This document shows, one piece after another, positions 1 to 64,000 of a stretch of 64,000 nt of DNA. Source of the DNA: an uncultured Methanosarcinales archaeon (GTDB lineage: Archaea; Nanobdellota; Nanobdellia; Woesearchaeales; GW2011-AR4); NCBI GenBank assembly GCA_964438385.1, contig CAYTKI010000002.1, forward strand, positions 2,219 through 66,218, given 5' to 3'. Positions within the stretch are counted from its first letter, which is position 1, and each line of letters opens with the position of its first letter. The notes under the pieces were generated by a model, which saw nothing but the letters and a program-made list of their open reading frames with translations, had not been told where the DNA came from and ran no database searches. Both the position numbers and the translations under genes were made by a program.

Positions 1-183
1 CGCATCAAGAAGGGCTGCAAGGTATGCGAGCACGGCGTCTCCTGCGCAAAATCCGCCCAATTGCTCAACATCTCCCAGTGGGAATTGATGCAGTACCTTG
101 GAAAGACAACGCAGTCTGATCAGTGGGCACCTGGCCATGATGTGAGGAACCGACTCAGGTTTGCAAGGGGCCTCTTCCCATGA
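1..183 (+). CDS. 3' end of a partial CDS, HTH/UPF0175-like antitoxin-type protein
   Basis: Frame 1 is open from the window edge: RIKKGCKVCEHGVSCAKSAQLLNISQWELMQYLGKT...LFP*. The 'AxLLxISxWE' HTH pattern is present, and the stop overlaps the PIN gene start (ATGA). Confidence 0.5.
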   Translation, partial: RIKKGCKVCEHGVSCAKSAQLLNISQWELMQYLGKTTQSDQWAPGHDVRNRLRFARGLFP

Positions 184-878
184 AAGCGCTCATTTTTGAT
201 TCCGGACCCATCATTAGCCTCACCCTCAATAATCTTCTCTGGCTGCTTCGCCCCCTCAAGGAGAAATTCAAAGGAGAGTTCTATATCACAAAAGCTGTCT
301 ATGGTGAGGTGATTGGCCATCCTCTTGAGACAAAAAGATTCAAGTTTGAGGCGTTTCAGGTGCTCAATCTGGTAAAGGACAAAACACTCAGGGTAATCGA
401 CTCACAGCAAATCCAAAAAAGGGCCGAAGCGCTCATGGAAACCGCGAACAGCATTTATTATCTGGGAGAGCAGCGCCTCAGGATGTTTCATTTTGCCGAG
501 ATGTCGGTGATGGCAGCAGCTGTAGAGCTTAAGGCCGAGGCAGCAGTCGTTGATGAGCAGATGACGCGAATCGTTTTGGAAAATCCAAATCGGGTCATTG
601 AGCTTCTCACCAAGCGCATGCACAGAAAGCCCTCGGTAAACACCCAAAATCTCCTAGCTCTCCAAAAGGAGCTTAGAGAGGTGAAAATCATCAGGAGCGC
701 GGAGCTTGCGGCAGTGGGTTATGAATTTGGGATGCTAGACCAGTTTGTCGCAGATTCTTCAGTGTTGAAACAGCCCCGCATGGAGCTGATTGACGCAATT
801 CTCTGGGGCCTGAAAATCAACGGCTGCGCAATTTCTGAGAAGGAGATAAAGCAGTTGGTGAAGATTGAGGGGAGGTGA
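180..878 (+). CDS. PIN-domain protein (COG2405-like)
   Basis: N-terminal LIFDSGPII, YITKAVYGEV, and later AE..VM / VVDE acidic PIN motifs. Confidence 0.7.
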   Translation: MKALIFDSGPIISLTLNNLLWLLRPLKEKFKGEFYITKAVYGEVIGHPLETKRFKFEAFQVLNLVKDKTLRVIDSQQIQKRAEALMETANSIYYLGEQRLRMFHFAEMSVMAAAVELKAEAAVVDEQMTRIVLENPNRVIELLTKRMHRKPSVNTQNLLALQKELREVKIIRSAELAAVGYEFGMLDQFVADSSVLKQPRMELIDAILWGLKINGCAISEKEIKQLVKIEGR

Positions 879-955
879 ATTAAGGTTTTTATTAACTGCG
901 CTGTTGCGCGGAACAGAGAGGGAAGCTTTTTAAGGAGAAATGCCAAAAAGTAGTC

Positions 956-2101
956 ATGGCTTTAGTAAGGGATGTATTTGATTTCTTGAGGAGAAAAAAG
1001 ATAAAGTCCCGCGAGGAGGAAATCCGTCATTTTTGGCATGACGTATCTCGATCCATTACAAGATCGCCTGTATTTGCGTTTGAAAAAAAAGAAGAGATTG
1101 AAAAAATCCTTGGGCTGATGAAGGAAATTGAACGATTGGGGATCTCCCAAAAAATACCCGGTTCTCCTCTTGGACCCATCACCCGCCAATTTGAATCCCT
1201 CTCTAAATCCATTGATGGCTCAACAGAATGGGCAAAAAAGGCAGATGATCAGGTGTCTTCTCTTTTGGGGTTCCTTGATGATTATTTTGAGCGCAAGCAG
1301 CCAATGCCCTCTTCATTTTCATTGACTAGGCGTGCAACCATTGCAGGCGCCGCAGGACTTCTTGCCTCCTCAATGAATCTGCCTGGAAGGGCATTTGCAA
1401 ATACGGCGCCACTGAAAATTGTGCTTGATGATGCGGGCGCCCATAAGGACTCCATTGCCCATCTAAAGGCCCTTCAGGAAAAGGGCTATCCACTTACCAT
1501 TGCCGTACTGCCATACAACCACTATAAGAACGCACTTGAAATCCTATCTATCTATCCTCAGGCAAGCATTTTTCTTCACCAACCCATGGAACCAATTGAT
1601 ATGGTGAAACGCGGGCTTGAGACCTTTGTTGAGCCGAATAGGCATTCTCCAGATAGGACGGGAATGTATGTAACAGATGAGCCAGAAGCCTGCGTTAAAA
1701 TCATCGAACGCAATATTGGCATTCTCAATGATGAATTGGGGAAGAAGGGAGGGGAAAAAATTATCGGTTTCAATAACCATACGGGGAGCTTGCTCACACA
1801 ATCAAAGCCTCACATGAGCGCTCTTGCGCACTATGCAAGGAAGAACAACCTTCTTGTGCTTGATTCGAGGACGATTGCCTCAACTGTGCTTTATGAAGAG
1901 GCAATCAATGCAGGAGCCAGAGCATCCTTTCGCAACTACCCCTTTATCGATGATGGAACCGCAACCCACCTCCACATATGCGCAGAGCATGCCCGGAGAG
2001 GGGAAGTGATGATCCCCATCGGGCATATTCAAAAGAAGCCCACGGTCATGGGAATCCTTGAGATGGATAAAGACAAACCTTTGCTTGGAACACTTCAATG
2101 A
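956..2101 (+). CDS. Divergent polysaccharide deacetylase (YibQ-like) with N-terminal extension
   Basis: IVLDDAG, PLTIAVLP, LHQPMEP, GFNNHTGS and LVLDSRT match Polysacc_deac_2. An internal TRRATIAGAAGLLA..AFA segment precedes the domain. Confidence 0.8.
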   Translation: MALVRDVFDFLRRKKIKSREEEIRHFWHDVSRSITRSPVFAFEKKEEIEKILGLMKEIERLGISQKIPGSPLGPITRQFESLSKSIDGSTEWAKKADDQVSSLLGFLDDYFERKQPMPSSFSLTRRATIAGAAGLLASSMNLPGRAFANTAPLKIVLDDAGAHKDSIAHLKALQEKGYPLTIAVLPYNHYKNALEILSIYPQASIFLHQPMEPIDMVKRGLETFVEPNRHSPDRTGMYVTDEPEACVKIIERNIGILNDELGKKGGEKIIGFNNHTGSLLTQSKPHMSALAHYARKNNLLVLDSRTIASTVLYEEAINAGARASFRNYPFIDDGTATHLHICAEHARRGEVMIPIGHIQKKPTVMGILEMDKDKPLLGTLQ

Positions 2102-2208
2102 TCTCCAAGAAATAATCACGAGTATTTTGACTCACAAGGATCTTGAAAATTAGTTTCTATGGATTCTAATCACTGTGATAATAAATTTTCTCCCTGCTAT
2201 TTGCCATT

Positions 2209-5200
2209 CTAGCCGCCTTTACTTGAAGAAACTGATGCGAGCTTTGCCATTTGGCCATTGGCCCCGTAATAATTTGCAATCCCTTGAGTGACTCTTCCGG
2301 CATATCTTTCCACTGCTTGCTTATATTCCGGACTATTCTTATCAAATGAGGGAACTGTCCCCTCAACAATTATCCCTCCGCTTGTTGTGGGCGCCCTATT
2401 TGCGGCATTTTGCATGGGATACCATCTCATTTGATTTGCAATTGCATTTGCGAGCGCAATCTGGTTATGGGCAATCACCCCTTCTGGGGCTTTTAATTTC
2501 TCACTGTTCCGTTCACCATGTATCTCGATAGGAGGAGTACCGGTCCTTGCAAGCTCTGAGATTTTTTTGCCATATTCATTCCAATCGGAAAAATCCTCCT
2601 GCTTAAGAATTCTGAAAGGAATCCCTTTCTCCATTAAATTTTGAGCAGTCAAGGCAACCACATCTTTGACAAACTCTGCTTCCCTAGGAGCACCTCCTAC
2701 CACACCTGGATGGATCGAATGACCTGCAACAAGAACTACGGGAGTTTCTGCGCTTATCTCCACATTATTCCTCGGTATTTCTCCTTGAATGAGCAAATCC
2801 TGCCCTCTACCAATTCTTGCATTAGGTGAGATCCCATTTCTTTCGGCCAATTCTCCAATATCTACATTAAATTTTTGAGCGACGTTTTCCAAACTCTCGC
2901 CATTTTTTACCCGATAATAATATTTGTCTTCTCCCTCTTCTCGATTAAGTGAAAACGTCCCATCATCATACGTCTTGCCAACCACCGTCTTGCGTAGCAT
3001 ATGGGCACCAACAATTTTTTTCTCCGGTGAAGGGGAGATAGCACTTGGAGATTCTTGAGCAGGTTCCGCATCAGTATTGCTTGCCTCGCTTTCTATGGGT
3101 TTTCTCTCCTCCCCCCTCAGTTGCGCCATCAGCTGAATGAGAGCATCATCTCTTTTCTTTTTAATTTCCGCATCAGCATCCGCTACCCGATCCATTTCTC
3201 TTACTTGGGCGAGCATCTCCTCAAATTTTTTTATTTTAGATGGATCACTTCCCCTTGCTTCTCTCATTCCATCAATGGCCTTTTGAGCGTCATTCAATTT
3301 TGCCCCCGCATCATTCTGCTTAATTGCTGCTGCCTGCGCTTCCTCTTCATCCCTGCTTAGCGCATCTCCTCCAACTACTCCAAGCGCCTGCACCTTTGCA
3401 CCTGCCCTTTTTTCTTCTTGTTCAACCATATTCAACTTTTTATTTAAGCTATCTAATTCCTCACTAACTTTTTGTTGAGCTTCTGAATGGGCTTTTATCC
3501 TGCGCTCAAGATCTTCCGCCTCCTTTAGAGCCTCTTGCACTCTTTCCAATGTCTGCAAAAATTGAGCCTCTCCATCTACCTTTTTTATAGCATTTTCTCT
3601 TAGAACCCTATCATTTTCAAGATCTGCAATTAATTGCTTGTTCGCCGTTATCTCCCTCTTATCGGCATCCTCTCTTTTTGCGCTTTTATCTTCTCCTGGT
3701 TTTTCTGTTTGCGCAATCCTCTCCTCATAATCTCTGACAAAATCAGGGTCCCCTCTTCCTGCGCTTTTTATTTCTGCTATCATCTTCTGTCCTTGCGCCC
3801 GCATATCTGCCATTGCCTTCCCTTTTTCTGCTTCCGCCCGTTCAAATTGCCTAAATTCCCTCTCCAGCGCAATTCCATCTTTTTGATACTTTTTTGCCAA
3901 TTCATCAGAAATACCTGCAAGAGTGGTTGCCTCATAGTACCACCTGTTGAATTCTTCCAATACTTCAGCGGAACTGCCCTCACTTGGGGAAACCCTAACA
4001 CTTTTTGTTTCAGCTGCCTGAACCGGGGGGGCCGCCTGACTCGGAGACGCCGGGACCGCCACTTCTTGCGCTGCATCATATTCTTGCCTTGGCTGATTTT
4101 CCGATTTTTTCGCTGTTTGGACCTCTGCGTCAATACTCTCACTTTGAGGGGTATTGTCTCCTACCGCGGGAATTTGAGGTTGCATAGCAGTAATATAGAT
4201 GGACTTTAATTCCAAAGGAAGAATTTGTGCAAAACTTCTCCCAACTTGTGCGACTTGAATAGTCTCGTCCTGCTTTAGCGGGAGAATGATCTGCTGTCCC
4301 ACTCTTATTTTATTTGGATTAGTTATTGAAGGATTAAGATTGGTGATATCGGCGATTGTTATTCCATTATCCCTCGCGATTTTTGTGAGCGTGTCCTCTC
4401 TCTTGACAAAATAGCTTTCACTTCCTTCAAGCTCCACTACTCTTTCAGTAGATCGCTCCACTTTTCTTGTTGAGATTTTCTCAACTTCTCCTTTTACACT
4501 GATAGTTGCTTCAGGTGTTGCATCACTTATCTGTTTATACTGTGTATTCCCATCATCCTGTTTCCAAAATTCCATCTTTGCGGATCCCTCCTCATACTCT
4601 GCAACCCTTTGGGTCACTTTTGAGGTGCTCACAATATCAACCTTTTTGAGCAAATTTCTCTCTACAGGCAGAAGAGGCTTTGCTGAAATCCCGCCTCTCA
4701 CTTCCTCTTCCGCTCCAACTCCTTGATTGATTATCCTTAAGAGATTCCCTTCCCCAAGCCGTGCCTGAAGAGAACCACTTTCTCTTGAATATGTAATCTC
4801 ATCATCAAATCCTCCGCTCTTGCCAAAATCTGAATAAATGATCCCTCTTGGCGCATTCTTGGCAACTAGAGTGAACGCCTCGAAAGGAATGTTTCCCATC
4901 CGCTCAATTTTGGTAAATGATGTCCCTTCCTGCAATCTTAACCTTCCTATCTCTTGCCCAACAGAAACCTTTCCAATGAACTCGGCATATTTTTCCTGAT
5001 TTGCCCCTTCTCCACGAAACATGGTCACTTTTCGGTTTAGAGTTTCACTTGCAACCACAATCTCAGTCGGATTTGATTGCCCAACCGATAGCCCTTCTTC
5101 ACTTGAGGCGGCAAATATATTCCCGCCAAAGGCAAACCGGCCAACTCCCCCTCCATCGTTTTTAATCAGCAGTTTTCCGCCACCTAGCTCAGAAGGGGAT

Positions 5201-5943
5201 GAAATGGATGTCAATCCTCCACGAACAGAAAAAATTACCTCCTTAAATTCATCACTCCTTGCGCCGGCCCCTCCTGGAGTTGACATAGGGAGGTATTCCA
5301 CTGCGTTCTCATTTTTTTGCAGTTCAATATGCGCCCCGTTGCCGATCTTAAGGCCGGATGGAAATAGAAGCGTGCCATCCGCAAGAAGAGCTGCTTTCTT
5401 GCCTTCTGGCAATAAGCTTTGGATATTATCAATGTTAAATGCACTCATTACTTGGTTTTGGTTTCCCCCCTTCGAGGTCTTCACTTCCCCCTCTTTCCCA
5501 TAGGAATGGAGACGCCCTCCTTGATCCTCAATACCTTTGCTTTCAAGATATTTTTTCTTGATTTCCGGGTGATTATTGAAGACCGCTGCACCAAACCCCT
5601 CTGAACTTCTCTCTCTTGCAAAATTCTCTATTCTCTTTAAGGCATCAGGATCTACCTGAGCAGGATTCGAGTTGAATGCAGCGAGCATCTTGTAGGCATT
5701 CTTGTCATTTGAAAATCCGGCAGTCCGGATGTTTGGATCCTTTAGGAGGGAGGAGTCTTTTCTAATAGCTTCAAAAGCGCTATTCGGATCTGATGTAAAC
5801 ATTCCACTTGGATTTGCCAGAAAATCCTCCTTGAATTTTTCATCATTGGATTTGCCGATGGTTTCATCTATTTCTGCCGCGAAAGCGAGAACTGGCAGCG
5901 CAAAGAGCACAATAATCATCAGAATAGCAGCCCTGTTTCTCAT
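2209..5943 (-). CDS. Secreted protein with two LysM domains, a coiled coil and a C-terminal N-acetylmuramoyl-L-alanine amidase (Amidase_3)-like domain
   Basis: Sec signal peptide ending AFA. LysM1 YFVKREDTLTKIARDNG..NPNKIRVGQQIILP; LysM2 YRVKNGESLENVAQKFNV..IGRGQDLLI. C-terminal VLVAGH..REAE..IEIH..IIVEG..GIANY follows the Amidase_3 His/Glu/His/Glu pattern. Confidence 0.82.
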   Translation of the reverse strand: MRNRAAILMIIVLFALPVLAFAAEIDETIGKSNDEKFKEDFLANPSGMFTSDPNSAFEAIRKDSSLLKDPNIRTAGFSNDKNAYKMLAAFNSNPAQVDPDALKRIENFARERSSEGFGAAVFNNHPEIKKKYLESKGIEDQGGRLHSYGKEGEVKTSKGGNQNQVMSAFNIDNIQSLLPEGKKAALLADGTLLFPSGLKIGNGAHIELQKNENAVEYLPMSTPGGAGARSDEFKEVIFSVRGGLTSISSPSELGGGKLLIKNDGGGVGRFAFGGNIFAASSEEGLSVGQSNPTEIVVASETLNRKVTMFRGEGANQEKYAEFIGKVSVGQEIGRLRLQEGTSFTKIERMGNIPFEAFTLVAKNAPRGIIYSDFGKSGGFDDEITYSRESGSLQARLGEGNLLRIINQGVGAEEEVRGGISAKPLLPVERNLLKKVDIVSTSKVTQRVAEYEEGSAKMEFWKQDDGNTQYKQISDATPEATISVKGEVEKISTRKVERSTERVVELEGSESYFVKREDTLTKIARDNGITIADITNLNPSITNPNKIRVGQQIILPLKQDETIQVAQVGRSFAQILPLELKSIYITAMQPQIPAVGDNTPQSESIDAEVQTAKKSENQPRQEYDAAQEVAVPASPSQAAPPVQAAETKSVRVSPSEGSSAEVLEEFNRWYYEATTLAGISDELAKKYQKDGIALEREFRQFERAEAEKGKAMADMRAQGQKMIAEIKSAGRGDPDFVRDYEERIAQTEKPGEDKSAKREDADKREITANKQLIADLENDRVLRENAIKKVDGEAQFLQTLERVQEALKEAEDLERRIKAHSEAQQKVSEELDSLNKKLNMVEQEEKRAGAKVQALGVVGGDALSRDEEEAQAAAIKQNDAGAKLNDAQKAIDGMREARGSDPSKIKKFEEMLAQVREMDRVADADAEIKKKRDDALIQLMAQLRGEERKPIESEASNTDAEPAQESPSAISPSPEKKIVGAHMLRKTVVGKTYDDGTFSLNREEGEDKYYYRVKNGESLENVAQKFNVDIGELAERNGISPNARIGRGQDLLIQGEIPRNNVEISAETPVVLVAGHSIHPGVVGGAPREAEFVKDVVALTAQNLMEKGIPFRILKQEDFSDWNEYGKKISELARTGTPPIEIHGERNSEKLKAPEGVIAHNQIALANAIANQMRWYPMQNAANRAPTTSGGIIVEGTVPSFDKNSPEYKQAVERYAGRVTQGIANYYGANGQMAKLASVSSSKGG

Positions 5944-7244
5944 TGGATATCAACCTTCCACCACAACACATCTTCCCCATATGGATTGATTGCGGTGATC
6001 TTTACATAGTAACTGCCCTTCTGTGTCGGGGTAAAGTTTATTTTTCCACTCAGAGGGTGAATATCAAAAAAAGGAGAGTCATCCAGGAATACCACTTTGC
6101 CAGCCGACCCATTCAAAAGCCCGGCTTCATATTCCACCAACTCTCCGACGCTTCCTGAATAGTTTGCCATTTCCCTGAGAAGAGGGGGGTTTTCTCCCTT
6201 ATTGATCGTTAGTTCAAGAAGAGTGTCCCCCATATTCCCTTGACCATCTTGGACCTCAATCAGCACAAAATCCTCGCGATCCTCAAGATTTGCAGGATTG
6301 ATCGCGAATTCTCCCGTGTTGGGGTTGATATCCACTATCTCTGAATGGCTTACGAAATGAAGATCGCTTCCCTTAGCGATTATCCGCGAAAGATATGCGT
6401 CATTTGATGTGAGCAACACCGGAGGATGGCTTTCCACAGCAATTCTTCTCTTTTGTGGGGTGCTCGAATTCCAATCAAATCTCTCGGCAAACCCAAAAAC
6501 CTTTGTTTGCTTATCAGAATCGTTGAATATTATCCCGAATGCGAATTTTCCGCCCCCAAAACTTTGCTGCTCAAATGAGAAATTCCCTTCCTTTGCCATT
6601 CTTGCAAGCGAGGAGAGGGGGATCCCATCAGGAAATTCCTCTTGTTCGACCATGAATCCTGAAAGGGCGAGGCGCACCTTTTCAAGCACTGTTTTCTGCT
6701 CAATGATGAAATTAGACATTTTAATCTCTTCCCCCTCATAGGAAAACGTGATCGGATAGTGAAGAGAAACAGTGAGCGCATCAGTTGTGAGCAATGAAGA
6801 TACCCTCTCCATTTTTCCCTTGATATCCATGCCTCTCTTCCTGAAGGGGATAAACCCCCCAATACATTCATCGAGATGATCTTCCACATAGGAGGAGATG
6901 GCAATCTCCATACTTTCCTTAGTTGCAAGATTTGAGCCATTCCCTTCCCACACATAGGGCAGACCAATAGAATAATACTCCAATGTGTTTTCTCCAGAAG
7001 GATACTCTCCACCCCTGATCGCGACCTCCGCTATGGATTTTTTCACGGTACTTCTCAGGCATTGCTCCACAAAAAGAGAAATTGGCGCTGCCTTCTCTGA
7101 TGATTGAAGGGCAGAGGAATCAGACTTTTCTTGCGCAGCTCCCCTCGCATCTGATTTGAGGAGTAGATAGGTGCCTACCATAGTGAGAAGGAGCACAATA
7201 ATTATGAGGAATATGCTCATTTGGCCTATTTTATTCTTTTGCAT
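5940..7244 (-). CDS. Class III signal (type IV pilin-like) surface protein with C-terminal Ig/cadherin-like repeats
   Basis: MQKNKIG|QMSIFLIIIVLLL prepilin-like N-terminus. Two INPxTGxFxxxP-type cadherin-like units. Its stop overlaps the start of the LysM-amidase gene. Start moved to M27 of the ORF-track call. Confidence 0.68.
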   Translation of the reverse strand: MQKNKIGQMSIFLIIIVLLLTMVGTYLLLKSDARGAAQEKSDSSALQSSEKAAPISLFVEQCLRSTVKKSIAEVAIRGGEYPSGENTLEYYSIGLPYVWEGNGSNLATKESMEIAISSYVEDHLDECIGGFIPFRKRGMDIKGKMERVSSLLTTDALTVSLHYPITFSYEGEEIKMSNFIIEQKTVLEKVRLALSGFMVEQEEFPDGIPLSSLARMAKEGNFSFEQQSFGGGKFAFGIIFNDSDKQTKVFGFAERFDWNSSTPQKRRIAVESHPPVLLTSNDAYLSRIIAKGSDLHFVSHSEIVDINPNTGEFAINPANLEDREDFVLIEVQDGQGNMGDTLLELTINKGENPPLLREMANYSGSVGELVEYEAGLLNGSAGKVVFLDDSPFFDIHPLSGKINFTPTQKGSYYVKITAINPYGEDVLWWKVDIQ

Positions 7245-7499
7245 AGCCTTCTGTCCATATTCTTTCATGCATATATAAACTTTTTTTATAGGATTCTTCC
7301 AATACGCGCAAAGAAAACTCATTTATGCGCGTTGATGTTTTTTAAGAGATTACTCTCCCTGGGAAAAGGAGATCAATTGATTGGAAGTGACAATTTTCCA
7401 CATCAGGAACTAAAAAATGAAATCAAAAACTTTGCAATGTCCTTCTCTTGAGCATACCCTCACAAATCTTTATAAACTTCTTTTCGTCCCGAAGATTGG

Positions 7500-9035
7500 G
7501 TGGATGCGATAGCAATCAAAGGCCAGATCATATCAGGAGAGTTCGGAAGGATAGTCATGCGCCAGAAGGCCGGCCAAAACATCGAAATTGGAGAGCTTCT
7601 GGTATGTGAGGTGGGAAATGAGAAGGTCCTTCTGCAGGCCTATGATCTGCTCTATGGCTCGCAGATTTCCCAGCAGAACCTTGAGCTGATAGCGGGCATG
7701 CGGCTCGAAGAAGATCTCAAGACTGAATTTATGGATGCAGAATTGAGAAACTACCATCTTGCGCTCTTAAAGCCGGTGGTGAGCATCATCAAAGGAAAGC
7801 CCGCGCTTTCCAAATCCCTTCCCCCTTTTTTCTCATCAGTGAGGGAAATAACAGAAGATGATGTTTCATTCCTTTTATTCCCCAAGAACCCGTTTTATGT
7901 GGGTAAATTGCGCTCCGGATCAAAGATGCTCAATGTGGATATCGCATTGCCGGGAGAAAAAGTGCTCTCGCATCATGTGCTGATTGCAGGGACGACAGGC
8001 AGGGGAAAATCAAATCTCATCTCCAATCTGCTCTGGAACTCAGTTGGGAAGGAATACTGCGGGATTTTGGTGCTTGATCCGCATGATGAGTATTATGGTA
8101 GAGACCGCCCAGGGCTCAAGGATCATCCTTCCGGAAAAATCACTTATTACACCGCGAAAAATCCCCCAACAGGCGCAAGGACGCTTCGCATAAATATTGA
8201 AGTCATTAGGCCCCATCATCTGGAGGGAGTCGTGCAGTTTTCAGATGCGCAGAGGCAGGCATTGAACCTCTATCACAAGGAATATGGCGACCAGTGGATT
8301 GAAGCGGTTATTTTGGAGAAGCCGCTGAGTATCGAAGGCCTCTTCAAGGGGGATACGCTTGCGGTCGTTAAGAGAAGACTGCTCTACCTGCTGGACCTTG
8401 ATTTTGTGAACAATCAGCTTTTTTGCAACGGCGTCTTTGCGCTGAATGCCGGCTCAACAATTATATCGGACATAATCAAGGATCTTGAGTCGGGAAAAAT
8501 AGTCATCATTGACACGTCAAGCTTTTCAGGTGCGGTAGAGCTCCTCATCGGAAGCCTGGTTGCCCATGAATTGTTCAACAAGTACAGGTACTACAAGATG
8601 GAAGGCATGGCAAAGGATAAGCCGGTTATCTCCATTGTCCTTGAGGAAGCGCCGCGCGTCCTTGGCAAGGATGTGCTTGAGAAGGGAAGCAACATCTTTG
8701 CAACAATCGCGCGCGAAGGAAGGAAATTCAAGGTAGGGCTTATGGCCATCACCCAACTGCCATCCCTCATTCCAAGGGAGATTTTGGCGAACATGAACAC
8801 AAAGATTATCCTTGGCATTGAGATGAAGCCGGAGCGGCAGGCAATCATCGAGAGCGCGGCGCAGGACCTTAGCGAGCACGACCGCACCATCGCATCGCTT
8901 GATATCGGCGAGGCGCTAGTTACAAGCAACTTTGCAAGTTTCGCAATGCCGGTGAAGATCCCTTTCTTTGAGGATGTGGTGAAGCTCTCAAAAAAGCAGC
9001 AGGGGCATGCGGTCTCTTTTAGTGAGCTGGGATAG
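7500..9035 (+). CDS. herA: HerA-family bipolar DNA helicase/ATPase
   Basis: N-terminal HAS domain, Walker [39 protein letters not shown]. Confidence 0.9.
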
Positions 9036-9111
9036 TAAAAAATACCCTTTATTTTTTGATTTCCGCAATTCTTAAATAGTTTGCCCTCAATGTATTTTTT
9101 AGGTGAAAGGC

Positions 9112-9291
9112 ATGGAAGAAACCCCAAAGGATGATGAGCCCGTTGCCCCTGATGAGCACGTGGAAGATGATGTGTATGATGTTGAAGAAGTCGAAAAAGA
9201 GCTTGAGGATGACGAGCTGACCGGGAAAGAAGCCGGCTTCATGGAAGGGTATGACAAGGACCGCAACAAGGAGAAGCAGAAGCACCAGTAG
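9112..9291 (+). CDS. Small, highly acidic protein (59 aa)
   Basis: AGGTGA RBS before the ATG at 9112; 24 of 59 residues are D/E; C-terminal GFMEGY motif. Confidence 0.7.
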   Translation: MEETPKDDEPVAPDEHVEDDVYDVEEVEKELEDDELTGKEAGFMEGYDKDRNKEKQKHQ

Positions 9292-9366
9292 CGATTATCT
9301 CTCATTTTTAGGATTATTTTTATTTTTCCCATCATATTTATAAAACAAATAAGCTTTCTTGGATGC

Positions 9367-10581
9367 ATGAAATTCTCTCACCTCGCGGACTGCCACATCG
9401 GATCGTGGAGGGATCCCAAGCTCAAGGACATCAGCACGCAGGCATTTGTGCGCGCAATTGATATCTCAATCCAAAAAAAAGTGGATTTTGTCATCATCGC
9501 GGGGGATCTTTTCAACACCTCATTTCCGCGCCTCGATAACCTAAAAAGTGTCGTGCAGAAATTCAAGCAGCTCAAGGATTTGGGCATTGAGGTGTATATC
9601 GTTCCCGGCAGCCATGACTATTCCCCTTCGGGAAAGACAATGCTTGATGTGCTTGAGGAAGCGGGCCTTTTTATCAACGTCTTCAAGGGCCATGTGGAGG
9701 ATGGCAAGCTGCACCTAATCTTCACCACGGACAAGAAAACCGGCGTGAAGATCACCGGTATGCTGGGAAAGATGGGCGCATTGGAAAGAAAATACTACGA
9801 GCATCTCGCAAAGGAGCATCTGGAGCGGGAATTGGGTTACAAGATATTCATCTTCCATTCCGGGCTTGAGGAATTCAAGCCATCTTCGATGGAGAAATTG
9901 GATATGCATCCTCTCTCCCTTCTGCCCAAACATTTTGATTATTATGCAGGCGGCCATGTGCATTATGTCTTCCAAAAGCAGGAGAAAGACTACGGGCTGA
10001 TTGCCTATCCCGGCCCATTGTTTCCCAATTCCTTTGCCGAGCTTGAGAAGCTTGAGAAGGGGGGATTCTACATCGTTGAGGATGGAAAAGCGGTGTGGGA
10101 GCCCATCCAGATATACAACACCTATTCAATCTCTATAAATTGCGACCATCTCACTCCGGAGCAGGTAAAGGATGGGCTGCAAAGGAAAATAGTCAGCAGG
10201 GAATTTATCAATACAATTGTCATGATCCGGCTCTATGGATCACTCTCATCTGGAAAGCCAAGTGACATTAACCTGAAAGATATTTTTGAGATGCTCTACT
10301 CCAAATCCGCCTATTTTGTGATGAAGAATACCGCCGCCCTCACTTCAAAGGAGTTTGAGCAGATACGGGTTGATGCGGGATCTGTTGAGCAGGTGGAGTC
10401 ATCGCTCATCCGCGAGCATCTGGGGCAGATGAAGGTAGAGGGAATATCAGGGAAGGAGGAGCAGCTCATTCGGGATTTGATGGAAGTGCTCAATTCCGAG
10501 CGCAATGAGGGGGAAACGATTACTGATTTCTCGAAGAGGGTAAGGGAAGAAACAAAGCAAATCCTCAAGCTCAATTTTTAG
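9367..10581 (+). CDS. mre11: Mre11/SbcD DNA repair nuclease
   Basis: Metallophosphoesterase motifs ADCHIG, AGDLF, PGSHD, FHSG, GGHVH, YPG. Confidence 0.9.
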   Translation: MKFSHLADCHIGSWRDPKLKDISTQAFVRAIDISIQKKVDFVIIAGDLFNTSFPRLDNLKSVVQKFKQLKDLGIEVYIVPGSHDYSPSGKTMLDVLEEAGLFINVFKGHVEDGKLHLIFTTDKKTGVKITGMLGKMGALERKYYEHLAKEHLERELGYKIFIFHSGLEEFKPSSMEKLDMHPLSLLPKHFDYYAGGHVHYVFQKQEKDYGLIAYPGPLFPNSFAELEKLEKGGFYIVEDGKAVWEPIQIYNTYSISINCDHLTPEQVKDGLQRKIVSREFINTIVMIRLYGSLSSGKPSDINLKDIFEMLYSKSAYFVMKNTAALTSKEFEQIRVDAGSVEQVESSLIREHLGQMKVEGISGKEEQLIRDLMEVLNSERNEGETITDFSKRVREETKQILKLNF

Positions 10582-11990
10582 CTGAGTATCCTCTTTAAAG
10601 TATTATTCACATCCCTTGGAGGTGCCTTCCCCTTCGCCTTCCTCATCACTTGGCCGACAAGGAAATTGAAGGCCTTTTCTTCCCCATTCTTGTACTGCTC
10701 AACAACTGAGGGATTTTCCTTGACTGCTTCCCTGCACCACTGCTCAACAAGAGAGGTATCCCTAACTGCCTCAAGCCCTTCTTTTCTGACATACTCCTCA
10801 ACATCAAAAGGGCTTTCCGCCAGCTTTTCAATTAACCTCTGCCCAATTTTCTCTGTAATTATTTTTTTCTCGATGAGCCGTAACAATGAAATAAGGTGTG
10901 TTGGGGCAATGTGAGAATCTTCCAATGATTTTTTATTGTGATGCAAAACTCTAGGTAGTTCCCTTCTCACCCAATTGGCCGCAAGCTTGGGATCCACCTG
11001 CTTTGAGACCGCCTCATACATCGCCGCAAGCGCCTTGTCTTTGGAGAGGACATGCGCCGTAGTGTCTTCAATGCCGTGCTGCTCGCGGAATCTTTTGAGC
11101 TTTTCCTGAGCAAGTTCTGGTAATTCCTCTTTCAATTTATCAACAGTCATATCATCAATGATGATGGGGACTAAATCCGAATCGATAATGTAGCCATAAT
11201 CCTCTTCCGCTTCCTTTTTTCTCAAAGAGAATGTCGCGCCCTTCTCCGCATCCCATGAGCGCGTTTCCTGAGCAATTTTCTCCCCTCCCAAAACCTCTTT
11301 GCGCTGGCGCGCAATCTCGTAGTGGAGCGCCCGCTCAATCTCCTTGAATCCAGTGATGTTCTTGATTTCAACTCTTGTATAATGGGATTCCTTAATGGAG
11401 ACATTCGCATCCGCCTTAATGATCCCTGCGTTCAGATCAAAGACGCCAAGATAGTCAAGAATCGTTATCAATTGATTTAAGAAATCCCGCGCTTCCTCTG
11501 GAGAGTTCATATCGGGCTCGGTCACTATCTCAGTGAGGGGGTTTCCGCTTCTGTTATAATCTATTAAGACATACGCCGATTCGTGCATTCCGCCGGGATG
11601 GATAAGCGATGCGGGATCCTCTTCTAGGTGGATGCGCTTCATCGCAATCTCCTTTCCATTATCCAGTATAAGTTTTCCACCCGTTCCAAGCGGCAGCTCG
11701 TATTGTGTGATTTGGTAGTTCTTTGACATGTCGGGATAGAAATAGGATTTTCTCGAGAAGATAAGCTCTTTTGCGATAGTACTCTTTAGCGCAAGGCAAA
11801 TCTTTATTCCATGCTCAACTGCCTTTCTGTTGAGAACCGGCTTTGAGCCGGGCATTCCAAGGCATGTTGGGCAGGTCCGCGAGTTCGGCTCATCGCTTCC
11901 CGTGGTCGGACATGAACAGAAAAGCTTGGTCTTGGTATTGAGCTCTGCATGCACTTCAAGGCCGATGATGATGTCGGTTGTGAATTTCAT
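10578..11990 (-). CDS. gatB: Asp-tRNA(Asn)/Glu-tRNA(Gln) amidotransferase subunit B
   Basis: IGLEVHAEL, RKSYFYPD, HLEED, DYNRSG, RVEIKN, C-terminal Yqey-like domain. Confidence 0.96.
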   Translation of the reverse strand: MKFTTDIIIGLEVHAELNTKTKLFCSCPTTGSDEPNSRTCPTCLGMPGSKPVLNRKAVEHGIKICLALKSTIAKELIFSRKSYFYPDMSKNYQITQYELPLGTGGKLILDNGKEIAMKRIHLEEDPASLIHPGGMHESAYVLIDYNRSGNPLTEIVTEPDMNSPEEARDFLNQLITILDYLGVFDLNAGIIKADANVSIKESHYTRVEIKNITGFKEIERALHYEIARQRKEVLGGEKIAQETRSWDAEKGATFSLRKKEAEEDYGYIIDSDLVPIIIDDMTVDKLKEELPELAQEKLKRFREQHGIEDTTAHVLSKDKALAAMYEAVSKQVDPKLAANWVRRELPRVLHHNKKSLEDSHIAPTHLISLLRLIEKKIITEKIGQRLIEKLAESPFDVEEYVRKEGLEAVRDTSLVEQWCREAVKENPSVVEQYKNGEEKAFNFLVGQVMRKAKGKAPPRDVNNTLKRILS

Positions 11991-12451
11991 GGTTGTTCCT
12001 GCCTTTTTCCACTATGCTCCTGCCGCTTTTTAAAAATTTCCTTAATGATATCATCAGCGCATTTGTCCCAAAATAAGATGATTTCCCTTGCCTGTGCGGA
12101 AGTGACCCGAAAGCCACGGTAATTTGCATCATTGCGTATCCGCTTGAATCTGGGAAGGTGATTGAGCATCAGCTTTTCCCAAATATCCATTTCCATGAGG
12201 ATCTCCATGGACACCTCATGGTTCTTCGGCTCATAGCCAAGCAGCCACCATTTCGCGTCTCCCAGTTGGCGTATGGACTCATAGATTTCCCTGAAAACAA
12301 GGGTTGCGCTATCTTCATCCAGTGCCACCTCCTTTGCGACTCTGGCGTTTGTTTTCGCAAAATCCGCCATTGATTTTATCCGCTCCCCATCCGGCTGCCG
12401 CACTCTCAGTTGGCCGCTGCGCAGATATGAGTCAATGGCATCTGTTCTCAT
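11987..12451 (-). CDS. HEPN-domain protein (putative toxin)
   Basis: All-helical, with YESIRQL and R-IRNDANYRG motifs; lies directly downstream of an MNT gene. Confidence 0.72.
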   Translation of the reverse strand: MRTDAIDSYLRSGQLRVRQPDGERIKSMADFAKTNARVAKEVALDEDSATLVFREIYESIRQLGDAKWWLLGYEPKNHEVSMEILMEMDIWEKLMLNHLPRFKRIRNDANYRGFRVTSAQAREIILFWDKCADDIIKEIFKKRQEHSGKRQEQP

Positions 12452-13068
12452 TTCCTTACCTCGAGGAATCCGCAGAGGACAATGCCGTTCGCGATGTTGT
12501 TGAAGACGTTGATGTCAACAGATTTTCTGTTAAAAACATGAATCTGGATTTCCCTGCTCCCAATGATGGGCTCAAATTCAGTTTTGAATTTTACCAATTC
12601 CAAGCTCAAAAATCCCGTAGTCTCTTTTGCTGTGAATATTCCCTCTTCTTCCTTGTTATCGCTCTCTATGGCAATATCTATGTCTGAAGTGGAGATGTCA
12701 TCCCCCTTCCTGAAGCTGCCGAAGAGGATGATGGCTTTGGGATTGCCATACCATTTGTTGAGGATTTCCACCAATCCGGAATGGTAGATGAAACTGAGGT
12801 TGTAGAGGATCTTGCTTCTGATAAATGATTCATTCTGCTGTTCTGGCCTGATGCGCCATATGCTGCTGAGTTCAGTGATGCGGATGATGCCCATTGCCTC
12901 AAATTCTTTTAGCAGAGGGCCGATGTGGGTTTTTGCGACGCGTGCTTTCTTTGCAAGCTCCGAGAGGCTGAATTCCTGCTCTGGCCACTTGCACAGTACT
13001 CCAAGGATGCGCTGTCTTGAGCTTTGCCCGAACAACGCAAGGTATTTTTTTGTAACAATCGGTTTCAT
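12448..13068 (-). CDS. wHTH plus minimal nucleotidyltransferase (MNT) antitoxin
   Basis: N-terminal SLSELAKKARVAK HTH; ILFGSFRKG...SDIDIAI nucleotidyltransferase motif. Confidence 0.85.
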   Translation of the reverse strand: MKPIVTKKYLALFGQSSRQRILGVLCKWPEQEFSLSELAKKARVAKTHIGPLLKEFEAMGIIRITELSSIWRIRPEQQNESFIRSKILYNLSFIYHSGLVEILNKWYGNPKAIILFGSFRKGDDISTSDIDIAIESDNKEEEGIFTAKETTGFLSLELVKFKTEFEPIIGSREIQIHVFNRKSVDINVFNNIANGIVLCGFLEVRK

Positions 13069-13103
13069 TTTGTAACAATCGTTACTTTTAAGAACTATTT
13101 AAA
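13048..13103 (-). promoter_or_regulatory. Promoter and operator of the MNT-HEPN module
   Basis: TTTAAATAG TATA-like box about 27 nt upstream of the ATG. TTTTGTAACAATCG occurs twice (13048-13061, 13068-13081), and a GTAAC-N4-GTTAC palindrome lies at 13072-13085. Confidence 0.6.
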
Positions 13104-13132
13104 GGTTGCGCTCAATGCGCCCCTAAAAAGGT

Positions 13133-14566
13133 TCATCCTTGGCATGCGCTGCCGAGCTGCAACAGCTTCTCCTCCTGCAAGTGACCCCCAATCAGCAGCA
13201 TCCCTACAGGCAAACCATGCGCCATGCCTACTGGCACATTGAGATGAGGAAGCCCTGCAAGATTTGGACCGACGAGCAGGGTATCCATGGCATAATGCTG
13301 CAGCGGTGTGAGTTTTTTTATATCCTCAAATCGCGGCGCAAGTACAGGAGTGGTTGGCGTGGCCAAGACATCATATCTCTTGAACACCTCCCTGTAATGC
13401 TGGATTATAAGCGTCCTAACTTTTGCCGCTTTGATGTAATAAGCGTCCCGAAAGCCAAACATCCGCGCGAATGTGCCGATAATGATTCTGCGCTTCGCCT
13501 CTTCTCCAAGGTGCGCGCTTCTCACTCCAGAGAAATACTCGTTGAAATTCCCTTTCAGCTCCCCAGTTTGGCCATAGCGCATGCCGCAGTACTTGGCAAG
13601 GTTTGTTGATGCTTCCGATGTTGCAAGAAGATAGTACGTAGCAAGACTGTGCTTTATAGGAAACTCAAGGGAAACTTCCTCAACATTCGCTCCTTCATCT
13701 GAAAGCCACTGTATGCCCTTTCTCACGTGCTGCTCAACATCTTTTTCAACCTCATCAGAAAATGCCTCCTTAATGATGCCAACCTTCATGCCCTTGATAG
13801 TGCGGCCAGAAGTGGACTCTTTTTCCTCCTGATTGGGAAGTGATGTGCTATCTTTTTGATCGTGCCCTTCAATGACATCCTGCAGGAGCGCAACATCATG
13901 GACTGATTTTCCAAGAGGGCCAATCTTATCCAATGAGTTGCCGTAGTCAATGAGCCCATAGCGCGAGACCAACCCATAGGTAGGCGTGAGCCCAAACACT
14001 CCGCAAAAAGATGCGGGAGAGGCAATCGATCCGCCGGTGGATTCCCCAAGGGCGATGTGGGAAAAATCCGCTTTCTGCGTGATTCCCGCAGCTCCTCCTG
14101 ATGAGCCCCCGCAGCTGCGTTCCGGATCATATGGGTTTTTAGGGATTTGAAATCCAAGCCCGACATTCACGCAGAAGCTTCCAAATCCAAATTCATCCTG
14201 CGAAGTCTTTCCGATAATAATACCGCCCTGCTCCTTGATTTTTCTGATCACAGTCGCATCAAATAAGGGGCGGTATCCCTTAAGGATGCGGCTCCCTGCG
14301 CAGCTCTCAACCCCCTTAACGCAAATGGCATCCTTTGCGGACACCATGTAGCCAAGAAGTTTCTTGCCAGTATAGTCAGAAAAATTCTTCTTGATTTCCG
14401 TTGCCTGTGCAACCGCCGACTCTTCTGCGATTGTAGTGAAGTAATGACATTCCTCATTTATTGCCTTGGCCTTCTCGATGCATTGATGCGTGTATTCGAC
14501 AATATCGATTTCGCCATTCCTGATTTTCTGGATCGCCTGATTCATTTTCCATAGAATTCGCGCCAC
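13133..14566 (-). CDS. gatA: Amidotransferase subunit A
   Basis: Amidase signature: KD, GKT..DEFGFGS, GGSSGG, GESTGGSI, G.TPTYGLVSRYG. Confidence 0.95.
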   Translation of the reverse strand: MARILWKMNQAIQKIRNGEIDIVEYTHQCIEKAKAINEECHYFTTIAEESAVAQATEIKKNFSDYTGKKLLGYMVSAKDAICVKGVESCAGSRILKGYRPLFDATVIRKIKEQGGIIIGKTSQDEFGFGSFCVNVGLGFQIPKNPYDPERSCGGSSGGAAGITQKADFSHIALGESTGGSIASPASFCGVFGLTPTYGLVSRYGLIDYGNSLDKIGPLGKSVHDVALLQDVIEGHDQKDSTSLPNQEEKESTSGRTIKGMKVGIIKEAFSDEVEKDVEQHVRKGIQWLSDEGANVEEVSLEFPIKHSLATYYLLATSEASTNLAKYCGMRYGQTGELKGNFNEYFSGVRSAHLGEEAKRRIIIGTFARMFGFRDAYYIKAAKVRTLIIQHYREVFKRYDVLATPTTPVLAPRFEDIKKLTPLQHYAMDTLLVGPNLAGLPHLNVPVGMAHGLPVGMLLIGGHLQEEKLLQLGSACQG

Positions 14567-14625
14567 TGCAGGCGCGACAAATAAGCCCCGTGATTATTAA
14601 TAACAATTTTTAATTTTGGCATCCA

Positions 14626-15153
14626 TTATTGTATAGTTACCTTGGTCATCTTATCGCCAGCCCTAAGCTTCTCAACCACATCCATGCCCCCCATGACTTT
14701 CCCAAACACTGCATAGTTGCCATCAAGGAAGGGGATATCATCAAGAGTAATATAGAATTGGGATGTTGCGCTGTTCGGATCGTTAGTCCGAGCCATTGCA
14801 ACCGCTCCTTTCACGTGTGTGAGCGCAGGATGTATCTCAAGAGGGATTTCCTTCTCAGAGCCGCCCGTGCCATCTCCGTTGGGATCGCCCCCCTGGATAA
14901 CAAATCCCGGCTCGTAGCGGTGGAAAGTGAGGCCGTTGTAGAATCCCCTGCTTGCAAGCTCTATGAAATTTGCAGTCGTTATCGGCGCGTCCTTTGTGTA
15001 GAGCTCGACGGTGATTGTCCCTTTATTTGTCTCTATCGTTGCAGTTTTTTTGTCCATAGTCGTTTCCCCACCCCCCGTATTCTGGTTTGCGCATCCAAGA
15101 AGAAGGATGCAAATCGCGAGCGCCATGAGGGCTTTGATTGGTTTTATTGCCAT
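14626..15153 (-). CDS. Cyclophilin-type peptidyl-prolyl isomerase with lipoprotein signal
   Basis: [38 protein letters not shown]; lipobox ILLLGC. Confidence 0.93.
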
Positions 15154-15223
15154 TATCGTGGTTTATTTTTTTTTGTTTTAATGAATTTGTTATTTTAATA
15201 GGGCTTACATAGTAGTTTTTGCC

Positions 15224-15508
15224 TTATACCGCACGCGGTCCTTTGAAATAGCCGTCCTTCTTGTGCGGCGTCAATGAAAGCGCTTCCTCCTGGGAAAGGC
15301 ATTCTTGAGGGATGTCATCGCGCAGCGCATCCTTCAGGGGGAGCGGATGAAAGCTTGGCTTCACCTCTTCGGTGCCAACTTCCCCAACTGAAGAAAAGGC
15401 GCCCAAAACATCCTTGAGCTGCGGCAGGAATTTCTCAATTTCCTCATCAGTCAGCTTCAGGCGGGCAGCCCTTGCCACATTCTCGATGAGTTTCCGATCT
15501 ATTTCCAT
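15224..15508 (-). CDS. gatC: Amidotransferase subunit C
   Basis: VARAARLKLTDEE...LRDD...DGYFKGPRAV. Start moved to MEIDRK. Confidence 0.9.
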   Translation of the reverse strand: MEIDRKLIENVARAARLKLTDEEIEKFLPQLKDVLGAFSSVGEVGTEEVKPSFHPLPLKDALRDDIPQECLSQEEALSLTPHKKDGYFKGPRAV

Positions 15509-15594
15509 GCCTCTATGCTGCCAAGATTTGTTTATATAGCTTTTGCTGCTTTTTTTCGTAAACAATTATATAGATGGATTGATGCTCTTTTCTC

Positions 15595-16152
15595 ATGCAC
15601 ATCAACTTCGTCACCCACAACATGGGGAAAATAAAGGAAGCGCGCCAAATCCTTGAGCCAAAAATCAAGGTTAATCACATCAATCTGGAGTATGATGAAG
15701 TGCAGCATGACGATATCTCAATCATCGCAAAAAAATCAGCGGAAATGGTCGCCTTGATGCTGGGCAAGCCGGTTGTGGTTGATGATTCAGGATTGTTCAT
15801 CACCGCGCTCAATGGCTTTCCAGGGGCTTTCTCATCAACAGTCCATAAGCAGATAGGGCTTGCTGGGCTCTTGAAGCTCATGGCGGGTGTCGCCAATCGG
15901 GAGGTTGCCTACAGATGCGCAATCGGCTATTGTGAGCCGGGAAAGAAGGCGGTTGTTTTTCTTGGGGAGGAAAAAGGAACCCTGTCCACAACAGTTAAGG
16001 GGTCTTTGGGCTTTGGGCATGATCCTCTTTTCATCCCTAAAGAAGAAACAAGGACATACGGGGAGATCAAGGGATGCGAATCTCTCAAGAAGTTCAGAAG
16101 AATTGCACTTGAGCAGTTAAAAGAATACCTGCAGCACCATGCCAAAAATTAG
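15595..16152 (+). CDS. rdgB: Non-canonical purine NTP pyrophosphatase (RdgB/Ham1)
   Basis: FVTHNMGKIKE, VDDSGLFI.ALNGFPG, GFGHDPLF. Confidence 0.9.
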   Translation: MHINFVTHNMGKIKEARQILEPKIKVNHINLEYDEVQHDDISIIAKKSAEMVALMLGKPVVVDDSGLFITALNGFPGAFSSTVHKQIGLAGLLKLMAGVANREVAYRCAIGYCEPGKKAVVFLGEEKGTLSTTVKGSLGFGHDPLFIPKEETRTYGEIKGCESLKKFRRIALEQLKEYLQHHAKN

Positions 16153-17659
16153 CACAAGGAATATTTTATTTCTTATCATCGGCTTGGGGCTGTTGTTCAG
16201 ATTGTGGGGCTTAAACGCCCAGGACATCTGGCTTGATGAATCGCTTTCCATCTACCATAGCCAGCACCCTCTCCATTATATCTTCACTTTAAAGGATCCC
16301 ACACCACCCCTTTATCTTGGGCTATTGCATTTCTGGGTAGCGCTTGGAGGGACAGATGCGTGGTGGGCACGGCTCTTTTCCGCAATCTTTGGTGGCTTGG
16401 GAATTTTCCTGATGTATCTTCTCTCTGCAAAAGTTTTTGGCAGGGCAGTGGGATTGGGGGCGGCGTTTCTCATTTCCATTTCCCCGCTTTTTGTGTATTA
16501 TTCCCAGGAAGCAAGGGTGTATTCCCTTCTTTTTGCTCTCGTGCTTTGTTCCATGTACTGCTATCTAAAATTAAGGGAAGAACTATCGTGGAAATGGGGG
16601 GCGGCTTATGTAATCATCACCGCGCTGATGCTCTACTCTCATTTCTATGCCCTATTTATTGTTATTGCGCAGAATGTGGATTTTATTATGGGGCGCAGGG
16701 GCACTAATGCCGATGCAAAGCGCTGGATAATGATTCAGGCAGCGATAATGCTCTTGTTTCTTCCCTGGCTCTTCTCCTTGCCTTCTATCATCGCAGAAGG
16801 AGATCACGGCTGGATCCCCTACCCATCATTCCTAGACATTCCTTTCATGTTCTACATGTTTTTTGGAGGGGTGTCTTTCTCCTTTTCTGGGCTCGCCCTC
16901 ACGCTTGCCATGGTTGCCTGTGCATTGCGCGGATGGGTGGCAAGCTCCAAAAAAGTGAGGCAATTCACTGCCGCCTGGATGCTCACTCCAATCATTCTCC
17001 CCCTTCTCTTCTCGCTTTTCTTCACCCCTATTTTTTTCGCGCGCTATGCCCTCATCGCTTCCTTGCCCCTCTTCATGCTTGCCGCATATGCGGTTGCCAA
17101 CCTCCCAAAAAAGAGGAAAATCAGCGCTTTTATTCTGCTCACCCTCCTTTCCATGGCAGCAGTATGGTCACAGCAGCACACGATAACCAAAGAGCCCTGG
17201 GAAGATATTGCAGCGCAAGCGCACAAGTTCGATGATGAAAATGCCACGATAAGTATATTCAAATGGTATGACATCTATCCATTTTCTTATTATTACTCGC
17301 CGCATTGTTTTGCGCGAATGGATATCGAGCAGTGCCTGGCAGGCCAAAAGCTCATGCCTCTGCGCTCACCGGAAAGCGCAGCGCTCTTCTCCGCCAATCA
17401 GGTGATTCTCATCATTAGCCATGAGCAGTTTGAAAAAGAAGCCCCAGCCTTAAGGGCCGCGCTTGAGCAGCGCTACTCCTCTTCACTTCTTGCATCCTAT
17501 CCGCTCTACGGCTCTTCCCCGCTCGCAAGGCAAGGTCACAAGCTTCTGATTAGCAGTAACCTCACGGCATTGCAAATCAACAATGTGAGAATATACGTGC
17601 TCAGTGCAAGGAGTGTAAGAAATATGCCCCCAGCAACCCCAAAAGACAAAGTTATTTAA
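16139..17659 (+). CDS. GT-C fold membrane glycosyltransferase (GT39/PMT-like)
   Basis: WLDE, PPLY, R.FSAIFG, YSQEARVYSL; many transmembrane segments. Confidence 0.82.
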   Translation: MPKISTRNILFLIIGLGLLFRLWGLNAQDIWLDESLSIYHSQHPLHYIFTLKDPTPPLYLGLLHFWVALGGTDAWWARLFSAIFGGLGIFLMYLLSAKVFGRAVGLGAAFLISISPLFVYYSQEARVYSLLFALVLCSMYCYLKLREELSWKWGAAYVIITALMLYSHFYALFIVIAQNVDFIMGRRGTNADAKRWIMIQAAIMLLFLPWLFSLPSIIAEGDHGWIPYPSFLDIPFMFYMFFGGVSFSFSGLALTLAMVACALRGWVASSKKVRQFTAAWMLTPIILPLLFSLFFTPIFFARYALIASLPLFMLAAYAVANLPKKRKISAFILLTLLSMAAVWSQQHTITKEPWEDIAAQAHKFDDENATISIFKWYDIYPFSYYYSPHCFARMDIEQCLAGQKLMPLRSPESAALFSANQVILIISHEQFEKEAPALRAALEQRYSSSLLASYPLYGSSPLARQGHKLLISSNLTALQINNVRIYVLSARSVRNMPPATPKDKVI

Positions 17660-17694
17660 ATGGAATTATGATGAGATTATTCTGGGGTGGACAC

Positions 17695-18273
17695 ATGATT
17701 GACAAGTTCAGGGATCTTCTCAAGATAAAAGATGAGGTCGATGGCCTCAAGTCCAAAATGGACGCGCAAAGCGCCTCCTTTGAGTCATTCTCAAGAGAAG
17801 CCGCTAAATTATGCGACAATCTTCAATCCCTAAGAAACACCCAATCCCAGCTCCTTGAGGAAATGAAAGGCAGCATGGGGATGTTCTCAGAGGTTCGCGA
17901 AGATCTCTCCAAGGAGGTCTATGACTTCAAATTGCTCAAGGCGCAGCTCCAAAAAAAGCTTTTGGACAAGTTTGAAGAGGAACTTAAGCAGGAGCTGAAA
18001 CTCAATGTTGAATCAGTACGAAAGGATCTCACTAGCTATGAGGAGATGAAGAATTCCATCAAAGAGATGCTCAAGAAAATGGAGCTCACAAAGCAGGAGA
18101 TGGGCAAATGGCTTGAGATCTCAGCAAATATCAAGGCATCTGATTTTGAACTGCACAAATTTGCAAGGCAGCTGCAGAATACTGACCAGGAAAAACTGGA
18201 ACTCATGCGAAAGATTGACATAATGGAGAGATTGGTGTCGAAGATGAGGAGATCAGTGCCTATCCAAAGATGA
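17695..18273 (+). CDS. Coiled-coil hypothetical protein
   Basis: Long heptad-rich ORF; GGGGTGG RBS before ATG 17695. Confidence 0.72.
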   Translation: MIDKFRDLLKIKDEVDGLKSKMDAQSASFESFSREAAKLCDNLQSLRNTQSQLLEEMKGSMGMFSEVREDLSKEVYDFKLLKAQLQKKLLDKFEEELKQELKLNVESVRKDLTSYEEMKNSIKEMLKKMELTKQEMGKWLEISANIKASDFELHKFARQLQNTDQEKLELMRKIDIMERLVSKMRRSVPIQR

Positions 18274-18341
18274 CTTGATTTTTTTCTCATGGATATTTGA
18301 AGTTGATAAAATTTAAATAGTTGCAGCTCATTTTTTTCTTT

Positions 18342-18689
18342 ATGGGGGGTTCCGCAAATGTACCAAGCAAAGGATACTCTCTTTGCGTGGTTGTCCTTGA
18401 GGATGGAGGGAAGCCACAATTCCTTACTCCAGGGGATGCAATCAGTACTCTTGAGCCTAGACCTTTCTTCTGTGTGAGGGCCCATAATGAGAATGGATGC
18501 GGTGGTCTTGCAGCAGATCTTGCACAAGGCATCAGGCAGTTAGGGAAAGATACCTATACCGGTTTGAGTTCTCTTATAATGGCTGTTTATCAGCTTAATG
18601 GAGGTTCGCAATTTCCAGAAAAAAAGTATGAAGTTTTTGCCCCTAGATCTAAAGTAGAATCTCCGCAATCGTACCATCTAGCACATTAA
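18342..18689 (+). CDS. Hypothetical protein
   Basis: ORF fills the gap between two genes, with a TTTAAATA box upstream; no recognisable motif. Confidence 0.45.
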   Translation: MGGSANVPSKGYSLCVVVLEDGGKPQFLTPGDAISTLEPRPFFCVRAHNENGCGGLAADLAQGIRQLGKDTYTGLSSLIMAVYQLNGGSQFPEKKYEVFAPRSKVESPQSYHLAH

Positions 18690-27100: not shown

Positions 27101-28207
27101 CTAATCAAACGATTTTCTCCCTTCCAATTGATTAAGAAGGTCCCTTCTGATGTTCTGCGCGGTGATCTCAAGCCCTGCGCCAGGCGCCTCAACCGTGTAG
27201 GGCTTTTCCCGAGGATAGGTCGTTGAGACCACGGTAATCTTATTTGTCGTCCCGCTCAAAACCCCCAAGGAGCCATCTTTTGTCACTTCCTTAAGCGCGA
27301 CTTTGAGCAAAGGGTTGCCGCCGATGATGTCCATGCTCGCGACATATCTCAGCGCGTGTCCTTTTTCTTTTGCGCGATCCGATAGCTCCGCATATTCGGA
27401 ATCAAGTTCCCTGATATTCTCCATGAATTTTGAGGCATCATCCTCATGCAGGTATTTTTCCGGGATGAACGGCTTGACAGATATATCATCCATGTTCACC
27501 CCATAGCCGGCAGTCCGCGCAAGGATCAAGAGCTTCCGTGCGACATCAAGCCCATTGAGATCGTCCCGGGGATGGGGCTCGGTATAGCCTTTCTCCTTTG
27601 CTTCGAGGATGATTTGGGAGAGTTTCCTTCCCTTCTCAAGCTCAGTGCAAATGAACCCCAAAGTCCCTGAGAAGCAGCCGGAGAGGGAAATGGGGGGATC
27701 ATTGACATCGCGCAGGTCCTGCAAAAGGCTCACCGCTTCAGCCCCTGCCATGACCGAACAGCGATAGCCATAGGATCTTACATTGTGGGTCAGTTTCTTG
27801 AAGGTGGAAAAATCGCTGAAAGCAAGAGGATTCTTGTTTGCAGTCACCATCCCAAGCATCTCTTCATCGCACACCCTGAGGTGGAAGTCTGTGAAAGTTG
27901 TCGCTGCCGTGACATCAACAAAGATGAGTTTTCTCTCAAACCCATACCCTGCTTCCTTTACTCGAACCAGGATATCATCCATGGAGCGGTATTCTTTTGG
28001 CGCGGCTTCCTTTTTTATGAACTGCAGGCACTCTTTTCTGGAGAGGCCATCTTTTGAGAAGAGGTAGTGGCGCTGGGAGGCAAGCCCGACAATCCGTGTT
28101 GGGTTCTTGCGGATCCGAAAATCCCCATCCTTTTTTTCCAGGATTTGCCTAACCAGGGTGCTGCCGACTTTTCCCGTGGCTCCTATGATGAAGATGTATT
28201 GGATCAT
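27101..28207 (-). CDS. hom: Homoserine dehydrogenase (ThrA/MetL-like catalytic domain, stand-alone)
   Basis: GATGKVG Rossmann motif, VTANKNP, GCFSGTLGFI, GYTEPHPRDDLNGLDVARKLLILAR. Confidence 0.88.
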   Translation of the reverse strand: MIQYIFIIGATGKVGSTLVRQILEKKDGDFRIRKNPTRIVGLASQRHYLFSKDGLSRKECLQFIKKEAAPKEYRSMDDILVRVKEAGYGFERKLIFVDVTAATTFTDFHLRVCDEEMLGMVTANKNPLAFSDFSTFKKLTHNVRSYGYRCSVMAGAEAVSLLQDLRDVNDPPISLSGCFSGTLGFICTELEKGRKLSQIILEAKEKGYTEPHPRDDLNGLDVARKLLILARTAGYGVNMDDISVKPFIPEKYLHEDDASKFMENIRELDSEYAELSDRAKEKGHALRYVASMDIIGGNPLLKVALKEVTKDGSLGVLSGTTNKITVVSTTYPREKPYTVEAPGAGLEITAQNIRRDLLNQLEGRKSFD

Positions 28208-28334
28208 TTCCTTTTCTTTTATGGAGTTGTTTAAATAAATTGCCAAGGCATCAGTTATTTTCTTATATTATGATACCACTTTAAAGTGATTATATTAGAA
28301 ATATATATAAAGCAAAAGGTAAAATCATAAGGTC

Positions 28335-29867
28335 ATGCTCAATTTAGGCAATGGTTGGGAATACAGTGTATTGGCCCCCGCAACAATCGCGAATCTGGGA
28401 CCATGTTTTGATGTTCTTGGAGTTGCGGTGAGCAATATTGAGGATGTTGGTTCATCTAGCTTGACTGTTCTGGGGGATGTAGTCCACATTAGGCCAGCAT
28501 CGCAAAGTCGGAGCCTTTTAACAATAACTAAAATCTATACTAAGGGAGAGGTAAATACTTCTCTCACAATGGATCCTAATCTAAATGTGGCAGGTAAAGC
28601 AGCTCTCGATGTTTTGTCAAATAACAATGGAAAAGTCCCATTAGAGATAATTTTGGAGAAAATGCCATTTTTTGGTTCTGGGATGGGGAGTTCGGCAGCA
28701 AGTGTTGTAGCTGGGGCTTATGCCACTCTAATGATGATGAAACAAATGGATAAGGCCTTAATCGCTGAAACGGTAGTGAGATGCGAAGTGGGGCAGCATC
28801 CTGATAATGTTCTGCCTGCTTTGTTTGGGGGATTTGTAGGTTCATATGGTATGGGTAATAGCAATCGAAGGTACCAATCATTAGTGGATGCTGAAATCCA
28901 GTCTTTAAAAGTTGCAGTGGAAATTGTTGGAAAAGTTGGACCTCTTGATGAGATTATCCAGGAGTTGGCAAAAATTGAATCGGGTGTGATAAGAAAGGTC
29001 TTAGAGATTTTTGAGGGGAAAGGAGAGAAACTAAGAAGGCTCAATAACCGGATGCAGAATTATAGCCTATTGATCCGAGATTTGACAGAAAGGGCACAAA
29101 GATATCTGTCGGGGTTTCAACAAGAATACTCCAAGATAAAAGAGGTGATTGATTATTTAGAGGGTCGGGCTAGTTCATTAAGAGAGGGCGGTTTTGAATA
29201 TTTTCCTTCAGTGATTGCAGAGCTTAAACGAAGGGGGATTAGGGAAATAGAAAGCGAGGTTCACCGAGCTCAATCACGGGAAGAAGGGAATATCAGGAGG
29301 GAAAGAAGGAATGAAAGGGATGCGCAAAATGGCCTGATGAGAGTCATGCAATATAAATTACAGAAAACATTGGATGGTTTTTCATCTCCGGTAGAAAAAT
29401 TGGATTATCACAGACTTCAAATATCAGAGTCAGTGTATGAGATGGTTCATTTCGTTCTTGTGAAGCCGGATACTTTTATCAGTACAGAGGAAGCGAGAAA
29501 AAGGATCAACAAATATCCTCCTCTTGGGGAGGTGGTTGCCAATTCTCAGAGTGGGATTAAGTTAGTGAGTTGTCTTTATGAAGGGGATATTAGGGGGTTT
29601 GGAGAGGCCACATGCCGGGATAAAATCGTAGAACCGGCAAGAGCCCCTCTCATATCGGGATATTACAATGTTAAAGAGGCAGCTTTAAGGGCTGGGGCGT
29701 ATGGGTTCAATATAAGCGGCTCAGGACCAACATGCTTTGCGGTAACTGATGATATTGAAAAAGCAAGGCATTTGGCGAGAGTAATGATGGATGAGTTTAG
29801 TAAAGTAGGTATGGGGAGTTCAGGGTATATTTGTAAAATTGATAGGGAAGGTGCAAGAAGGATTTAA
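28335..29867 (+). CDS. thrB: Homoserine kinase (GHMP) with a large helical insertion
   Basis: PATIANLGPCFDVLG, GSGMGSSAAS, HPDNVLPALFGG, STEEARK, ISGSGPT; about 180 extra residues between FGGF and VLVKP. Confidence 0.85.
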   Translation: MLNLGNGWEYSVLAPATIANLGPCFDVLGVAVSNIEDVGSSSLTVLGDVVHIRPASQSRSLLTITKIYTKGEVNTSLTMDPNLNVAGKAALDVLSNNNGKVPLEIILEKMPFFGSGMGSSAASVVAGAYATLMMMKQMDKALIAETVVRCEVGQHPDNVLPALFGGFVGSYGMGNSNRRYQSLVDAEIQSLKVAVEIVGKVGPLDEIIQELAKIESGVIRKVLEIFEGKGEKLRRLNNRMQNYSLLIRDLTERAQRYLSGFQQEYSKIKEVIDYLEGRASSLREGGFEYFPSVIAELKRRGIREIESEVHRAQSREEGNIRRERRNERDAQNGLMRVMQYKLQKTLDGFSSPVEKLDYHRLQISESVYEMVHFVLVKPDTFISTEEARKRINKYPPLGEVVANSQSGIKLVSCLYEGDIRGFGEATCRDKIVEPARAPLISGYYNVKEAALRAGAYGFNISGSGPTCFAVTDDIEKARHLARVMMDEFSKVGMGSSGYICKIDREGARRI

Positions 29868-29871
29868 AATA

Positions 29872-30753
29872 TTATTTTGTTAAAATTATGATCTCCTCAT
29901 CAATCAACACCGTGTGCTCCGCCTGCGCGACGACTCCTTTCTTCACTTCGACAAGCGGGGGAAACTGCTCAATCATGCCAAGCGATGCCAGTTCGCGCAG
30001 CGCGTAATTCGCCTTCACCCCAAAATCCCTAAAGAGCCATCTCCTGCAGAACGGCAACCCTTCATACGTCTCTATTTTTCGCAATACTTCCCTTGTGATT
30101 GGGTTTCTCACGGGTTTTTTCTTGGCCAGCATGAACACACTTGGGGCTCCTGACTCCTGGATCATCCCAAGCCCGTTTGTCGCAAAGGGCTCAATCGCGA
30201 CGATCTGGCCTTTTTTCAAGACTGTTTTGTCATGCGTATCGCAGTTGGGGATCGTTGGAGTGGTATGGATGTTGTAGAGGTCAATGCCATGGCCCGAGAG
30301 GTTGCGCACAGGGGAGAATCCATAGCCAGCGATGGTGTCCTGGATGATTTTCCCAATGTCGCCAAGCGCAGTGCCGACACCCACAATCTTCAGTGCTTCA
30401 GAAAGCGCCTGCTGCGCTGCCTCCACCACATCAGAGTATTTTCCGGACAGGTCAATCGTGTATGCGGTGTCCCCAATCGCTCCATCCACATGCACGCCTA
30501 GGTCAATAGAAACAAGCTGGTTTTCAAAAATGATTGTATCATCCCACTCAGGGCAGTAGTGCGCGGCGATATGGTCGCAGGAGATCTGGACAGGAAATGC
30601 CATTTTCCCCCCAAGCTCGAGTATCTTTTTCTCAATGAGCTCAACCGCCTCAAGGAGCGAATTGCCTTTCCGAATAAGCGACTTGCCATACTCCAATGCC
30701 TCAGCGCTGATCCTGCCTGCCTTGATGTAGCGCTGCTTGAGCTCTTCGTCCAT
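29872..30753 (-). CDS. map: Methionine aminopeptidase type II
   Basis: AAHY, IDLGVHVDG.IGDTA, LSGH, IEPF, AEHTV. Confidence 0.96.
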   Translation of the reverse strand: MDEELKQRYIKAGRISAEALEYGKSLIRKGNSLLEAVELIEKKILELGGKMAFPVQISCDHIAAHYCPEWDDTIIFENQLVSIDLGVHVDGAIGDTAYTIDLSGKYSDVVEAAQQALSEALKIVGVGTALGDIGKIIQDTIAGYGFSPVRNLSGHGIDLYNIHTTPTIPNCDTHDKTVLKKGQIVAIEPFATNGLGMIQESGAPSVFMLAKKKPVRNPITREVLRKIETYEGLPFCRRWLFRDFGVKANYALRELASLGMIEQFPPLVEVKKGVVAQAEHTVLIDEEIIILTK

Positions 30754-30879
30754 GGGAGGAGGGACGGAAAGTAGTTTAAAAATATATCCAGGTCATGGGC
30801 CAAAATTCAAATCCTAAAGAGATTTAATAATAAGTAATCCCCAAGTAGTATCAAACCTTTATATACGCAAGGGGCCCCA

Positions 30880-32679
30880 ATGTCCCGCATGGCAAAACAT
30901 GATGCGCAGATGCTCTTTGAGTGCTCCTGGGAAGTGTGCAACAAGGTTGGGGGAATCTATACGGTTGTAGTTTCAAAAGCCGCGCAAATCAATGCTGCCT
31001 ATGGTGGCGAGTATATCGCCATCGGCCCGTATTTCCACAACAATACCATCGGACAGTTCCAGGAGGAAATCGCTCCCCCCCAGATGAAAAAAGCGTTTGA
31101 TGCGCTGAAAGAAAAAGGCATTGTCTGCCATTATGGCACCTGGCTTATCGAAGGGATGCCAAAAGCAATCCTACTTGACACCGCTGGCTTTGGGTATACG
31201 CTTAATGACATCAAAAAGCGGCTCTGGGAGTGGCACAAGGTGGATTCCCTCAATGCCCCAGCAGACTACAATGAGCCAGTATTGTGGAGCTACGCGTCAG
31301 GGATGCTCATTGAGCTATTGGCAAAAGAATCCCCCTCCAAAAAAATAGCCGCGCAGTTCCATGAATGGCTCTCAGGGGCAGGGCTATTATACTTGAAGCG
31401 CATGTCTCCGGCCATTGGCACCATATTCACCACCCACGCGACTGTTCTTGGGAGATCTCTTGCGAATTCAGAATTTCCGCTCTACGAAATGCTGGAAAAA
31501 ATCAAGCCGGATGAGGAATGCTACAAGCATCATGTGGAATCAAAGCACTTCATTGAGAAGGCATCTGCCAAAAATGCCGACTGCTTCACAACCGTAAGCG
31601 AAATCACCGGCATGGAAGCTGAGCACTTACTGGGAAAAAAGCCGGAGGTCCTCCTGCCCAACGGGCTTGATTTAGGGAAATTTCCCATCTTTGAGGAGAT
31701 TCTGCTCAAGCACCGCACCCAAAGGGATAGGATAAGCGAGTTCTGCCTTGCCTATTTCTTCCCCTACTACCAGTTTGACCTGAAAAACACACTCTATTTC
31801 TTCACCGCATCGCGTTATGAGTTCCGAGCTAAGGGGATTGATTTGTTTATTGAGGCATTGGGAATCCTTAACACAAAATTCAAGGGGGAGAAGTCAAGCC
31901 AAACCATTGTCGCGTTCCTCTGGGTTCCAACGGGCATACGAAACATCAGGCCTGAGCTCATCGAGAACAAAACATACTTTTCAGACATCAGGGATTTTTT
32001 CAATGAGAGCAAGGAGGACATCGAGAAGAATCTGCTCTATGCATTGGTGGATGGAAAGGGCGCATCGCAGGATCGGATATTGGGGGAAGAATTCCAGCGG
32101 GAGATGCGGAAAAAATTGGCCCACTTCAAAAAGAAAGGCACTCCCCCGATCATGACCCATGACGTGTCTGACAGTAATGATGTGATAGTGCGCTCAATCA
32201 AAAGCGCGGGCCTTCTCAACCGAGAGGAAGATCGCGTGAAAGTCATCTATTATCCCATCTACCTTGACGGGGCAGACGGGCTGCTTGATTTGGATTACTA
32301 CGAAGCCATGCAGGGCTCCCATTTGGGCGTTTTTCCGTCATATTATGAGCCGTGGGGCTATACTCCTCTGGAAGCGGGCGCCTTGGGAGTTCCTGCAATC
32401 ACAACTGATCTCTCCGGCTTTGGGAGGTATTTTTGCAGAGGTTGCAGCCAAAGCGAGTACCCCGGAATCTACATTGTGAATCGGCTTGGGAAAAAATATG
32501 AGCAGGCGCGTGAGCAGCTAGCGGAACTCCTCCACCAGTTTGCCCTTCTCCCAAGGGAAGCGCGCACCAAGAACAAGCTCGAGGCGCGAAGGGTCGCAGG
32601 CACTGTGGACTGGGTGATGCTCGTAGAGAACTATCTTGATGCGCACAATGTCGCGATGAAGAAGGCGATGTCAAGATAA
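30880..32679 (+). CDS. Glycogen synthase, GT3 family
   Basis: WEVCNKVGGIYTV, FHEWLSG, FTTHATVLGR, RYEF..KG, PSYYEPWGYTPLE. Confidence 0.9.
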   Translation: MSRMAKHDAQMLFECSWEVCNKVGGIYTVVVSKAAQINAAYGGEYIAIGPYFHNNTIGQFQEEIAPPQMKKAFDALKEKGIVCHYGTWLIEGMPKAILLDTAGFGYTLNDIKKRLWEWHKVDSLNAPADYNEPVLWSYASGMLIELLAKESPSKKIAAQFHEWLSGAGLLYLKRMSPAIGTIFTTHATVLGRSLANSEFPLYEMLEKIKPDEECYKHHVESKHFIEKASAKNADCFTTVSEITGMEAEHLLGKKPEVLLPNGLDLGKFPIFEEILLKHRTQRDRISEFCLAYFFPYYQFDLKNTLYFFTASRYEFRAKGIDLFIEALGILNTKFKGEKSSQTIVAFLWVPTGIRNIRPELIENKTYFSDIRDFFNESKEDIEKNLLYALVDGKGASQDRILGEEFQREMRKKLAHFKKKGTPPIMTHDVSDSNDVIVRSIKSAGLLNREEDRVKVIYYPIYLDGADGLLDLDYYEAMQGSHLGVFPSYYEPWGYTPLEAGALGVPAITTDLSGFGRYFCRGCSQSEYPGIYIVNRLGKKYEQAREQLAELLHQFALLPREARTKNKLEARRVAGTVDWVMLVENYLDAHNVAMKKAMSR

Positions 32680-32885
32680 ATAGATGAGGCACTTTTTCCA
32701 AAATCATTGTTTTCCATTTTCAGTTATTTTATTTTTAATGGCAATTCAATGGTAATATGGAGAGTGGAATACTGATCTGGGAGGGTAGTATCTGTGCGCG
32801 CGTGATGTGGAACGAACGCCCTCCACTCACCCCTGATGCGCCAAGTGCATGCGCACATTACACGATGTGTTAAGGAATAGCAGCC

Positions 32886-34697
32886 ATGGAAATCATCCAC
32901 TCATTTAGGCAATGGTCAGCAAGGAAAAATGCCAAGGGCAGCGTGCAGGTCCTCCAAACAAACCGCAATGGAAGCTACTTTCTCTGGGAGGATGATCCGG
33001 CAACACGGTACAGCGGCTTGTTTTGGTACGATTCAGAGAATAAAAAAATGTTTAAAATTATTGAACATATTAAGCTAAAAAATTCTAAAAATAGTATAAA
33101 AATAGTGAACAATATATTCATGGTGAAAAAGCATTCAAGGGAAAATGGGGAAACGGTATTCATGCCCTCGGAATCTCCAACGCTGTGCTATGCGCTTGAT
33201 AAGCCAGATGAGATTGAGCTGTTCCTTGATGTGAAAGAATCCTATGATAATCGCGAATGGGGCCGCGGCTATCGCATGTGGGAAGAGGAAGAATGCCTTA
33301 TCATAAAATTCACAAAGAAAACAGATGATCGGGAAGATGGCAGTAGTGGCCAGGAGGAGTATTCCCTCTTTCTTGCCATTGCAGGGCATAATGGCTTCAC
33401 CAAAAAGTTGGAATGGGTGCAGCGCGAATACGCCTCAGATAAGGAGAGGAACTCTCCCCCGTTTGCTCGCTATGTCCTCAAAGCATGCTCATTGAAAGGG
33501 AAGCGTTATGTATTCTCTGTCGCGAAAAGTAAGGATACTGCCAAAAAGGAAGCTCTTGCTATTCTCAAAAAATCCTCCGCGCTGCAAAAAAAAGAGGAAG
33601 TGTACCTTGCCACCCTCAAAAAGCAGAAAATCGTTGCCCGGGTGCTAAAATCCCTTCTTACAAAGGAAACAAAAATGGCGTTCCTCGCGGCCATCTCTTC
33701 CCTCGATAAGCTCATTGTCCATGGCAGGGATGCGCACAATGTGTGTGCGGGATTGCCCTGGTTTTTCCAGTTCTGGCCGCGCGATTCCTTGGTTTCACTG
33801 AAGGCACTGGGCATCATCCATCCGAAACTAGCAAAAGATATTCTGACAAGCTACCTTGGCAAAGTCCAAGATGATGGTCGGATCCAGAATATTTCCAGTT
33901 CCTCGCTCGCAAGCGCAGATGCCGTTGGCTGGCTCTTCCTGCGCGCAGGGGAGATAATTCCAAATGAGCTGCTTCTCAAGCGTGCAGTGGCCGCGGCAGT
34001 AGAGGACTTGTCCAATCACCATACTCAAGGAGGGCTAATCGTCAACGGGCCAAAAGAGACATGGATGGATACCCAGTATGGCAATGATGGCAGGCAAGGG
34101 GCACGAATCGAGATCCAGGCATTGCAGCTCTCGCTTCTCCGTGCTGCGCATCAGATCACGGGAAATGGCAAATACGCTCTCAAAGAGCAGGCGATGAAAA
34201 AAAAGGTGAGGGAGACCTTCTGGAATGGCAAATCCCTAGCGGATGGGTTGGATGACCCAACCATTCGCCCAAACATCTTTATTGCTGCATATGCCTATCC
34301 TGATCTTCTCTCGAAGAAAGAATGGGAAACCTGCTTTGAAAATGCGCTTCCAAAGCTCTGGCTCAGGTGGGGCGGCCTTTCCACTATTGATGTTTCACAT
34401 CCGCTGTTTAAAAAAGAGCACACTGGGCAGGACAACGCAAGCTACCACAATGGTGATTCCTGGTTTTGGGTGAATAATCTCGCTGCAATGATTCTCCAAA
34501 AAACCAATCCGCAGAAATTCAGGATATACATTGAAAAGATTGTCTTGGCATCAACCCAGGAGATCCTCTGGCAGGGCGCGATTGGGTGTCATGCGGAGCT
34601 CTCATCCGCATCGTCATTGAAAAGCCAGGGCTGCCTCTCCCAGGCATGGAGCAGCGCGATGTTTGTGGAGATGGTGGTGGAGTTATGTAAGGAGTAG
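32886..34697 (+). CDS. Amylo-alpha-1,6-glucosidase (glycogen debranching, GDE_C)
   Basis: AGLPWFFQFWPRD, TWMDT, IRPN, YHNGDSW, QAWS. Confidence 0.88.
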   Translation: MEIIHSFRQWSARKNAKGSVQVLQTNRNGSYFLWEDDPATRYSGLFWYDSENKKMFKIIEHIKLKNSKNSIKIVNNIFMVKKHSRENGETVFMPSESPTLCYALDKPDEIELFLDVKESYDNREWGRGYRMWEEEECLIIKFTKKTDDREDGSSGQEEYSLFLAIAGHNGFTKKLEWVQREYASDKERNSPPFARYVLKACSLKGKRYVFSVAKSKDTAKKEALAILKKSSALQKKEEVYLATLKKQKIVARVLKSLLTKETKMAFLAAISSLDKLIVHGRDAHNVCAGLPWFFQFWPRDSLVSLKALGIIHPKLAKDILTSYLGKVQDDGRIQNISSSSLASADAVGWLFLRAGEIIPNELLLKRAVAAAVEDLSNHHTQGGLIVNGPKETWMDTQYGNDGRQGARIEIQALQLSLLRAAHQITGNGKYALKEQAMKKKVRETFWNGKSLADGLDDPTIRPNIFIAAYAYPDLLSKKEWETCFENALPKLWLRWGGLSTIDVSHPLFKKEHTGQDNASYHNGDSWFWVNNLAAMILQKTNPQKFRIYIEKIVLASTQEILWQGAIGCHAELSSASSLKSQGCLSQAWSSAMFVEMVVELCKE

Positions 34698-34800
34698 TTC
34701 TCGTATTTCTAATCTCCGCTTATTGAGGTGTCGCCGTATTGAGTTTTGGAGATTAAATTTGAATAGTTATCGTAGAAAGATAGCTATCTATGTTTTAAGA

Positions 34801-35214
34801 TTATTTAGCGCATAGTCTCAAAAATGTGGAGGGGTCAATTATTGGGATGCTTTCAAAGTCCTTGAGATTTAGCAAGTGCTTGTTGTCCCCTGTGACGATA
34901 TAGTCTGCTTTGCCAGAAATTGCGCACTCTAGGTACATATTGTCTGATGGGTCTTCTTTGATGAAATCTACCCTATGAGTGACTTCGACCATTATGGCTA
35001 TCTCCATCAGAATAGAAACGAATCTGGCTTTTTGCTCTTCTGTAAAATTGAATTTGGGATAATTTATGACCCTTAAGAGTTCTTCCAATTGTTTGGCTGA
35101 GACCAAAAGTTCAAATTCCCCATCGACAATTTTTTGAAAGATCTTCCTTGCTTTGCCGTCCCATCCCAAAGCAGAAACTAGTACATTAGTGTCCAGCACT
35201 AACCTCTTGCCCAT
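34801..35214 (-). CDS. PIN-domain (VapC-like) toxin, module 2
   Basis: VLDTNVLVSA, DPSDNMYLECA, YIVTGD. Confidence 0.9.
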   Translation of the reverse strand: MGKRLVLDTNVLVSALGWDGKARKIFQKIVDGEFELLVSAKQLEELLRVINYPKFNFTEEQKARFVSILMEIAIMVEVTHRVDFIKEDPSDNMYLECAISGKADYIVTGDNKHLLNLKDFESIPIIDPSTFLRLCAK

Positions 35215-35459
35215 TTAACTGCCTCATTGACATCCTTTTCGGTTATTTGGGCCTTGCGGAACTGTTTTTCCACTTCTTTGGCCAAGGCGGTGAATTCCTC
35301 TCTGACATTAGGCATCTTAATTTTTTTGAACAAAACTCCGCCTTTAACATGGAAAGGCACAAAACGATCCGTGGGCTTAAATCCTTCCATCTCCCTAATT
35401 TCTTTGGGAACCACAAGCTGCCCTTTAGGGGACATTTTCACAAGTTCTAAATCTTCCAT
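35199..35459 (-). CDS. AbrB/MazE-family antitoxin, module 2
   Basis: KMSPKGQLVVPKEIR; AGGTGA RBS; overlaps the PIN gene. Confidence 0.88.
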   Translation of the reverse strand: MEDLELVKMSPKGQLVVPKEIREMEGFKPTDRFVPFHVKGGVLFKKIKMPNVREEFTALAKEVEKQFRKAQITEKDVNEAVKWARG

Positions 35460-35470
35460 TGGGATCACCT

Positions 35471-35495
35471 AGTTTAACAGTTTAACTGTTAAACT
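35471..35495. promoter_or_regulatory. Palindromic operator of TA module 2
   Basis: Perfect inverted repeat AGTTTAACAG-N5-CTGTTAAACT between the TATA box and the RBS. Confidence 0.7.
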
Positions 35496-35496
35496 A

Positions 35497-35566
35497 TATA
35501 AATTTTCCTATTAAAAAAGGGCCTGCACATCCGGGATAGTACAGCCGCGGGTGCCGCCATTATCCG
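35497..35566 (-). repeat. ~70-bp direct repeat, copy 1 (includes BRE/TATA)
   Basis: About 90% identical to 36296-36366 by manual alignment (7 differences). Confidence 0.9.
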
Positions 35567-35599
35567 AAACCTCCTGCGCGAGAGGTTGTCGTAGTGACT

Positions 35600-36001
35600 T
35601 TAAGGGTTTACTTCCCGTAAGAATTCTGCTGGCCTGAGTATCTTGATGCCCTTATACGCCTTCAGCTTGAGTAAGTGATTATCCTGCGTCACTATGTATC
35701 GGCTGTTACTGGTGATTGCGCATTCCAGTATCCGATCATCAGTCGGGTCGTCCTTGATGATTTCTATGCGTATTTTTGGCTCCACTATTTTGGCAAAGGA
35801 GAAGGGGTCTATCATTGCCGTGATCTCTTCCTTGCTTCTTCCAAAGTCCCTTGCGAGCACTCTTCTGATCTCGGTGAGGATATGAGAAGAGGCGAATACC
35901 TCAACTTCCCCTTCCACGGCCAAGTTTACAACCAGATAAGGATCTCCCTTCCAAAAAATCGAGGAGATGTATATATTGGTGTCAAAAACAACCCTATCCA
36001 C
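35600..36001 (-). CDS. PIN-domain (VapC-like) toxin, module 1
   Basis: VFDTNIYISS, DPTDDRILECA, YIVTQD. Confidence 0.9.
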   Translation of the reverse strand: MDRVVFDTNIYISSIFWKGDPYLVVNLAVEGEVEVFASSHILTEIRRVLARDFGRSKEEITAMIDPFSFAKIVEPKIRIEIIKDDPTDDRILECAITSNSRYIVTQDNHLLKLKAYKGIKILRPAEFLREVNP

Positions 36002-36260
36002 TCTTTACGCCCCTGCCTTTGTGGATAATCTTCATGACATCCGTTTGCTTCCAGCCTTTCTCTTTTGCAAGTTTCACTCCCCATGCATGGATTTTATCAA
36101 AAGTCTCCTTTGCGGAAGGCACGTCCACTTTCTTGAGCACGATAGTGTCTTCCCTTCCAAAAATGACAAAGCTTGTCCCCGTCATTAAGGATAGCTGATC
36201 TCTTAGCTCCTTCGGAACCACTATTTGTCCTTTTGAAGACATGGTTATGATTTCACTCAT
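35994..36260 (-). CDS. AbrB/MazE-family antitoxin, module 1
   Basis: TMSSKGQIVVPKELR; GGTGA RBS before ATG 36260. Confidence 0.88.
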   Translation of the reverse strand: MSEIITMSSKGQIVVPKELRDQLSLMTGTSFVIFGREDTIVLKKVDVPSAKETFDKIHAWGVKLAKEKGWKQTDVMKIIHKGRGVKSG

Positions 36261-36277
36261 GGGTATCACCAGTAAGC

Positions 36278-36296
36278 AAGTAAGCATAGCTTACTT
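36278..36296. promoter_or_regulatory. Palindromic operator of TA module 1
   Basis: AAGTAAGC-ATA-GCTTACTT, plus an extra AGTAAGC half-site at 36271-36277. Confidence 0.65.
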
Positions 36297-36366
36297 ATAA
36301 ATCTTCCTATGGAAAAAGGGCCTGCACATCCGGGATATTGCAGCCGCGGGAAGCCGCCATTATCCG
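36296..36366 (-). repeat. ~70-bp direct repeat, copy 2
   Basis: Matches 35497-35566. Confidence 0.9.
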
Positions 36367-36758
36367 TATCAACTTGCCCGACCAGCGCGCCGTCTTGATA
36401 AATATATTCTTCAGTATAATTTCCAGAAGAATTCTCAATCACTAAATATTCATTTGAGATGTAGTAGATGGTGTAGTTCTTAGTGCCGTTGTGATAGACA
36501 TCTTTGATTAAAATCCGTTCTTCAACAGGATGCCAGGTGTACTCTTCCAAAACGGGCCCCGTGCTAAGGTTGCCGCTCCTGATTCTTATGAGTTGGTTTA
36601 ATTCATTATACTCCCAATAATAGGAATTGCCCGTTATAAGATTTCCGCCCCCGCCGACCTGGGAGATTAAGTTTCCAGCCGCATCGTAGGCGTAGTTCCA
36701 CGTCCCAGATCAGGGTCTTTGAGACGAATCTTGCGCCCAGAGAATCATAAGTAAAAAA
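36367..36758 (-). pseudogene. RHS/YD-repeat protein fragment
   Basis: Restoring one G at about 36735 and one at about 36703 gives TYDSLGRKIRLKDPDLGTWNYAYDAAGNLISQ...YNELNQL...YIYQDGALVGQVDTD. There is no start, and the fragment is cut off at the repeat. Confidence 0.8.
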
Positions 36759-36766
36759 AGAGCTGG

Positions 36767-37321
36767 CTATTTCTTCTCTCTCTTTCCAACATGCGACCTA
36801 TGCGAGAAATAGTTCGCAAGCGCAATGAGCAGTATGCTCACGGCAAGGTAGAGGATGCTCAATGGCTCCTTGAACTCAAGCACCACGACCTTCTTGAAGA
36901 AATACACCATGAGGATGATAACGATGACCTTGGTGAGCACCGCCTTCAATTCCTCAAGAGAGTGAAAGGTGAGCCATTTGGGGTAGATGCTCTTCCCGGC
37001 CTTTCCGTTTTTCCCATTGCCCTTGATGACATCAATCTCGCTGATGAACAGCTCATAAATGCCAAGCGAGATGATGATGAGGATGATGCCGAGCAAAAAC
37101 TCGTCAAGCGAGGAGATGAGGTGCACAATCACCACGTTTGGCTCAATCTCTGAGTGGGTGCTGAGGGATTCTGTGATTTCCCGCACTGCCTTAACGGTGC
37201 TCTCAATGCCGAGAAAAAACGCGACCAATGAGGAGGCAAGAAGCGAGATGACTGCAATCAGAATGACAAAGCGGAAATTCCAAAGCCATTTCTCAAATAC
37301 CTCTTCGAGCTTGTTTGCCAT
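36767..37321 (-). CDS. YqhA (UPF0114) family membrane protein
   Basis: LD.FL.GIIL.I.SLGIYELFIS, SLEELK..L.KVIVII. Confidence 0.85.
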   Translation of the reverse strand: MANKLEEVFEKWLWNFRFVILIAVISLLASSLVAFFLGIESTVKAVREITESLSTHSEIEPNVVIVHLISSLDEFLLGIILIIISLGIYELFISEIDVIKGNGKNGKAGKSIYPKWLTFHSLEELKAVLTKVIVIILMVYFFKKVVVLEFKEPLSILYLAVSILLIALANYFSHRSHVGKREKK

Positions 37322-37362
37322 GGGACTTCGAAAGAAAGTGACTATAAAAAGATTGCCATAAT

Positions 37363-37785
37363 CTACTGCTCCTCATCCTTTTCGGGCGCTTTTAGCTGCT
37401 TTCTCCCCATGGCCTCCGAAACGATGCTCTCAACCTCTCCCTGCGTGACGAACTTGATTGGGTTCCACATCGAGATGTAGCGCTCTAGCACCTTGACATC
37501 ATCCTGCCTTGCAAGGGACTGCATCTCCTTGAGCACAAGCGCCATCTTATCGCGCATCTCATGCAGTTCCCTTCTCAACTCGTTGATGTCGGAAGTGAGC
37601 GCCTTGAATTCCGTTGCCGAATGCCGGTTCTTAACAAGGATGTTCTCCTCGGTCACCTGCACAATCTTGCGCAGGTTGGTGTGGCTCTGCTCAATGGTGC
37701 GGACCCTCCTTTCAATAGACGAGAGATCAATTGGCGCGAACTGCTCTTGCGCAGGGGGGCTTTGCTTGGAGAAAGTGATTCCCAT
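37363..37785 (-). CDS. Coiled-coil hypothetical protein, divergent from the pilus ATPase operon
   Basis: Heptad-rich with a C-terminal LERYISMWNPIKFVT. Confidence 0.75.
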   Translation of the reverse strand: MGITFSKQSPPAQEQFAPIDLSSIERRVRTIEQSHTNLRKIVQVTEENILVKNRHSATEFKALTSDINELRRELHEMRDKMALVLKEMQSLARQDDVKVLERYISMWNPIKFVTQGEVESIVSEAMGRKQLKAPEKDEEQ

Positions 37786-37960
37786 GGGGATGCCATGGAA
37801 AGGGATATATTAAAGGTTATGTGAGTATGGGGAAGTGGTGTTGCGCAAAAACCAAAAGATTTAAAAGGGAAATAACATAAAATGTATATTAAATTAGTTT
37901 ATATATTTGCTATATTAAATATATTTTATATTATAATGGAAAATATGGTGTATCCATAAG

Positions 37961-38101
37961 ATGAAAAAGCCCATCAGCGCGACCATTGAGGAAGAGCTCA
38001 TCTCCTGGATAGAGTCAGAGGTTGATGGCAGCAAATTCCGAAACAAGTCCCACCTCATAGAAGTCGCCCTCCAGAACATGCGCAAGGGGGTGAAGAAATA
38101 A
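37961..38101 (+). CDS. Small ribbon-helix-helix (CopG-like) protein, 46 aa
   Basis: MKKPISATIEEELISWIESEVDGSKFRNKSHLIEVAL. Too short for the ORF track. Its TAA overlaps the ATG of the next gene. Confidence 0.78.
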   Translation: MKKPISATIEEELISWIESEVDGSKFRNKSHLIEVALQNMRKGVKK

Positions 38102-40407
38102 TGGCGCTCTTCGGCGATTCGAAAAAACCCTTCTCCTATGATATCATTAGGGAAGGCGATGACACCATTCTCTCAGTTGATATGGAGCAATACCCTTTGG
38201 TGCCTTCCATTGAAGATGATCCCATCTGCATGTCGCGCACAATCGATCTCCTTGCCGAGGCGGGAATAATTACCAAAGTGGTGTTTGCGCAGAAGCGCAA
38301 CTATGAATACAATTTCTCCCAGACAAGCATGCTTCGGGAGTTTGGCCTTCTCTTCAAGCAGCTTTCAAAGGGCAAAGGGGCATCGCCAGCGTTTGCGTTG
38401 CTTGGCGATGTTGCGTGCTCGCGTTATGTTGCCCCGTGGTATACTTTCATCCAAAATATAATCGCAGACCAAATCAAGAAGGATCCTGTCGGCGCTTATC
38501 TCGATTTGAAAAGGGAGATGAGGGATGAGCGCATTACTATTGACAAGTCTGCAGACCAGCAGTTCGTCAGCTGCAGCCGTAAATACCTTGCAGCCCTCCA
38601 GTATCTCTCAGGTCTTCTTGAGCGCACAAAGCTCATTTCGGCAGCACAGCCCTTCCTTGCCGGATACAAGGTTGGCGAGCGGGACGTCTATCGCCGGCTC
38701 TTCGCCCCCGAAATACGCCCGGATTTCATGTTTACAAAGCTCATGGCAAATTTTCCCGCTGATGGTGAGGAGATTGACAGCTATTCCATTGACAAGAATA
38801 CCGAGGTCACCATTTTCAAGCTCCCTGACACCGTGCATTACCTCTATCATCTCTCACCTCCGGAATTCAAGCTTGATGAGGCAAAGTATGAGATCCTAGA
38901 CAGCGCCCGAAAAATCCTCTCGGAGCATAAGCCCACTAAGACCGAGTTTGTCAATCCTGAGCGCATGCGCGAGGTCTTCTCAAACATCGGAGCTGACCTT
39001 ATTGAGGAGCTCGCATCGTACCGAAACCTGAAAATGTCCTCCAAGGATATCGAAGAGTTGACAAAAATTCTGGTCAGGTACAGTGTGGGCTTCGGGCTCA
39101 TCGAAGTGCTCTTGCAGGACGAGCGCGTACAGGACATTACCATCAACTCTCCCATGGGCGAGATTCCCATGTTCATTGTGCACCAGGATTACACGGACTG
39201 CAAGACCAATATTATCCCAACAAGGACTGACGCGGAGTCGTGGGCATCAAAACTCCGCCTGATTTCAGGAAGCCCGCTGGACGAGGCAAATCCCATTCTG
39301 GATTCTGAGCTCCTCATTCCCGGCGCAAACGCAAGGGTTGCGGCAATTACCGCCCCTCTCAATCCCACGGGACTTGCATTTGCTTTGCGCAGGCATCGGG
39401 ACAAGCCGTGGACCCTTCCATTATTCGTCAAGAACCGCATGCTCACTTCTCTCGCGGCAGGCATCATATCATTCGTGGTGGATGGGGCGCGCACCATGCT
39501 TGTCGCAGGGACAAGAAGCGCGGGAAAGACTGCATTGCTCGGAGCAGTTCTTGTGGAGCTCATGCGCAAGTACCGCGTCATCACAATTGAGGATACTTTG
39601 GAGCTTCCGACCAAGGCGCTCAGGGATTATGGATACAATATACAATCGATGAAGGTCGCAGCAGCTCTCACCAAGGGCTCTGCGGATGTCTCTGCCGAGG
39701 AAGGCATCCGCACAACGCTAAGGATGGGGGATTCAGCCCTCATAGTGGGCGAAATCAGGAGCAGGGAAGCGCTGGCATTGTATGAGGCAATGCGCATCGG
39801 TGCCTTGGCAAACATTGTAGCGGGCACCATCCACGGAGATTCTCCTTATGGCGTCTTTGATCGCGTGGTCAATGATCTTGGCGTTCCCAGGACATCGTTC
39901 AAGGCGACTGATATTATCATCGTCGCAAACCCCATCCGAACCGCTGATGGGTTGCGCCGCTGGAGGAGGGTGACTCAGATAACGGAAGTGAGAAAGCAAT
40001 GGACAAATGATCCGCTGGAAGAAAACGGCTTTGTTGATTTGATGAAGTATGATGCTAAAGTGGATGAGTTGGTTCCCACCGAAGACTTGATTCATGGGGA
40101 TTCTGACATTCTAAAGGGAATAGCTGCAAATGTCAAGGACTGGGCAGGCAACTGGGATTCTGTATGGGATAATATTCTTTTGCGCGCAAAAATCAAGCAG
40201 ACTATGGTGGATATTGCCACAAAGACCAACAACTGGGATCTGATTGAAGCGGAATTCGTAATCCAAAGCAATGATCAGTTCCACAAGATCTCAGATACGG
40301 TAAAGGAAGAGGTGGGCAGTCTTGATTGTGACAAGATATATTTTGAATGGAACGAATGGTTCAAAAGGCATATCAAGAAAACAGTCATCAGGCAGCAGTT
40401 GAATTAA
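38101..40407 (+). CDS. Type IV pilus/Tad (VirB11/FlaI-like) secretion ATPase
   Basis: VQDITIN, FALRRH, Walker A GTRSAGKT, TIEDTLEL, LIVGEIR, GTIHG. Confidence 0.92.
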   Translation: MALFGDSKKPFSYDIIREGDDTILSVDMEQYPLVPSIEDDPICMSRTIDLLAEAGIITKVVFAQKRNYEYNFSQTSMLREFGLLFKQLSKGKGASPAFALLGDVACSRYVAPWYTFIQNIIADQIKKDPVGAYLDLKREMRDERITIDKSADQQFVSCSRKYLAALQYLSGLLERTKLISAAQPFLAGYKVGERDVYRRLFAPEIRPDFMFTKLMANFPADGEEIDSYSIDKNTEVTIFKLPDTVHYLYHLSPPEFKLDEAKYEILDSARKILSEHKPTKTEFVNPERMREVFSNIGADLIEELASYRNLKMSSKDIEELTKILVRYSVGFGLIEVLLQDERVQDITINSPMGEIPMFIVHQDYTDCKTNIIPTRTDAESWASKLRLISGSPLDEANPILDSELLIPGANARVAAITAPLNPTGLAFALRRHRDKPWTLPLFVKNRMLTSLAAGIISFVVDGARTMLVAGTRSAGKTALLGAVLVELMRKYRVITIEDTLELPTKALRDYGYNIQSMKVAAALTKGSADVSAEEGIRTTLRMGDSALIVGEIRSREALALYEAMRIGALANIVAGTIHGDSPYGVFDRVVNDLGVPRTSFKATDIIIVANPIRTADGLRRWRRVTQITEVRKQWTNDPLEENGFVDLMKYDAKVDELVPTEDLIHGDSDILKGIAANVKDWAGNWDSVWDNILLRAKIKQTMVDIATKTNNWDLIEAEFVIQSNDQFHKISDTVKEEVGSLDCDKIYFEWNEWFKRHIKKTVIRQQLN

Positions 40408-40501
40408 GCAATTGATAAGCCAAGGGAAGTGGGCAAATAGCATAATTCAATTGCAGATAAAAAAGTGGATATATTATTATAATCATAAAAAGAGGTGAAA
40501 G

Positions 40502-42685
40502 GTGCCAAGTGTAGAGGAGCAGCTGCGTCTGCGTAATTTAATAGACCTATACAAGCGCAACCTGGAGCGGGAGCTTGGGGTGAATGTGGAGAAATCCACA
40601 CAGGTGAACTCGCGCGAGTATCAGCAGTTCAAGCGGGAGTTCATGCCTGCCCACTTGAGCTGGTACGAAAAGGCATGCAACCTTAGCGAAAAGCTCTTGC
40701 GGGTAAAACCAGACACCAAACAGGCAGAAGATCTGCAGGAGTCAATCACCGTCTGCCATCTTGGGATCACCCCGTCAGGAGCCATTTCGTTCTCCTTTCT
40801 TGCCCCTCTCCTCATCGTCTTAATCGGATCGCTTTTCTCCTATGCGCTTTTCCAGTCCACCTTCTTCATCATCCTTTTCCTCATCCTCGGCGCGACGCTT
40901 GTGAAGGTGTTTGCGAAAGTCCCTGAATTCCTTGCAAACAATTGGCGCCTTTCGGCAAGCAACCAGATGGTGCTCTCCATTTTCTACGTGGTGACCTACA
41001 TGCGCCACACCCCGAATCTTGAGAACGCGATCATCTTTGCGGCAGACCATCTTGCGCCACCTCTTGCGCTTGATCTCAAGAAAGTGAGCTGGGATGTGGA
41101 AACGGAGAAATACCCCTCGCTCAAGGAGTCCCTGGATGCGTATCTTGAGACCTGGAAGAAATGGAACATGGAGTTTATCGAGGCGTTCCACCTCATAGAG
41201 TCCTCGCTGTATGAGGGCGATGATGCCCGCCGGCTCAATACCCTCGATAAGGCATTGGATGTCATCCTCGATGAGACCTATGAGAAGATGCTGCACTATG
41301 CCCATAATCTCCAGAACCCAATCACCATGCTCCACATGCTTGGCGTCATCATGCCAATTCTGGGACTTGTGATTTTGCCGCTCGTTGTGAGTTTCACCCA
41401 GAACGCGAAATGGTACCATATCGCCCTGCTCTATAACGTTGTGCTGCCCATTTTAGTCTATTATCTGGGCAAGAACATCCTCTCCAAGCGCCCAACCGGC
41501 TATGGCGACACGGACATCTCGGAGGAGAATCCAGAGCTGAAGAAATACAAATACATTGTGCTCAACCTTGGCGGAGTGGAAGTGCAGATGAGCCCATTGG
41601 TTGTGAGCAGTGTTGTGTTCATGGTCTGCTTCTTCATCGGCATCTCTCCTTTGCTCATGCATTTCCTCGGCATCCCTGATTTTGGCTTCGGAGGAGAGGA
41701 TGTGCACAGCCAGTGCGGCTCAAGCTTTTGCATGCTAGAGTATAAAGAGAATGTGGAGACCGGGCAGATAATCGGCCCATTTGGTTTGGGGGCTGCGCTC
41801 ATCAGTTTGTTTGTTCCGCTGAGTTTCGGCCTTCTCATCGGCATCTATTATCGCCTGCGCTCAAAGGACGTCATCAAGATTCGGAACCGGGCAAAGCAGC
41901 TGGAAATGGAGTTTGCAGCTGCCCTCTTCCAGCTGGGCAACCGGCTTGGGGACAATCTTCCGGTTGAGATTGCGGTGGAAAAAGTGGCCTCAGGCATGGA
42001 AGGCACCATATCTGGGAATTTCTTTCGTCTGGTGAGCATGAACCAGCGCAGGATGGGTATGGGTATTGAAGATGCCATCTTCGACCCAAAGCACGGAGCG
42101 CTTGTGCAGTTCCCTTCTAGCATGATAGAAAGCTCGATGAAAGTCCTCACGCAAAGCATCAAGAAAGGTCCAAGGATTGCTGCCCAGGCATTGACAAACG
42201 TCTCGCGCTACATTAAGGAGATCCACAAGGTGGACGAGCGGCTAAAAGACATCATGGCAGACATCATCTCCTCCATGAAATCGCAGATAAGTTTTTTGGC
42301 TCCTGCAATTGCAGGCGTTGTCATTGGCATAACCTCCATGGTAACAACCATCTTAAGCAAGCTCGGCCAGCAGCTAAAAGAAGTGACCACAAGTGTCGGA
42401 ACAGACGCGGCAGTGGCCCCTACCGGCTTGATTAATATTTTCGGGGATGGCATTCCGACGTTCCATTTCCAAATCATTGTGGGAATCTATGTTGTGCAGA
42501 TTGTCTATATTCTCACCATCATGGCGAATGGCATTGAGAACGGGGCTGATAAGCTCAATGAGGAATACCTTCTCGGAGTGAACATGATTAGGAGCACACT
42601 ACTCTACATCTTCATCGCGCTTGCGGTCATGATCGCCTTCAATATGATCGCGGGGAAGATACTGACATCAACGCTTGCGGGGTGA
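40502..42685 (+). CDS. TadB/TadC (FlaJ-like) membrane platform protein
   Basis: Duplicated T2SSF-like regions and multiple TM segments; follows the ATPase. Confidence 0.85.
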   Translation: MPSVEEQLRLRNLIDLYKRNLERELGVNVEKSTQVNSREYQQFKREFMPAHLSWYEKACNLSEKLLRVKPDTKQAEDLQESITVCHLGITPSGAISFSFLAPLLIVLIGSLFSYALFQSTFFIILFLILGATLVKVFAKVPEFLANNWRLSASNQMVLSIFYVVTYMRHTPNLENAIIFAADHLAPPLALDLKKVSWDVETEKYPSLKESLDAYLETWKKWNMEFIEAFHLIESSLYEGDDARRLNTLDKALDVILDETYEKMLHYAHNLQNPITMLHMLGVIMPILGLVILPLVVSFTQNAKWYHIALLYNVVLPILVYYLGKNILSKRPTGYGDTDISEENPELKKYKYIVLNLGGVEVQMSPLVVSSVVFMVCFFIGISPLLMHFLGIPDFGFGGEDVHSQCGSSFCMLEYKENVETGQIIGPFGLGAALISLFVPLSFGLLIGIYYRLRSKDVIKIRNRAKQLEMEFAAALFQLGNRLGDNLPVEIAVEKVASGMEGTISGNFFRLVSMNQRRMGMGIEDAIFDPKHGALVQFPSSMIESSMKVLTQSIKKGPRIAAQALTNVSRYIKEIHKVDERLKDIMADIISSMKSQISFLAPAIAGVVIGITSMVTTILSKLGQQLKEVTTSVGTDAAVAPTGLINIFGDGIPTFHFQIIVGIYVVQIVYILTIMANGIENGADKLNEEYLLGVNMIRSTLLYIFIALAVMIAFNMIAGKILTSTLAG

Positions 42686-42722
42686 GGGAAAGGTGCAATA
42701 AGAGAAGACCAGTATCCAATAT

Positions 42723-42974
42723 TCATTTCTTGTAGATATTCTCAATCCACCTTCTCCTAAAGAAAGGCAGTGTCAATGTGGAGAAGAGAAATCCAACTGT
42801 CGGCACAAGCGCAGTAAGCCATGGCCTAGGCGCTCCAATGGTCCAGAGGAAGATGACTGCCACCAAATATGTGGCGAGCGCGATAATTGCCCTTCGTGTT
42901 TTGCTGATTTCCCGTGCCTTGTCCAGTTCGACTTTTCTGTTTCGTTCCTGGAGTTCAGATAAGTCTCTGTGCAT
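42723..42974 (-). CDS. Small membrane hypothetical protein
   Basis: Two TM segments. Start moved to M27 because the upstream part of the track ORF overlaps the tRNA. Confidence 0.5.
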   Translation of the reverse strand: MHRDLSELQERNRKVELDKAREISKTRRAIIALATYLVAVIFLWTIGAPRPWLTALVPTVGFLFSTLTLPFFRRRWIENIYKK

Positions 42975-43022
42975 ATGATAATGAAGTAGTTTGGATATTA
43001 AAAAGGTTATCAAAAAAATAAA

Positions 43023-43136
43023 TGGGGACGGGGAAATTTGAATTCCCGACAACTACGTGCCTAAGAGGCTGAACTTCTTCAGCGTACTGAGCTGCATTCA
43101 TCATGCATGTGCTCTCCCAGGCTGAGCTACGTCCCC
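43023..43136 (-). tRNA. tRNA-Phe(GAA) with two introns (27/28: 43087-43108; 37/38: 43059-43076)
   Basis: Removing 22 + 18 nt gives a 74-nt cloverleaf: GGGGACG..GCTC/GAGC..CTACG-CTGAAGA-CGTAG..GGGAA-TTCAAAT-TTCCC-CGTCCCC-A. Confidence 0.85.
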
Positions 43137-43195
43137 AAGTAAGGCGAAGTTGCTCTAGATGATTTAAATAAGTTATGGTTTAAGAAAAACACGGG

Positions 43196-43603
43196 CTAAA
43201 TCACATCTTCCTCATCATCAATCAGCGCGCCATCAAGCATTTCATCTCCCTTTTGCGGCTTAGCAGCTGGCTTTGCCACTTGGGCATCTTCCTTTTTGTG
43301 CTTCTCCGGGTCTTCTGGGACGACTTCAATTGTGCCAAATCGTCCGGTGGAAACCTGAAGTTCACCCTGCCATTCAGAAACATAGCCGTTGGTTATCTTG
43401 ATATGATCGCCGCCCTTGACCTTTTCAATCTCATCGTTCCAAAGCGTGATTTTTACATCTCCCGTCCCATCCTTCCCGACAGCAGTGGAAACCCTTCCGG
43501 GCTTGCCGAATTTCTGGAACTCGCGCGCGGGACCGACATCAAGGATGTCAAGCTCAATATTCACATTCCCCTGTTTTGGCTGCAGTTCTTTGACAGTTGT
43601 CAT
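43196..43603 (-). CDS. ssb: Single OB-fold ssDNA-binding protein with acidic tail
   Basis: DGTGDVKITLWNDE, NGYVSEWQGELQV; D/E-rich C-terminus. Confidence 0.88.
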   Translation of the reverse strand: MTTVKELQPKQGNVNIELDILDVGPAREFQKFGKPGRVSTAVGKDGTGDVKITLWNDEIEKVKGGDHIKITNGYVSEWQGELQVSTGRFGTIEVVPEDPEKHKKEDAQVAKPAAKPQKGDEMLDGALIDDEEDVI

Positions 43604-43657
43604 AGTGGCTCAAGATCAGTAATTTTTAATGGTGTCTTTAAGGGAGGTATATATGCA

Positions 43658-45187
43658 TCATTTAATAATTTTTCCTACTTCCCCAAGCGTCGCCCCATCA
43701 ATAAGATTCCTCAGGGTATCACGGATGCCATCCATAGGAACCCGTGCCTGCTTGGTCGAGTCCCTTTCCCGAATGGTGACAGTTCCATCTTCCAGCCCGT
43801 CAAAATCAACCGTGATGCAGAAAGGTGTGCCTGCCTCATCGTTTCGAGCGTATCTTCTTCCGACAGTGCCGGATTGGTCATAAGTGCAGGGGAATTCCTT
43901 GGATAATTCATTGAAGAGTTCCTTTGCCTTGGTGATGAGCTGTTCCTTATTGACTAGTGGAAATATGCCTGCCTTGATAGGCGCCAATTTTGGATGAAGA
44001 TGTAATACTACATTCTCCCGCTGCAAATCAAGATCGTAGGCGTCAAAGAGAAAGACAAGAAATGCCCGCTCCACGCCCTGTGCCGGCTCGCATATCACGT
44101 GAGGGATCACTTTTTTCTTGGTCTCCTCATCAAAGATGCCAAGGTCTGCCTTTGAATGCTTCATGTGCTGCGTGAGATCAAAATCAGTCCGATTCGCAAA
44201 TCCCTGCAATTCTTTCCATCCAAAGGGGAATTTATACTCAAGATCCCAGGTGTCAAGCGCGTAATGGCTCAGCTCATCTTTCACGTGCTGGCGTATCCTG
44301 AAATGATCGGCCTTGGCGCCAAGGGTGATGAACCATTTGTGCATGGTTGCCATCCAATAGCCATGCCAGGGAGTCTTGATGATATGATTTTTGAGGGCAT
44401 CCCGTATGGACATCTTTTGCATGTCCTTTCCGCCCTTTTGCATTGGTTCCGAGTAGATATTAAGTTCGTGATCCACCACTTCATGTATAAAAGGGCACAC
44501 CGCATATTTCTCGGGGTGGACAAAATACTCAATTTCCATAAGCTCAAATTCCCGCATCCGGAAAAGAAAATCCCTTGGGGAGATTTCGTTCCGATATGCC
44601 TTCCCTATCTGCGCGATGCCAAAAGGCAGCTTGAGCCGCGCGTTTTCAGAGATGAGACGAAAATCAGCGAACATGAGCTGCGCGGTCTCCGGCCGCAGAT
44701 AGGCAATCGACGTTTCTGTCTTAATAGGCCCAACAGTCGTGTCAAACATGAGATTGAATTTTTTTGGTTCGCCAAGTGTTGCGTTTCCGCACTTTGGGCA
44801 CTTGATGCCCTTCTCCTTTATGAGATTTCCAAGCTCCGAAGCGTCCATTCCCGCTGTTTGCAACTTGAGCTTATCCTCAATCAGGTAATCTGCCCTATGG
44901 CGCGCATTGCATTTACTGCACTCCACAAGAACATCGGAAAAGCCGCCCACATGCCCTGATGCCTTCCAGACCTGGGGATGGGTGATGATTGAGCCGTCCA
45001 TACCAGCAATATCCCCCCTGCCATGCACAAAGCTCTTCCACCACTGCTGCTTGATATTGTTTTTAAGCTCAACGCCTAGGGGACCAAAATCGAAAAAGCC
45101 GGAAAGCCCGCCATATATCTCCGCAGTTGGATAGACAAAACCCTTGCGCTTGCAGAAGGTAGCCATCTCCTCTATCGTTATCGTCAT
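43658..45187 (-). CDS. glyS: Glycyl-tRNA synthetase (alpha2 type)
   Basis: DFGPLG, YLRPETAQ, FRMREFELME, G.ERAF, anticodon domain. Confidence 0.96.
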   Translation of the reverse strand: MTITIEEMATFCKRKGFVYPTAEIYGGLSGFFDFGPLGVELKNNIKQQWWKSFVHGRGDIAGMDGSIITHPQVWKASGHVGGFSDVLVECSKCNARHRADYLIEDKLKLQTAGMDASELGNLIKEKGIKCPKCGNATLGEPKKFNLMFDTTVGPIKTETSIAYLRPETAQLMFADFRLISENARLKLPFGIAQIGKAYRNEISPRDFLFRMREFELMEIEYFVHPEKYAVCPFIHEVVDHELNIYSEPMQKGGKDMQKMSIRDALKNHIIKTPWHGYWMATMHKWFITLGAKADHFRIRQHVKDELSHYALDTWDLEYKFPFGWKELQGFANRTDFDLTQHMKHSKADLGIFDEETKKKVIPHVICEPAQGVERAFLVFLFDAYDLDLQRENVVLHLHPKLAPIKAGIFPLVNKEQLITKAKELFNELSKEFPCTYDQSGTVGRRYARNDEAGTPFCITVDFDGLEDGTVTIRERDSTKQARVPMDGIRDTLRNLIDGATLGEVGKIIK

Positions 45188-45219
45188 GGGATTAGAAGGT
45201 TATTGGCTTTATTTAAATG

Positions 45220-45744
45220 TTATGAGGGAGGGGGACTTTGACCAATGGAAGATCCAAATAATTTTCTCTTGTAATCTATACGCATGCGTACCCATGAACC
45301 AAAAGCGCCAGGAATCAGATAGCCAATTAAAAAAGATGCCAAAGGGGGGATATAATCAAGTTTGAGGAGAGAGTAATGAAAAATAAATTTTAATGAATTA
45401 CCGGCAATGCTTCCTTTTACGTTGGAAATAGTGAGTTTTTTTGAGTAGTCCAAGGGTGAATATTGGGATATATGGCCGAAGTTATAGCGATGATAGATAA
45501 GCAGATTTGCAGCCAAATTGGTTGTAGTTTTTATAATGACAGTCGTTGCAGCATTGACCAATTCTCCCATTCCGTGAGAAGACATAAAATATGTTGCAGT
45601 TCCGGCTGCCAAATATCCTGCAGCCGATGCGCCGGTAATTGAAGTGAAATAGCGCAGGTTTTCCCTTGTTAATGCCAGTTGAAGAAAGGCATTTTTCTGA
45701 GAGAAATCATATGCTTTTTGAATAATGTCAGAGAGTGATAACAC
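45220..45744 (-). CDS. Membrane hypothetical protein
   Basis: 174-aa ORF filling the gap, with hydrophobic segments. Confidence 0.55.
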   Translation of the reverse strand: MLSLSDIIQKAYDFSQKNAFLQLALTRENLRYFTSITGASAAGYLAAGTATYFMSSHGMGELVNAATTVIIKTTTNLAANLLIYHRYNFGHISQYSPLDYSKKLTISNVKGSIAGNSLKFIFHYSLLKLDYIPPLASFLIGYLIPGAFGSWVRMRIDYKRKLFGSSIGQSPPPS

Positions 45745-45787
45745 TATAGGATAGGGAGAGAGAAGGAACTTAAAAATCCTATGAAAA

Positions 45788-47005
45788 TTAAGGCATGGTT
45801 TTTTTCAGCCACCCAACTTCCTCCTCATCCAAATCAAGCTCCTCAATGAGCTTTGGCTGCAGTGCCTTGTTTTTGCTGAAGAGGTAGGTGAAATAAGGCA
45901 TCGTGCTTTTCAGCGCTTCCCGAGCAGAAGTGTGTGTCCGCTCGGCGATCTTCTCTGCGATCGCCTTCTTCTTCATGGATTTCTGCTTCGCCCACCACAA
46001 TTTGAGGATGCGCCCAGTCGGCTTGTATTCCACAAAACCGGGATATTTTTCATCCTTCGCGACGGCAACCCCCCCTGAAAGAAAGGCATTCGCATACACA
46101 AGGAAGCGGTAGTGCTGCCACCTGCGAATGCGGCGATTGAAGACATCCGCCTTCGAGAGCGCATCATAGGCCCGCGCAAGGTCTGCCGGGTTTATGTATT
46201 CCTTTGGCAAGTTCTCATCAAGCCAGAGCATGCGCTCATTCACGTCCTCATCAACCGCGTCAAATGCCTTTAATGCGACCTCAAGTGAGGTGGTTTTGAG
46301 AATTTTTTGCAGCGCGGAGATGATGGTCTCAGTCCTGTCGCGATCGCTTAGCTCTTCTACAGCTTCCTTGGTCACTGCTTTGCTGATGATAGAAATAACC
46401 TGCAGGTTGTTGATGGCGGCCCGTGCGTCCCCTCCTGCCCTGCGTGCAAGTGTCTTTAGTGAATCTTCATCATAGATTATTTTTTCAATGCCGCAGATTG
46501 TCTTGAGAATGGCAGTTATGGTGGCAGGGGAGAGCTCGGAGAATTCTATCAAGGAAGATTTTGAGCGCAGCGAGCTGAGTTTGTTGTCAAAGGGGTTGGT
46601 CGCAGTGAGAACAATGGGAAATGTTGTTGATTCGATTTGTCTCACAAGCTCCTGCACTCCCCCCCTATCTTGATTTCCTGCAAGGCCATCTATCTCATCG
46701 ATGAGAATGAGTTTTTTTCGGAAGAAAAGGCTCTGCTGCCCAATCGCCCCGCCAACTATTGAGGAGATACCTTCCGCATTGCGAAAGTCAGAGGCATTCA
46801 CCTCGATGATCTCAAGGTTGTGCTCATGCGCAATCGCATAGACCGCACTAGTTTTTCCCGATCCGCTCGGGCCGTAGATGAGTGCCGCTTTCTTCTTCTG
46901 GCTCTTAAAGTCCCTAATGAATAGGGAGAGCTTGCGTAGCGGCTCATCCTGTCCGATAATCTCTTTGGTGCTTCTTGGGCAGTGGCGGTCGATGAAGGGT
47001 TTCAT
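45788..47005 (-). CDS. rfcL: Replication factor C large subunit
   Basis: P..TKEIIGQ, GPSGSGKT, EVNASD, LIDEIDG, GDARAAIN. Confidence 0.93.
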   Translation of the reverse strand: MKPFIDRHCPRSTKEIIGQDEPLRKLSLFIRDFKSQKKKAALIYGPSGSGKTSAVYAIAHEHNLEIIEVNASDFRNAEGISSIVGGAIGQQSLFFRKKLILIDEIDGLAGNQDRGGVQELVRQIESTTFPIVLTATNPFDNKLSSLRSKSSLIEFSELSPATITAILKTICGIEKIIYDEDSLKTLARRAGGDARAAINNLQVISIISKAVTKEAVEELSDRDRTETIISALQKILKTTSLEVALKAFDAVDEDVNERMLWLDENLPKEYINPADLARAYDALSKADVFNRRIRRWQHYRFLVYANAFLSGGVAVAKDEKYPGFVEYKPTGRILKLWWAKQKSMKKKAIAEKIAERTHTSAREALKSTMPYFTYLFSKNKALQPKLIEELDLDEEEVGWLKKTMP

Positions 47006-47052
47006 ATATTGGATGAATGAGTAACACTATATTAATGTTTCAGATAAACGTT

Positions 47053-47337
47053 TTATTCATAATAAGGGGTTATAGCGTAACGTACATTATTGTGTCTCTG
47101 TTGAACTGCAGCGACTATTGTTGGCAGTCTTCCATGTGCATCTTGGCTAAGCAGCAATTCAAGTTTTCTCAATTGAAGATGTTCGCGAGGATTGCCCTCT
47201 CTACGATAATAACCTGCCAATCTGTCATGAACATTTCTTGCAATACCTGCATCCTTAAATTGTGCAACATATGCAAAGGACATATTCTTCCTCCAAGTTT
47301 TTTCTTGAAGCATATCCGTAGAACAATCAAGAATCAT
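47053..47337 (-). CDS. Hypothetical protein
   Basis: ORF in the gap upstream of rfcL; no motif. Confidence 0.35.
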   Translation of the reverse strand: MILDCSTDMLQEKTWRKNMSFAYVAQFKDAGIARNVHDRLAGYYRREGNPREHLQLRKLELLLSQDAHGRLPTIVAAVQQRHNNVRYAITPYYE

Positions 47338-47537
47338 TGGCCCCCGAAACGAATATGCTTATGTGGGGCCTAAATAATCAGCAGAATTGAGGGCAGCAGG
47401 ACTAAGGATTGAATGCCGGTTCCAAAAAGCCCGCTTGATCTCATGGAGAATGAAATGGTGCGCTTCTATTTAAATGTTATTTTTTTGCGGTGTTTTCACC
47501 ACCAACATTTATAAAGAATTTTCCTCCGCTATGGGCA

Positions 47538-50039
47538 ATGGAAGAGAAGAGGAATTACAATCCCAAGGAAGCCGAGCCGCGCCTGAGGGAGTTCTGGGAA
47601 AAAGAGAATGTCTATTCATTCGATGAGCATTCTAAAAAAGAGATTTACTCCATCGACACTCCCCCGCCGACTGTTTCAGGGGCAATGCATATAGGCCATG
47701 CGTTCTCCTACTCTCAGCAGGATTTTATTGCCCGTTTTCAGCGGATGAAGGGAAAAAGTGTCTTTTATCCCTACGGAACAGATGACAATGGGCTTGCAAC
47801 CGAGCGCTTAATTGAAAAGCTCAGGGGAGTTTCCTCAAGAAAGATGGCAAGGGATGAGTTCATTGCGCTCTGCCTTAAGACTCTTGATGAGATAAGGCCT
47901 GATTTCATCCAGGACTGGAAGAACATCGGGATATCAGCGGACTTCTCTATCTTCTACTCCACAATCAACGACCACTGCCGAAGGATTTCCCAGCGTTCGT
48001 TCATCCAGCTCCACAAAAAAGATAGGATCTACCGCCAGTTCCGCCCGGTGATTTTCTGCCCGCAGTGCCGAACTGCCATTGCCCAGGTCGAGATGCAGGA
48101 TGCGCGCCTCAAGTCAACGCTCAACTACATTAAAGCAAAAACGAATGATGGCTCATTTCTTATTTATGCTACAACAAGGCCGGAAGTGCTCTACGGCTGC
48201 GTAGGGATGAGTATCAAGAAAGACGGCGAGTATGTGAAAATTAAAGTTGGGGATGAAACGTGGGTCACAAGCAAGGATTCCCTGCCATTCTTTGAAAAGC
48301 ATTTCCAGTTCAAGGTAATGGGAGAGCTGAAAGGAAAAGACCTGATCGGCCTTGAAGTCACAATTCCAATCGCTCAAAACAAGGTGAAAGTCACCCATGA
48401 TGATCTGACAGAGACGGGCTATGGCACTGGAATTGTTTACTACTGCACCTATGGGGGCAATGACTGCATCGAGTGGCTCACAAGGCATCCGAGCGTTGAG
48501 CCGATCCATGTCATGGGAGTTGATGGAAGATACAACGAGAAATCAGGAAAATATCATAGCATGACTTCGCAGGAAGCAAGAAAAGCCGCTCTTGAGGATC
48601 TTAAAAAAGATGGCGCGCTTATTAGAAAAGAGCCCATCGAGCACGCGGTGAATGTCCATGAGCGCTGCGGGGCGGAAATAGAGTATGTGGCAACAGACCA
48701 ATGGTTCATCCGCTATCTTGACCTCAAGGAGGAGTTCCTCAGGCGGGGGCAAGAGATTGCATGGTATCCAAAGCATATGCGCATCCGCTTTGAGAACTGG
48801 ATCAATGGGCTGAAGTGGGACTGGAACATTTCCCGCCAGAGGCATTTTGGAGTTCCCATCCCTGCATGGTACTGCAAGAAATGTAATGAAATTGTCCTCG
48901 CTGATGAATCCCAGCTTCCTGTTGATCCCATTAAGGATAAGCCCAAGCATCCCTGCAAATGCGGCTCAAAGGAATATATTGGGGATAAGGATGTGCTTGA
49001 CACCTGGGCGACTTCTTCGCTCACTCCTCAGTTGGCGATTGAGTTGTATAATGGAAAACCCATCTACACCAAATTATTTCCCATGAGCTTAAGGCCGCAG
49101 GCGCACGATATCATAACCTTTTGGCTCTTTAATACTGTCGTGAAAAGCCACTTGCATGTGGGCTCAATTCCTTGGAAGAATGTCATGATCTCGGGCTTTG
49201 CGCTTGATCCGCACGGAAAGAAGATGTCAAAGAGCAAGGGAAATGTCATCTCGCCCCAGGAAATGATAACGAAGTATTCCGCGGACGCCTTGCGCTTCTG
49301 GGCAGCGGGCTCCTCCTTGGGAGATGACATGCCGTTTCAGGAAAAGGACCTGGTCACCGGGCAGAAATTCATTACAAAGATCTGGAACGCAGCTATCTTC
49401 GCGGGCATCCATCTCGAAGGGTATGCGCCAAAAAAGCTAAAAAAATTGGAGCTTATGGACAGATGGATTTTGTCGAAATTAAGTTTTATCATTGATGAAT
49501 CAACGGAAACCTTTGAGCGCTACGAGTATGCGAAGACAAAATTGGAAGTTGAGAAGTTCTTCTGGCACACCTTCTGCGACAATTATCTGGAAATTGTTAA
49601 GGATAGGATGTACAATGCGGAGAAGCGGGGCGTTGAGGCAAAGGAATCTGCGCAATTCGGGCTTTATACGTGCCTCTTAAGCATTCTCAAACTCATGGCC
49701 CCAATCATGCCCTACATTACCGAGGAGATTTATCAGAACTCCTTCAGGAAAAACGAGAAAGCGAAGAGCATACACCTCTCTTCCTGGCCGGTGTTTTCGA
49801 TGAAGGATGAGGGGGCGGAGAAGACAGGTGATTTCTTCATCTCCGTTCTCGATGCGGTGCGAAAAGAGAAAACCCAAAGGAAGCTCTCGCTTAAGGCGCA
49901 AGTGAAGCTGCTTGACCTGAAAGGGCCGATCTCAGAGGAGCAGTTTGAGGACATCAAGGATGATCTGATGGCGGCGAGCGGGGCGGAAAGCGTCAAATTT
50001 TCATCTGAGGGTGAATTTTCAATTTCTATCATGATATGA
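47538..50039 (+). CDS. valS: Valyl-tRNA synthetase (archaeal type)
   Basis: DTPPPTVSG.MHIGH, WNISRQR, KMSKSKGN. Start set to MEEKRNY. Confidence 0.96.
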   Translation: MEEKRNYNPKEAEPRLREFWEKENVYSFDEHSKKEIYSIDTPPPTVSGAMHIGHAFSYSQQDFIARFQRMKGKSVFYPYGTDDNGLATERLIEKLRGVSSRKMARDEFIALCLKTLDEIRPDFIQDWKNIGISADFSIFYSTINDHCRRISQRSFIQLHKKDRIYRQFRPVIFCPQCRTAIAQVEMQDARLKSTLNYIKAKTNDGSFLIYATTRPEVLYGCVGMSIKKDGEYVKIKVGDETWVTSKDSLPFFEKHFQFKVMGELKGKDLIGLEVTIPIAQNKVKVTHDDLTETGYGTGIVYYCTYGGNDCIEWLTRHPSVEPIHVMGVDGRYNEKSGKYHSMTSQEARKAALEDLKKDGALIRKEPIEHAVNVHERCGAEIEYVATDQWFIRYLDLKEEFLRRGQEIAWYPKHMRIRFENWINGLKWDWNISRQRHFGVPIPAWYCKKCNEIVLADESQLPVDPIKDKPKHPCKCGSKEYIGDKDVLDTWATSSLTPQLAIELYNGKPIYTKLFPMSLRPQAHDIITFWLFNTVVKSHLHVGSIPWKNVMISGFALDPHGKKMSKSKGNVISPQEMITKYSADALRFWAAGSSLGDDMPFQEKDLVTGQKFITKIWNAAIFAGIHLEGYAPKKLKKLELMDRWILSKLSFIIDESTETFERYEYAKTKLEVEKFFWHTFCDNYLEIVKDRMYNAEKRGVEAKESAQFGLYTCLLSILKLMAPIMPYITEEIYQNSFRKNEKAKSIHLSSWPVFSMKDEGAEKTGDFFISVLDAVRKEKTQRKLSLKAQVKLLDLKGPISEEQFEDIKDDLMAASGAESVKFSSEGEFSISIMI

Positions 50040-50148
50040 AACCACTTAAAAGTATATAAATTTAAATATATCTTCTCGCGCCTTCTTATGGGGAAAAATA
50101 AGTTGGGATGATTAAACAGGTAAAAGAAGTAAAACAAGGGAAAGGGTC

Positions 50149-50712
50149 ATGAAAAGGTCAATAAATTTTGGGATTGTGTCTGATGCTCATCGGAGAAGTA
50201 GACGGTTAGAAGAAGCAAACAGGGATAAGTATACACTCCAGAGACCAAATCCCGTGGAAGAAACAGGTACTAATAGTTTTCTGGAAGCATTAGGGTTTGA
50301 TTGTGGAGATATGAATAGACTGGCATTGGGTTTTTCAGGAAGACTCATAAATGTCAATGAGGATTTTTTTAAATTGGGGACTTTAGTTTACATAGATCAC
50401 CTCCTAGGAGAGGATGCTATAAGGAATATCTCACCCGATGAGAGTCCCATATTAAAGCGCGACGTCACTGCATGCATGGAAATCCTGATGCAAACGTGGC
50501 GAGAAGGCGGGGAAGAATATCTAAGAACAATGTTATCAGCTAGATCTGACCTAGCACCAATCGCGCTTAAATCCGTATCCATTTTGGAACAATTAGCGCA
50601 AAATGCCAAGACCCAAGAAACGAGAACAGCACTCGAATCAAGAGTTTATTCTCTAAAAAAACACGTTGGAGGAATGCCTGTAGTTCTTAATACTATTATG
50701 TTGAGTTATTAG
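50149..50712 (+). CDS. Hypothetical protein
   Basis: 187-aa ORF with an upstream TATA-like sequence; purine-rich. Confidence 0.55.
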   Translation: MKRSINFGIVSDAHRRSRRLEEANRDKYTLQRPNPVEETGTNSFLEALGFDCGDMNRLALGFSGRLINVNEDFFKLGTLVYIDHLLGEDAIRNISPDESPILKRDVTACMEILMQTWREGGEEYLRTMLSARSDLAPIALKSVSILEQLAQNAKTQETRTALESRVYSLKKHVGGMPVVLNTIMLSY

Positions 50713-50721
50713 ATTACGAAG

Positions 50722-52167
50722 TCATATTTTCTTCCACACCACTCCATCCTTTGTATCCTCAAGGATGATTCCCTTTTTCTTTAATTGATTCCGAATTTTA
50801 TCCGCCTTCCCAAAGTCCTTCGCCTTCCGCGCATCCTCTCGCTCTAAAACAAGCGCCTCGATCTCCCCATCAAGCTCTCCCTGCTCCTCAATCACCCCAA
50901 GGACGGAGTCAAATCTTTTCAGGGCATCAAGGATCGGAGCGGCGTCATCTGCGCCTATGTTTCCGCCATCGATTAAGGCGTTCACTTCGCGGATGAAATC
51001 GAACAGATGCGCAAGGGCATTGCTGATATTCAAATCATCATCAAGCTCTTGTGCGAATTCTTTCTCTATTTTTTTGATGAGTTGGATGGTTTCTTTGGTG
51101 GGTTTTTGTGGTTTTGAGTTTTTATCTTTGTTGATTTTATTTTTTCCAGTGCTGTTTTTTCCGTCAATGGCCTTCAGTCGCAAGACAAAATCATTGATCC
51201 TTGATACAGCCTGCTGCGCCCCATGAAGCGCCTCCTCAGTCAGGTTGAGCTGCACCCGATAGTGCGTGGAGAGCAAAAAATACCTGATAGCGGATGGCTT
51301 ATGGCCCTTCTTCATCAGGTCGCGAAGAGTGTAGAAATTCCCAAGCGACTTTGACATCTTCTTCCCATCGATGAGCAAATGCTCATTGTGGAACCAGTAC
51401 TTGGAAAATCGCTTACCCGTTGCCCCCTCGCTCTGCGCTATCTCATTCTCATGGTGCGGGAAGATCAGATCAACCCCTCCCGCGTGCAGATCAAAGCTCT
51501 CCCCCAGGTGCTCGATTGCCATTGCCGAGCACTCGATGTGCCAGCCTGGCCTTCCCTTGCCAAGCTCGGTTTGCCAAAAGACTTCGCCATCTTCCTTATC
51601 ATGCGCTTTCCAGAGCGCAAAATCCTGCGCATTCTCCTTCTCATAAGAGTCCTGCCTAACGCGCGCTCCTGCTTTGAGCGATGCAAGCTTTGTGTGCGAT
51701 AGTTTCCCATAGTCCTTGAAGGATGCGATGTTGTAGTAGGTCGAGCCATCCTCGCTGGTGTATGCGTGCTTTCGTGCGAGAAGCTTCTTGATGATCGCAA
51801 CCATCGCTGCGATGTGCTCTGTGGCCTTGGGATAAAGATCCGCCCTTCTGATCGAGAGCGCGTCAAGATCATTGAAGAACTCCCGCGTATAGAGCTCCGT
51901 GATCGATTTCGCGTTTTTTCCTTCCTGCGCCGATCTCCTAATGATCTTATCATCGACATCGGTGATGTTCATCACGTGCATCACTTCATGCCCATTGTAG
52001 AGCAGGTAGCGCTTGAGAAGGTCAACGCACACATACGCGCGGAAATTGCCGATATGCGCATGGTCATAGACTGTCGGTCCGCAGGAGTAGAAGCGCACAA
52101 CCTTTGGGTCAAGGGGCCTAAATGCCTCAATCTTTCGTGTCAGCGTGTTGTAGATCTCAAGTGCCAT
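50722..52167 (-). CDS. cysS: Cysteinyl-tRNA synthetase
   Basis: CGPTVYD.AHIGN, GRPGWHIECS, FPHHENE, KMSKSLGN. Confidence 0.97.
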   Translation of the reverse strand: MALEIYNTLTRKIEAFRPLDPKVVRFYSCGPTVYDHAHIGNFRAYVCVDLLKRYLLYNGHEVMHVMNITDVDDKIIRRSAQEGKNAKSITELYTREFFNDLDALSIRRADLYPKATEHIAAMVAIIKKLLARKHAYTSEDGSTYYNIASFKDYGKLSHTKLASLKAGARVRQDSYEKENAQDFALWKAHDKEDGEVFWQTELGKGRPGWHIECSAMAIEHLGESFDLHAGGVDLIFPHHENEIAQSEGATGKRFSKYWFHNEHLLIDGKKMSKSLGNFYTLRDLMKKGHKPSAIRYFLLSTHYRVQLNLTEEALHGAQQAVSRINDFVLRLKAIDGKNSTGKNKINKDKNSKPQKPTKETIQLIKKIEKEFAQELDDDLNISNALAHLFDFIREVNALIDGGNIGADDAAPILDALKRFDSVLGVIEEQGELDGEIEALVLEREDARKAKDFGKADKIRNQLKKKGIILEDTKDGVVWKKI

Positions 52168-52245
52168 GGGGCTATTGGGTATTTCGGTAGTGCTTAGCGC
52201 TGTGGGTTTTAATTAATATTGGTTTTTGAAAAAATAAAAGAAAAA

Positions 52246-52318
52246 AGCGGGGGATGGGATTCGAACCCATGGATAAGCGCTCTGCAGGCGTTCCCCTTAA
52301 CCGCTTGGGTACCCCCGC
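52246..52318 (-). tRNA. tRNA-Cys(GCA)
   Basis: GCGGGGG/CCCCCGC acceptor stem, loop CT-GCA-GA, U73 discriminator; directly upstream of cysS. Confidence 0.93.
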
Positions 52319-52394
52319 GCTTGGTTAGTCCTGGATTAGTAAAACCATTCTCTTTACAAATGATGATTAGTCCAATTCGGCTCTCTAAACCAAG

Positions 52395-52658
52395 CTATAC
52401 AGAATTATGCGGCTGCCTACAGTAGTTTAAATGCTTTTTGGGGGAAAGAACTGCATTCTTATTCTGGGGATAAGGGAGAGAGGGATATCCATTCGGCCAA
52501 AAGGCCATCCGAAAGAATGTGATGTAGGGTGTGGCCGAGGCCATCACATATGCTGCCATCTTCTTAGGCAGGTAAAACACCTTGGCTGCTGCTTTTGCCA
52601 AAAGTTCAATTACCATCATGCTCCAATTCCTTTCATAGGTTCTATCCATTGTCTCCAT
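52395..52658 (-). CDS. Hypothetical protein
   Basis: 87-aa ORF starting 4 nt after the stop of the small ORF upstream. Confidence 0.4.
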   Translation of the reverse strand: METMDRTYERNWSMMVIELLAKAAAKVFYLPKKMAAYVMASATPYITFFRMAFWPNGYPSLPYPQNKNAVLSPKKHLNYCRQPHNSV

Positions 52659-52662
52659 GTGT

Positions 52663-52770
52663 TCACTTGTATTTGAATTCTGCCGTGCGGTTGTTGAAGT
52701 CCACTTGCATCAATTCCTTGATGAAGTCTTCCATCGTTGCATAGCTTTTGTGCTGTTCGCTTTGTTTCAT
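52663..52770 (-). CDS. Small ORF (35 aa)
   Basis: Strong GGAGGTG RBS, then MKQSEQHKSYATMEDFIKELMQVDFNNRTAEFKYK*. Confidence 0.5.
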   Translation of the reverse strand: MKQSEQHKSYATMEDFIKELMQVDFNNRTAEFKYK

Positions 52771-53073
52771 TTTTAACACCTCCGATGTCGTTGAGAAATC
52801 GTTGACCGGCGCTAAAAATGACAACAGTTAACACGCAAAATAATGGATGGTAGTTCTGCCTACCAGAATATTCATTGATTCCATCCAATTTCGTGCTGTT
52901 GCCATTTTATCGTCGATATTGACTTATCTGACTCTAGTTGTTAAACCATTGATACTGTTCCCCTATTTAAAGGTTGCGTTTATAGGTTATCGTGTCTCAA
53001 TAGGATTTCAGGATTCAGGACGGAAAAATCGAGCAGGGGAAAGCATAAAAAGCAGGTGGAAAAAAGGAGAGTA

Positions 53074-54066
53074 ATGAAACTAAAATTAAGGCAGGATCGC
53101 TATTCCCAACAAGAATTAGTGCTTGGTTTCGCCGCACAAATGCGCCTGCAGAAAGCAAAAGTTGCAGTTCTCGGCCTTGGAGCCCTGGGAAGCGTTGCGG
53201 CAGAGCTGCTCGCAAGGGCAGGGATTGGGAATCTTACTCTCATTGATCGTGACCTCGTTGAGCTCGGAAATCTCCAGCGGCAGCTCTTATACAAGGAAGG
53301 GGATGTTGGAAAGCCAAAGGCAGAGGCGGCCTTTCATCGGCTGAAATCCATTAACTCCGATGTGCATTACAACTGTTTCATTGCGGATATTAATCATAAA
53401 AACGTTGAAAAAATATTGACAAAGCACGACCTCATCCTCGATTGCACAGACAACCTCTACACGAGGTTTCTTCTGAACGATTTTTGCAAAAGAAGGGGCA
53501 TTCCTTGGATTTACGCGGCCGCAATCAAAGAGAAGGGCTGCATCATGCTCATTACCCCAAAAATGCCCTGCTTTCGCTGCACCTATAAGGAAGCGCAGGG
53601 GCTTGATACCTGTGATACCATGGGCGTCACAAATGCCATTACAACAGCCATCGCATCCATCCAGGTCAATGAGGCAGTGCATTATCTTTCAATTGGAAAA
53701 AAACAAGAGAGCGAAGGGAATGACCAATGCCTAATCAGTATAGATTTCTCATCAGTCTCCATATCAAAAATAAAGACAAGGGAAAATCCCTCATGCCCGG
53801 TATGCGTGGGAAAATATGCCTATCTTGACGGAAAAATGGAGCCAAGGCAAATGAGTTATCAATGTTCCGGCACCTATCAGTTTTTTTTGGATGATCTAAA
53901 CCTCAAGACGCTTAAGAGCAGGTGGAGAAAAATCGGCAGGGTGAGAGAGGGCAAAGGATATCTTTTCTTTGGGGACATTGCTGCCTTTAGCAACGGCAGG
54001 GTTATAATCAGGGCAAAGTCGCTTGAATTGGCAAAGGCGGCTCTTGCGAAGTATGTTGGCGTCTAG
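53074..54066 (+). CDS. ThiF/MoeB/E1-like adenylyltransferase
   Basis: RYSQQ, GLGALGS, IDRDLVELGNLQRQ, DCTDN, PCFRC, CPVC. Confidence 0.9.
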   Translation: MKLKLRQDRYSQQELVLGFAAQMRLQKAKVAVLGLGALGSVAAELLARAGIGNLTLIDRDLVELGNLQRQLLYKEGDVGKPKAEAAFHRLKSINSDVHYNCFIADINHKNVEKILTKHDLILDCTDNLYTRFLLNDFCKRRGIPWIYAAAIKEKGCIMLITPKMPCFRCTYKEAQGLDTCDTMGVTNAITTAIASIQVNEAVHYLSIGKKQESEGNDQCLISIDFSSVSISKIKTRENPSCPVCVGKYAYLDGKMEPRQMSYQCSGTYQFFLDDLNLKTLKSRWRKIGRVREGKGYLFFGDIAAFSNGRVIIRAKSLELAKAALAKYVGV

Positions 54067-54071
54067 CAACC

Positions 54072-54357
54072 GGCTCTGTCCCGAATGAAGGCAGCGCCCC
54101 TTCCGTGAGCGAATAAGCAACTGCATCATACAATGCGGAAGGGGAAGTCCCAAACCTTTCCTTCCCTTCGGCTCAGGGAAGAAAAGTTTTACCAATAGAA
54201 AGGGCTACGCCTACCGTTTCTTTTCCCAGGGTTTTCTTTGCCCGACCAACGGGAGGGGAAAGAAAAGGCTGACGTGGAGGGAACCGCATATCTGATTGCA
54301 ACATCCATAAGCGAGCCCAGCGCTGCCCGAAGCGTTAGCGAGATTCGGGACAGAGCC
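54072..54357. mobile_element. MITE, 286 bp
   Basis: Perfect 15-bp TIRs GGCTCTGTCCCGAAT (54072-54086) and ATTCGGGACAGAGCC (54343-54357). 9-bp direct repeat CTAGCAACC at 54063-54071 and 54358-54366. No transposase ORF. Confidence 0.9.
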
Positions 54358-54401
54358 CTAGCAACCTAAATATTTATAAATTGTTATGCAGAGGAAATTC
54401 C

Positions 54402-55190
54402 ATGAAAAAGAGGTATTTGCTCCCACTTCTCCTAGCCATGCTTCCCGCTGCATATGCGGCTGGCAATAGCGCATTCGACCCATTGGGCGTGTGGAAGGTG
54501 TTTGGCTTTGGCGCAGCGATTCTTGCCATATTTTCAATGATTGCGGTCTGCTTTGGAAGCCACATGAGCGAAGCAAGGAAAAAATTCCTCTTCGTCTTCA
54601 CTGCCTTCTGTGTCATCGCAGTAACGGCGTATTTCATCATAACGACAGTAGCCCTCAATCTTTCTTCATCAACCAAGGGACCTATCCACTGGCACGCGGA
54701 TTTTGAGATATACAAGTGCGGGCAGCGCCTTGAACTGGCTGATCCGAAAGGGATGTCAAACCGGGTTGGCTCCTCGGTGTTCCATGGGCACAATGACGAC
54801 CGCATCCATGTCGAGGGCCCTGTGCTCTTGCCTGAGCATGTGAATGTACAGGAGTTCATCGAAGTTATCGGTGGAAAAATGACTTCTGATGCCTTGGGCA
54901 TTCCAACAGATGGCGGCATGGTCGAGATGGCAAATGGGCAGCAATGTAATGGCCTTCCCTCAGAGCTTCAGGTTTTTCTGATGAAAGTGGAAAACCCAGG
55001 AGATCAGGGGGAATGGCGCTACACGCAAACAAAGCTCTATTCTTTCATTGGGTATGTCCTCTCCCCGTATGCGCAGGTGCCACCTGGAGATTGCATCATC
55101 ATCGAGTTTGGTCCCACGAAAGAAAAGACAGAGCACTTGTGCGAGACTTTTGAGCTTGCTAAGAAAAGAGGTGAGCTTAGTGGCGGTTGA
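54402..55190 (+). CDS. Membrane-anchored His-rich putative metal-binding protein
   Basis: Signal peptide and TM segments, then IHWHADFEIYKCG and FHGHNDDRIHVEG. Confidence 0.75.
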   Translation: MKKRYLLPLLLAMLPAAYAAGNSAFDPLGVWKVFGFGAAILAIFSMIAVCFGSHMSEARKKFLFVFTAFCVIAVTAYFIITTVALNLSSSTKGPIHWHADFEIYKCGQRLELADPKGMSNRVGSSVFHGHNDDRIHVEGPVLLPEHVNVQEFIEVIGGKMTSDALGIPTDGGMVEMANGQQCNGLPSELQVFLMKVENPGDQGEWRYTQTKLYSFIGYVLSPYAQVPPGDCIIIEFGPTKEKTEHLCETFELAKKRGELSGG

Positions 55191-55887
55191 ATCCTACATT
55201 CCAACGCTTGGAATCGTCACCATCACCGGGCTGATTGACTCCATAAATCCGTGCGCGATTGGAGTTCTTATCCTCCTTGCGTCGATTCTCATTGCGATGA
55301 AATCAAAAAGGGAGCTTTTGCTCTATGGCTTTCTCTACATCTTCGCCATCTTCATCACGTATATTCTCGCAGGGCTTGGCATCCTCTATTTCTTTAACGT
55401 CATTCCCCTTGCGGTGAGCGAGTATATCTCAATTGTGGTTGGGGCAATCATTGTAGGCGCAGGGCTCATTGAGATTAAGGATTTTTTCTGGTACGGAGAG
55501 GGTATCTCACTTGCGATTTCGCCAAAGAGGGCAAAGCAGATCCACGAGATGACGCGAAGGGTTTCGCTTCCCGGCATATTGATCCTTGGCGTCTTTGTTG
55601 CGGCGGTTGAATTGCCCTGCACAGGAGCACCCTATATGGCGATACTCCTTGTCCTCTCGCAGAACTTTGACTTTGCAGCAGCGCTCATGCTGGTATGGTA
55701 CAATATCCTCTTCATCACGCCCCTCATCGTGATTTTGATGCTAATCTACAGCGGCACAAAAATACAGGAAGTCAAGCGCTGGAAGATGCATAATCGTGCA
55801 GCCATGCGCTTAACAATTGGTATCACCCTCATTGTGCTGGGATGGATGCTCATCTTAATCGCAAACGGAACCATAAATCTCGCATAG
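55180..55887 (+). CDS. CcdA/DsbD-like transmembrane electron transporter
   Basis: DSINPCAIGVL and ELPCTGAPY conserved Pro-Cys pair; GAGGTGA RBS. Confidence 0.85.
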   Translation: MAVESYIPTLGIVTITGLIDSINPCAIGVLILLASILIAMKSKRELLLYGFLYIFAIFITYILAGLGILYFFNVIPLAVSEYISIVVGAIIVGAGLIEIKDFFWYGEGISLAISPKRAKQIHEMTRRVSLPGILILGVFVAAVELPCTGAPYMAILLVLSQNFDFAAALMLVWYNILFITPLIVILMLIYSGTKIQEVKRWKMHNRAAMRLTIGITLIVLGWMLILIANGTINLA

Positions 55888-55892
55888 CGGCC

Positions 55893-56219
55893 ATGAAAAA
55901 ACAAGAAAAGAAGAAAAGAAATCGGGCAAGAAATGGGAGGGCGCAGAGCGTGCCAATCATCGTGAAGCGCGGCTCGCACGCAGAGGGCTATGATGAGCGA
56001 AAAGTCTATGCCTCGGTGTATTTCTCCTGCAGAAATGCGCATCTCCAGGAGATAAAATCCGAGAGGATAGCGGGAAAAGTGGCATCGGTGATAACAAGGA
56101 TTGCAAAAAAGGAAAGGGTTATATTGTCAGATAGGGTGCATCATCTCATCGCGGAAGAGCTTGCAAAGCATGACAAAGATGCGGCATTCCTCTACCAGAC
56201 GCACCGCGACCTTTCATAG
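55893..56219 (+). CDS. Stand-alone ATP-cone domain protein
   Basis: IVKRGSHAEGYDERKVYAS pattern. Start uncertain (GTG 55950 is possible). Confidence 0.7.
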   Translation: MKKQEKKKRNRARNGRAQSVPIIVKRGSHAEGYDERKVYASVYFSCRNAHLQEIKSERIAGKVASVITRIAKKERVILSDRVHHLIAEELAKHDKDAAFLYQTHRDLS

Positions 56220-56254
56220 CGTTACAGTCAAAAAAATCAGGTGCAGGTGAAAGC

Positions 56255-56359
56255 ATGGCAGCAAAGAAAGCGAAGAAAAAACCAGTGAAGAAGGCGGCAA
56301 TGAAGGAAGCGCCCAAGAAGAACATCATCAAGAGCAAGCATGTGTGCGAGTTCTGCTGA
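56255..56359 (+). CDS. Lys/Ala-rich 34-aa peptide ending in CEFC
   Basis: CAGGTGA RBS; MAAKKAKKKPVKKAAMKEAPKKNIIKSKHVCEFC*. Confidence 0.65.
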   Translation: MAAKKAKKKPVKKAAMKEAPKKNIIKSKHVCEFC

Positions 56360-56393
56360 GGTCAATGTAATTTTTCCTGCCCATTTGCGGGCA

Positions 56394-56448
56394 TTTCTTT
56401 TCCCAGGGTTTTCTTTGCCCGACCAAAGGGAGGGTAAAGAAAAGGCTG
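56394..56448. repeat. 55-bp stem-loop repeat also found inside the MITE (54217-54271)
   Basis: TTTCTTTTCCCAGGGTTTTCTTTGCCCGACCAA(C/A)GGGAGGG(G/T)AAAGAAAAGGCTG, 2 mismatches. Confidence 0.9.
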
Positions 56449-56522
56449 TTACGAAACCTTTAAATAAAACCAAGCCCTTTCCAGTGCTACATTTACAAAA
56501 ACCGTAAGGGGAAGGTGGCAAC

Positions 56523-56735
56523 ATGAACTACAAACTAATCATTCTGATGATGCTAATTGTTGGCGTCCTGATCGCAGGATGCGCATCAAATAGCCCTCCG
56601 TCGGGCTATGCCGCCTATGGCGCCCAGGGAGGGCAGGAGCAGCAGAAGTATGTTGGCGGCGGATGCGGCCTTGCAGCGGATGATGCAGGCGATTCGGCAG
56701 AAGTTGTGAAGGGCGCCCTTGCAGCAGCTGCCTGA
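56523..56735 (+). CDS. Small lipoprotein with GGGCG motif
   Basis: GGAAGGTG RBS; lipobox LIAGC; YVGGGCG. Confidence 0.72.
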   Translation: MNYKLIILMMLIVGVLIAGCASNSPPSGYAAYGAQGGQEQQKYVGGGCGLAADDAGDSAEVVKGALAAAA

Positions 56736-56742
56736 GCCGCAC

Positions 56743-57201
56743 ATGGGCATAAGCAGAAAAGAGCGCAAGCAGTTGCAGCGTGAAGAGCGCGCAGGCAGTT
56801 CTTCTCTAGGTGAAAATTCTTCCTCAATCGCCCCAGCTGAGCCAAAAAAAAGCAAAGTGTGGCTCTATGCCGGAATCGGCGTGGGAATAGTGCTCCTCAT
56901 TGCGGCAGGCGTTGCCGGCTCTTATTTCTTCACACCAGGACCATATGATGATTTTGCCAAGTGCCTAAGCGAGAAAGGGGCGCAGATGTATGGCGCTATG
57001 GGGTGGTGCCAGTACACCCAAGGGCAGAAAGCCATGTTTGGAAAGTCTTTTACCAAAATAAACTACCATGAATTTGGGGAATTTCCAAAGGACATGGGAG
57101 AAATAAAGGTGACCCCAACGTGGATAATTAATGGCAAGGCCTATCCCAACACGCAGTCATTTGATGATCTCGCGCAGGCAACAGGATGCCCCCTCCCATG
57201 A
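56743..57201 (+). CDS. Membrane-anchored thioredoxin-like protein (VKOR-associated Trx type)
   Basis: DDFAKCLSEKGAQMYGAMGWCQYTQGQK.MFG, and the PTWIING cis-Pro motif. Confidence 0.75.
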   Translation: MGISRKERKQLQREERAGSSSLGENSSSIAPAEPKKSKVWLYAGIGVGIVLLIAAGVAGSYFFTPGPYDDFAKCLSEKGAQMYGAMGWCQYTQGQKAMFGKSFTKINYHEFGEFPKDMGEIKVTPTWIINGKAYPNTQSFDDLAQATGCPLP

Positions 57202-58031
57202 CCGCGAAAAAAAAGATGGACGCAAAGGGGAACGGAGTGCTGCCCTCATTCTGGGCCGAAATCAGAAATGGCAGGAAGGCAATTGCCGCCATGTTTTTAT
57301 TGGATGCGGCATTTGTCATGGCGTTGGTTTTGCTAGGCACTTTGATTGGAGAGCTAATTCCCTCGCTGAACGCATCTTCCCTAATGGCAGTTCCCTCAAG
57401 CGCTATTTGGACGGCACTTTCGGTGCTGCTCATTTATTTTTTCCTCGTGATGCTCTTCTATTCGTTTATCAAGCACATCGTGCTGCACTATGTGCGATCC
57501 TTCTTTGTCCCATCAATCCTTGATTTTGGCCGCTTTTGGAGGTTTTATGCACTCAATCTGTGCCTCTTTGCCATCTTCGGGATACTAATTGCGATTTTTG
57601 CCTATTTCATCGTGGCAGTAAAGCAGCCCTACGCGGTTTGGGCATTTCTCATCCTCATCATCCCTTATTACGCGGTGTTCTTTATCGTGCTTCACGCCTC
57701 ACAGAGCTGCTTCCATGCAAGGGGCAGAGGAATTTTCCATTCGCTTGCGTATGGATTCTCCTCGATTGGTAAGGTGCTCACTTGTGGCAGAGTAATCGCC
57801 AAAATCATCGCGGTTGTTGTTTTATTGATCCTTCTATTGCAGATGTATCTGTACTTCACACTCCGAACAGGCCTCCTTGATGCATTCTATGCTTCGCTCT
57901 ATTATCTCTTCTTCGCTACAGTCGGGAGCAGTATTGGCCTCATCATTGCTTACATCCTATCTTTTATTGGCCGCATCGGCTTCTATGCTGCAGCACTGAA
58001 GGGAGATCGCGATGTTTCTCCACAACATTGA
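57198..58031 (+). CDS. Polytopic membrane protein
   Basis: About 6 TM segments; ATGA-coupled to the upstream gene. Confidence 0.72.
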   Translation: MTAKKKMDAKGNGVLPSFWAEIRNGRKAIAAMFLLDAAFVMALVLLGTLIGELIPSLNASSLMAVPSSAIWTALSVLLIYFFLVMLFYSFIKHIVLHYVRSFFVPSILDFGRFWRFYALNLCLFAIFGILIAIFAYFIVAVKQPYAVWAFLILIIPYYAVFFIVLHASQSCFHARGRGIFHSLAYGFSSIGKVLTCGRVIAKIIAVVVLLILLLQMYLYFTLRTGLLDAFYASLYYLFFATVGSSIGLIIAYILSFIGRIGFYAAALKGDRDVSPQH

Positions 58032-58821
58032 CCCGGTAATTTTTTCTCTAGGTCCTCTCTCAGTCCGCTATTATGGCCTTTTCTACGCCCTAGGGTTTGT
58101 CATCGCGTATTTCCTCATCTATGCTCTTGCGAGGAGAAAAGGATTGGGATTGAGTAGGGATGATGTCGGTGATTGTATCTTTTCCTTGGTTATTGGGGTT
58201 GTCATTGGCGCGAGGCTCTTTTATGTGCTGTCCTACAACCTTCCTTTTTACCTCTCAAATCCTCTGGAGATTTTTGCGCTCTGGCGCGGCGGCCTCTCCT
58301 TTCACGGCGGGCTCATTGGGGGAATAGCGGCAACTTTCTATTTTTGTAGGAATAAAAAGCTCAGGTTCTATGATATCGCGGACATTGCGGCAATTCCCTT
58401 GGCCCTTGGGCTCGCATTGGGGAGAATCGGCAATTTCATCAATGGCGAGCTCTATGGCCGCATGACAACTCTTCCTCTCTGCATTGACTACTCAAAAAAC
58501 CAATACATCGGCCAGGTTGTCGAGGGGTGCAGGCACGCATCACAGTTGTATGAGTCGTTCTACAGTCTTGTCATTTTCACTATTCTTCTCTCCCTCTTTC
58601 TCTCAAAAAAGGAATTGCCAAAAGGCATGCTCACCTGGCTCTTTGTCGCAATGTATGGCTTCTTTCGCACCGCAACGGAGTTTTTCAGGCAGCCCGACGC
58701 GCAGCTGGGTTTTCTCTTCGGCGGATTGACCATGGGGCAGCTCCTGAGCATTCCGATGTTTGTAATTGGCAGTTATATAGTTTGGAGGATTGTAAAAACT
58801 ATTAAATACTCTTCTCAATAG
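58012..58821 (+). CDS. lgt: Prolipoprotein diacylglyceryl transferase
   Basis: RYYGL, GARLFYV, GGLSFHGG, GRIGNFINGELYGR, RHASQLYE, FR..TEFFRQPD, MGQLLSIP. Confidence 0.95.
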   Translation: MFLHNIDPVIFSLGPLSVRYYGLFYALGFVIAYFLIYALARRKGLGLSRDDVGDCIFSLVIGVVIGARLFYVLSYNLPFYLSNPLEIFALWRGGLSFHGGLIGGIAATFYFCRNKKLRFYDIADIAAIPLALGLALGRIGNFINGELYGRMTTLPLCIDYSKNQYIGQVVEGCRHASQLYESFYSLVIFTILLSLFLSKKELPKGMLTWLFVAMYGFFRTATEFFRQPDAQLGFLFGGLTMGQLLSIPMFVIGSYIVWRIVKTIKYSSQ

Positions 58822-58830
58822 TTGTTAGCC

Positions 58831-59259
58831 ATGGACTCACTTGACCGGGCAATCATAGTAAAGCTCTCAGAGAACGCAAGGGCATCATTTGCAGGCATCG
58901 CGAAGAAAGAGAAGGTTTCTGAATCAACAATAAGAAAGCGTGTCGCATCACTTGAGGAGAAAGGCATCATCAAAAAATATTCTCTTGTCCTCAACCACGC
59001 AAAGATGGGCCTTGAGAATCAGGCATTCATTGGTGTTGATGCTGAGCCTGAGCAGTATCTTGAGGTTGGAAAGGCATTGAAAATGATGCCGGAAATCAGA
59101 AGCGCCTGGTCTGCTTCAGGCGATCACATGTTCATGGTGGAAGTGCTCGCGAAAGACAATGACAATCTCATGCTGGTTTCTGATAAGATAAGGAGAATCG
59201 GCGGCGTCACAAGAATCTGCCCAGCGGTTGTGAAAGAGACGCTAAAAGGCGAAGTATAG
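58831..59259 (+). CDS. Lrp/AsnC transcriptional regulator
   Basis: LDRAII..LSENARAS..IAK..VSESTIRKRV..LEEKGII. Confidence 0.93.
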   Translation: MDSLDRAIIVKLSENARASFAGIAKKEKVSESTIRKRVASLEEKGIIKKYSLVLNHAKMGLENQAFIGVDAEPEQYLEVGKALKMMPEIRSAWSASGDHMFMVEVLAKDNDNLMLVSDKIRRIGGVTRICPAVVKETLKGEV

Positions 59260-59360
59260 GCGGATTCCGCACTTATTCTTCCGTTTCCCGCACCGTCTGA
59301 AGCAAGTTTTAAATACCCTTTCTTACCCCTAATTAACAATTGTTAAGTATTGGAGAAAAA

Positions 59361-60179
59361 ATGCTTGAAAGCTTCCTGATAACCTCAAGAGAAACATTGG
59401 AGGCAAGCCTTGTTGTGGGCATTGTCCTTGGCTATTTGGGGCGCACGGATCAAAGACGGCACAATCGATTTGTCTATTTTGGCATCGCGGCTGGCCTTCT
59501 TTTGAGCATGGGAGGCGCCCTGCTCTTCATGGGCATTGCCGGCGGATTTGAGGGAAAGGCAGAGCAGCTTTTTGAGGGAACCACCATGCTCATCGCAGCA
59601 CTCCTTCTTACCACCATGATACTCTGGATGCTGCGTCAAAAGCACATCGCAAAGGAGATTGAAGGCAAAGTCGCAAAGCACATCGCAAATTCACAGTTGA
59701 ACACATGGGGAACCTACGGGCTGTTTTTTCTTATTCTCTTTGCGGTGCTACGCGAAGGCATCGAGACTGTTATCTTCATGGGAGCGATAAGCTACACCAC
59801 AGGAATCAATTTCATCGGCGGATTGCTAGGCATTATTGTGGCGATCGCAGTCGGCTATCTGTTCTTCAGGGGAACTAAAAAAGTGAACCTTAAGAAGTTC
59901 TTCAATATCTCAAGCGTCTTATTGATCCTCTTCGCAGCAGGCCTTGTCGCGCACGGCATCCACGAATTTGAGGAAGCGGGAGTAGTCCCAAGTATTATAG
60001 CACCGGTCTGGAACACAAACAGTATAATAAATGAGAAAGGCGTCTTTGGAAGTTTCCTTGTCGGGCTCTTTGGGTACAATGGTAACCCCAGTCTCATTGA
60101 AGTTCTTGCCTACGGGGGATATCTTGCGATTATCTATTCCCTCTATAGGAAGATTGAGAATCCCAAAGCTGCGATATAA
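59361..60179 (+). CDS. FTR1/EfeU family iron permease
   Basis: Two RExxE motifs (RETLE, REGIE) and 7 TM segments. Confidence 0.9.
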   Translation: MLESFLITSRETLEASLVVGIVLGYLGRTDQRRHNRFVYFGIAAGLLLSMGGALLFMGIAGGFEGKAEQLFEGTTMLIAALLLTTMILWMLRQKHIAKEIEGKVAKHIANSQLNTWGTYGLFFLILFAVLREGIETVIFMGAISYTTGINFIGGLLGIIVAIAVGYLFFRGTKKVNLKKFFNISSVLLILFAAGLVAHGIHEFEEAGVVPSIIAPVWNTNSIINEKGVFGSFLVGLFGYNGNPSLIEVLAYGGYLAIIYSLYRKIENPKAAI

Positions 60180-60490
60180 GTTTTCCGTTAGGTTTATGGA
60201 GAGAATGCGCTCACTAGCGCATCAAGCGATTTCTTTGCCTATTCTTATTTTTCAATGTTTAGCTCTCTTAGTATTCTCTGATGGATACTAGTCCGTCTCA
60301 CGTTTTAGCAGGTATCAGAATTGTAGTAGTGTCCCCCTTCTTTTTGGGCTGAAGATGAGCAAATAATCTTCATCTTTGGTAGTTTTCCTATGAGAAAATA
60401 ATATTAAGCATTGAACTCGACGGAAGGTTTAATAGTGGGAAAGGCACTATAATTCGCATCGGAATTTAATCATCAGGAAACAATCTTAAA

Positions 60491-60817
60491 GTGGCTTTGC
60501 CTTCATGGCAGATGAGTCAAGAGCAGTATATTCAATGGCCCATTGATGATCCGCTGAGAAGAGAGTATGATAGATTTCAGAGATATGGAATTGCCAGAGT
60601 ACGCCCGATTGAAGGGCTTGGTTTGGCTCCTAAATATAATAATTTTCCCCGCTTAGAGGATTTGATTGGTCTATTGAGGGAGGGTGAGAATTTTATACTT
60701 ACATGGAAAAAAACAAGGGGCAATTCCAAAACACGTGGATACTATGTAGTGGCTGGGAAAAAGGCAGGTCTAGAAAATGTTCCAAAACGCGCAGAAAAGC
60801 GTGATATTTCTCAATAG
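60491..60817 (+). CDS. Hypothetical protein
   Basis: ORF in the gap; no motif. Confidence 0.35.
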   Translation: MALPSWQMSQEQYIQWPIDDPLRREYDRFQRYGIARVRPIEGLGLAPKYNNFPRLEDLIGLLREGENFILTWKKTRGNSKTRGYYVVAGKKAGLENVPKRAEKRDISQ

Positions 60818-60864
60818 CTCATAGTTGGTAAGTCTTAACTTCAGATTTTTACTCTACATTTATA

Positions 60865-61827
60865 ATGGGGGTAATGGTTCATCCTGAAATGGCATCAGAA
60901 AAATCCTACCAAGTCCTCCTCTACTACAAATTCCACCCTATTGAAAATCCCTCGCAGTTCACAAAAGAGCACAAGGAATTCTGCGAAAAGCGCAATCTTG
61001 TCGGAAGGATCCTGATCGGAGCTGAAGGCATAAACGGCACCTGCACAGGGCTTCCAAAAGACATAGAAGCCTACAAGGACTACGTCCACTCCCTCAAGGG
61101 GTTCGAAGATATGTGGTTCAAGGAGCATATCGTGAGTGAGCTTCCTCTCAAAAACCTAAGGATAAAATGCAGAAAAGAGATAGTGTCTCTGGGAGCGGAA
61201 GTCGATATGGGAAAAACTGCGGAGTATCTCTCCCCAGAAGAATTCCACAGCATGGTCGAGCTATCGTTCCATGACGACTCTATTGTGATCCTGGACGGAA
61301 GAAATCAGATAGAGGCAAGGATTGGAAAGTTCAGGAACGCAGTAGTTCCACAAGTGAGATTTTTTCGGGAATTGAAAGATGAAATAAAAAAAGAAAATTA
61401 TGTCCCGCTAAAAGAGAAGAAAATCCTCATGTACTGCACCGGGGGAATACGATGCGAGAAAGCATCAGCCATGCTCAAGGAAGAAGGCTTCAAGGACGTC
61501 TACCAGCTCCACGGCGGCATCTACAATTACCTCAAAACATACCCAAACGGCTACTTCGACGGCACGTGCTTTGTGTTTGATGATCGGATGCAGGTGGTAT
61601 TCAAAGAAGGCGGAGAAGTCATCAATGGAAGCGCTGCCCCGGAAGAAAAAATTATCTCCCACTGCGACTTCTGCCAAAGTAAATCAAACAGGGTAGTCAA
61701 CGATGAGAGAAAAGAGCGGCGCTTTCTCGTAATCTGCTGCGATGAATGCGACAGGCAGCATGACGTTTCAAGGATAAGATATGGAAAGGAAAGAAAAGAT
61801 GAGGCGCTATTGAATTCTGTTTTTTAA
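60865..61827 (+). CDS. trhO: TrhO/YceA (UPF0176) rhodanese-domain tRNA U34 hydroxylase
   Basis: LLYYKF, GRILIGAEGINGT, DGRN..E..IGKF, YCTGGIRCEKAS, QLHGGI..YL, FVFDDR. Confidence 0.88.
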   Translation: MGVMVHPEMASEKSYQVLLYYKFHPIENPSQFTKEHKEFCEKRNLVGRILIGAEGINGTCTGLPKDIEAYKDYVHSLKGFEDMWFKEHIVSELPLKNLRIKCRKEIVSLGAEVDMGKTAEYLSPEEFHSMVELSFHDDSIVILDGRNQIEARIGKFRNAVVPQVRFFRELKDEIKKENYVPLKEKKILMYCTGGIRCEKASAMLKEEGFKDVYQLHGGIYNYLKTYPNGYFDGTCFVFDDRMQVVFKEGGEVINGSAAPEEKIISHCDFCQSKSNRVVNDERKERRFLVICCDECDRQHDVSRIRYGKERKDEALLNSVF

Positions 61828-61869
61828 AGAAGAGTGATGTGTTGGGTTAGTGTATGCTGGAAATTGCAT

Positions 61870-62268
61870 TTAAGAATTTCTCTTAACCATCCTGCACCCA
61901 ACAAGGAGCAGTGCCCCCCGAATCACATTCGTCGCAAAATCAACAATGAACTGCCTCCCTAAGGAAGACAAAAGCCCAAACACGACTCCGATGCAAAGAA
62001 AATACCATCCCAGAAGCCAGGCAAGGTGTAGCACATTCTCGCCTTTCAGCATGGCATACACAAGATAAAGGGAGAAGAGGAGAACAAAGCCACCGGATAG
62101 GCCGGCAGTAATCGCAAGCATCCGCGACGCTTCAGGATTTGAGATGTCCCATTTCAGCTGCGCCGAATCCGTCCAGAGGAAAAGGGTGTCAACCGTGAAG
62201 AATAAGGTGATAAGGGATGAGAGGCAAAGTACCACCACCACAAAGCCGGTATTCTTGTTCAGTTCCAT
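61870..62268 (-). CDS. Membrane hypothetical protein
   Basis: 4 TM segments. Confidence 0.6.
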   Translation of the reverse strand: MELNKNTGFVVVVLCLSSLITLFFTVDTLFLWTDSAQLKWDISNPEASRMLAITAGLSGGFVLLFSLYLVYAMLKGENVLHLAWLLGWYFLCIGVVFGLLSSLGRQFIVDFATNVIRGALLLVGCRMVKRNS

Positions 62269-62290
62269 GGCAGATAAAATTCAGCCCTTC

Positions 62291-63394
62291 CTATTTCTCC
62301 TTTGCGGAGGGAGAATACTCCACATGGTATTTTTCTAGTGCAAGGCTGATGAAGGTGATCAATAGCGCAAGTATCACTGGACCTACAAAAATCCCTATGA
62401 ATCCAAAAAGCTTGAGTCCGCCGATAACACCCGCGATGATGACGACAGGGTGGACTTTTGCGGCATCTCCTGCAAGCTTTGGCCGCAGGAAATTATCAAG
62501 CGTGCCAATGATCAAAAGCCCGTAAAGGAACAGGCCGATGCCCTGGTAGAGGAGGAGATTGCTCCCAAGCAAAAGCCCTTTTCCCATCAAAAAAAGTGAG
62601 GCAGGAACCCACACGATGCCTGTCCCGATGACGGGGATAAGCCCGAAGAAGCCAGTGATGGCGCCAAGAAGGACGGGCGAAGGCAGCCCAACCACAAAAT
62701 ACCCAATCATGCCCAAGACTCCCTGAATCATCGCCACAAGGATTGCCGCGAACACGATGGAGTGCGTCATGGTATTGATGCGGTGAAGGATTCTATCCAT
62801 ATCTCCCTTCTTGAAAGGGATGTATTCATACACCGTGAGCTTGAATTTTTCCCAGTCCCGAATCAAAAAGAACGTGATGAAGAATGAGATTGCGATGTGG
62901 AAAAAGATGGAGGGGAGCTTAAAAATAAAGTCGCCGATGGTATTAAACGTGGTGGTGATGAATTTGTCTGTGACTTTTTGCATGAGTTCAGGGGGAAGAA
63001 GGGTTTTAATCGAATTGTCAAGGAAAAGGACGCTCCCGCAGAGATCGGTTGTATCCGTGCGGCAGTGATCCGTGAGCGCTCCAACGCTTACCGTACCGTC
63101 CTGCATCTGCTTCTTTGCTCCCTGCGTGAATGCAATCGCTTCGGAAGAGATTCCCTTAATGATAAAAAAGAAGGGGACAGTTACCAAAAGCACCATGAGA
63201 AGGACGGTGAAGAATGAGGAAAGTGAGGGTCTCTTTAACCGCCTGTTGATATACACATAGGTAGGGTAGAAGAGATAAGACAATATTAGGCTCCATAAGA
63301 AAACTGTGATGAGCGGTTTGATGATAAGGAAGGAGAGCAGGAGGATGATGGCAAATGCCACAATGAATAGGTATTTGGTGTATTTAGTCTCCAT
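62291..63394 (-). CDS. AI-2E (PerM) family transporter
   Basis: IPVIGTGIVWVP, DNFLRPKL, VHP, FGFIGIFVGP. Confidence 0.9.
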   Translation of the reverse strand: METKYTKYLFIVAFAIILLLSFLIIKPLITVFLWSLILSYLFYPTYVYINRRLKRPSLSSFFTVLLMVLLVTVPFFFIIKGISSEAIAFTQGAKKQMQDGTVSVGALTDHCRTDTTDLCGSVLFLDNSIKTLLPPELMQKVTDKFITTTFNTIGDFIFKLPSIFFHIAISFFITFFLIRDWEKFKLTVYEYIPFKKGDMDRILHRINTMTHSIVFAAILVAMIQGVLGMIGYFVVGLPSPVLLGAITGFFGLIPVIGTGIVWVPASLFLMGKGLLLGSNLLLYQGIGLFLYGLLIIGTLDNFLRPKLAGDAAKVHPVVIIAGVIGGLKLFGFIGIFVGPVILALLITFISLALEKYHVEYSPSAKEK

Positions 63395-63399
63395 GAGAG

Positions 63400-64000
63400 C
63401 TACCTTGCAAAGAGCGCCTTATATTCTTTTTGCATCATTTTGGCGTCCCCCTCAATATTTGGGCTTTCGCAGATAAGTACTCCCTTCACCTTAAAGTCAG
63501 CCATTGCCCTCAAAAGCTCCCGGTAACAGAAGTCGGATTCCTCAAGGTTCAGATGGTGCTTTTCCCCTTTCTCCCCATAGGCAATGCCGGCAACGTGCGC
63601 ATGAATGTTATGCAGCCCCTTCTTCCCAAGCTTGTTCTCTACTGCCTCAAGAATGGAGGCGAATTCCCTATAGGTATTGAATTTTCCGTTTGTGCGTGCG
63701 TGGAAGTGGGCAAAATCAATGCACGGCATCACATTGTCAAGTTCTGCGCTCAAGGCAAGAAGCTCATCCATGTCTCCGAACTGCGAGGGCTTTCCCGTGG
63801 TCTCTGGCCGAACCCAAAGATCAATCCCTTCGTCCTTGAGTCTTTCTGTGATGGCAAACATTGCTTTTTTCACATTGGCAAAGGCGGCTTCCTTGCTCTC
63901 TTTCATATAAAATCCAGGATGGAAGCAGACAGAATAGCCGCCGCAAAGCTGCATGATCCTGCACGAATCCAAAATCCGCTTCATGCTCGCCTCGAGCTTT
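63400..64000 (-). CDS. Endonuclease IV-like TIM-barrel protein (5' truncated by the window edge)
   Basis: FHPGFY, RPETTGKPSQFG, CIDFAH, GEKHHL, ICESP; frame stays open to the edge. Confidence 0.88.
   Translation of the reverse strand, partial: KLEASMKRILDSCRIMQLCGGYSVCFHPGFYMKESKEAAFANVKKAMFAITERLKDEGIDLWVRPETTGKPSQFGDMDELLALSAELDNVMPCIDFAHFHARTNGKFNTYREFASILEAVENKLGKKGLHNIHAHVAGIAYGEKGEKHHLNLEESDFCYRELLRAMADFKVKGVLICESPNIEGDAKMMQKEYKALFAR

What the first reader, a model, noticed from the sequence alone, without database searches (positions are those of the whole stretch)
956..7244. Candidate archaeal anti-peptidoglycan module: pilin-like adhesin, giant LysM-coiled-coil-amidase and YibQ deacetylase
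Seen in sequence: a class III signal protein with cadherin-like repeats is translationally coupled (4-nt overlap) to a secreted 1244-aa protein. That protein carries LysM (~4280-4417), a ~300-aa coiled coil with Pro/Ala/Ser-rich linkers, a second LysM (~2788-2920) and a C-terminal domain keeping the Amidase_3 Zn ligands and catalytic Glu (H, E, H, E). A YibQ-type deacetylase gene converges on it. Established: archaea make no bacterial peptidoglycan, LysM binds GlcNAc glycans, and in E. coli yibQ sits beside the coiled-coil amidase activator envC. Inference: a pilus-associated long-reach tool to attach to and open bacterial cell walls, which would imply a bacterial host or prey for this DPANN cell.
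Basis: partly seen in the sequence, partly recalled or inferred. Interest (0 to 1): 0.9.

Follow-up and report, generated by a model that had tools for sequence, protein, structure and literature searches.

The report
Archaeal island for stripping bacterial cell wall
A Woesearchaeota (DPANN) archaeon carries a three-gene insert that most likely encodes an exported cell-wall-binding amidase, a deacetylase that acts on the amidase's product, and an unknown membrane-anchored partner; this is an unusual new example of the already reported bacterial cell-wall hydrolases of archaea.

Summary
The 1244-aa gene (2209..5943, -) has a Sec-type signal, two LysM domains at the stated coordinates, a charged helical region of about 285 aa between Pro/Ala/Ser linkers, and a C-terminal domain. 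Pfam does not recognise that domain, but its model matches Amidase_3 structures (Foldseek 5e-7, TM about 0.6), and H1075/E1088/H1142/E1194 are in place. The ATGA overlap with the upstream gene is real. The convergent gene is a PF04748 YibQ/SddA-type deacetylase with all four metal ligands. GatB, HerA and Mre11 relatives place the window in Woesearchaeota.

Not confirmed: the "cadherin-like repeats". The class III signal is only plausible, and the "pilus-associated long reach" is untested.

New points:
- In five relatives orf180 lies 84-1389 bp from HerA. Here 6.6 kb holding the three low-GC3 genes sits between them, which suggests a lineage-specific, probably acquired island.
- E. coli SddA (YibQ) deacetylates denuded glycan strands, the product of amidases. 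This links the two enzymes mechanistically.
- The amidase domain's only sequence relatives are green-lineage eukaryotes.

LysM-bearing hydrolases in Woesearchaeales, including LysM+Amidase_3, and a predatory reading are already published. I rate this a new variant of a known kind. A bacterial host or prey remains inference.

The parts
956..2101 (+). YibQ/SddA-type divergent polysaccharide deacetylase gene (381-aa ORF as called). The probable functional start is Met117 at nt 1304.
   Evidence: PF04748 E=1.6e-22, aa 155-364. It hits PDB 2NLY at E=4.6e-5 and is 25% identical to E. coli YibQ. The metal ligands D158, D159, H208 and H275 match SddA D31, D32, H78 and H123.
1304..1405 (+). Tat-like export signal inside the called ORF (MPSSFSLTRRATIAGAAGLLASSMNLPGRAFA). 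It would be N-terminal if translation starts at Met117.
   Evidence: Read from the sequence. The closest homologues P0031 and P0032 (287-297 aa) begin directly with a signal peptide. No signal predictor was run.
2209..5943 (-). Gene for the 1244-aa exported multidomain protein. Order: signal, unknown N-terminal domain, LysM1, linker, helical region, linker, LysM2, Amidase_3-like domain.
   Evidence: ORF. It has no relative at 90% identity and no full-length homologue. It contains no cysteine.
5875..5943 (-). Sec-type signal peptide (aa 1-23; AFA|AE)
   Evidence: Read from the sequence; inference only.
4444..5874 (-). N-terminal domain of unknown fold (aa 24-500; Gly/Ser/Glu-rich)
   Evidence: No Pfam hit, no PDB sequence hit, no PHROG hit, and no relative in metagenome or genome contigs.
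4279..4407 (-). LysM domain 1 (aa 513-555)
   Evidence: PF01476, best stretch aa 513-555; whole-protein E=4.8e-22.
3109..3963 (-). Charged helical, coiled-coil-like region (aa 661-945). Pro/Ala/Ser linkers flank it at aa 585-660 and 946-980.
   Evidence: 45-55% charged residues, low Pro/Gly, peaks of 3.5-residue periodicity, and Gly/Pro breaks. No coiled-coil predictor or structure model was run.
2785..2922 (-). LysM domain 2 (aa 1008-1053)
   Evidence: Second PF01476 stretch, plus PF23473 and NCBIfam hits at aa 1006-1057. PHROG LysM hits lie at aa 1005-1055.
2212..2769 (-). Divergent Amidase_3-like (MurNAc-L-Ala amidase fold) domain, aa 1059-1244. Candidate Zn ligands are H1075 (nt 2719-2721), E1088 (2680-2682) and H1142 (2518-2520). 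The candidate catalytic residue is E1194 (2362-2364).
   Evidence: AF2 model pLDDT 78.3. Foldseek against PDB: the top 28 rows are amidases, led by 3czx at 5.4e-7. BFVD: phage amidases. The profile's best PDB hit is 3czx at E=0.061. Four of 10 family members hit PF01520 weakly.
5940..7322 (-). Upstream gene, 460 aa as called. The probable start is ATG 7244 (434 aa), which gives a class-III-like or membrane-anchor N-terminus. Its stop overlaps the giant gene's ATG (ATGA, 5940-5943).
   Evidence: A TATA-like TTTATATAT at 7271-7279 lies 27-35 nt upstream of ATG 7244. There is no family, PDB or PHROG hit and no relative in metagenomes.
879..7499 (.). The 6.6-kb interval between orf180 and herA that holds the three genes; a lineage-specific insertion.
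   Evidence: In L005, L008, L010, L011 and L015 the orf180 orthologue lies 84-1389 bp from HerA. No module protein is found in the 83 loci searched. GC3 is 0.38-0.46 against a median of 0.559 for 49 ORFs. No flanking repeats were found.

Best explanation
The 6.6-kb interval between orf180 and herA is a lineage-specific, probably horizontally acquired island in a Woesearchaeota genome. It encodes an exported two-enzyme set for bacterial peptidoglycan plus one partner protein of unknown fold.

Step 1 (inferred from domains). The 1244-aa protein is exported by its Sec-type signal and binds GlcNAc-containing glycan through its two LysM domains.

Step 2 (fold shown by modelling, activity inferred). 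Its compact C-terminal Zn amidase, about 186 aa, is too short to hold the roughly 50-aa regulatory insert of AmiA/B/C. It cuts the MurNAc-L-Ala bond, which releases stem peptides and leaves denuded glycan strands.

Step 3 (family membership shown, substrate inferred from E. coli SddA). The convergent, separately exported YibQ/SddA-type deacetylase removes acetyl groups from GlcNAc in those denuded strands. This may free the LysM domains from spent product or prepare the glycan for further breakdown.

Step 4 (inferred only from the ATGA overlap). The upstream protein is made together with the amidase. Its hydrophobic N-terminus may hold the complex at the archaeal surface, with the helical region acting as a spacer.

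The target is a neighbouring bacterium's wall or shed wall material, because the archaeon is not expected to make murein.
For: - LysM x2: PF01476 E=4.8e-22.
- Amidase_3 fold: AF2 pLDDT 78 / pTM 0.78. Foldseek against PDB puts amidases in the top 28 rows (3czx 5.4e-7, AmiC2, Ami1/Rv3717, PlyPSA, AmiA, CwlD, LytH, CwlV), with AmiC and AmiB lower in the list. BFVD matches are phage lysins.
- H1075, E1088 and H1142 align with AmiC H196, E211 and H265. These residues and the Glu of GG-x3-E are conserved across the 10-member family.
- Four of 10 family members touch PF01520.
- The deacetylase is PF04748 at E=1.6e-22 with all four metal ligands.
- SddA is specific for amidase products.
- Both enzymes carry export signals.
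- Island evidence: orf180 and HerA are adjacent in 5 relatives, and the three genes have GC3 of 0.38-0.46 against a median of 0.559.
- The window is archaeal (eS1) and Woesearchaeotal (GatB 77% to UBA12027).
- Precedent exists for archaeal peptidoglycan hydrolases that kill bacteria, including LysM+Amidase_3 in Woesearchaeales.
Against: - The window's own amidase domain does not reach any Pfam or PDB sequence threshold. The assignment rests on a medium-confidence model and short profile alignments.
- In the ungapped MAFFT column the family's Glu faces a Val in this protein, so a one-residue loop shift must be assumed.
- The model is weakest (pLDDT about 52) at aa 120-130 of the domain, next to the active site.
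- No relative shares the gene arrangement, so the functional link between the three genes is not backed by conserved synteny.
- LysM also binds chitin and pseudomurein (paper text).
- The deacetylase ORF as called places its signal 116 residues from the N-terminus.
- Nothing shows contact between the upstream protein and the giant protein.
- The rest of the genome was not seen. Neither murein synthesis genes nor a Tat system or prepilin peptidase could be checked.
Confidence: 0.6

Rival explanations
1. Same enzymes, different purpose. The module scavenges free peptidoglycan debris (necromass) for peptides, amino sugars and acetate. It is not used to breach a living bacterial host or prey.
For: The giant protein has no membrane anchor of its own and no cysteine for lipidation, so it may simply be secreted. 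DPANN genomes lack many biosynthetic pathways, and Woesearchaeota are described as recyclers of cellular compounds. The deacetylase acts on products, not on intact wall.
Against: A 1244-aa protein with a long spacer and a co-translated membrane-inserted partner is elaborate for a free digestive enzyme. No glycosidase or uptake genes lie in the island.
Confidence: 0.22
2. The target is not murein but another GlcNAc-containing polymer. Candidates are pseudomurein or S-layer glycans of an archaeal (for example methanogen) host, or chitin. The amidase-fold domain would then cut a different amide bond.
For: LysM can bind chitin and pseudomurein (citing Visweswaran 2012). The known hosts of cultured DPANN are archaea (my own knowledge). 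The amidase domain is very divergent from bacterial Amidase_3, with no Pfam hit. The substrate-side loop is poorly modelled.
Against: All strong structural matches are MurNAc-L-Ala amidases. The partner enzyme's only characterised relative acts on murein glycan. Pseudomurein has no MurNAc-L-Ala bond, and its known hydrolases are cysteine peptidases (my own knowledge).
Confidence: 0.1
3. The amidase-like domain is catalytically dead or serves only as a wall-binding module. The giant protein would then be an adhesin or surface fibre without hydrolytic action.
For: There is no HMM-level match to Amidase_3. The Glu is out of register by one in the plain alignment. A large unknown N-terminal domain and a long helical region dominate the protein.
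Against: H, E, H and the GG-x3-E Glu are all present and are conserved across relatives that are only 21-27% identical. This argues for selection on catalysis.
Confidence: 0.06
4. The enzymes remodel the archaeon's own envelope, as the amidase, EnvC and SddA do at the bacterial septum. This would require the cell to make a murein-like wall using bacterially derived genes.
For: The window holds bacterial-type envelope and translation genes: Lgt PF01790 at 1e-75 and a bacterial-type AspRS with a GAD domain. Extensive bacterial gene import into this genome is therefore real.
Against: No mur, PBP or FtsEX/EnvC genes turned up among the 43 window ORFs scanned. The three genes are absent from all 80 related loci and are compositionally foreign, which is unlike a core cell-division function.
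Confidence: 0.02

Closest known systems
Modular peptidoglycan hydrolases of archaea (PLoS Biol 2025, PMC12352652), including the Woesearchaeales entries 'LysM+SLT' and 'LysM+Amidase_3' (MBW2966008.1)
   Same: An archaeal, exported protein that joins a wall-binding LysM domain to a peptidoglycan-cleaving catalytic domain. The distribution is patchy and HGT-like. Such proteins are prominent in Nanoarchaeota/Woesearchaeales.
   Different: This amidase is too divergent for the Pfam screen used in that study. The protein is far larger (1244 aa) and has an unknown 480-aa N-terminal domain and a helical region of about 285 aa. It is paired with an SddA-type deacetylase and a co-translated partner. 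I could not compare it directly with MBW2966008.1.
Amidase_3 / MurNAc-LAA amidases without a regulatory helix (3czx Neisseria, AmiC2 Nostoc 5emi, CwlV 1jwq, PlyPSA 1xov, AmiP 7b3n)
   Same: Same fold and size (about 170-185 aa), TM 0.58-0.62, and the same H/E/H + E arrangement.
   Different: Sequence identity is only 12-21%, with no PF01520 hit. The only sequence relatives are an uncharacterised green-lineage eukaryotic family.
E. coli SddA (YibQ) with the envC-sddA operon and the AmiA/B septal amidases (bioRxiv 10.1101/2025.02.18.638797)
   Same: PF04748 domain with the four metal ligands, an export signal, and genetic linkage to the amidase system.
   Different: In E. coli the neighbour is the activator EnvC (coiled coil + LytM) on the same strand. 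Here the neighbour is the amidase itself, it is convergent, and there is no LytM domain. Identity is 25%. The E. coli function is septal regulation in a murein-walled cell, which cannot apply to an archaeon without murein.
Large lytic murein transglycosylases of 'predatory' Woesearchaeota (Castelle 2015 AR20; Vigneron 2022, PMC9723730)
   Same: Same phylum and the same proposed use, attack on or degradation of bacterial walls. These are also large extracellular proteins.
   Different: They cleave a different bond (glycosidic, GH23). No deacetylase partner is described.
Large virion-associated peptidoglycan hydrolases of cyanophages (e.g. Synechococcus phage S-H9-1 A0A873WGP8, syn9 Gp14)
   Same: The best single structural match to the amidase domain (TM 0.68, rmsd 3.5 A), embedded in very large multidomain proteins.
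   Different: They are viral structural proteins with an M23 domain. No sequence-level similarity was detected.

Membership tests
Amidase_3 (PF01520, MurNAc-L-Ala amidase) | Match to the family HMM above the gathering score | tested here: not met
   No hit at E<=10 for the isolated domain or the whole protein. Four of its 9 homologues hit weakly, best E=0.0039.
Amidase_3 (PF01520, MurNAc-L-Ala amidase) | Six-stranded alpha/beta fold of the MurNAc-LAA amidases | tested here: met
   AF2 pLDDT 78.3 / pTM 0.78. Foldseek against PDB: the top 28 rows are Amidase_3 structures, E down to 5.4e-7, probability 1.00, TM about 0.6.
Amidase_3 (PF01520, MurNAc-L-Ala amidase) | Zn ligands His-Glu-His | tested here: met
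   H1075 and E1088 align with AmiC H196 and E211 in hhalign. H1142 aligns with H265 in low-stringency hhalign and MAFFT. All three are invariant in the 10-sequence family. The AmiC residue numbers are from my memory of the 4BIN paper.
Amidase_3 (PF01520, MurNAc-L-Ala amidase) | Catalytic Glu on the last strand | tested here: inconclusive
   E1194 lies in the last strand of the model (133-139) and in a GG-x3-E motif shared by all 10 sequences. MAFFT places it one column off, and the AmiC alignment is unreliable here.
Amidase_3 (PF01520, MurNAc-L-Ala amidase) | Hydrolysis of the MurNAc-L-Ala bond | not testable with these tools
   Needs an enzyme assay.
LysM (PF01476) | HMM match above the gathering score | tested here: met
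   78.1 bits against a cut-off of 20.9; two stretches.
Divergent polysaccharide deacetylase PF04748 / SddA (YibQ) | HMM match above the gathering score and the four metal ligands (D, D, H, H) | tested here: met
   80.1 bits against a cut-off of 27.5. D158, D159, H208 and H275 align with SddA D31, D32, H78 and H123. 2NLY E=4.6e-5.
Divergent polysaccharide deacetylase PF04748 / SddA (YibQ) | Specificity for denuded glycan strands; same-strand linkage to envC within 2 kb | tested here: not met
   There is no envC/LytM gene in the island. The neighbour is the amidase and it is convergent. Substrate specificity cannot be tested here.
Archaeal class III (type IV pilin-like) signal peptide proteins | Short charged N-terminus, [KRDE][GA] cleavage motif, then a hydrophobic stretch of about 20 aa; prepilin peptidase and pilus genes present | tested here: inconclusive
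   From ATG 7244 the N-terminus is MQKNKIG|QMSIFLIIIVLLLTMVGTYLLL. Position -2 is Ile, not charged. The motif rule is recalled from memory. A T2SSE ATPase (38101..40407) and a 727-aa polytopic membrane protein (40502..42685), possibly a pilus pair, lie 31 kb away. No prepilin peptidase was seen.
Cadherin-like / He_PIG / PKD Ig-like repeats | HMM match or detectable internal repeats | tested here: not met
   Only PKD at E=0.007, 16.8 bits against a cut-off of 23.5, on the last 82 aa. The two segments do not align. There are no PDB hits.
EnvC-type amidase activator | Coiled coil followed by a LytM (M23-like) domain | tested here: not met
   No Peptidase_M23/LytM hit anywhere in the three proteins. 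The NCBIfam 'ActS/DipM/NlpD' hits are through LysM only and lie far below their cut-offs.
Modular archaeal peptidoglycan hydrolase (sensu PMC12352652) | At least one wall-binding and one catalytic peptidoglycan domain in one archaeal protein | tested here: met
   LysM is met by HMM and the catalytic domain by fold only. The organism is archaeal.

The most novel reading that the evidence does not exclude
The three genes build a surface-tethered device. The class-III-signal or anchor protein would hold the giant protein on a pilus-like fibre or on the membrane. The helical spacer, up to about 40 nm if fully extended, would carry the LysM2-amidase head to a neighbouring bacterium. The amidase would strip the wall locally, and the SddA-like deacetylase would convert the product so the LysM domains let go. 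This would be an archaeal amidase-deacetylase pair acting on another organism's wall, and a concrete genomic handle on a bacterial host or prey for a Woesearchaeon.
Probability: 0.15. Interest if true: 0.8.

Novelty: new variant of a known kind. Interest (0 to 1): 0.5.

Why it matters
Hosts and lifestyles of Woesearchaeota are almost unknown, and exported murein-specific enzymes are among the few sequence clues that point to bacteria as partners or prey.

This locus adds three things to the published catalogue:
- A very divergent Amidase_3 subfamily that HMM screens miss, so archaeal peptidoglycan hydrolases are probably under-counted.
- A direct pairing of an amidase with an SddA-type deacetylase, whose only known substrate is the amidase's product. 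The pairing suggests a two-step wall-processing route outside bacteria.
- Evidence that the set arrived together as one island.

All three points can be tested with ordinary expression and sacculus assays.

Tried and rejected
- Word-index homology search gave nothing for the amidase domain and only the protein itself for the whole giant protein.
- P0001 is not on record in the look-up of encoding contigs.
- Genome-contig scan with the giant protein found no relatives. Metagenome scans with the upstream protein and with the giant's N-terminal domain found none.
- Single-sequence AF2 of aa 981-1244 was too poor to use (pLDDT 56).
- Global hhalign against AmiC failed. An algal domain against PDB found nothing.
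- tblastn of LysM2+amidase against phages gave LysM hits only. PHROGs also gave LysM only.
- There are no flanking direct or inverted repeats and no integrase or tRNA at the island borders. The bacterial promoter/terminator scan was near shuffle expectation.
- The two proposed Ig/cadherin repeats do not align. The giant's N-terminal domain has no similarity to the upstream protein and no internal repeats.
- I considered that the window might be bacterial, because of the bacterial-type AspRS and Lgt. I rejected this because of ribosomal protein eS1 and the Woesearchaeota-wide GatA-GatB-Mre11-HerA synteny.
- A literature search for murein synthesis in Woesearchaeota was unproductive.
- The closest relative, L004 (UBA12027), is cut exactly at HerA's N-terminus. 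Whether it carries the island could not be seen.

Full report
WHAT IS THERE

The interval holds three genes:
- 956..2101 (+), 381 aa.
- 2209..5943 (-), 1244 aa.
- 5940..7322 (-), 460 aa as called.

The stop of the upstream gene and the start of the 1244-aa gene share ATGA at 5940-5943. The 381-aa gene converges on the 1244-aa gene with 107 bp between the stops. All three proteins are singletons at 90% identity in a 15-billion-protein collection, with the same gene starts as called there.

ORGANISM

The window encodes ribosomal protein eS1 (PF01015, 1e-33), which is found only in archaea and eukaryotes. It also encodes an RFC-like clamp loader and a HerA-Mre11 pair.

GatB is 77% identical to Ca. 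Woesearchaeota UBA12027 and 45-72% identical to the 79 other loci. By their record titles almost all of these are Woesearchaeota or Nanoarchaeota, and about twenty are labelled Methanosarcinales. HerA (84%) and Mre11 (81%) agree with this placement.

The genome also carries clearly bacterial-type genes: Lgt (1e-75) and an AspRS with a GAD domain.

THE 1244-aa PROTEIN

- N-terminus. It reads as a Sec signal, MRNR-hydrophobic-AFA|AE. This is my reading; no predictor was run.
- aa 24-500. No match in Pfam, the PDB or PHROGs.
- LysM. PF01476 scores 78 bits against a cut-off of 21, with two stretches.
- aa 661-945. The region is 45-55% charged, poor in Pro/Gly and shows 3.5-residue periodicity in several segments. 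Gly/Pro breaks occur near aa 730, 750, 857 and 898, so it may be a segmented helical bundle rather than one rod. Pro/Ala/Ser linkers flank it.

THE C-TERMINAL DOMAIN (aa 1059-1244)

- Sequence searches alone fail: no Pfam hit at E<=10, and the best PDB sequence hit is 3czx at E=0.65.
- An exhaustive phmmer search of 1.84 billion representatives found nine true relatives (E 2e-7 to 6.5e-4, 28-32% identity).
- In the alignment of these with the window's domain (A1), His17, Glu30, Glu82 and His84 of the domain are invariant.
- The alignment profile hits 3czx best, at E=0.061. Four of the ten sequences touch PF01520, best E=0.0039.
- AF2 with this alignment gave pLDDT 78.3 and pTM 0.78.
- Foldseek against the PDB returned 35 matches with E<=1e-3. 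Thirty-one are MurNAc-L-Ala amidases of the Amidase_3 family and four are chains of a carboxypeptidase-like protein, REP34 (4oko). The amidases fill the top 28 rows: 3czx 5.4e-7, AmiC2, Ami1/Rv3717, PlyPSA, AmiA, CwlD, LytH and CwlV. AmiC and AmiB follow lower down. TM is about 0.6. BFVD gave phage lysins.
- hhalign puts H1075 and E1088 on AmiC H196 and E211. A permissive hhalign run and MAFFT put H1142 on H265.
- The candidate catalytic Glu is E1194. In MAFFT's ungapped column this protein has Val where the relatives have Glu. All ten sequences share GG-x3-E, so a one-residue loop shift restores the register. I rate this residue likely but not proven.
- The domain is the compact, roughly 180-aa type, so it has no room for the roughly 50-aa regulatory insert that AmiC carries between the third ligand and the last strands. 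This suggests it needs no EnvC-like activator; that is inference.

THE CONVERGENT GENE

It is PF04748 at 80 bits against a cut-off of 27.5. It hits PDB 2NLY at 4.6e-5 and is 25% identical to E. coli YibQ.

More useful is a 2025 study that renamed YibQ as SddA. [quoted passage not shown] Its metal ligands are D31, D32, H78 and H123. These align with D158, D159, H208 and H275 in the window protein.

The called ORF places a Tat-like signal (TRRATIAG...AFA) at residues 117-150. The two closest homologues start directly with a signal peptide. Met117 (nt 1304) is therefore the more plausible start.

THE UPSTREAM GENE

- A TATA-like element at 7271-7279 favours ATG 7244.
- The resulting N-terminus, MQKNKIG|QMSIFLIIIVLLL..., resembles a class III signal. 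Position -2 is Ile, however, and a simple membrane anchor fits as well.
- It is the only such N-terminus among the window's real genes. A T2SSE ATPase and a 727-aa polytopic membrane protein, possibly a pilus ATPase and platform pair, lie 31 kb away.
- The 'cadherin-like repeats' are not supported. The only hit is a sub-threshold PKD match on the last 82 aa. The two segments do not align, and there are no PDB or PHROG hits.

CONTEXT AND ORIGIN

Related Woesearchaeota share the order GatA-GatB-Mre11-HerA. In five of them (L005, L008, L010, L011, L015) the orthologue of orf180 (window 180..878) lies 84-1389 bp from HerA. In the window, 6.6 kb carrying exactly the three genes separates orf180 and HerA.

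None of the three proteins has a tblastn match in the 80 related loci. Their GC3 values (0.38, 0.46, 0.46) rank 4th, 6th and 7th lowest of 49 ORFs, against a median of 0.559.

I read this as a lineage-specific, probably acquired island. There are no border repeats or integrase. The nearest relative's locus (L004) stops at HerA, so whether it holds the island is unknown.

The closest YibQ homologues (33-36% identity) sit on short contigs with unrelated neighbours. Co-insertion is the only positional evidence that the genes belong together.

MECHANISM

The best-supported reading is an exported two-step peptidoglycan-processing set.
1. LysM-guided amidase action strips stem peptides from the wall.
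2. The SddA-type enzyme deacetylates the resulting bare glycan.
3. The co-translated upstream protein possibly anchors the large protein at the archaeal surface.

What is shown:
- domain identities;
- the amidase fold;
- conserved ligands in both enzymes;
- the island structure of the locus.

What is inferred:
- export;
- substrate;
- order of action;
- tethering;
- biological purpose.

Attack on live bacteria and scavenging of wall debris cannot be separated with sequence data. Lower-probability rivals are a non-murein target (pseudomurein, chitin or glycans), an inactive binding-only domain, and self-remodelling.

COMPARISON WITH WHAT IS KNOWN

Archaeal modular peptidoglycan hydrolases occur in about 5% of archaeal genomes and are prominent in Nanoarchaeota. 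A haloarchaeal example kills bacteria. The supplementary table of that study lists Woesearchaeales proteins with LysM+SLT and one with LysM+Amidase_3.

A predatory or 'vampiristic' use of murein-degrading enzymes by Woesearchaeota has been proposed since 2015 and again in 2022.

The kind is therefore known. Three features are new here:
- the highly divergent amidase that such screens would miss;
- the very large architecture;
- the direct pairing with an SddA-type deacetylase.

SIDE OBSERVATION

The amidase domain's only sequence relatives come from Chlorokybus, Mesostigma, Picocystis, a lycophyte, and marine eukaryote transcriptomes or metagenome contigs. Streptophyte algae and early land plants are reported to keep plastid peptidoglycan (abstract of PMC9434261). 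The best viral structural match is a cyanophage protein. This hints at a cyanobacterial/plastid-associated amidase subfamily. I did not follow it up.

VERDICT

The pilus, cadherin and long-reach parts and the bacterial-host conclusion are not established. I rate it a new variant of a known kind, of moderate interest.

Noticed in passing
window 2212-2769 (amidase domain) and proteins P0002-P0012: The only sequence relatives of the amidase domain (28-32% identity) are uncharacterised proteins of green-lineage eukaryotes: Chlorokybus, Mesostigma, Picocystis and the lycophyte Diphasiastrum, plus MMETSP transcripts. They share the motifs GHWIDPG..GAPGE, EIHGQG and GG-x3-E-x-F. These lineages are reported to keep plastid peptidoglycan, so the family may be an unrecognised plastid wall amidase. 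The best viral structural match is a cyanophage protein.
   Followed up: partly
window 58012-58821 (+): A bacterial-type prolipoprotein diacylglyceryl transferase (Lgt, PF01790, E=1.2e-75) sits in an archaeal genome. The gene upstream (57186-58031) overlaps it and has no family hit.
   Followed up: no
window 18686-20908 (-): A 740-aa AspRS of the bacterial type (GAD insertion domain) is fused to a C-terminal YbaK-like aminoacyl-tRNA editing domain.
   Followed up: no
window 11987-13068 (-): A small two-gene pair lies between gatB and gatA: a 206-aa nucleotidyltransferase (Polbeta/NTP_transf_2) and a 154-aa partner. The pair looks like an MNT-HEPN-type toxin-antitoxin set. Of the 80 related loci only L005 has both genes.
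   Followed up: partly
window 38101-42685 (+): A 768-aa T2SSE-family ATPase is followed by a 727-aa polytopic membrane protein with no Pfam hit. This is probably an archaeal type IV pilus-like assembly pair, 31 kb from the class-III-like protein.
   Followed up: partly
window 23194-23284 (+): ARAGORN calls a 91-nt tRNA-Gln(CTG) that Rfam's gathering search did not report. Its length suggests an intron. It overlaps the start of the ORF called at 23208.
   Followed up: no
window 34801-36287 (-): Two PIN-like proteins (137 and 133 aa, both starting ...DTN.....) and an AbrB/SpoVT-like 97-aa protein (SKGQIVVPKELRDQL) form a likely VapBC-type toxin-antitoxin cluster. This was read by eye only.
   Followed up: no
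window 30880-34697 (+): A eukaryote-type glycogen synthase (PF05693, E=2e-159) lies next to an amylo-alpha-1,6-glucosidase (GDE_C).
   Followed up: no
window 956-1303 (+): 116 codons of open frame lie upstream of the Tat-like signal of the deacetylase gene. They have no family hit and no counterpart in the homologues. They could be a real cytoplasmic extension, a mis-called start, or a remnant of another gene.
   Followed up: partly

Follow-up and report, generated by a model that had tools for sequence, protein, structure and literature searches.

A promoter-bearing repeat ahead of two AbrB-PIN operons in a DPANN archaeon with similarity to the end of IS91-type Y2 transposase genes

Two toxin-antitoxin (TA) operons lie in tandem in a 64-kb stretch of DNA from a DPANN archaeon (the window, meaning the whole stretch analysed), each preceded by nearly the same short sequence. 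The locus raises the question of how TA operons of separate lineages came to share a leader, and whether this leader is a recombination site or the remnant of a mobile element. Read along the minus strand, the locus consists, in succession, of an RHS relic, a first repeat copy (R1), operator A, AbrB1-PIN1, a second repeat copy (R2), operator B and AbrB2-PIN2 (Table 1). Gene order and strand had been given in this form by the first-pass annotation and were confirmed by sequence reading, ORFs and a Pfam scan. About 50 ORFs of the window were scanned, about 14 of which have no Pfam match. The GDE_C gene on the far side of PIN2 forms a pair with glycogen synthase that is conserved in the contigs of its orthologues; the side downstream of this pair is not syntenic with the window, and the nearest GDE_C relatives for a comparison of synteny and empty sites are only 52-62% identical. 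No tRNA that could have provided a tRNA-fragment att site was found near the locus. Rfam returned nothing at gathering score over the window and nothing at E<=1 over positions 34700-36800.

Table 1 Features of the repeat-TA locus and its flanks, listed in the direction of the minus strand (positions refer to the window)
Feature	Position	Strand	Remarks
Relic of a gene for a small secreted RHS/YD-repeat protein	36362-36709	-	Pfam RHS_repeat E=1.4e-6
R1, 71 nt	36296-36366	-	shares parts with R2
R1 left motif CGGATAAT		-	
R1 segment homologous to Y2 transposase ORF end	36311-36349	-	
R1 imperfect palindrome GGCTGCA..TGCAGGCC	36319-36345	-	inside the Y2-homologous segment
R1 T5 run	36313-36317	-	
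R1 BRE/TATA GGAAGATTTATA	36296-36307	-	
Operator A, palindrome AGTAAGC-TAT-GCTTACT, then direct repeat TGCTTACT	36271-36295	-	sequence reading
AbrB1, AbrB/SpoVT-MazE-type antitoxin, 88 aa	35994-36260	-	PF04014 E=1.4e-7, TIGR01439
PIN1, PIN_3 toxin, 133 aa	35600-36001	-	PF13470 E=6e-20, TIGR00305
Spacer, PIN1 stop to R2, 33 nt	35567-35599	-	possible further transposase-3' relic
R2, 70 nt	35497-35566	-	shares parts with R1
R2 transposase-end homology	begins at 35550	-	
R2 palindrome	35520-35546	-	
R2 T6 run	35513-35518	-	
R2 BRE/TATA GGAAAATTTATA	35497-35508	-	
Operator B, palindrome TAGTTTAACAG-TTT-AACTGTTAAACTA, 12-bp arms	35470-35496	-	unrelated to operator A
AbrB2, AbrB-type antitoxin, 86 aa from ATG at 35459	35199-35459	-	TIGR01439 E=2.9e-5
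PIN2, PIN_3 toxin, 137 aa	34801-35214	-	PF13470 E=3e-20, TIGR00305
GDE_C gene	32886-34697	+	convergent with PIN2

In both operons a small antitoxin gene is followed by an overlapping PIN-domain toxin gene, the arrangement by which AbrB-PIN type II TA systems are recognized. The overlap amounts to 8 nt in the first operon (TA1), where PIN1 starts at a GTG within the end of AbrB1, and to 16 nt in the second (TA2). The acidic PIN residues are conserved and aligned in both toxins, and the match of AbrB2 to PF04014 (E=6e-4) lies below the Pfam cutoff. Each operon appears to have its own BRE/TATA, operator and Shine-Dalgarno sequence; operator A is located between the TATA box and a GGTGAT Shine-Dalgarno motif, and operator B likewise follows its TATA box. 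As far as can be judged from the sequence, both operons are probably functional. The two pairs are related only distantly, with 38% identity between PIN1 and PIN2, 30% between AbrB1 and AbrB2 and 56% between the coding DNAs.

The DNA ahead of each pair, in turn, matches at 64 of 71 positions (90% identity). Relative to R1, R2 shows a 1-nt deletion, the single indel of the alignment, and five substitutions. An exact 25-nt core is present twice, where shuffled sequences lead to an expectation of 0, and a fainter likeness continues for 15 nt further to the left (9/15). The first-pass annotation had thus described the main properties of the locus correctly, namely TA pairs of roughly one-third identity, different palindromic operators and an approximately 90% identical sequence upstream of each. 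Its description of this sequence as a hairpin, a TTTTT run and a BRE/TATA element holds in part: T-runs, BRE/TATA and an imperfect palindrome were found, but the hairpin is no stabler than those of shuffled sequences. For the RNA fold, z lies between -0.7 and +0.9, and 10-17% of the shuffles fold equally well as DNA.

The spacer between PIN1 and R2 may hold a further trace of a transposase gene. In one frame it reads SHYDNLSRRRF, a weak resemblance (HY..SRR) to RHYGAYSRNQR and RYYGAYSRRLRKRF of transposases; at the DNA level, the left flank of R2 gave no significant match to the transposase gene of contig L022 in a shuffle test. The spacer also contains the motif AGGAGGTTT, which runs on into CGGATAAT.

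Upstream of R1, the RHS gene is a relic and not a functional member of the RHS/YD toxins. Its start and most of the signal peptide are missing, an in-frame stop directly precedes it (36710-36712), and at its other end it breaks off after '...YIYQDGALVGQVDTD'. Fifteen short secreted YD proteins share 59-75% identity with the remaining part; they run on as '...DGNKQFLHNDHEG...DP..' at the point where the window diverges. YD repeats are present, but after about 130 aa the relic stops short of the '...YDPQ..NR..NNP..DPTGH' region of the homologues; it contains neither an RHS core end (DPxGL-type motif) nor a C-terminal toxin. RHS homology had been reported to stop at the exact base where the repeat begins. 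It ends within about 5 nt of this point, but not at the exact base, as the protein homology extends to '...LVGQVDTD' and overlaps the first repeat bases (CGGAT). A reading of R as the continuation of the RHS frame was rejected, since the homologues part from the window where R begins and R2 contains a frameshift.

Clear orthologues of TA1 are found in other Nanoarchaeota/Woesearchaeota contigs, which form five independent groups. The antitoxins of L016, L018, L022 and L026 share 69-81% identity with AbrB1, and the identity between PIN1 and its orthologues is 54-63%. Operator A is conserved upstream of the orthologues in L016, L018, L019-L022 and L026, and TATA box and Shine-Dalgarno sequence are likewise kept across the five groups. 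PIN2, in contrast, is equidistant from the PIN proteins of the TA1 family (37-39%) and has nearest relatives of its own at 53-56% identity, from which it follows that R did not co-diverge with TA2. PIN1 is therefore nearer to foreign orthologues than to its neighbour PIN2, and the initial argument that an old tandem duplication alone would not suffice is borne out. No relatives were found in IMG/VR with PIN1, PIN2, AbrB1 or the Y2 fragment of L022 as queries, nor with alignments of AbrB and Y2.

The orthologous loci also provide a link between R and a transposase. In L019-L022, which stem from several samples including NCBI GCA_035290685.1, an ORF of the IS91-family Y2_Tnp type (PF04986 E=7e-19) reaches its stop 46 nt before AbrB. 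The 3' end of this ORF, 'CCGCAGCTGCAATATCCC..GGGCAGCTTTTCATAGGAAGATTTATAAG' (the last ~14 codons plus stop), aligns with the core of R. With the operator excluded, an nhmmer comparison of R with L019/L021/L022 yielded E=6e-4 for R1 and 0.017 for R2. Without T-run and promoter, the R1 core scores 32, a value reached by 0 of 2000 shuffles (maximum 21). The palindrome occupies corresponding positions in the window and L022, with an outer pair changed from G-C to A-T, and its stability is not significant. A Y2 gene is also located near this TA family in L018, and another adjoins a similarly truncated RHS fragment in L012, where the Y2 relative carries the IS91 zinc-binding N-terminal domain. Since the core of R is homologous to a Y2 ORF end next to a TA1 orthologue, the most plausible reading of R is the transposase-distal (oriIS-side) junction of an IS91-like element. 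In the window itself, neither tblastn nor Pfam scans found a Y2 gene or fragment, so that the link to the transposase rests on homology to contigs of other organisms.

The similarities among the three sequences also indicate an order of events. R1 is about 80% identical to L022 and nearer to it than R2 is, and yet the identity between R1 and R2 (90%) is higher, so R2 arose later, as a copy within this lineage. At the positions that distinguish the two copies, L022 mostly has the base of R1; most changes in R2 are thus derived.

With moderate confidence, we favour the reading that R represents the sequence just after the conserved Y2 (IS91-family) core, fused to a predicted outward promoter, and that it now heads the two TA operons as decayed transposon debris. 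The option of a promoter-carrying element end, raised in the first-pass annotation, fits this reading: the core of R is homologous to the 3' end of the Y2 ORF, and BRE/TATA reads into the TA operon. Related DPANN archaea would still carry the intact unit of Y2 gene, R, operator A, AbrB and PIN. In the window, the transposase genes would have been lost, leaving the DNA of the last ~20 codons and the promoter, twice. R1-TA1 would be what vertical inheritance has left of such a unit, and the loss of the transposase at R1, probably by deletion between short similar sequences, would also have severed the small RHS toxin gene. R2 would be a younger copy of the same R lineage that now stands ahead of the unrelated TA2 and gives it a TATA box, by analogy with the outward promoters that ISCR1 carries at its oriIS end for adjoining genes (PMC6218425). 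We infer from these relationships both that R is the element's own end, not its landing site, and how R2 was copied. Today, R would most likely act as an insulator, with the oligo-T run ending upstream transcription and BRE/TATA restarting it, while each antitoxin may repress its own operon via the private palindromic operator downstream of the TATA box. Apart from the two TA operons, the present locus looks like inert debris.

An alternative that we regard as unlikely reverses the roles. R would be a preferred landing site or the native leader of AbrB-PIN operons, alongside which a Y2 element inserts with its oriIS end; the leader would then have been copied to form R2. The matched segment in L022 could indeed belong to the TA leader, with the transposase ORF simply running into it up to the first stop. 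It is located past the conserved Y2 domain, in an extension exceeding that of two other DPANN Y2 proteins by 11-15 aa; these two proteins lack the R-matching tail. An R relic would, moreover, stay with the TA operon even if the Y2 gene is missing or lies beyond an intervening gene (L018, L016 and L026); apart from a 17-nt motif in L026 (see below), the relics suspected by eye after PIN in L018 and L026 found no support in a profile search or in shuffle tests, and neither did a suspected CGGATAAT motif upstream in L016. Target specificity without target duplication is known for IS91-family elements, whose order is terIS-tnpA-oriIS with oriIS within the last 82 bp (PMC13181058). This last property speaks against a landing site, as in L022 about 86 nt, the region where R maps, separate the conserved Y2 core from the TATA box, which matches the size of the IS91 oriIS end. 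No CTTG, GTTC or GTCC was found within or adjoining R1 or R2, so the tetranucleotide (CTTG/GTTC) expected at the junction is missing, which counts against the favoured reading as well as against a landing site; the specificity of an archaeal element may differ. A landing site alone also leaves unexplained why a 90% identical R stands ahead of the unrelated TA2.

A purely local history without any mobile-element function is improbable. A terminator-plus-promoter module would have been duplicated within the locus, and gene conversion or selection would have maintained the likeness of the copies, while the TA operons diverged or were swapped in. T-run and BRE/TATA have an obvious cis-acting function, and the window holds two copies of R only, 800 nt apart. 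The suggested search for the repeat elsewhere, with the exact 20-mer CCGGATGTGCAGGCCCTTTT from the R core, gave one hit in the GTDB representative genomes, four in JGI metagenome contigs and none in IMG/VR; all are chance matches with unrelated flanks. The Logan contigs of two read sets (ERR3478687 and ERR4904393), however, are continuous through R1 and break inside R2 with a 19-nt overlap, which at k=31 implies that 41 nt (35505-35545) form a node of their own, joined to other neighbours. These breaks suggest at least one further copy of R in the source samples, elsewhere than at the two sites seen here. A local history is further opposed by the homology of R to a Y2-TA junction in other organisms and by the separate lineages of TA1 and TA2, which are no in-situ duplicates; selection on a promoter would not keep the 45 nt upstream of the T-run.

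Decidedly doubtful as well is an extension of the favoured reading, in which R would still be a functional end, an ori/ter-type nick site with a hairpin, and a Y2 protein from another part of the genome would act in trans to mobilise R-bounded TA units (such as R1-TA1-R2), giving rise to head-to-tail TA arrays in DPANN archaea by rolling-circle capture. Such units would be an ISCR-like counterpart of the integron cassette array, with a promoter for each unit.

The weakest explanation is the one originally proposed, an attC- or att-like site at which integron-like site-specific recombination delivers TA cassettes. The cassettes of integrons have their attC at the 3' end, are mostly promoterless and are expressed from a common Pc. 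The layout of the locus is cassette-like, with a conserved sequence heading two different operons, and a cassette boundary could be marked by the 17-nt motif AGGAGGTTTCGGATAAT at the left end of R2, which recurs with 15/17 matches immediately after PIN in L026 (shuffle p about 0.003); integrons do occur in Archaea (PMC9668308). This explanation is nonetheless very improbable, given that no integrase, recombinase or transposase was found among the about 50 ORFs scanned across the 64 kb, that R lies 5' of the genes, bears a promoter and is homologous to a transposase ORF end, that it has no R''/R' core motifs and no significant fold, and that only two copies are visible, with no further exact ones in three collections. 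The motifs GTTRRRY/RYYYAAC are absent from R1 and R2 and occur only inside operator B and at one coding position.

If the favoured reading is true, DPANN archaea carry rolling-circle elements of the IS91/ISCR type coupled to AbrB-PIN addiction modules, and promoter-bearing element ends persist and are reused after loss of the transposase. This would explain the leader common to unrelated TA operons, the accumulation of TA pairs inside housekeeping regions of small DPANN genomes and the breakage of small RHS toxin genes in this group. It would also caution against taking every pattern of a conserved spacer plus variable cargo for an integron-like system.

Among known systems, RHS/YD polymorphic toxin loci share with this locus a YD-repeat gene fragment left beside a mobile insertion. 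The homologous small RHS genes in L011 and L012, two other DPANN contigs, show arrays of C-terminal toxins and immunity genes with similar truncated fragments. The fragment in the window, in contrast, is N-terminal and lacks the RHS core end and toxin tip, and the TA pair is no RHS toxin/immunity module. With type II VapBC-like TA systems (TIGR00305/PF13470), both operons share the order of antitoxin and toxin with overlapping stop and start, the sizes of 86-88 and 133-137 aa and a palindromic predicted operator between promoter and start codon. Compared with these systems the proteins are ordinary, and the shared, putatively IS-derived leader is the unusual feature.

TA modules are typical addiction cargo of plasmids. 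Archaeal Y2 HUH proteins can initiate rolling-circle replication and be plasmid or virus Rep proteins rather than transposases, as in the IS91-like RepA of haloarchaeal virus SNJ1 (Wang et al. 2018, cited in PMC6563490 and PMC13107129). Unlike for such Rep proteins, the L012 relative has the IS91 zinc-binding domain, the loci lie among chromosomal housekeeping genes and no replicon context was seen. Integron arrays, including the TA cassettes of superintegrons and the archaeal integrons (PMC9668308), likewise consist of small operons separated by a recurring sequence and carry TA cargo. The present locus differs from them in having no IntI and no attI/attC, and in a recurring sequence that is 5', promoter-bearing and homologous to the end of a transposase gene.

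IS91/ISCR elements are known mainly for moving bacterial resistance genes. The present locus differs in its archaeal (DPANN) host with a BRE/TATA promoter, in a TA pair as the neighbour in place of a resistance gene, in the lack of CTTG/GTTC beside R and in having no transposase left in the window. In elements of this family, the Y2 HUH gene is followed by a short non-coding oriIS end of about 80 bp with a subterminal palindrome (PMC13181058). Genes abutting this end, notably in ISCR1, use its outward promoters (PMC6218425), and neighbouring genes are linked to the element, moving or being duplicated along with it (PMC13181058; PMC6218425). A like succession, with the Y2 ORF first, R next and the TA pair last, is found in L021/L022.

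The array lies among housekeeping genes (aminoacyl-tRNA synthetases, glycogen metabolism, secretion ATPase). Gene and domain calls on the minus strand agree with the layout described in the first-pass annotation, where an RHS piece is followed twice by a repeat (R1, R2), an operator and an AbrB-PIN pair (TA1, TA2). As toxin-antitoxin systems, both are of the usual VapBC-like AbrB-PIN kind. The collections contain no relative close enough for an empty-site or synteny comparison: the nearest GDE_C orthologues share 52-62% identity, without synteny on the downstream side.

Features of the array and its borders, in minus-strand order
Feature	Position	Strand	Remarks
UPF0114 membrane-protein gene	36767-37321		upstream of the RHS fragment, read along the minus strand
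YD/RHS-repeat gene fragment	about 36362-36709	-	Pfam RHS_repeat, E=1.4e-6
R1, 71 nt	36296-36366	-	
Operator A, palindromic	36271-36295	-	followed by GGTGAT Shine-Dalgarno
AbrB1	35994-36260	-	overlaps PIN1
PIN1	35600-36001	-	
Spacer PIN1-R2, 33 nt		-	
R2, 70 nt	35497-35566	-	
Operator B, palindrome	35470-35496	-	12-bp arms, unlike operator A; followed by GGTGAT
AbrB2	35199-35459	-	overlaps PIN2
PIN2	34801-35214	-	
Glycogen-debranching gene			convergent with PIN2, end of array

Aligned over 71 positions, R1 and R2 agree at 64 and are separated by a single 1-nt indel; their exact 25-nt core is found twice in the window, where 0 are expected. At the end of each, a T5/T6 run leads into GGAA(G/A)ATTTATA, which is plausible as a BRE/TATA and lies about 36 nt ahead of the start codon. 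Their likeness ceases directly past the TATA box, where the separate operators start. The proposed GC-rich imperfect hairpin was not upheld, as R folds no more stably than shuffled sequence. Neither an Rfam family at the locus nor a tRNA near it was found. The proposed search for further copies found none besides R1 and R2 in the 64-kb window; elsewhere (GTDB representatives, JGI metagenomes, IMG/VR), a 20-mer of the R core had chance matches only.

The two TA pairs headed by this 90% identical sequence are indeed distant (PIN 38%, AbrB 30%, coding DNA 56% identity). TA1 orthologues are found in other Nanoarchaeota/Woesearchaeota contigs (L016/L017, L018, L019-L025, L026/L027; PIN 54-63%, AbrB 69-81%), all of which share operator A, the TATA box and the Shine-Dalgarno sequence. 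PIN2 is 37-39% identical to every TA1-type PIN orthologue and has nearer relatives at 53-56%. Being equally far from all PIN1 orthologues and having closer relatives of its own, it places the TA1/TA2 split long before these archaeal lineages parted, so the 90% identical leader does not stem from co-divergence. The earlier argument that plain old tandem duplication is insufficient is thus borne out by the separate lineages.

The evidence tips slightly towards R being the transposase-distal, oriIS-side junction of an IS91-like Y2 element, with an outward promoter for the adjacent AbrB-PIN operon. In Y2-TA junction contigs from several metagenomes, including NCBI GCA_035290685.1 (L019-L022), a Y2_Tnp ORF (PF04986, E=7e-19) ends in a stop codon 46 nt ahead of where AbrB begins, and its last ~14 codons and the following DNA align colinearly with R ('CCGCAGCTGCAATATCCCTCAATGGGCAGCTTTTCATAGGAAGATTTATAAGTAAG' in L022, 'CCGCGGCTGCAATATCCCGGATGTGCAGGCCCTTTTTCCATAGGAAGATTTATAAGTAAG' in R1). 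With the operator left out, the nhmmer E-value is 6e-4 (R1) or 0.017 (R2); the R core without operator, T-run and promoter scores 32, and the best of 2000 shuffles reaches 21. The matching part falls after the conserved Y2 domain end ('R[YH]YG[AV]YS'), in a tail that in L022 is 11-15 aa longer than in two other DPANN Y2 proteins. IS91 is ordered terIS - tnpA - oriIS - target, with oriIS and subterminal palindromes in the last 82 bp (PMC13181058); in L022, about 86 nt separate the conserved Y2 core end from the TATA box. A palindrome is located at the homologous place in the window (GGCTGCA..TGCAGGCC) and L022 (AGCTGC..GCAGCT), its outer pair changed from G-C to A-T, which as support for an element end is suggestive only. 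In L018, too, a Y2 gene lies upstream of the TA1 orthologue, at a distance of 600 nt, and in the metagenome contig L012 one is found beside an RHS fragment cut seven codons earlier than the window's relic. In archaea, a Y2 protein can equally be a rolling-circle Rep protein (Wang et al. 2018, via PMC6563490 and PMC13107129), so 'transposase' is here a Pfam name for a predicted activity.

L019 and L020 (MEGAHIT k141 contigs, positions 1-140) begin about 130 nt before AbrB, in the transposase tail, and L021 and L022 begin mid-transposase; these ends within the Y2 gene hint that those metagenomes carry it in multiple copies or in variable form. L012 (ENA ERZ4903072 k141_1253016) contains ACGTAAAGTTCTTTTT twice (1968-1985 and 2282-2300), each copy ending a gene fragment (RHS, then FG-GAP-like) just upstream of a split IS91-type transposase (Zn_Tnp_IS91 plus Y2_Tnp). 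ACGTAAAGTTCTTTTT includes GTTC, the tetranucleotide of several IS91-family elements, and the pair looks like repeated element-end junctions.

At most of the sites that distinguish R1 from R2, L022 has the R1 state, and R1-R2 identity (90%) exceeds that of R1-L022 (about 80%); R1-TA1 therefore looks like an inherited unit. R2, by the same alignments, looks like a later copy from this R lineage, set before TA2. One frame of the 33 nt left of R2 reads SHYDNLSRRRF, resembling a Y2 C-terminal motif (RHYGAYSRNQR, RYYGAYSRRLRKRF), with 21 codons to the stop versus 22 in Y2. A DNA-level test of this flank against the L022 transposase gene was not significant, and the putative Y2 C-terminal remnant is a lead. 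If true, R2 would descend from a second transposase gene, cut short directly behind PIN1, and R1 would owe its cut to a deletion that fused RHS codon ~130 with the transposase tail at a patch of microhomology (9/15).

The RHS piece corresponds to a small secreted RHS protein, of which it keeps the N-terminal ~130 aa; its start is lost and it has an in-frame stop. Its homology extends to '...LVGQVDTD', so that it ends no more than about 5 nt from where R1 begins, and not at the exact base claimed earlier. A DPANN RHS locus (L011; NCBI GCA_964407725.1 CAYOWR010000008.1) contains several YD-shell genes, one with a weak precomputed Cytotoxic-domain match followed by a DUF3916 gene, and ends in the N-terminal part of a small RHS protein that shares 64% identity with the relic. 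Polymorphic-toxin arrays are thus present in these archaea.

In the Logan assemblies of ERR3478687 and ERR4904393, the locus is split into three contigs: 38754-36557 (38551-36557 in ERR3478687), 36584-35516, unbroken across R1 and TA1, and 35534-32779 (35534-33792 in ERR4904393). At k=31, adjoining contigs are expected to share 30 nt. The 19-nt overlap within R2 therefore marks a separate 41-nt node (35505-35545) with other neighbours on both sides, and hence one or more additional sequences in those samples that share this part of R2 exactly. This implies a third R-like copy in the read sets, deduced from contig ends and not itself observed. The node's left limit is the start of the transposase-end homology. 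The contigs also break in the RHS relic, where a 28-nt overlap indicates a 32-nt stretch (36555-36586) common to another sequence in the same samples; it encodes the conserved RIRSGNLSTGP motif, and its partner is probably an RHS paralogue.

Under the element-end reading, the window would hold two transposase-less remnants of an IS91-like Y2 element, one of which wrecked an RHS gene, and R2 would now supply a promoter to the unrelated TA2. Judging from the motifs, the oligo-T would probably terminate upstream transcription and the BRE/TATA restart it, with each AbrB antitoxin probably repressing its own operator. No Y2 relic was found in the window by tblastn. The main alternative, that R is a landing site or native leader and not the element's own end, is unlikely. 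Purely local duplication with gene conversion is less likely still: R matches the Y2-TA junction of other contigs, TA1 and TA2 are separate lineages, and the node points to another sequence in the samples. A 17-nt motif, AGGAGGTTTCGGATAAT, straddles the R2 left edge (35559-35575, including 9 nt of spacer), and its second half is the opening of R1; in L026 (Logan SRR22216449), AGAAGGTTGCGGATAAT (6407-6423), 8 nt after the PIN stop, matches it at 15/17 positions (shuffle p about 0.003). This motif may be a real cassette or element boundary, nick site or recombination site, which keeps alive a rolling-circle cassette array, itself improbable. Least likely is the integron-like att site proposed initially, as R contains no attC core motifs and no integrase, recombinase or transposase is found among about 50 ORFs across the 64 kb.

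Elsewhere in the window, a second direct repeat (55 nt, 96% identical, sharp boundaries; 54217-54271 and 56394-56448) flanks three ORFs, among them those for a DsbD_TM and an ATP-cone protein; its internal palindrome, TTTCTTTTCCC...GGGGAAAGAAAA, folds no better than shuffles. An overlapping minus-strand pair, 11987-12451 (154 aa, no Pfam match) and 12448-13068 (206 aa, Polbeta/NTP_transf_2 nucleotidyltransferase), is possibly a HEPN/MNT-type toxin-antitoxin. ARAGORN calls a 91-nt, possibly intron-containing tRNA-Gln(CTG) at 23194-23284, absent from Rfam at gathering score and overlapping the predicted start of a RIO-kinase ORF (23208-24113).

The closest analogue is ISCR1/IS91, in which a Y2 gene is accompanied by a short oriIS end and outward promoters, and neighbouring genes are captured (PMC13181058; PMC6218425). 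Unlike IS91/ISCR, the window is without a Y2 gene and the target tetranucleotide test at R was negative, so membership cannot be claimed. No description of an IS91-type element coupled to AbrB-PIN in DPANN was found in the literature searched. If the element-end reading is true, a DPANN IS91-type element with an AbrB-PIN module, whose promoter-bearing end was reused for a second TA, would extend a known kind of system.

Follow-up and report, generated by a model that had tools for sequence, protein, structure and literature searches.

In bacteria, prolipoprotein diacylglyceryl transferase (Lgt) is specific for phosphatidylglycerol, in stereochemistry as well as in head group. Six residues of the E. 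coli enzyme, Y26, H103, R143, N146, G154 and R239, are absolutely required, the defining motifs of the family are H103GGL and G142-R-L-G-N-F-I-N-G-E-L-W, and the head and arm domains are the parts that vary among bacterial enzymes (PMC13251419, 2026). Two recent specialist papers report no Lgt/Lsp homologues in archaea, and the 2026 work describes Lgt as 'absent from archaea', a statement based on a February 2021 set of RefSeq genomes and the family PF01790. The haloarchaeal protein AliA, which attaches archaeol, resembles PF01790 only marginally, with an HHpred probability of 29% (PMC12462473, PMC13631571). For DPANN archaea, a paper on their bacterial systems leaves lipoproteins unmentioned (PMC8204110), and our full-text literature search found no paper discussing Lgt/Lsp genes of DPANN/Woesearchaeota, although the NCBI and JGI pipelines already label such genes. 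Against this published absence, Lgt and the signal peptidase II LspA are core genes of a large archaeal lineage, present in 84% of 401 high-quality genomes.

The window, i.e. the whole stretch of 64,000 nucleotides that was analysed, contains an open reading frame that sequence comparison confirms as a genuine bacterial-type Lgt (Table 1). Its product scores 254.4 bits against the Pfam LGT family PF01790 (cut-off 24.9), covering model positions 1-239 of 240, and 230.8 bits against the NCBIfam equivalog model TIGR00544 (cut-off 118.9), and the E. coli structure 5AZB aligns with it at E=3.6e-56. The signature motifs, which the initial annotation had called complete, are so, with FHGGL at residues 97-101 and GRIGNFINGELYG at 137-149. 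In the alignment, E. coli Y26, H103, R143, N146, G154 and R239 correspond to Y21, H98, R138, N141, G149 and R219 of the archaeal protein. Of the seven transmembrane helices typical of Lgt, a simple hydropathy scan returned five as strong segments, and two weaker candidates were suggested by comparison with TM3 and TM6 of the E. coli enzyme. The protein thus belongs to a known family in an unexpected domain of life, with no new mechanism.

Table 1. Coordinates of lgt, neighbouring genes, LspA and candidate lipoproteins. Positions are those of the window unless prefixed by a contig of the genome (C2, C5).
Feature	Position	Strand	Evidence and remarks
CcdA/DsbD-like thiol-disulfide membrane carrier	55048..55887	+	DsbD_TM 28.6 bits, SfLAP 34.9 bits
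Small predicted lipoprotein, 70 aa	56523..56735	+	signal peptide ends LIAG/C, then polar linker; candidate Lgt/LspA substrate
Membrane-anchored thioredoxin-like protein	56719..57201	+	Thioredoxin_4 E=0.0048, weak, under curated cut-off
Unknown membrane protein X, 281 aa, ~6 helices	57186..58031	+	directly upstream of lgt
lgt, prolipoprotein diacylglyceryl transferase	58012..58821	+	ATG-to-stop ORF, 269 aa, full length
Cyclophilin-type peptidyl-prolyl isomerase	14626..15153 (C2:16844-17371)	-	Pro_isomerase 168 bits, lipobox ILLLG/C; candidate Lgt/LspA substrate
LspA, signal peptidase II	C5:32838-33320		PF01252 135 bits; TIGR00077 124 bits, cut-off 74

The six essential residues are 100% kept in 46 archaeal homologues that are overall only 40-63% identical to the query, and the archaeal Lgt is apparently active as an enzyme. 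An inactive relic, or a protein switched to a non-lipoprotein function, might be entertained, as some divergent bacterial Lgt subgroups that lack R143/R239 may act differently (PMC13251419). This strict conservation over such divergent sequences, the co-occurrence of Lgt with LspA throughout the phylum and the presence of candidate lipobox substrates all speak against such a loss of function, which we regard as extremely improbable. None of the RNA runs searched for lgt contains the gene.

The organism that bears the gene truly is an archaeon, of the Woesearchaeota type within DPANN. Its genome (37 contigs, 1.32 Mb, completeness 98.5%, contamination 0.96%) carries an archaeal SSU rRNA (1422 bits), and the lgt contig itself encodes, within the window, HerA/Mre11, ribosomal protein S3Ae and the large subunit of replication factor C (RFC), which at 378 bits scores above the cut-off. 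As a metagenome-assembled draft in so many pieces, it invites the explanation that contamination or a chimeric contig, a doubt raised by the initial annotation itself, placed a bacterial gene in an archaeal bin. However, G+C content is even along the window, and Logan contigs from two separate studies, independently assembled, run through the X gene, lgt and downstream genes (56397-60813 in one, 56397-59435 in the other) at flat depth and without any difference. With the distribution of lgt in related genomes, the monophyly of the archaeal sequences and the conservation of the X gene in archaeal loci only, all described below, these observations effectively refute an artefact, the probability of which is negligible.

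The distribution was surveyed in 401 genomes of the same GTDB phylum (Nanoarchaeota/Nanobdellota), each at least 90% complete. Lgt is present in 337 (236 of 281 genera), single-contig genomes among them, and LspA in 336. In the order to which the window belongs, Lgt is missing from 13 genomes and LspA from 14, yet a single genome is without both, so that these gaps look like missing data; in several other families of the class neither gene occurs. All ten bacterial control genomes were positive and none of the four model archaea, in line with the earlier statement that classical model archaea lack Lgt. Among the best 120 database homologues of the window's Lgt (58-70% identity), those that have names are all assigned to Woesearchaeota or Nanoarchaeota.

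Trees were built with FastTree from 199 sequences and with IQ-TREE (LG+C20 PMSF) from 88. In both, one branch parts all named archaeal from all named bacterial Lgt sequences (SH-like 91-99; SH-aLRT 88, for the split of 30 archaeal from 19 bacterial names), and the named sequences inside the archaeal clade are Woesearchaeota or Nanoarchaeota. The phylogeny that the initial annotation had proposed as a check therefore places archaeal Lgt in a single clade, with bacterial neighbours outside it and moderate support. Among the 30 representatives looked up, of which about a quarter have known names, the neighbouring sequences being mostly unnamed metagenome proteins, the nearest named outsiders are Peregrinibacteria (sister, with moderate support of 80-91) and Parcubacteria (close), both CPR, plus sequences from Manganitrophaceae and Sericytochromatia. 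To our knowledge Lgt is essentially universal in bacteria, and this, with the monophyly of the archaeal sequences, makes a single early transfer from a bacterium to an archaeon the most economical history. The likeliest course is one old transfer from bacteria, perhaps CPR-like ones, in which the Lgt/LspA gene pair would have been acquired once by the ancestor of the order and much of the class and then passed on vertically.

The mechanism proposed here follows the homologous pathway of bacteria. The exported proteins would carry an N-terminal signal peptide that closes with a lipobox, [LVI][ASTVI][GAS]C; Lgt would attach diacylglyceryl from a phosphatidylglycerol-type lipid to the cysteine of the lipobox through a thioether bond, and LspA would then remove the signal peptide ahead of the lipidated cysteine. 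The second enzyme, for which the initial annotation had recommended a search, is encoded in the same genome on a contig other than that of lgt, and its catalytic Asp motifs, GNLIDR and FNVADS, both align to the solved structures 6RYO and 5DIR. Candidate substrates were sought by scanning all six-frame ORFs, with strict criteria, for a signal-peptide-like N-terminus and [LVI]x[GAS]X followed by a polar stretch. Cysteine was the commonest +1 residue, in 21 of 136 cases (15%) against 1.26% Cys proteome-wide, a ~12-fold enrichment, and ~18 of the 21 candidates are convincing (e.g. ...LIAGCSQQ, ...LLTGCGGP). Both lipobox proteins reported earlier from the window were recovered, the small lipoprotein with ...LIAGC and the cyclophilin with ...LLLGC.

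The lipid genes bear directly on the donor. Contig C11 carries a fatty-acid cassette, in which two thiolases and a CoA-transferase accompany a FabA/FabZ-like dehydratase, FabG-like reductases and a DUF362 fusion. A fatty-acid desaturase, GpsA (389 bits) and a tandem pair of PlsC-type acyltransferases are also encoded there, with archaeal RadA immediately after the pair. Both PlsC-type proteins score under the TIGR00530 cut-off, and PlsY was not found in the genome. On contig C27 there are a CarS-like cytidylyltransferase (C27:22309-22893; a CDP-archaeol synthase homologue, 143 bits, of CarS rather than CdsA type), a phosphatidylserine decarboxylase (Psd), and two ORFs with a pair of CDP-alcohol phosphatidyltransferase domains apiece; one ORF passes the pgsA model TIGR00560 (195 bits) and the other is PssA-like. 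The earlier supposition that the organism makes no lipids is contradicted by this gene set, which leaves lipid from a bacterial host unneeded to explain Lgt here. Our best guess, resting on gene content, is that self-made glycerol-3-phosphate acyl phosphatidylglycerol would be the simplest Lgt donor in this genome, produced through the fatty-acid cassette, GpsA, the two PlsC-type enzymes, the CarS-like cytidylyltransferase and the PgsA-like protein. Because the CarS that has been characterised takes DGGGP in strong preference to phosphatidic acid (PMC9385802), the CarS-like step of this route stays putative. Taking enzyme, donor and history jointly, we consider it probable that these archaea have a working Lgt and LspA pathway, that the gene pair was acquired once from bacteria and that the organism's own acyl phosphatidylglycerol is the donor.

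An active Lgt might instead draw on phosphatidylglycerol that the archaeon scavenges from a bacterium serving as its host or partner, as the initial annotation had proposed. Its suggestion suits many relatives better than this genome. PlsC-type genes occur in only 102 of the 401 phylum genomes, against 337 with Lgt, and in about a quarter of the Lgt-bearing relatives, about three quarters being without; thus Lgt is independent of that pathway phylum-wide. A simple link between the presence of Lgt and that of PlsC in the phylum was considered and set aside as weak (by eye, ~94 of the 102 genomes with PlsC also have Lgt, the overall share being 84%), and Lgt does not track the cell's own acyl-lipid synthesis. 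As most Lgt-bearing relatives have neither GGGPS (GGGP synthase) nor PlsC-type genes, and so no recognisable core-lipid synthesis, their lipid must come from elsewhere, and scavenging by those that lack PlsC is plausible. Bacterial hosts and modified bacterial-like lipids have both been proposed for Woesearchaeota (PMC8204110; PMC11868695), and GpsA and PlsC are sporadic in DPANN (Coleman et al. 2019). Within the window, a giant protein with peptidoglycan-binding LysM domains (2209-5943, minus strand) is in keeping with a bacterial partner; the initial annotation had taken it for a LysM-amidase, of which the LysM domains are borne out but not the amidase, no such domain being found by Pfam. 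For the present genome, on the other hand, the fatty-acid cassette and the full head-group set make scavenging unnecessary, all five sampled genomes of the window's family encode GpsA/PlsC-type enzymes as this one does, and no host is known. As the source of the donor here, a bacterial partner is unlikely.

A further alternative is that the archaeal Lgt clade was retooled for an ether lipid, archaetidylglycerol on glycerol-1-phosphate, and attaches archaeol as AliA does. The organism is after all archaeal, it has the CarS-type homologue of CDP-archaeol synthase, haloarchaeal lipoproteins bear diphytanylglyceryl (PMC12462473), and the head loop of its Lgt is unlike that of E. coli. But GGGPS was not found in the genome and is missing from 399 of the 401 relatives, the two with a convincing GGGPS both being Lgt-negative, and DGGGPS was likewise not found in the genome, in which the sole UbiA-family gene is MenA-like (TIGR00751 129 bits; DGGGPS model 30 bits) and adjoins a polyprenyl synthase. 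Archaeal ether-lipid synthesis in this genome was rejected on these two grounds, the missing GGGPS and the MenA-like character of the only UbiA-family gene, and without GGGPS any ether lipid would need to be scavenged. A crude motif scan for G1P dehydrogenase (GGGxx[ILVMT]D in ORFs of 300-430 aa), not a valid test of its presence, gave no match. Moreover, the counterparts of R143 and R239, which position the phosphatidylglycerol phosphate in E. coli, are unchanged together with the other essential residues, and the nearest relatives of the clade are ordinary bacterial Lgt sequences. Retooling of the enzyme for ether lipids is therefore quite improbable.

Given the specificity of bacterial Lgt, the strict conservation of the archaeal enzymes provides an independent clue to the membrane lipids of these uncultivated archaea, which bear on the 'lipid divide' debate and on the biology of DPANN hosts. 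We tentatively suggest, as a proposal that may well not hold in all its parts, that Woesearchaeota-type membranes contain ester-linked G3P phosphatidylglycerol, self-made or, in other lineages, scavenged, which would serve Lgt and LspA, with X as a partner in one subclade. The hybrid route implied would join ACP-free fatty-acid synthesis to GpsA, the PlsC-type pair and PgsA, and would require that the CarS-like enzyme has turned to phosphatidic acid as its substrate. If so, a species-rich archaeal order would fall with the bacteria in the 'lipid divide', with near-universal Lgt as its genomic marker. The archaeal Lgt also offers a clonable enzyme for probing donor preference, for ester or ether lipid and for a G3P or G1P backbone.

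The X gene ends 20 nt inside the start of lgt, an overlap that makes co-translation in one operon probable. X has no Pfam family, a word-index search gave no homologues, and its AF2 model (pLDDT 63, low confidence) is too poor for a fold search. A profile HMM built from an alignment of X detected it as the gene next upstream of lgt at 11 archaeal loci and at none of 64 bacterial ones. A bacterial sample of related loci, skewed to Gammaproteobacteria by the pattern TEFFRQPD, was used only as an outgroup. Further upstream and co-oriented with lgt lie the CcdA/DsbD-like and thioredoxin-like genes, whose functional link to lgt is uncertain. Elsewhere in the window, positions 28335-29867 encode a GHMP kinase, identified as a homoserine kinase.

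Among known systems, E. coli Lgt (5AZB/5AZC) can be aligned with the archaeal enzyme over its full length, at ~45% identity to enterobacterial Lgt, HGGL and G-R-x-G-N-F-x-N-G-E-L-x-G being common to both and Y235, E243 and D129 conserved besides the six essential residues. The archaeal enzyme differs in its archaeal host, in the overlap of its gene with X, which occurs beside archaeal lgt only, and in its external head loop. This loop, from the signature motif to the next helix, has 24 aa in the query, and across 44 archaeal homologues its length ranges from 16 to 25 aa with a median of 17. It does not match the periplasmic head domain of ~40 aa in the E. coli structure, a length also found at gammaproteobacterial loci. 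Being much shorter, it suggests that substrate handling may differ from that of E. coli Lgt; at the same time, since bacterial heads vary and the Parcubacteria loop is short too (19 aa), it falls within the variation of the family. In the query the loop holds a Cys pair, and in its subclade both cysteines are gained or lost together across homologues, which suggests a disulfide between them.

The nearest named bacterial neighbours are the CPR/Patescibacteria enzymes (Parcubacteria MBI4117571.1, Peregrinibacteria PIS32076.1), from which the archaeal sequences keep apart as a clade of their own (SH-aLRT 88). CPR/Patescibacteria and these archaea are alike ultra-small organisms with reduced lipid synthesis. 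As in bacterial LspA (6RYO, 5DIR), both catalytic Asp motifs of the archaeal signal peptidase are kept, but lspA lies on a separate contig and not in the lgt operon. With AliA/AliB of Haloferax volcanii (arCOG02177/02178) the archaeal Lgt would have a common job, placing lipid on the lipobox cysteine in an archaeon (PMC12462473, PMC13631571), yet unlike AliA it is an unambiguous member of PF01790.

The external head loop of the archaeal Lgt is short and contains two cysteines (W-C...G-C) that are gained or lost as a pair across archaeal homologues. Because the two either co-occur or vanish together, their sequence distribution suggests that they form a disulfide. Shortly upstream of lgt lie a CcdA/DsbD-like gene and a thioredoxin-like gene.

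Features in the window and on two further contigs (C11, C27) of the same genome assembly
Feature	Location	Strand	Description
LysM protein	window 2209-5943	-	1244 aa; two LysM (peptidoglycan-binding) domains
Aspartyl-tRNA synthetase	window 18686-20908	-	740 aa; bacterial-type
Homoserine kinase	window 28335-29867	+	510 aa
Assembly break	window 54070-54360		
CcdA/DsbD-like gene	window 55048-55887		
Thioredoxin-like gene	window 56719-57201		
Membrane protein	window 57186-58031	+	~6 helices
Lgt	window 58012-58821	+	269 aa
Lgt external head loop	window 58459-58530	+	24 aa; residues 150-173
Fatty-acid cassette, glycerolipid genes	C11:105410-118388		
Head-group cluster	C27:22309-26135		CarS-like, PgsA-like, PssA-like, Psd

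Lipid genes are present elsewhere in the genome. The C11 cassette encodes FabA-like and FabG-like proteins, thiolases, a DUF362 fusion, a CoA-transferase and a methyltransferase-SDR fusion, with no ACP or KAS in the cassette, and after it come genes for a fatty-acid desaturase, for GpsA and for a pair of PlsC-type acyltransferases; an archaeal RadA adjoins these genes. In the head-group cluster the PgsA-like and PssA-like ORFs are each a fusion of two CDP-alcohol phosphatidyltransferase domains. A genome that lacks GGGPS and DGGGPS and carries GpsA and PlsC, yet has a CarS-type enzyme, is a biochemical puzzle.

In public assemblies the assembly break has a depth 4-6 times that of its flanks, alternative joints that skip 131 and 237 bases, and numerous loose ends, one of them tRNA-like; it looks like a repeat or mobile-element boundary. 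Of the 'LysM-amidase' proposed in the initial annotation the LysM part holds, while Pfam finds no catalytic amidase domain. The aspartyl-tRNA synthetase has the GAD domain and, added at its C-terminus, a YbaK-like domain for aminoacyl-tRNA editing, and in the homoserine kinase a ~190-aa insertion splits the GHMP N-terminal (residues ~11-171) and C-terminal (~359-507) parts.

The membrane protein preceding lgt, which matches no Pfam family and has a low-confidence AF2 model, is probably translationally coupled to lgt through a 20-nt overlap. Its gene immediately precedes lgt at 11 archaeal loci and was found beside no bacterial lgt, and the protein may serve as a lineage-specific Lgt partner.
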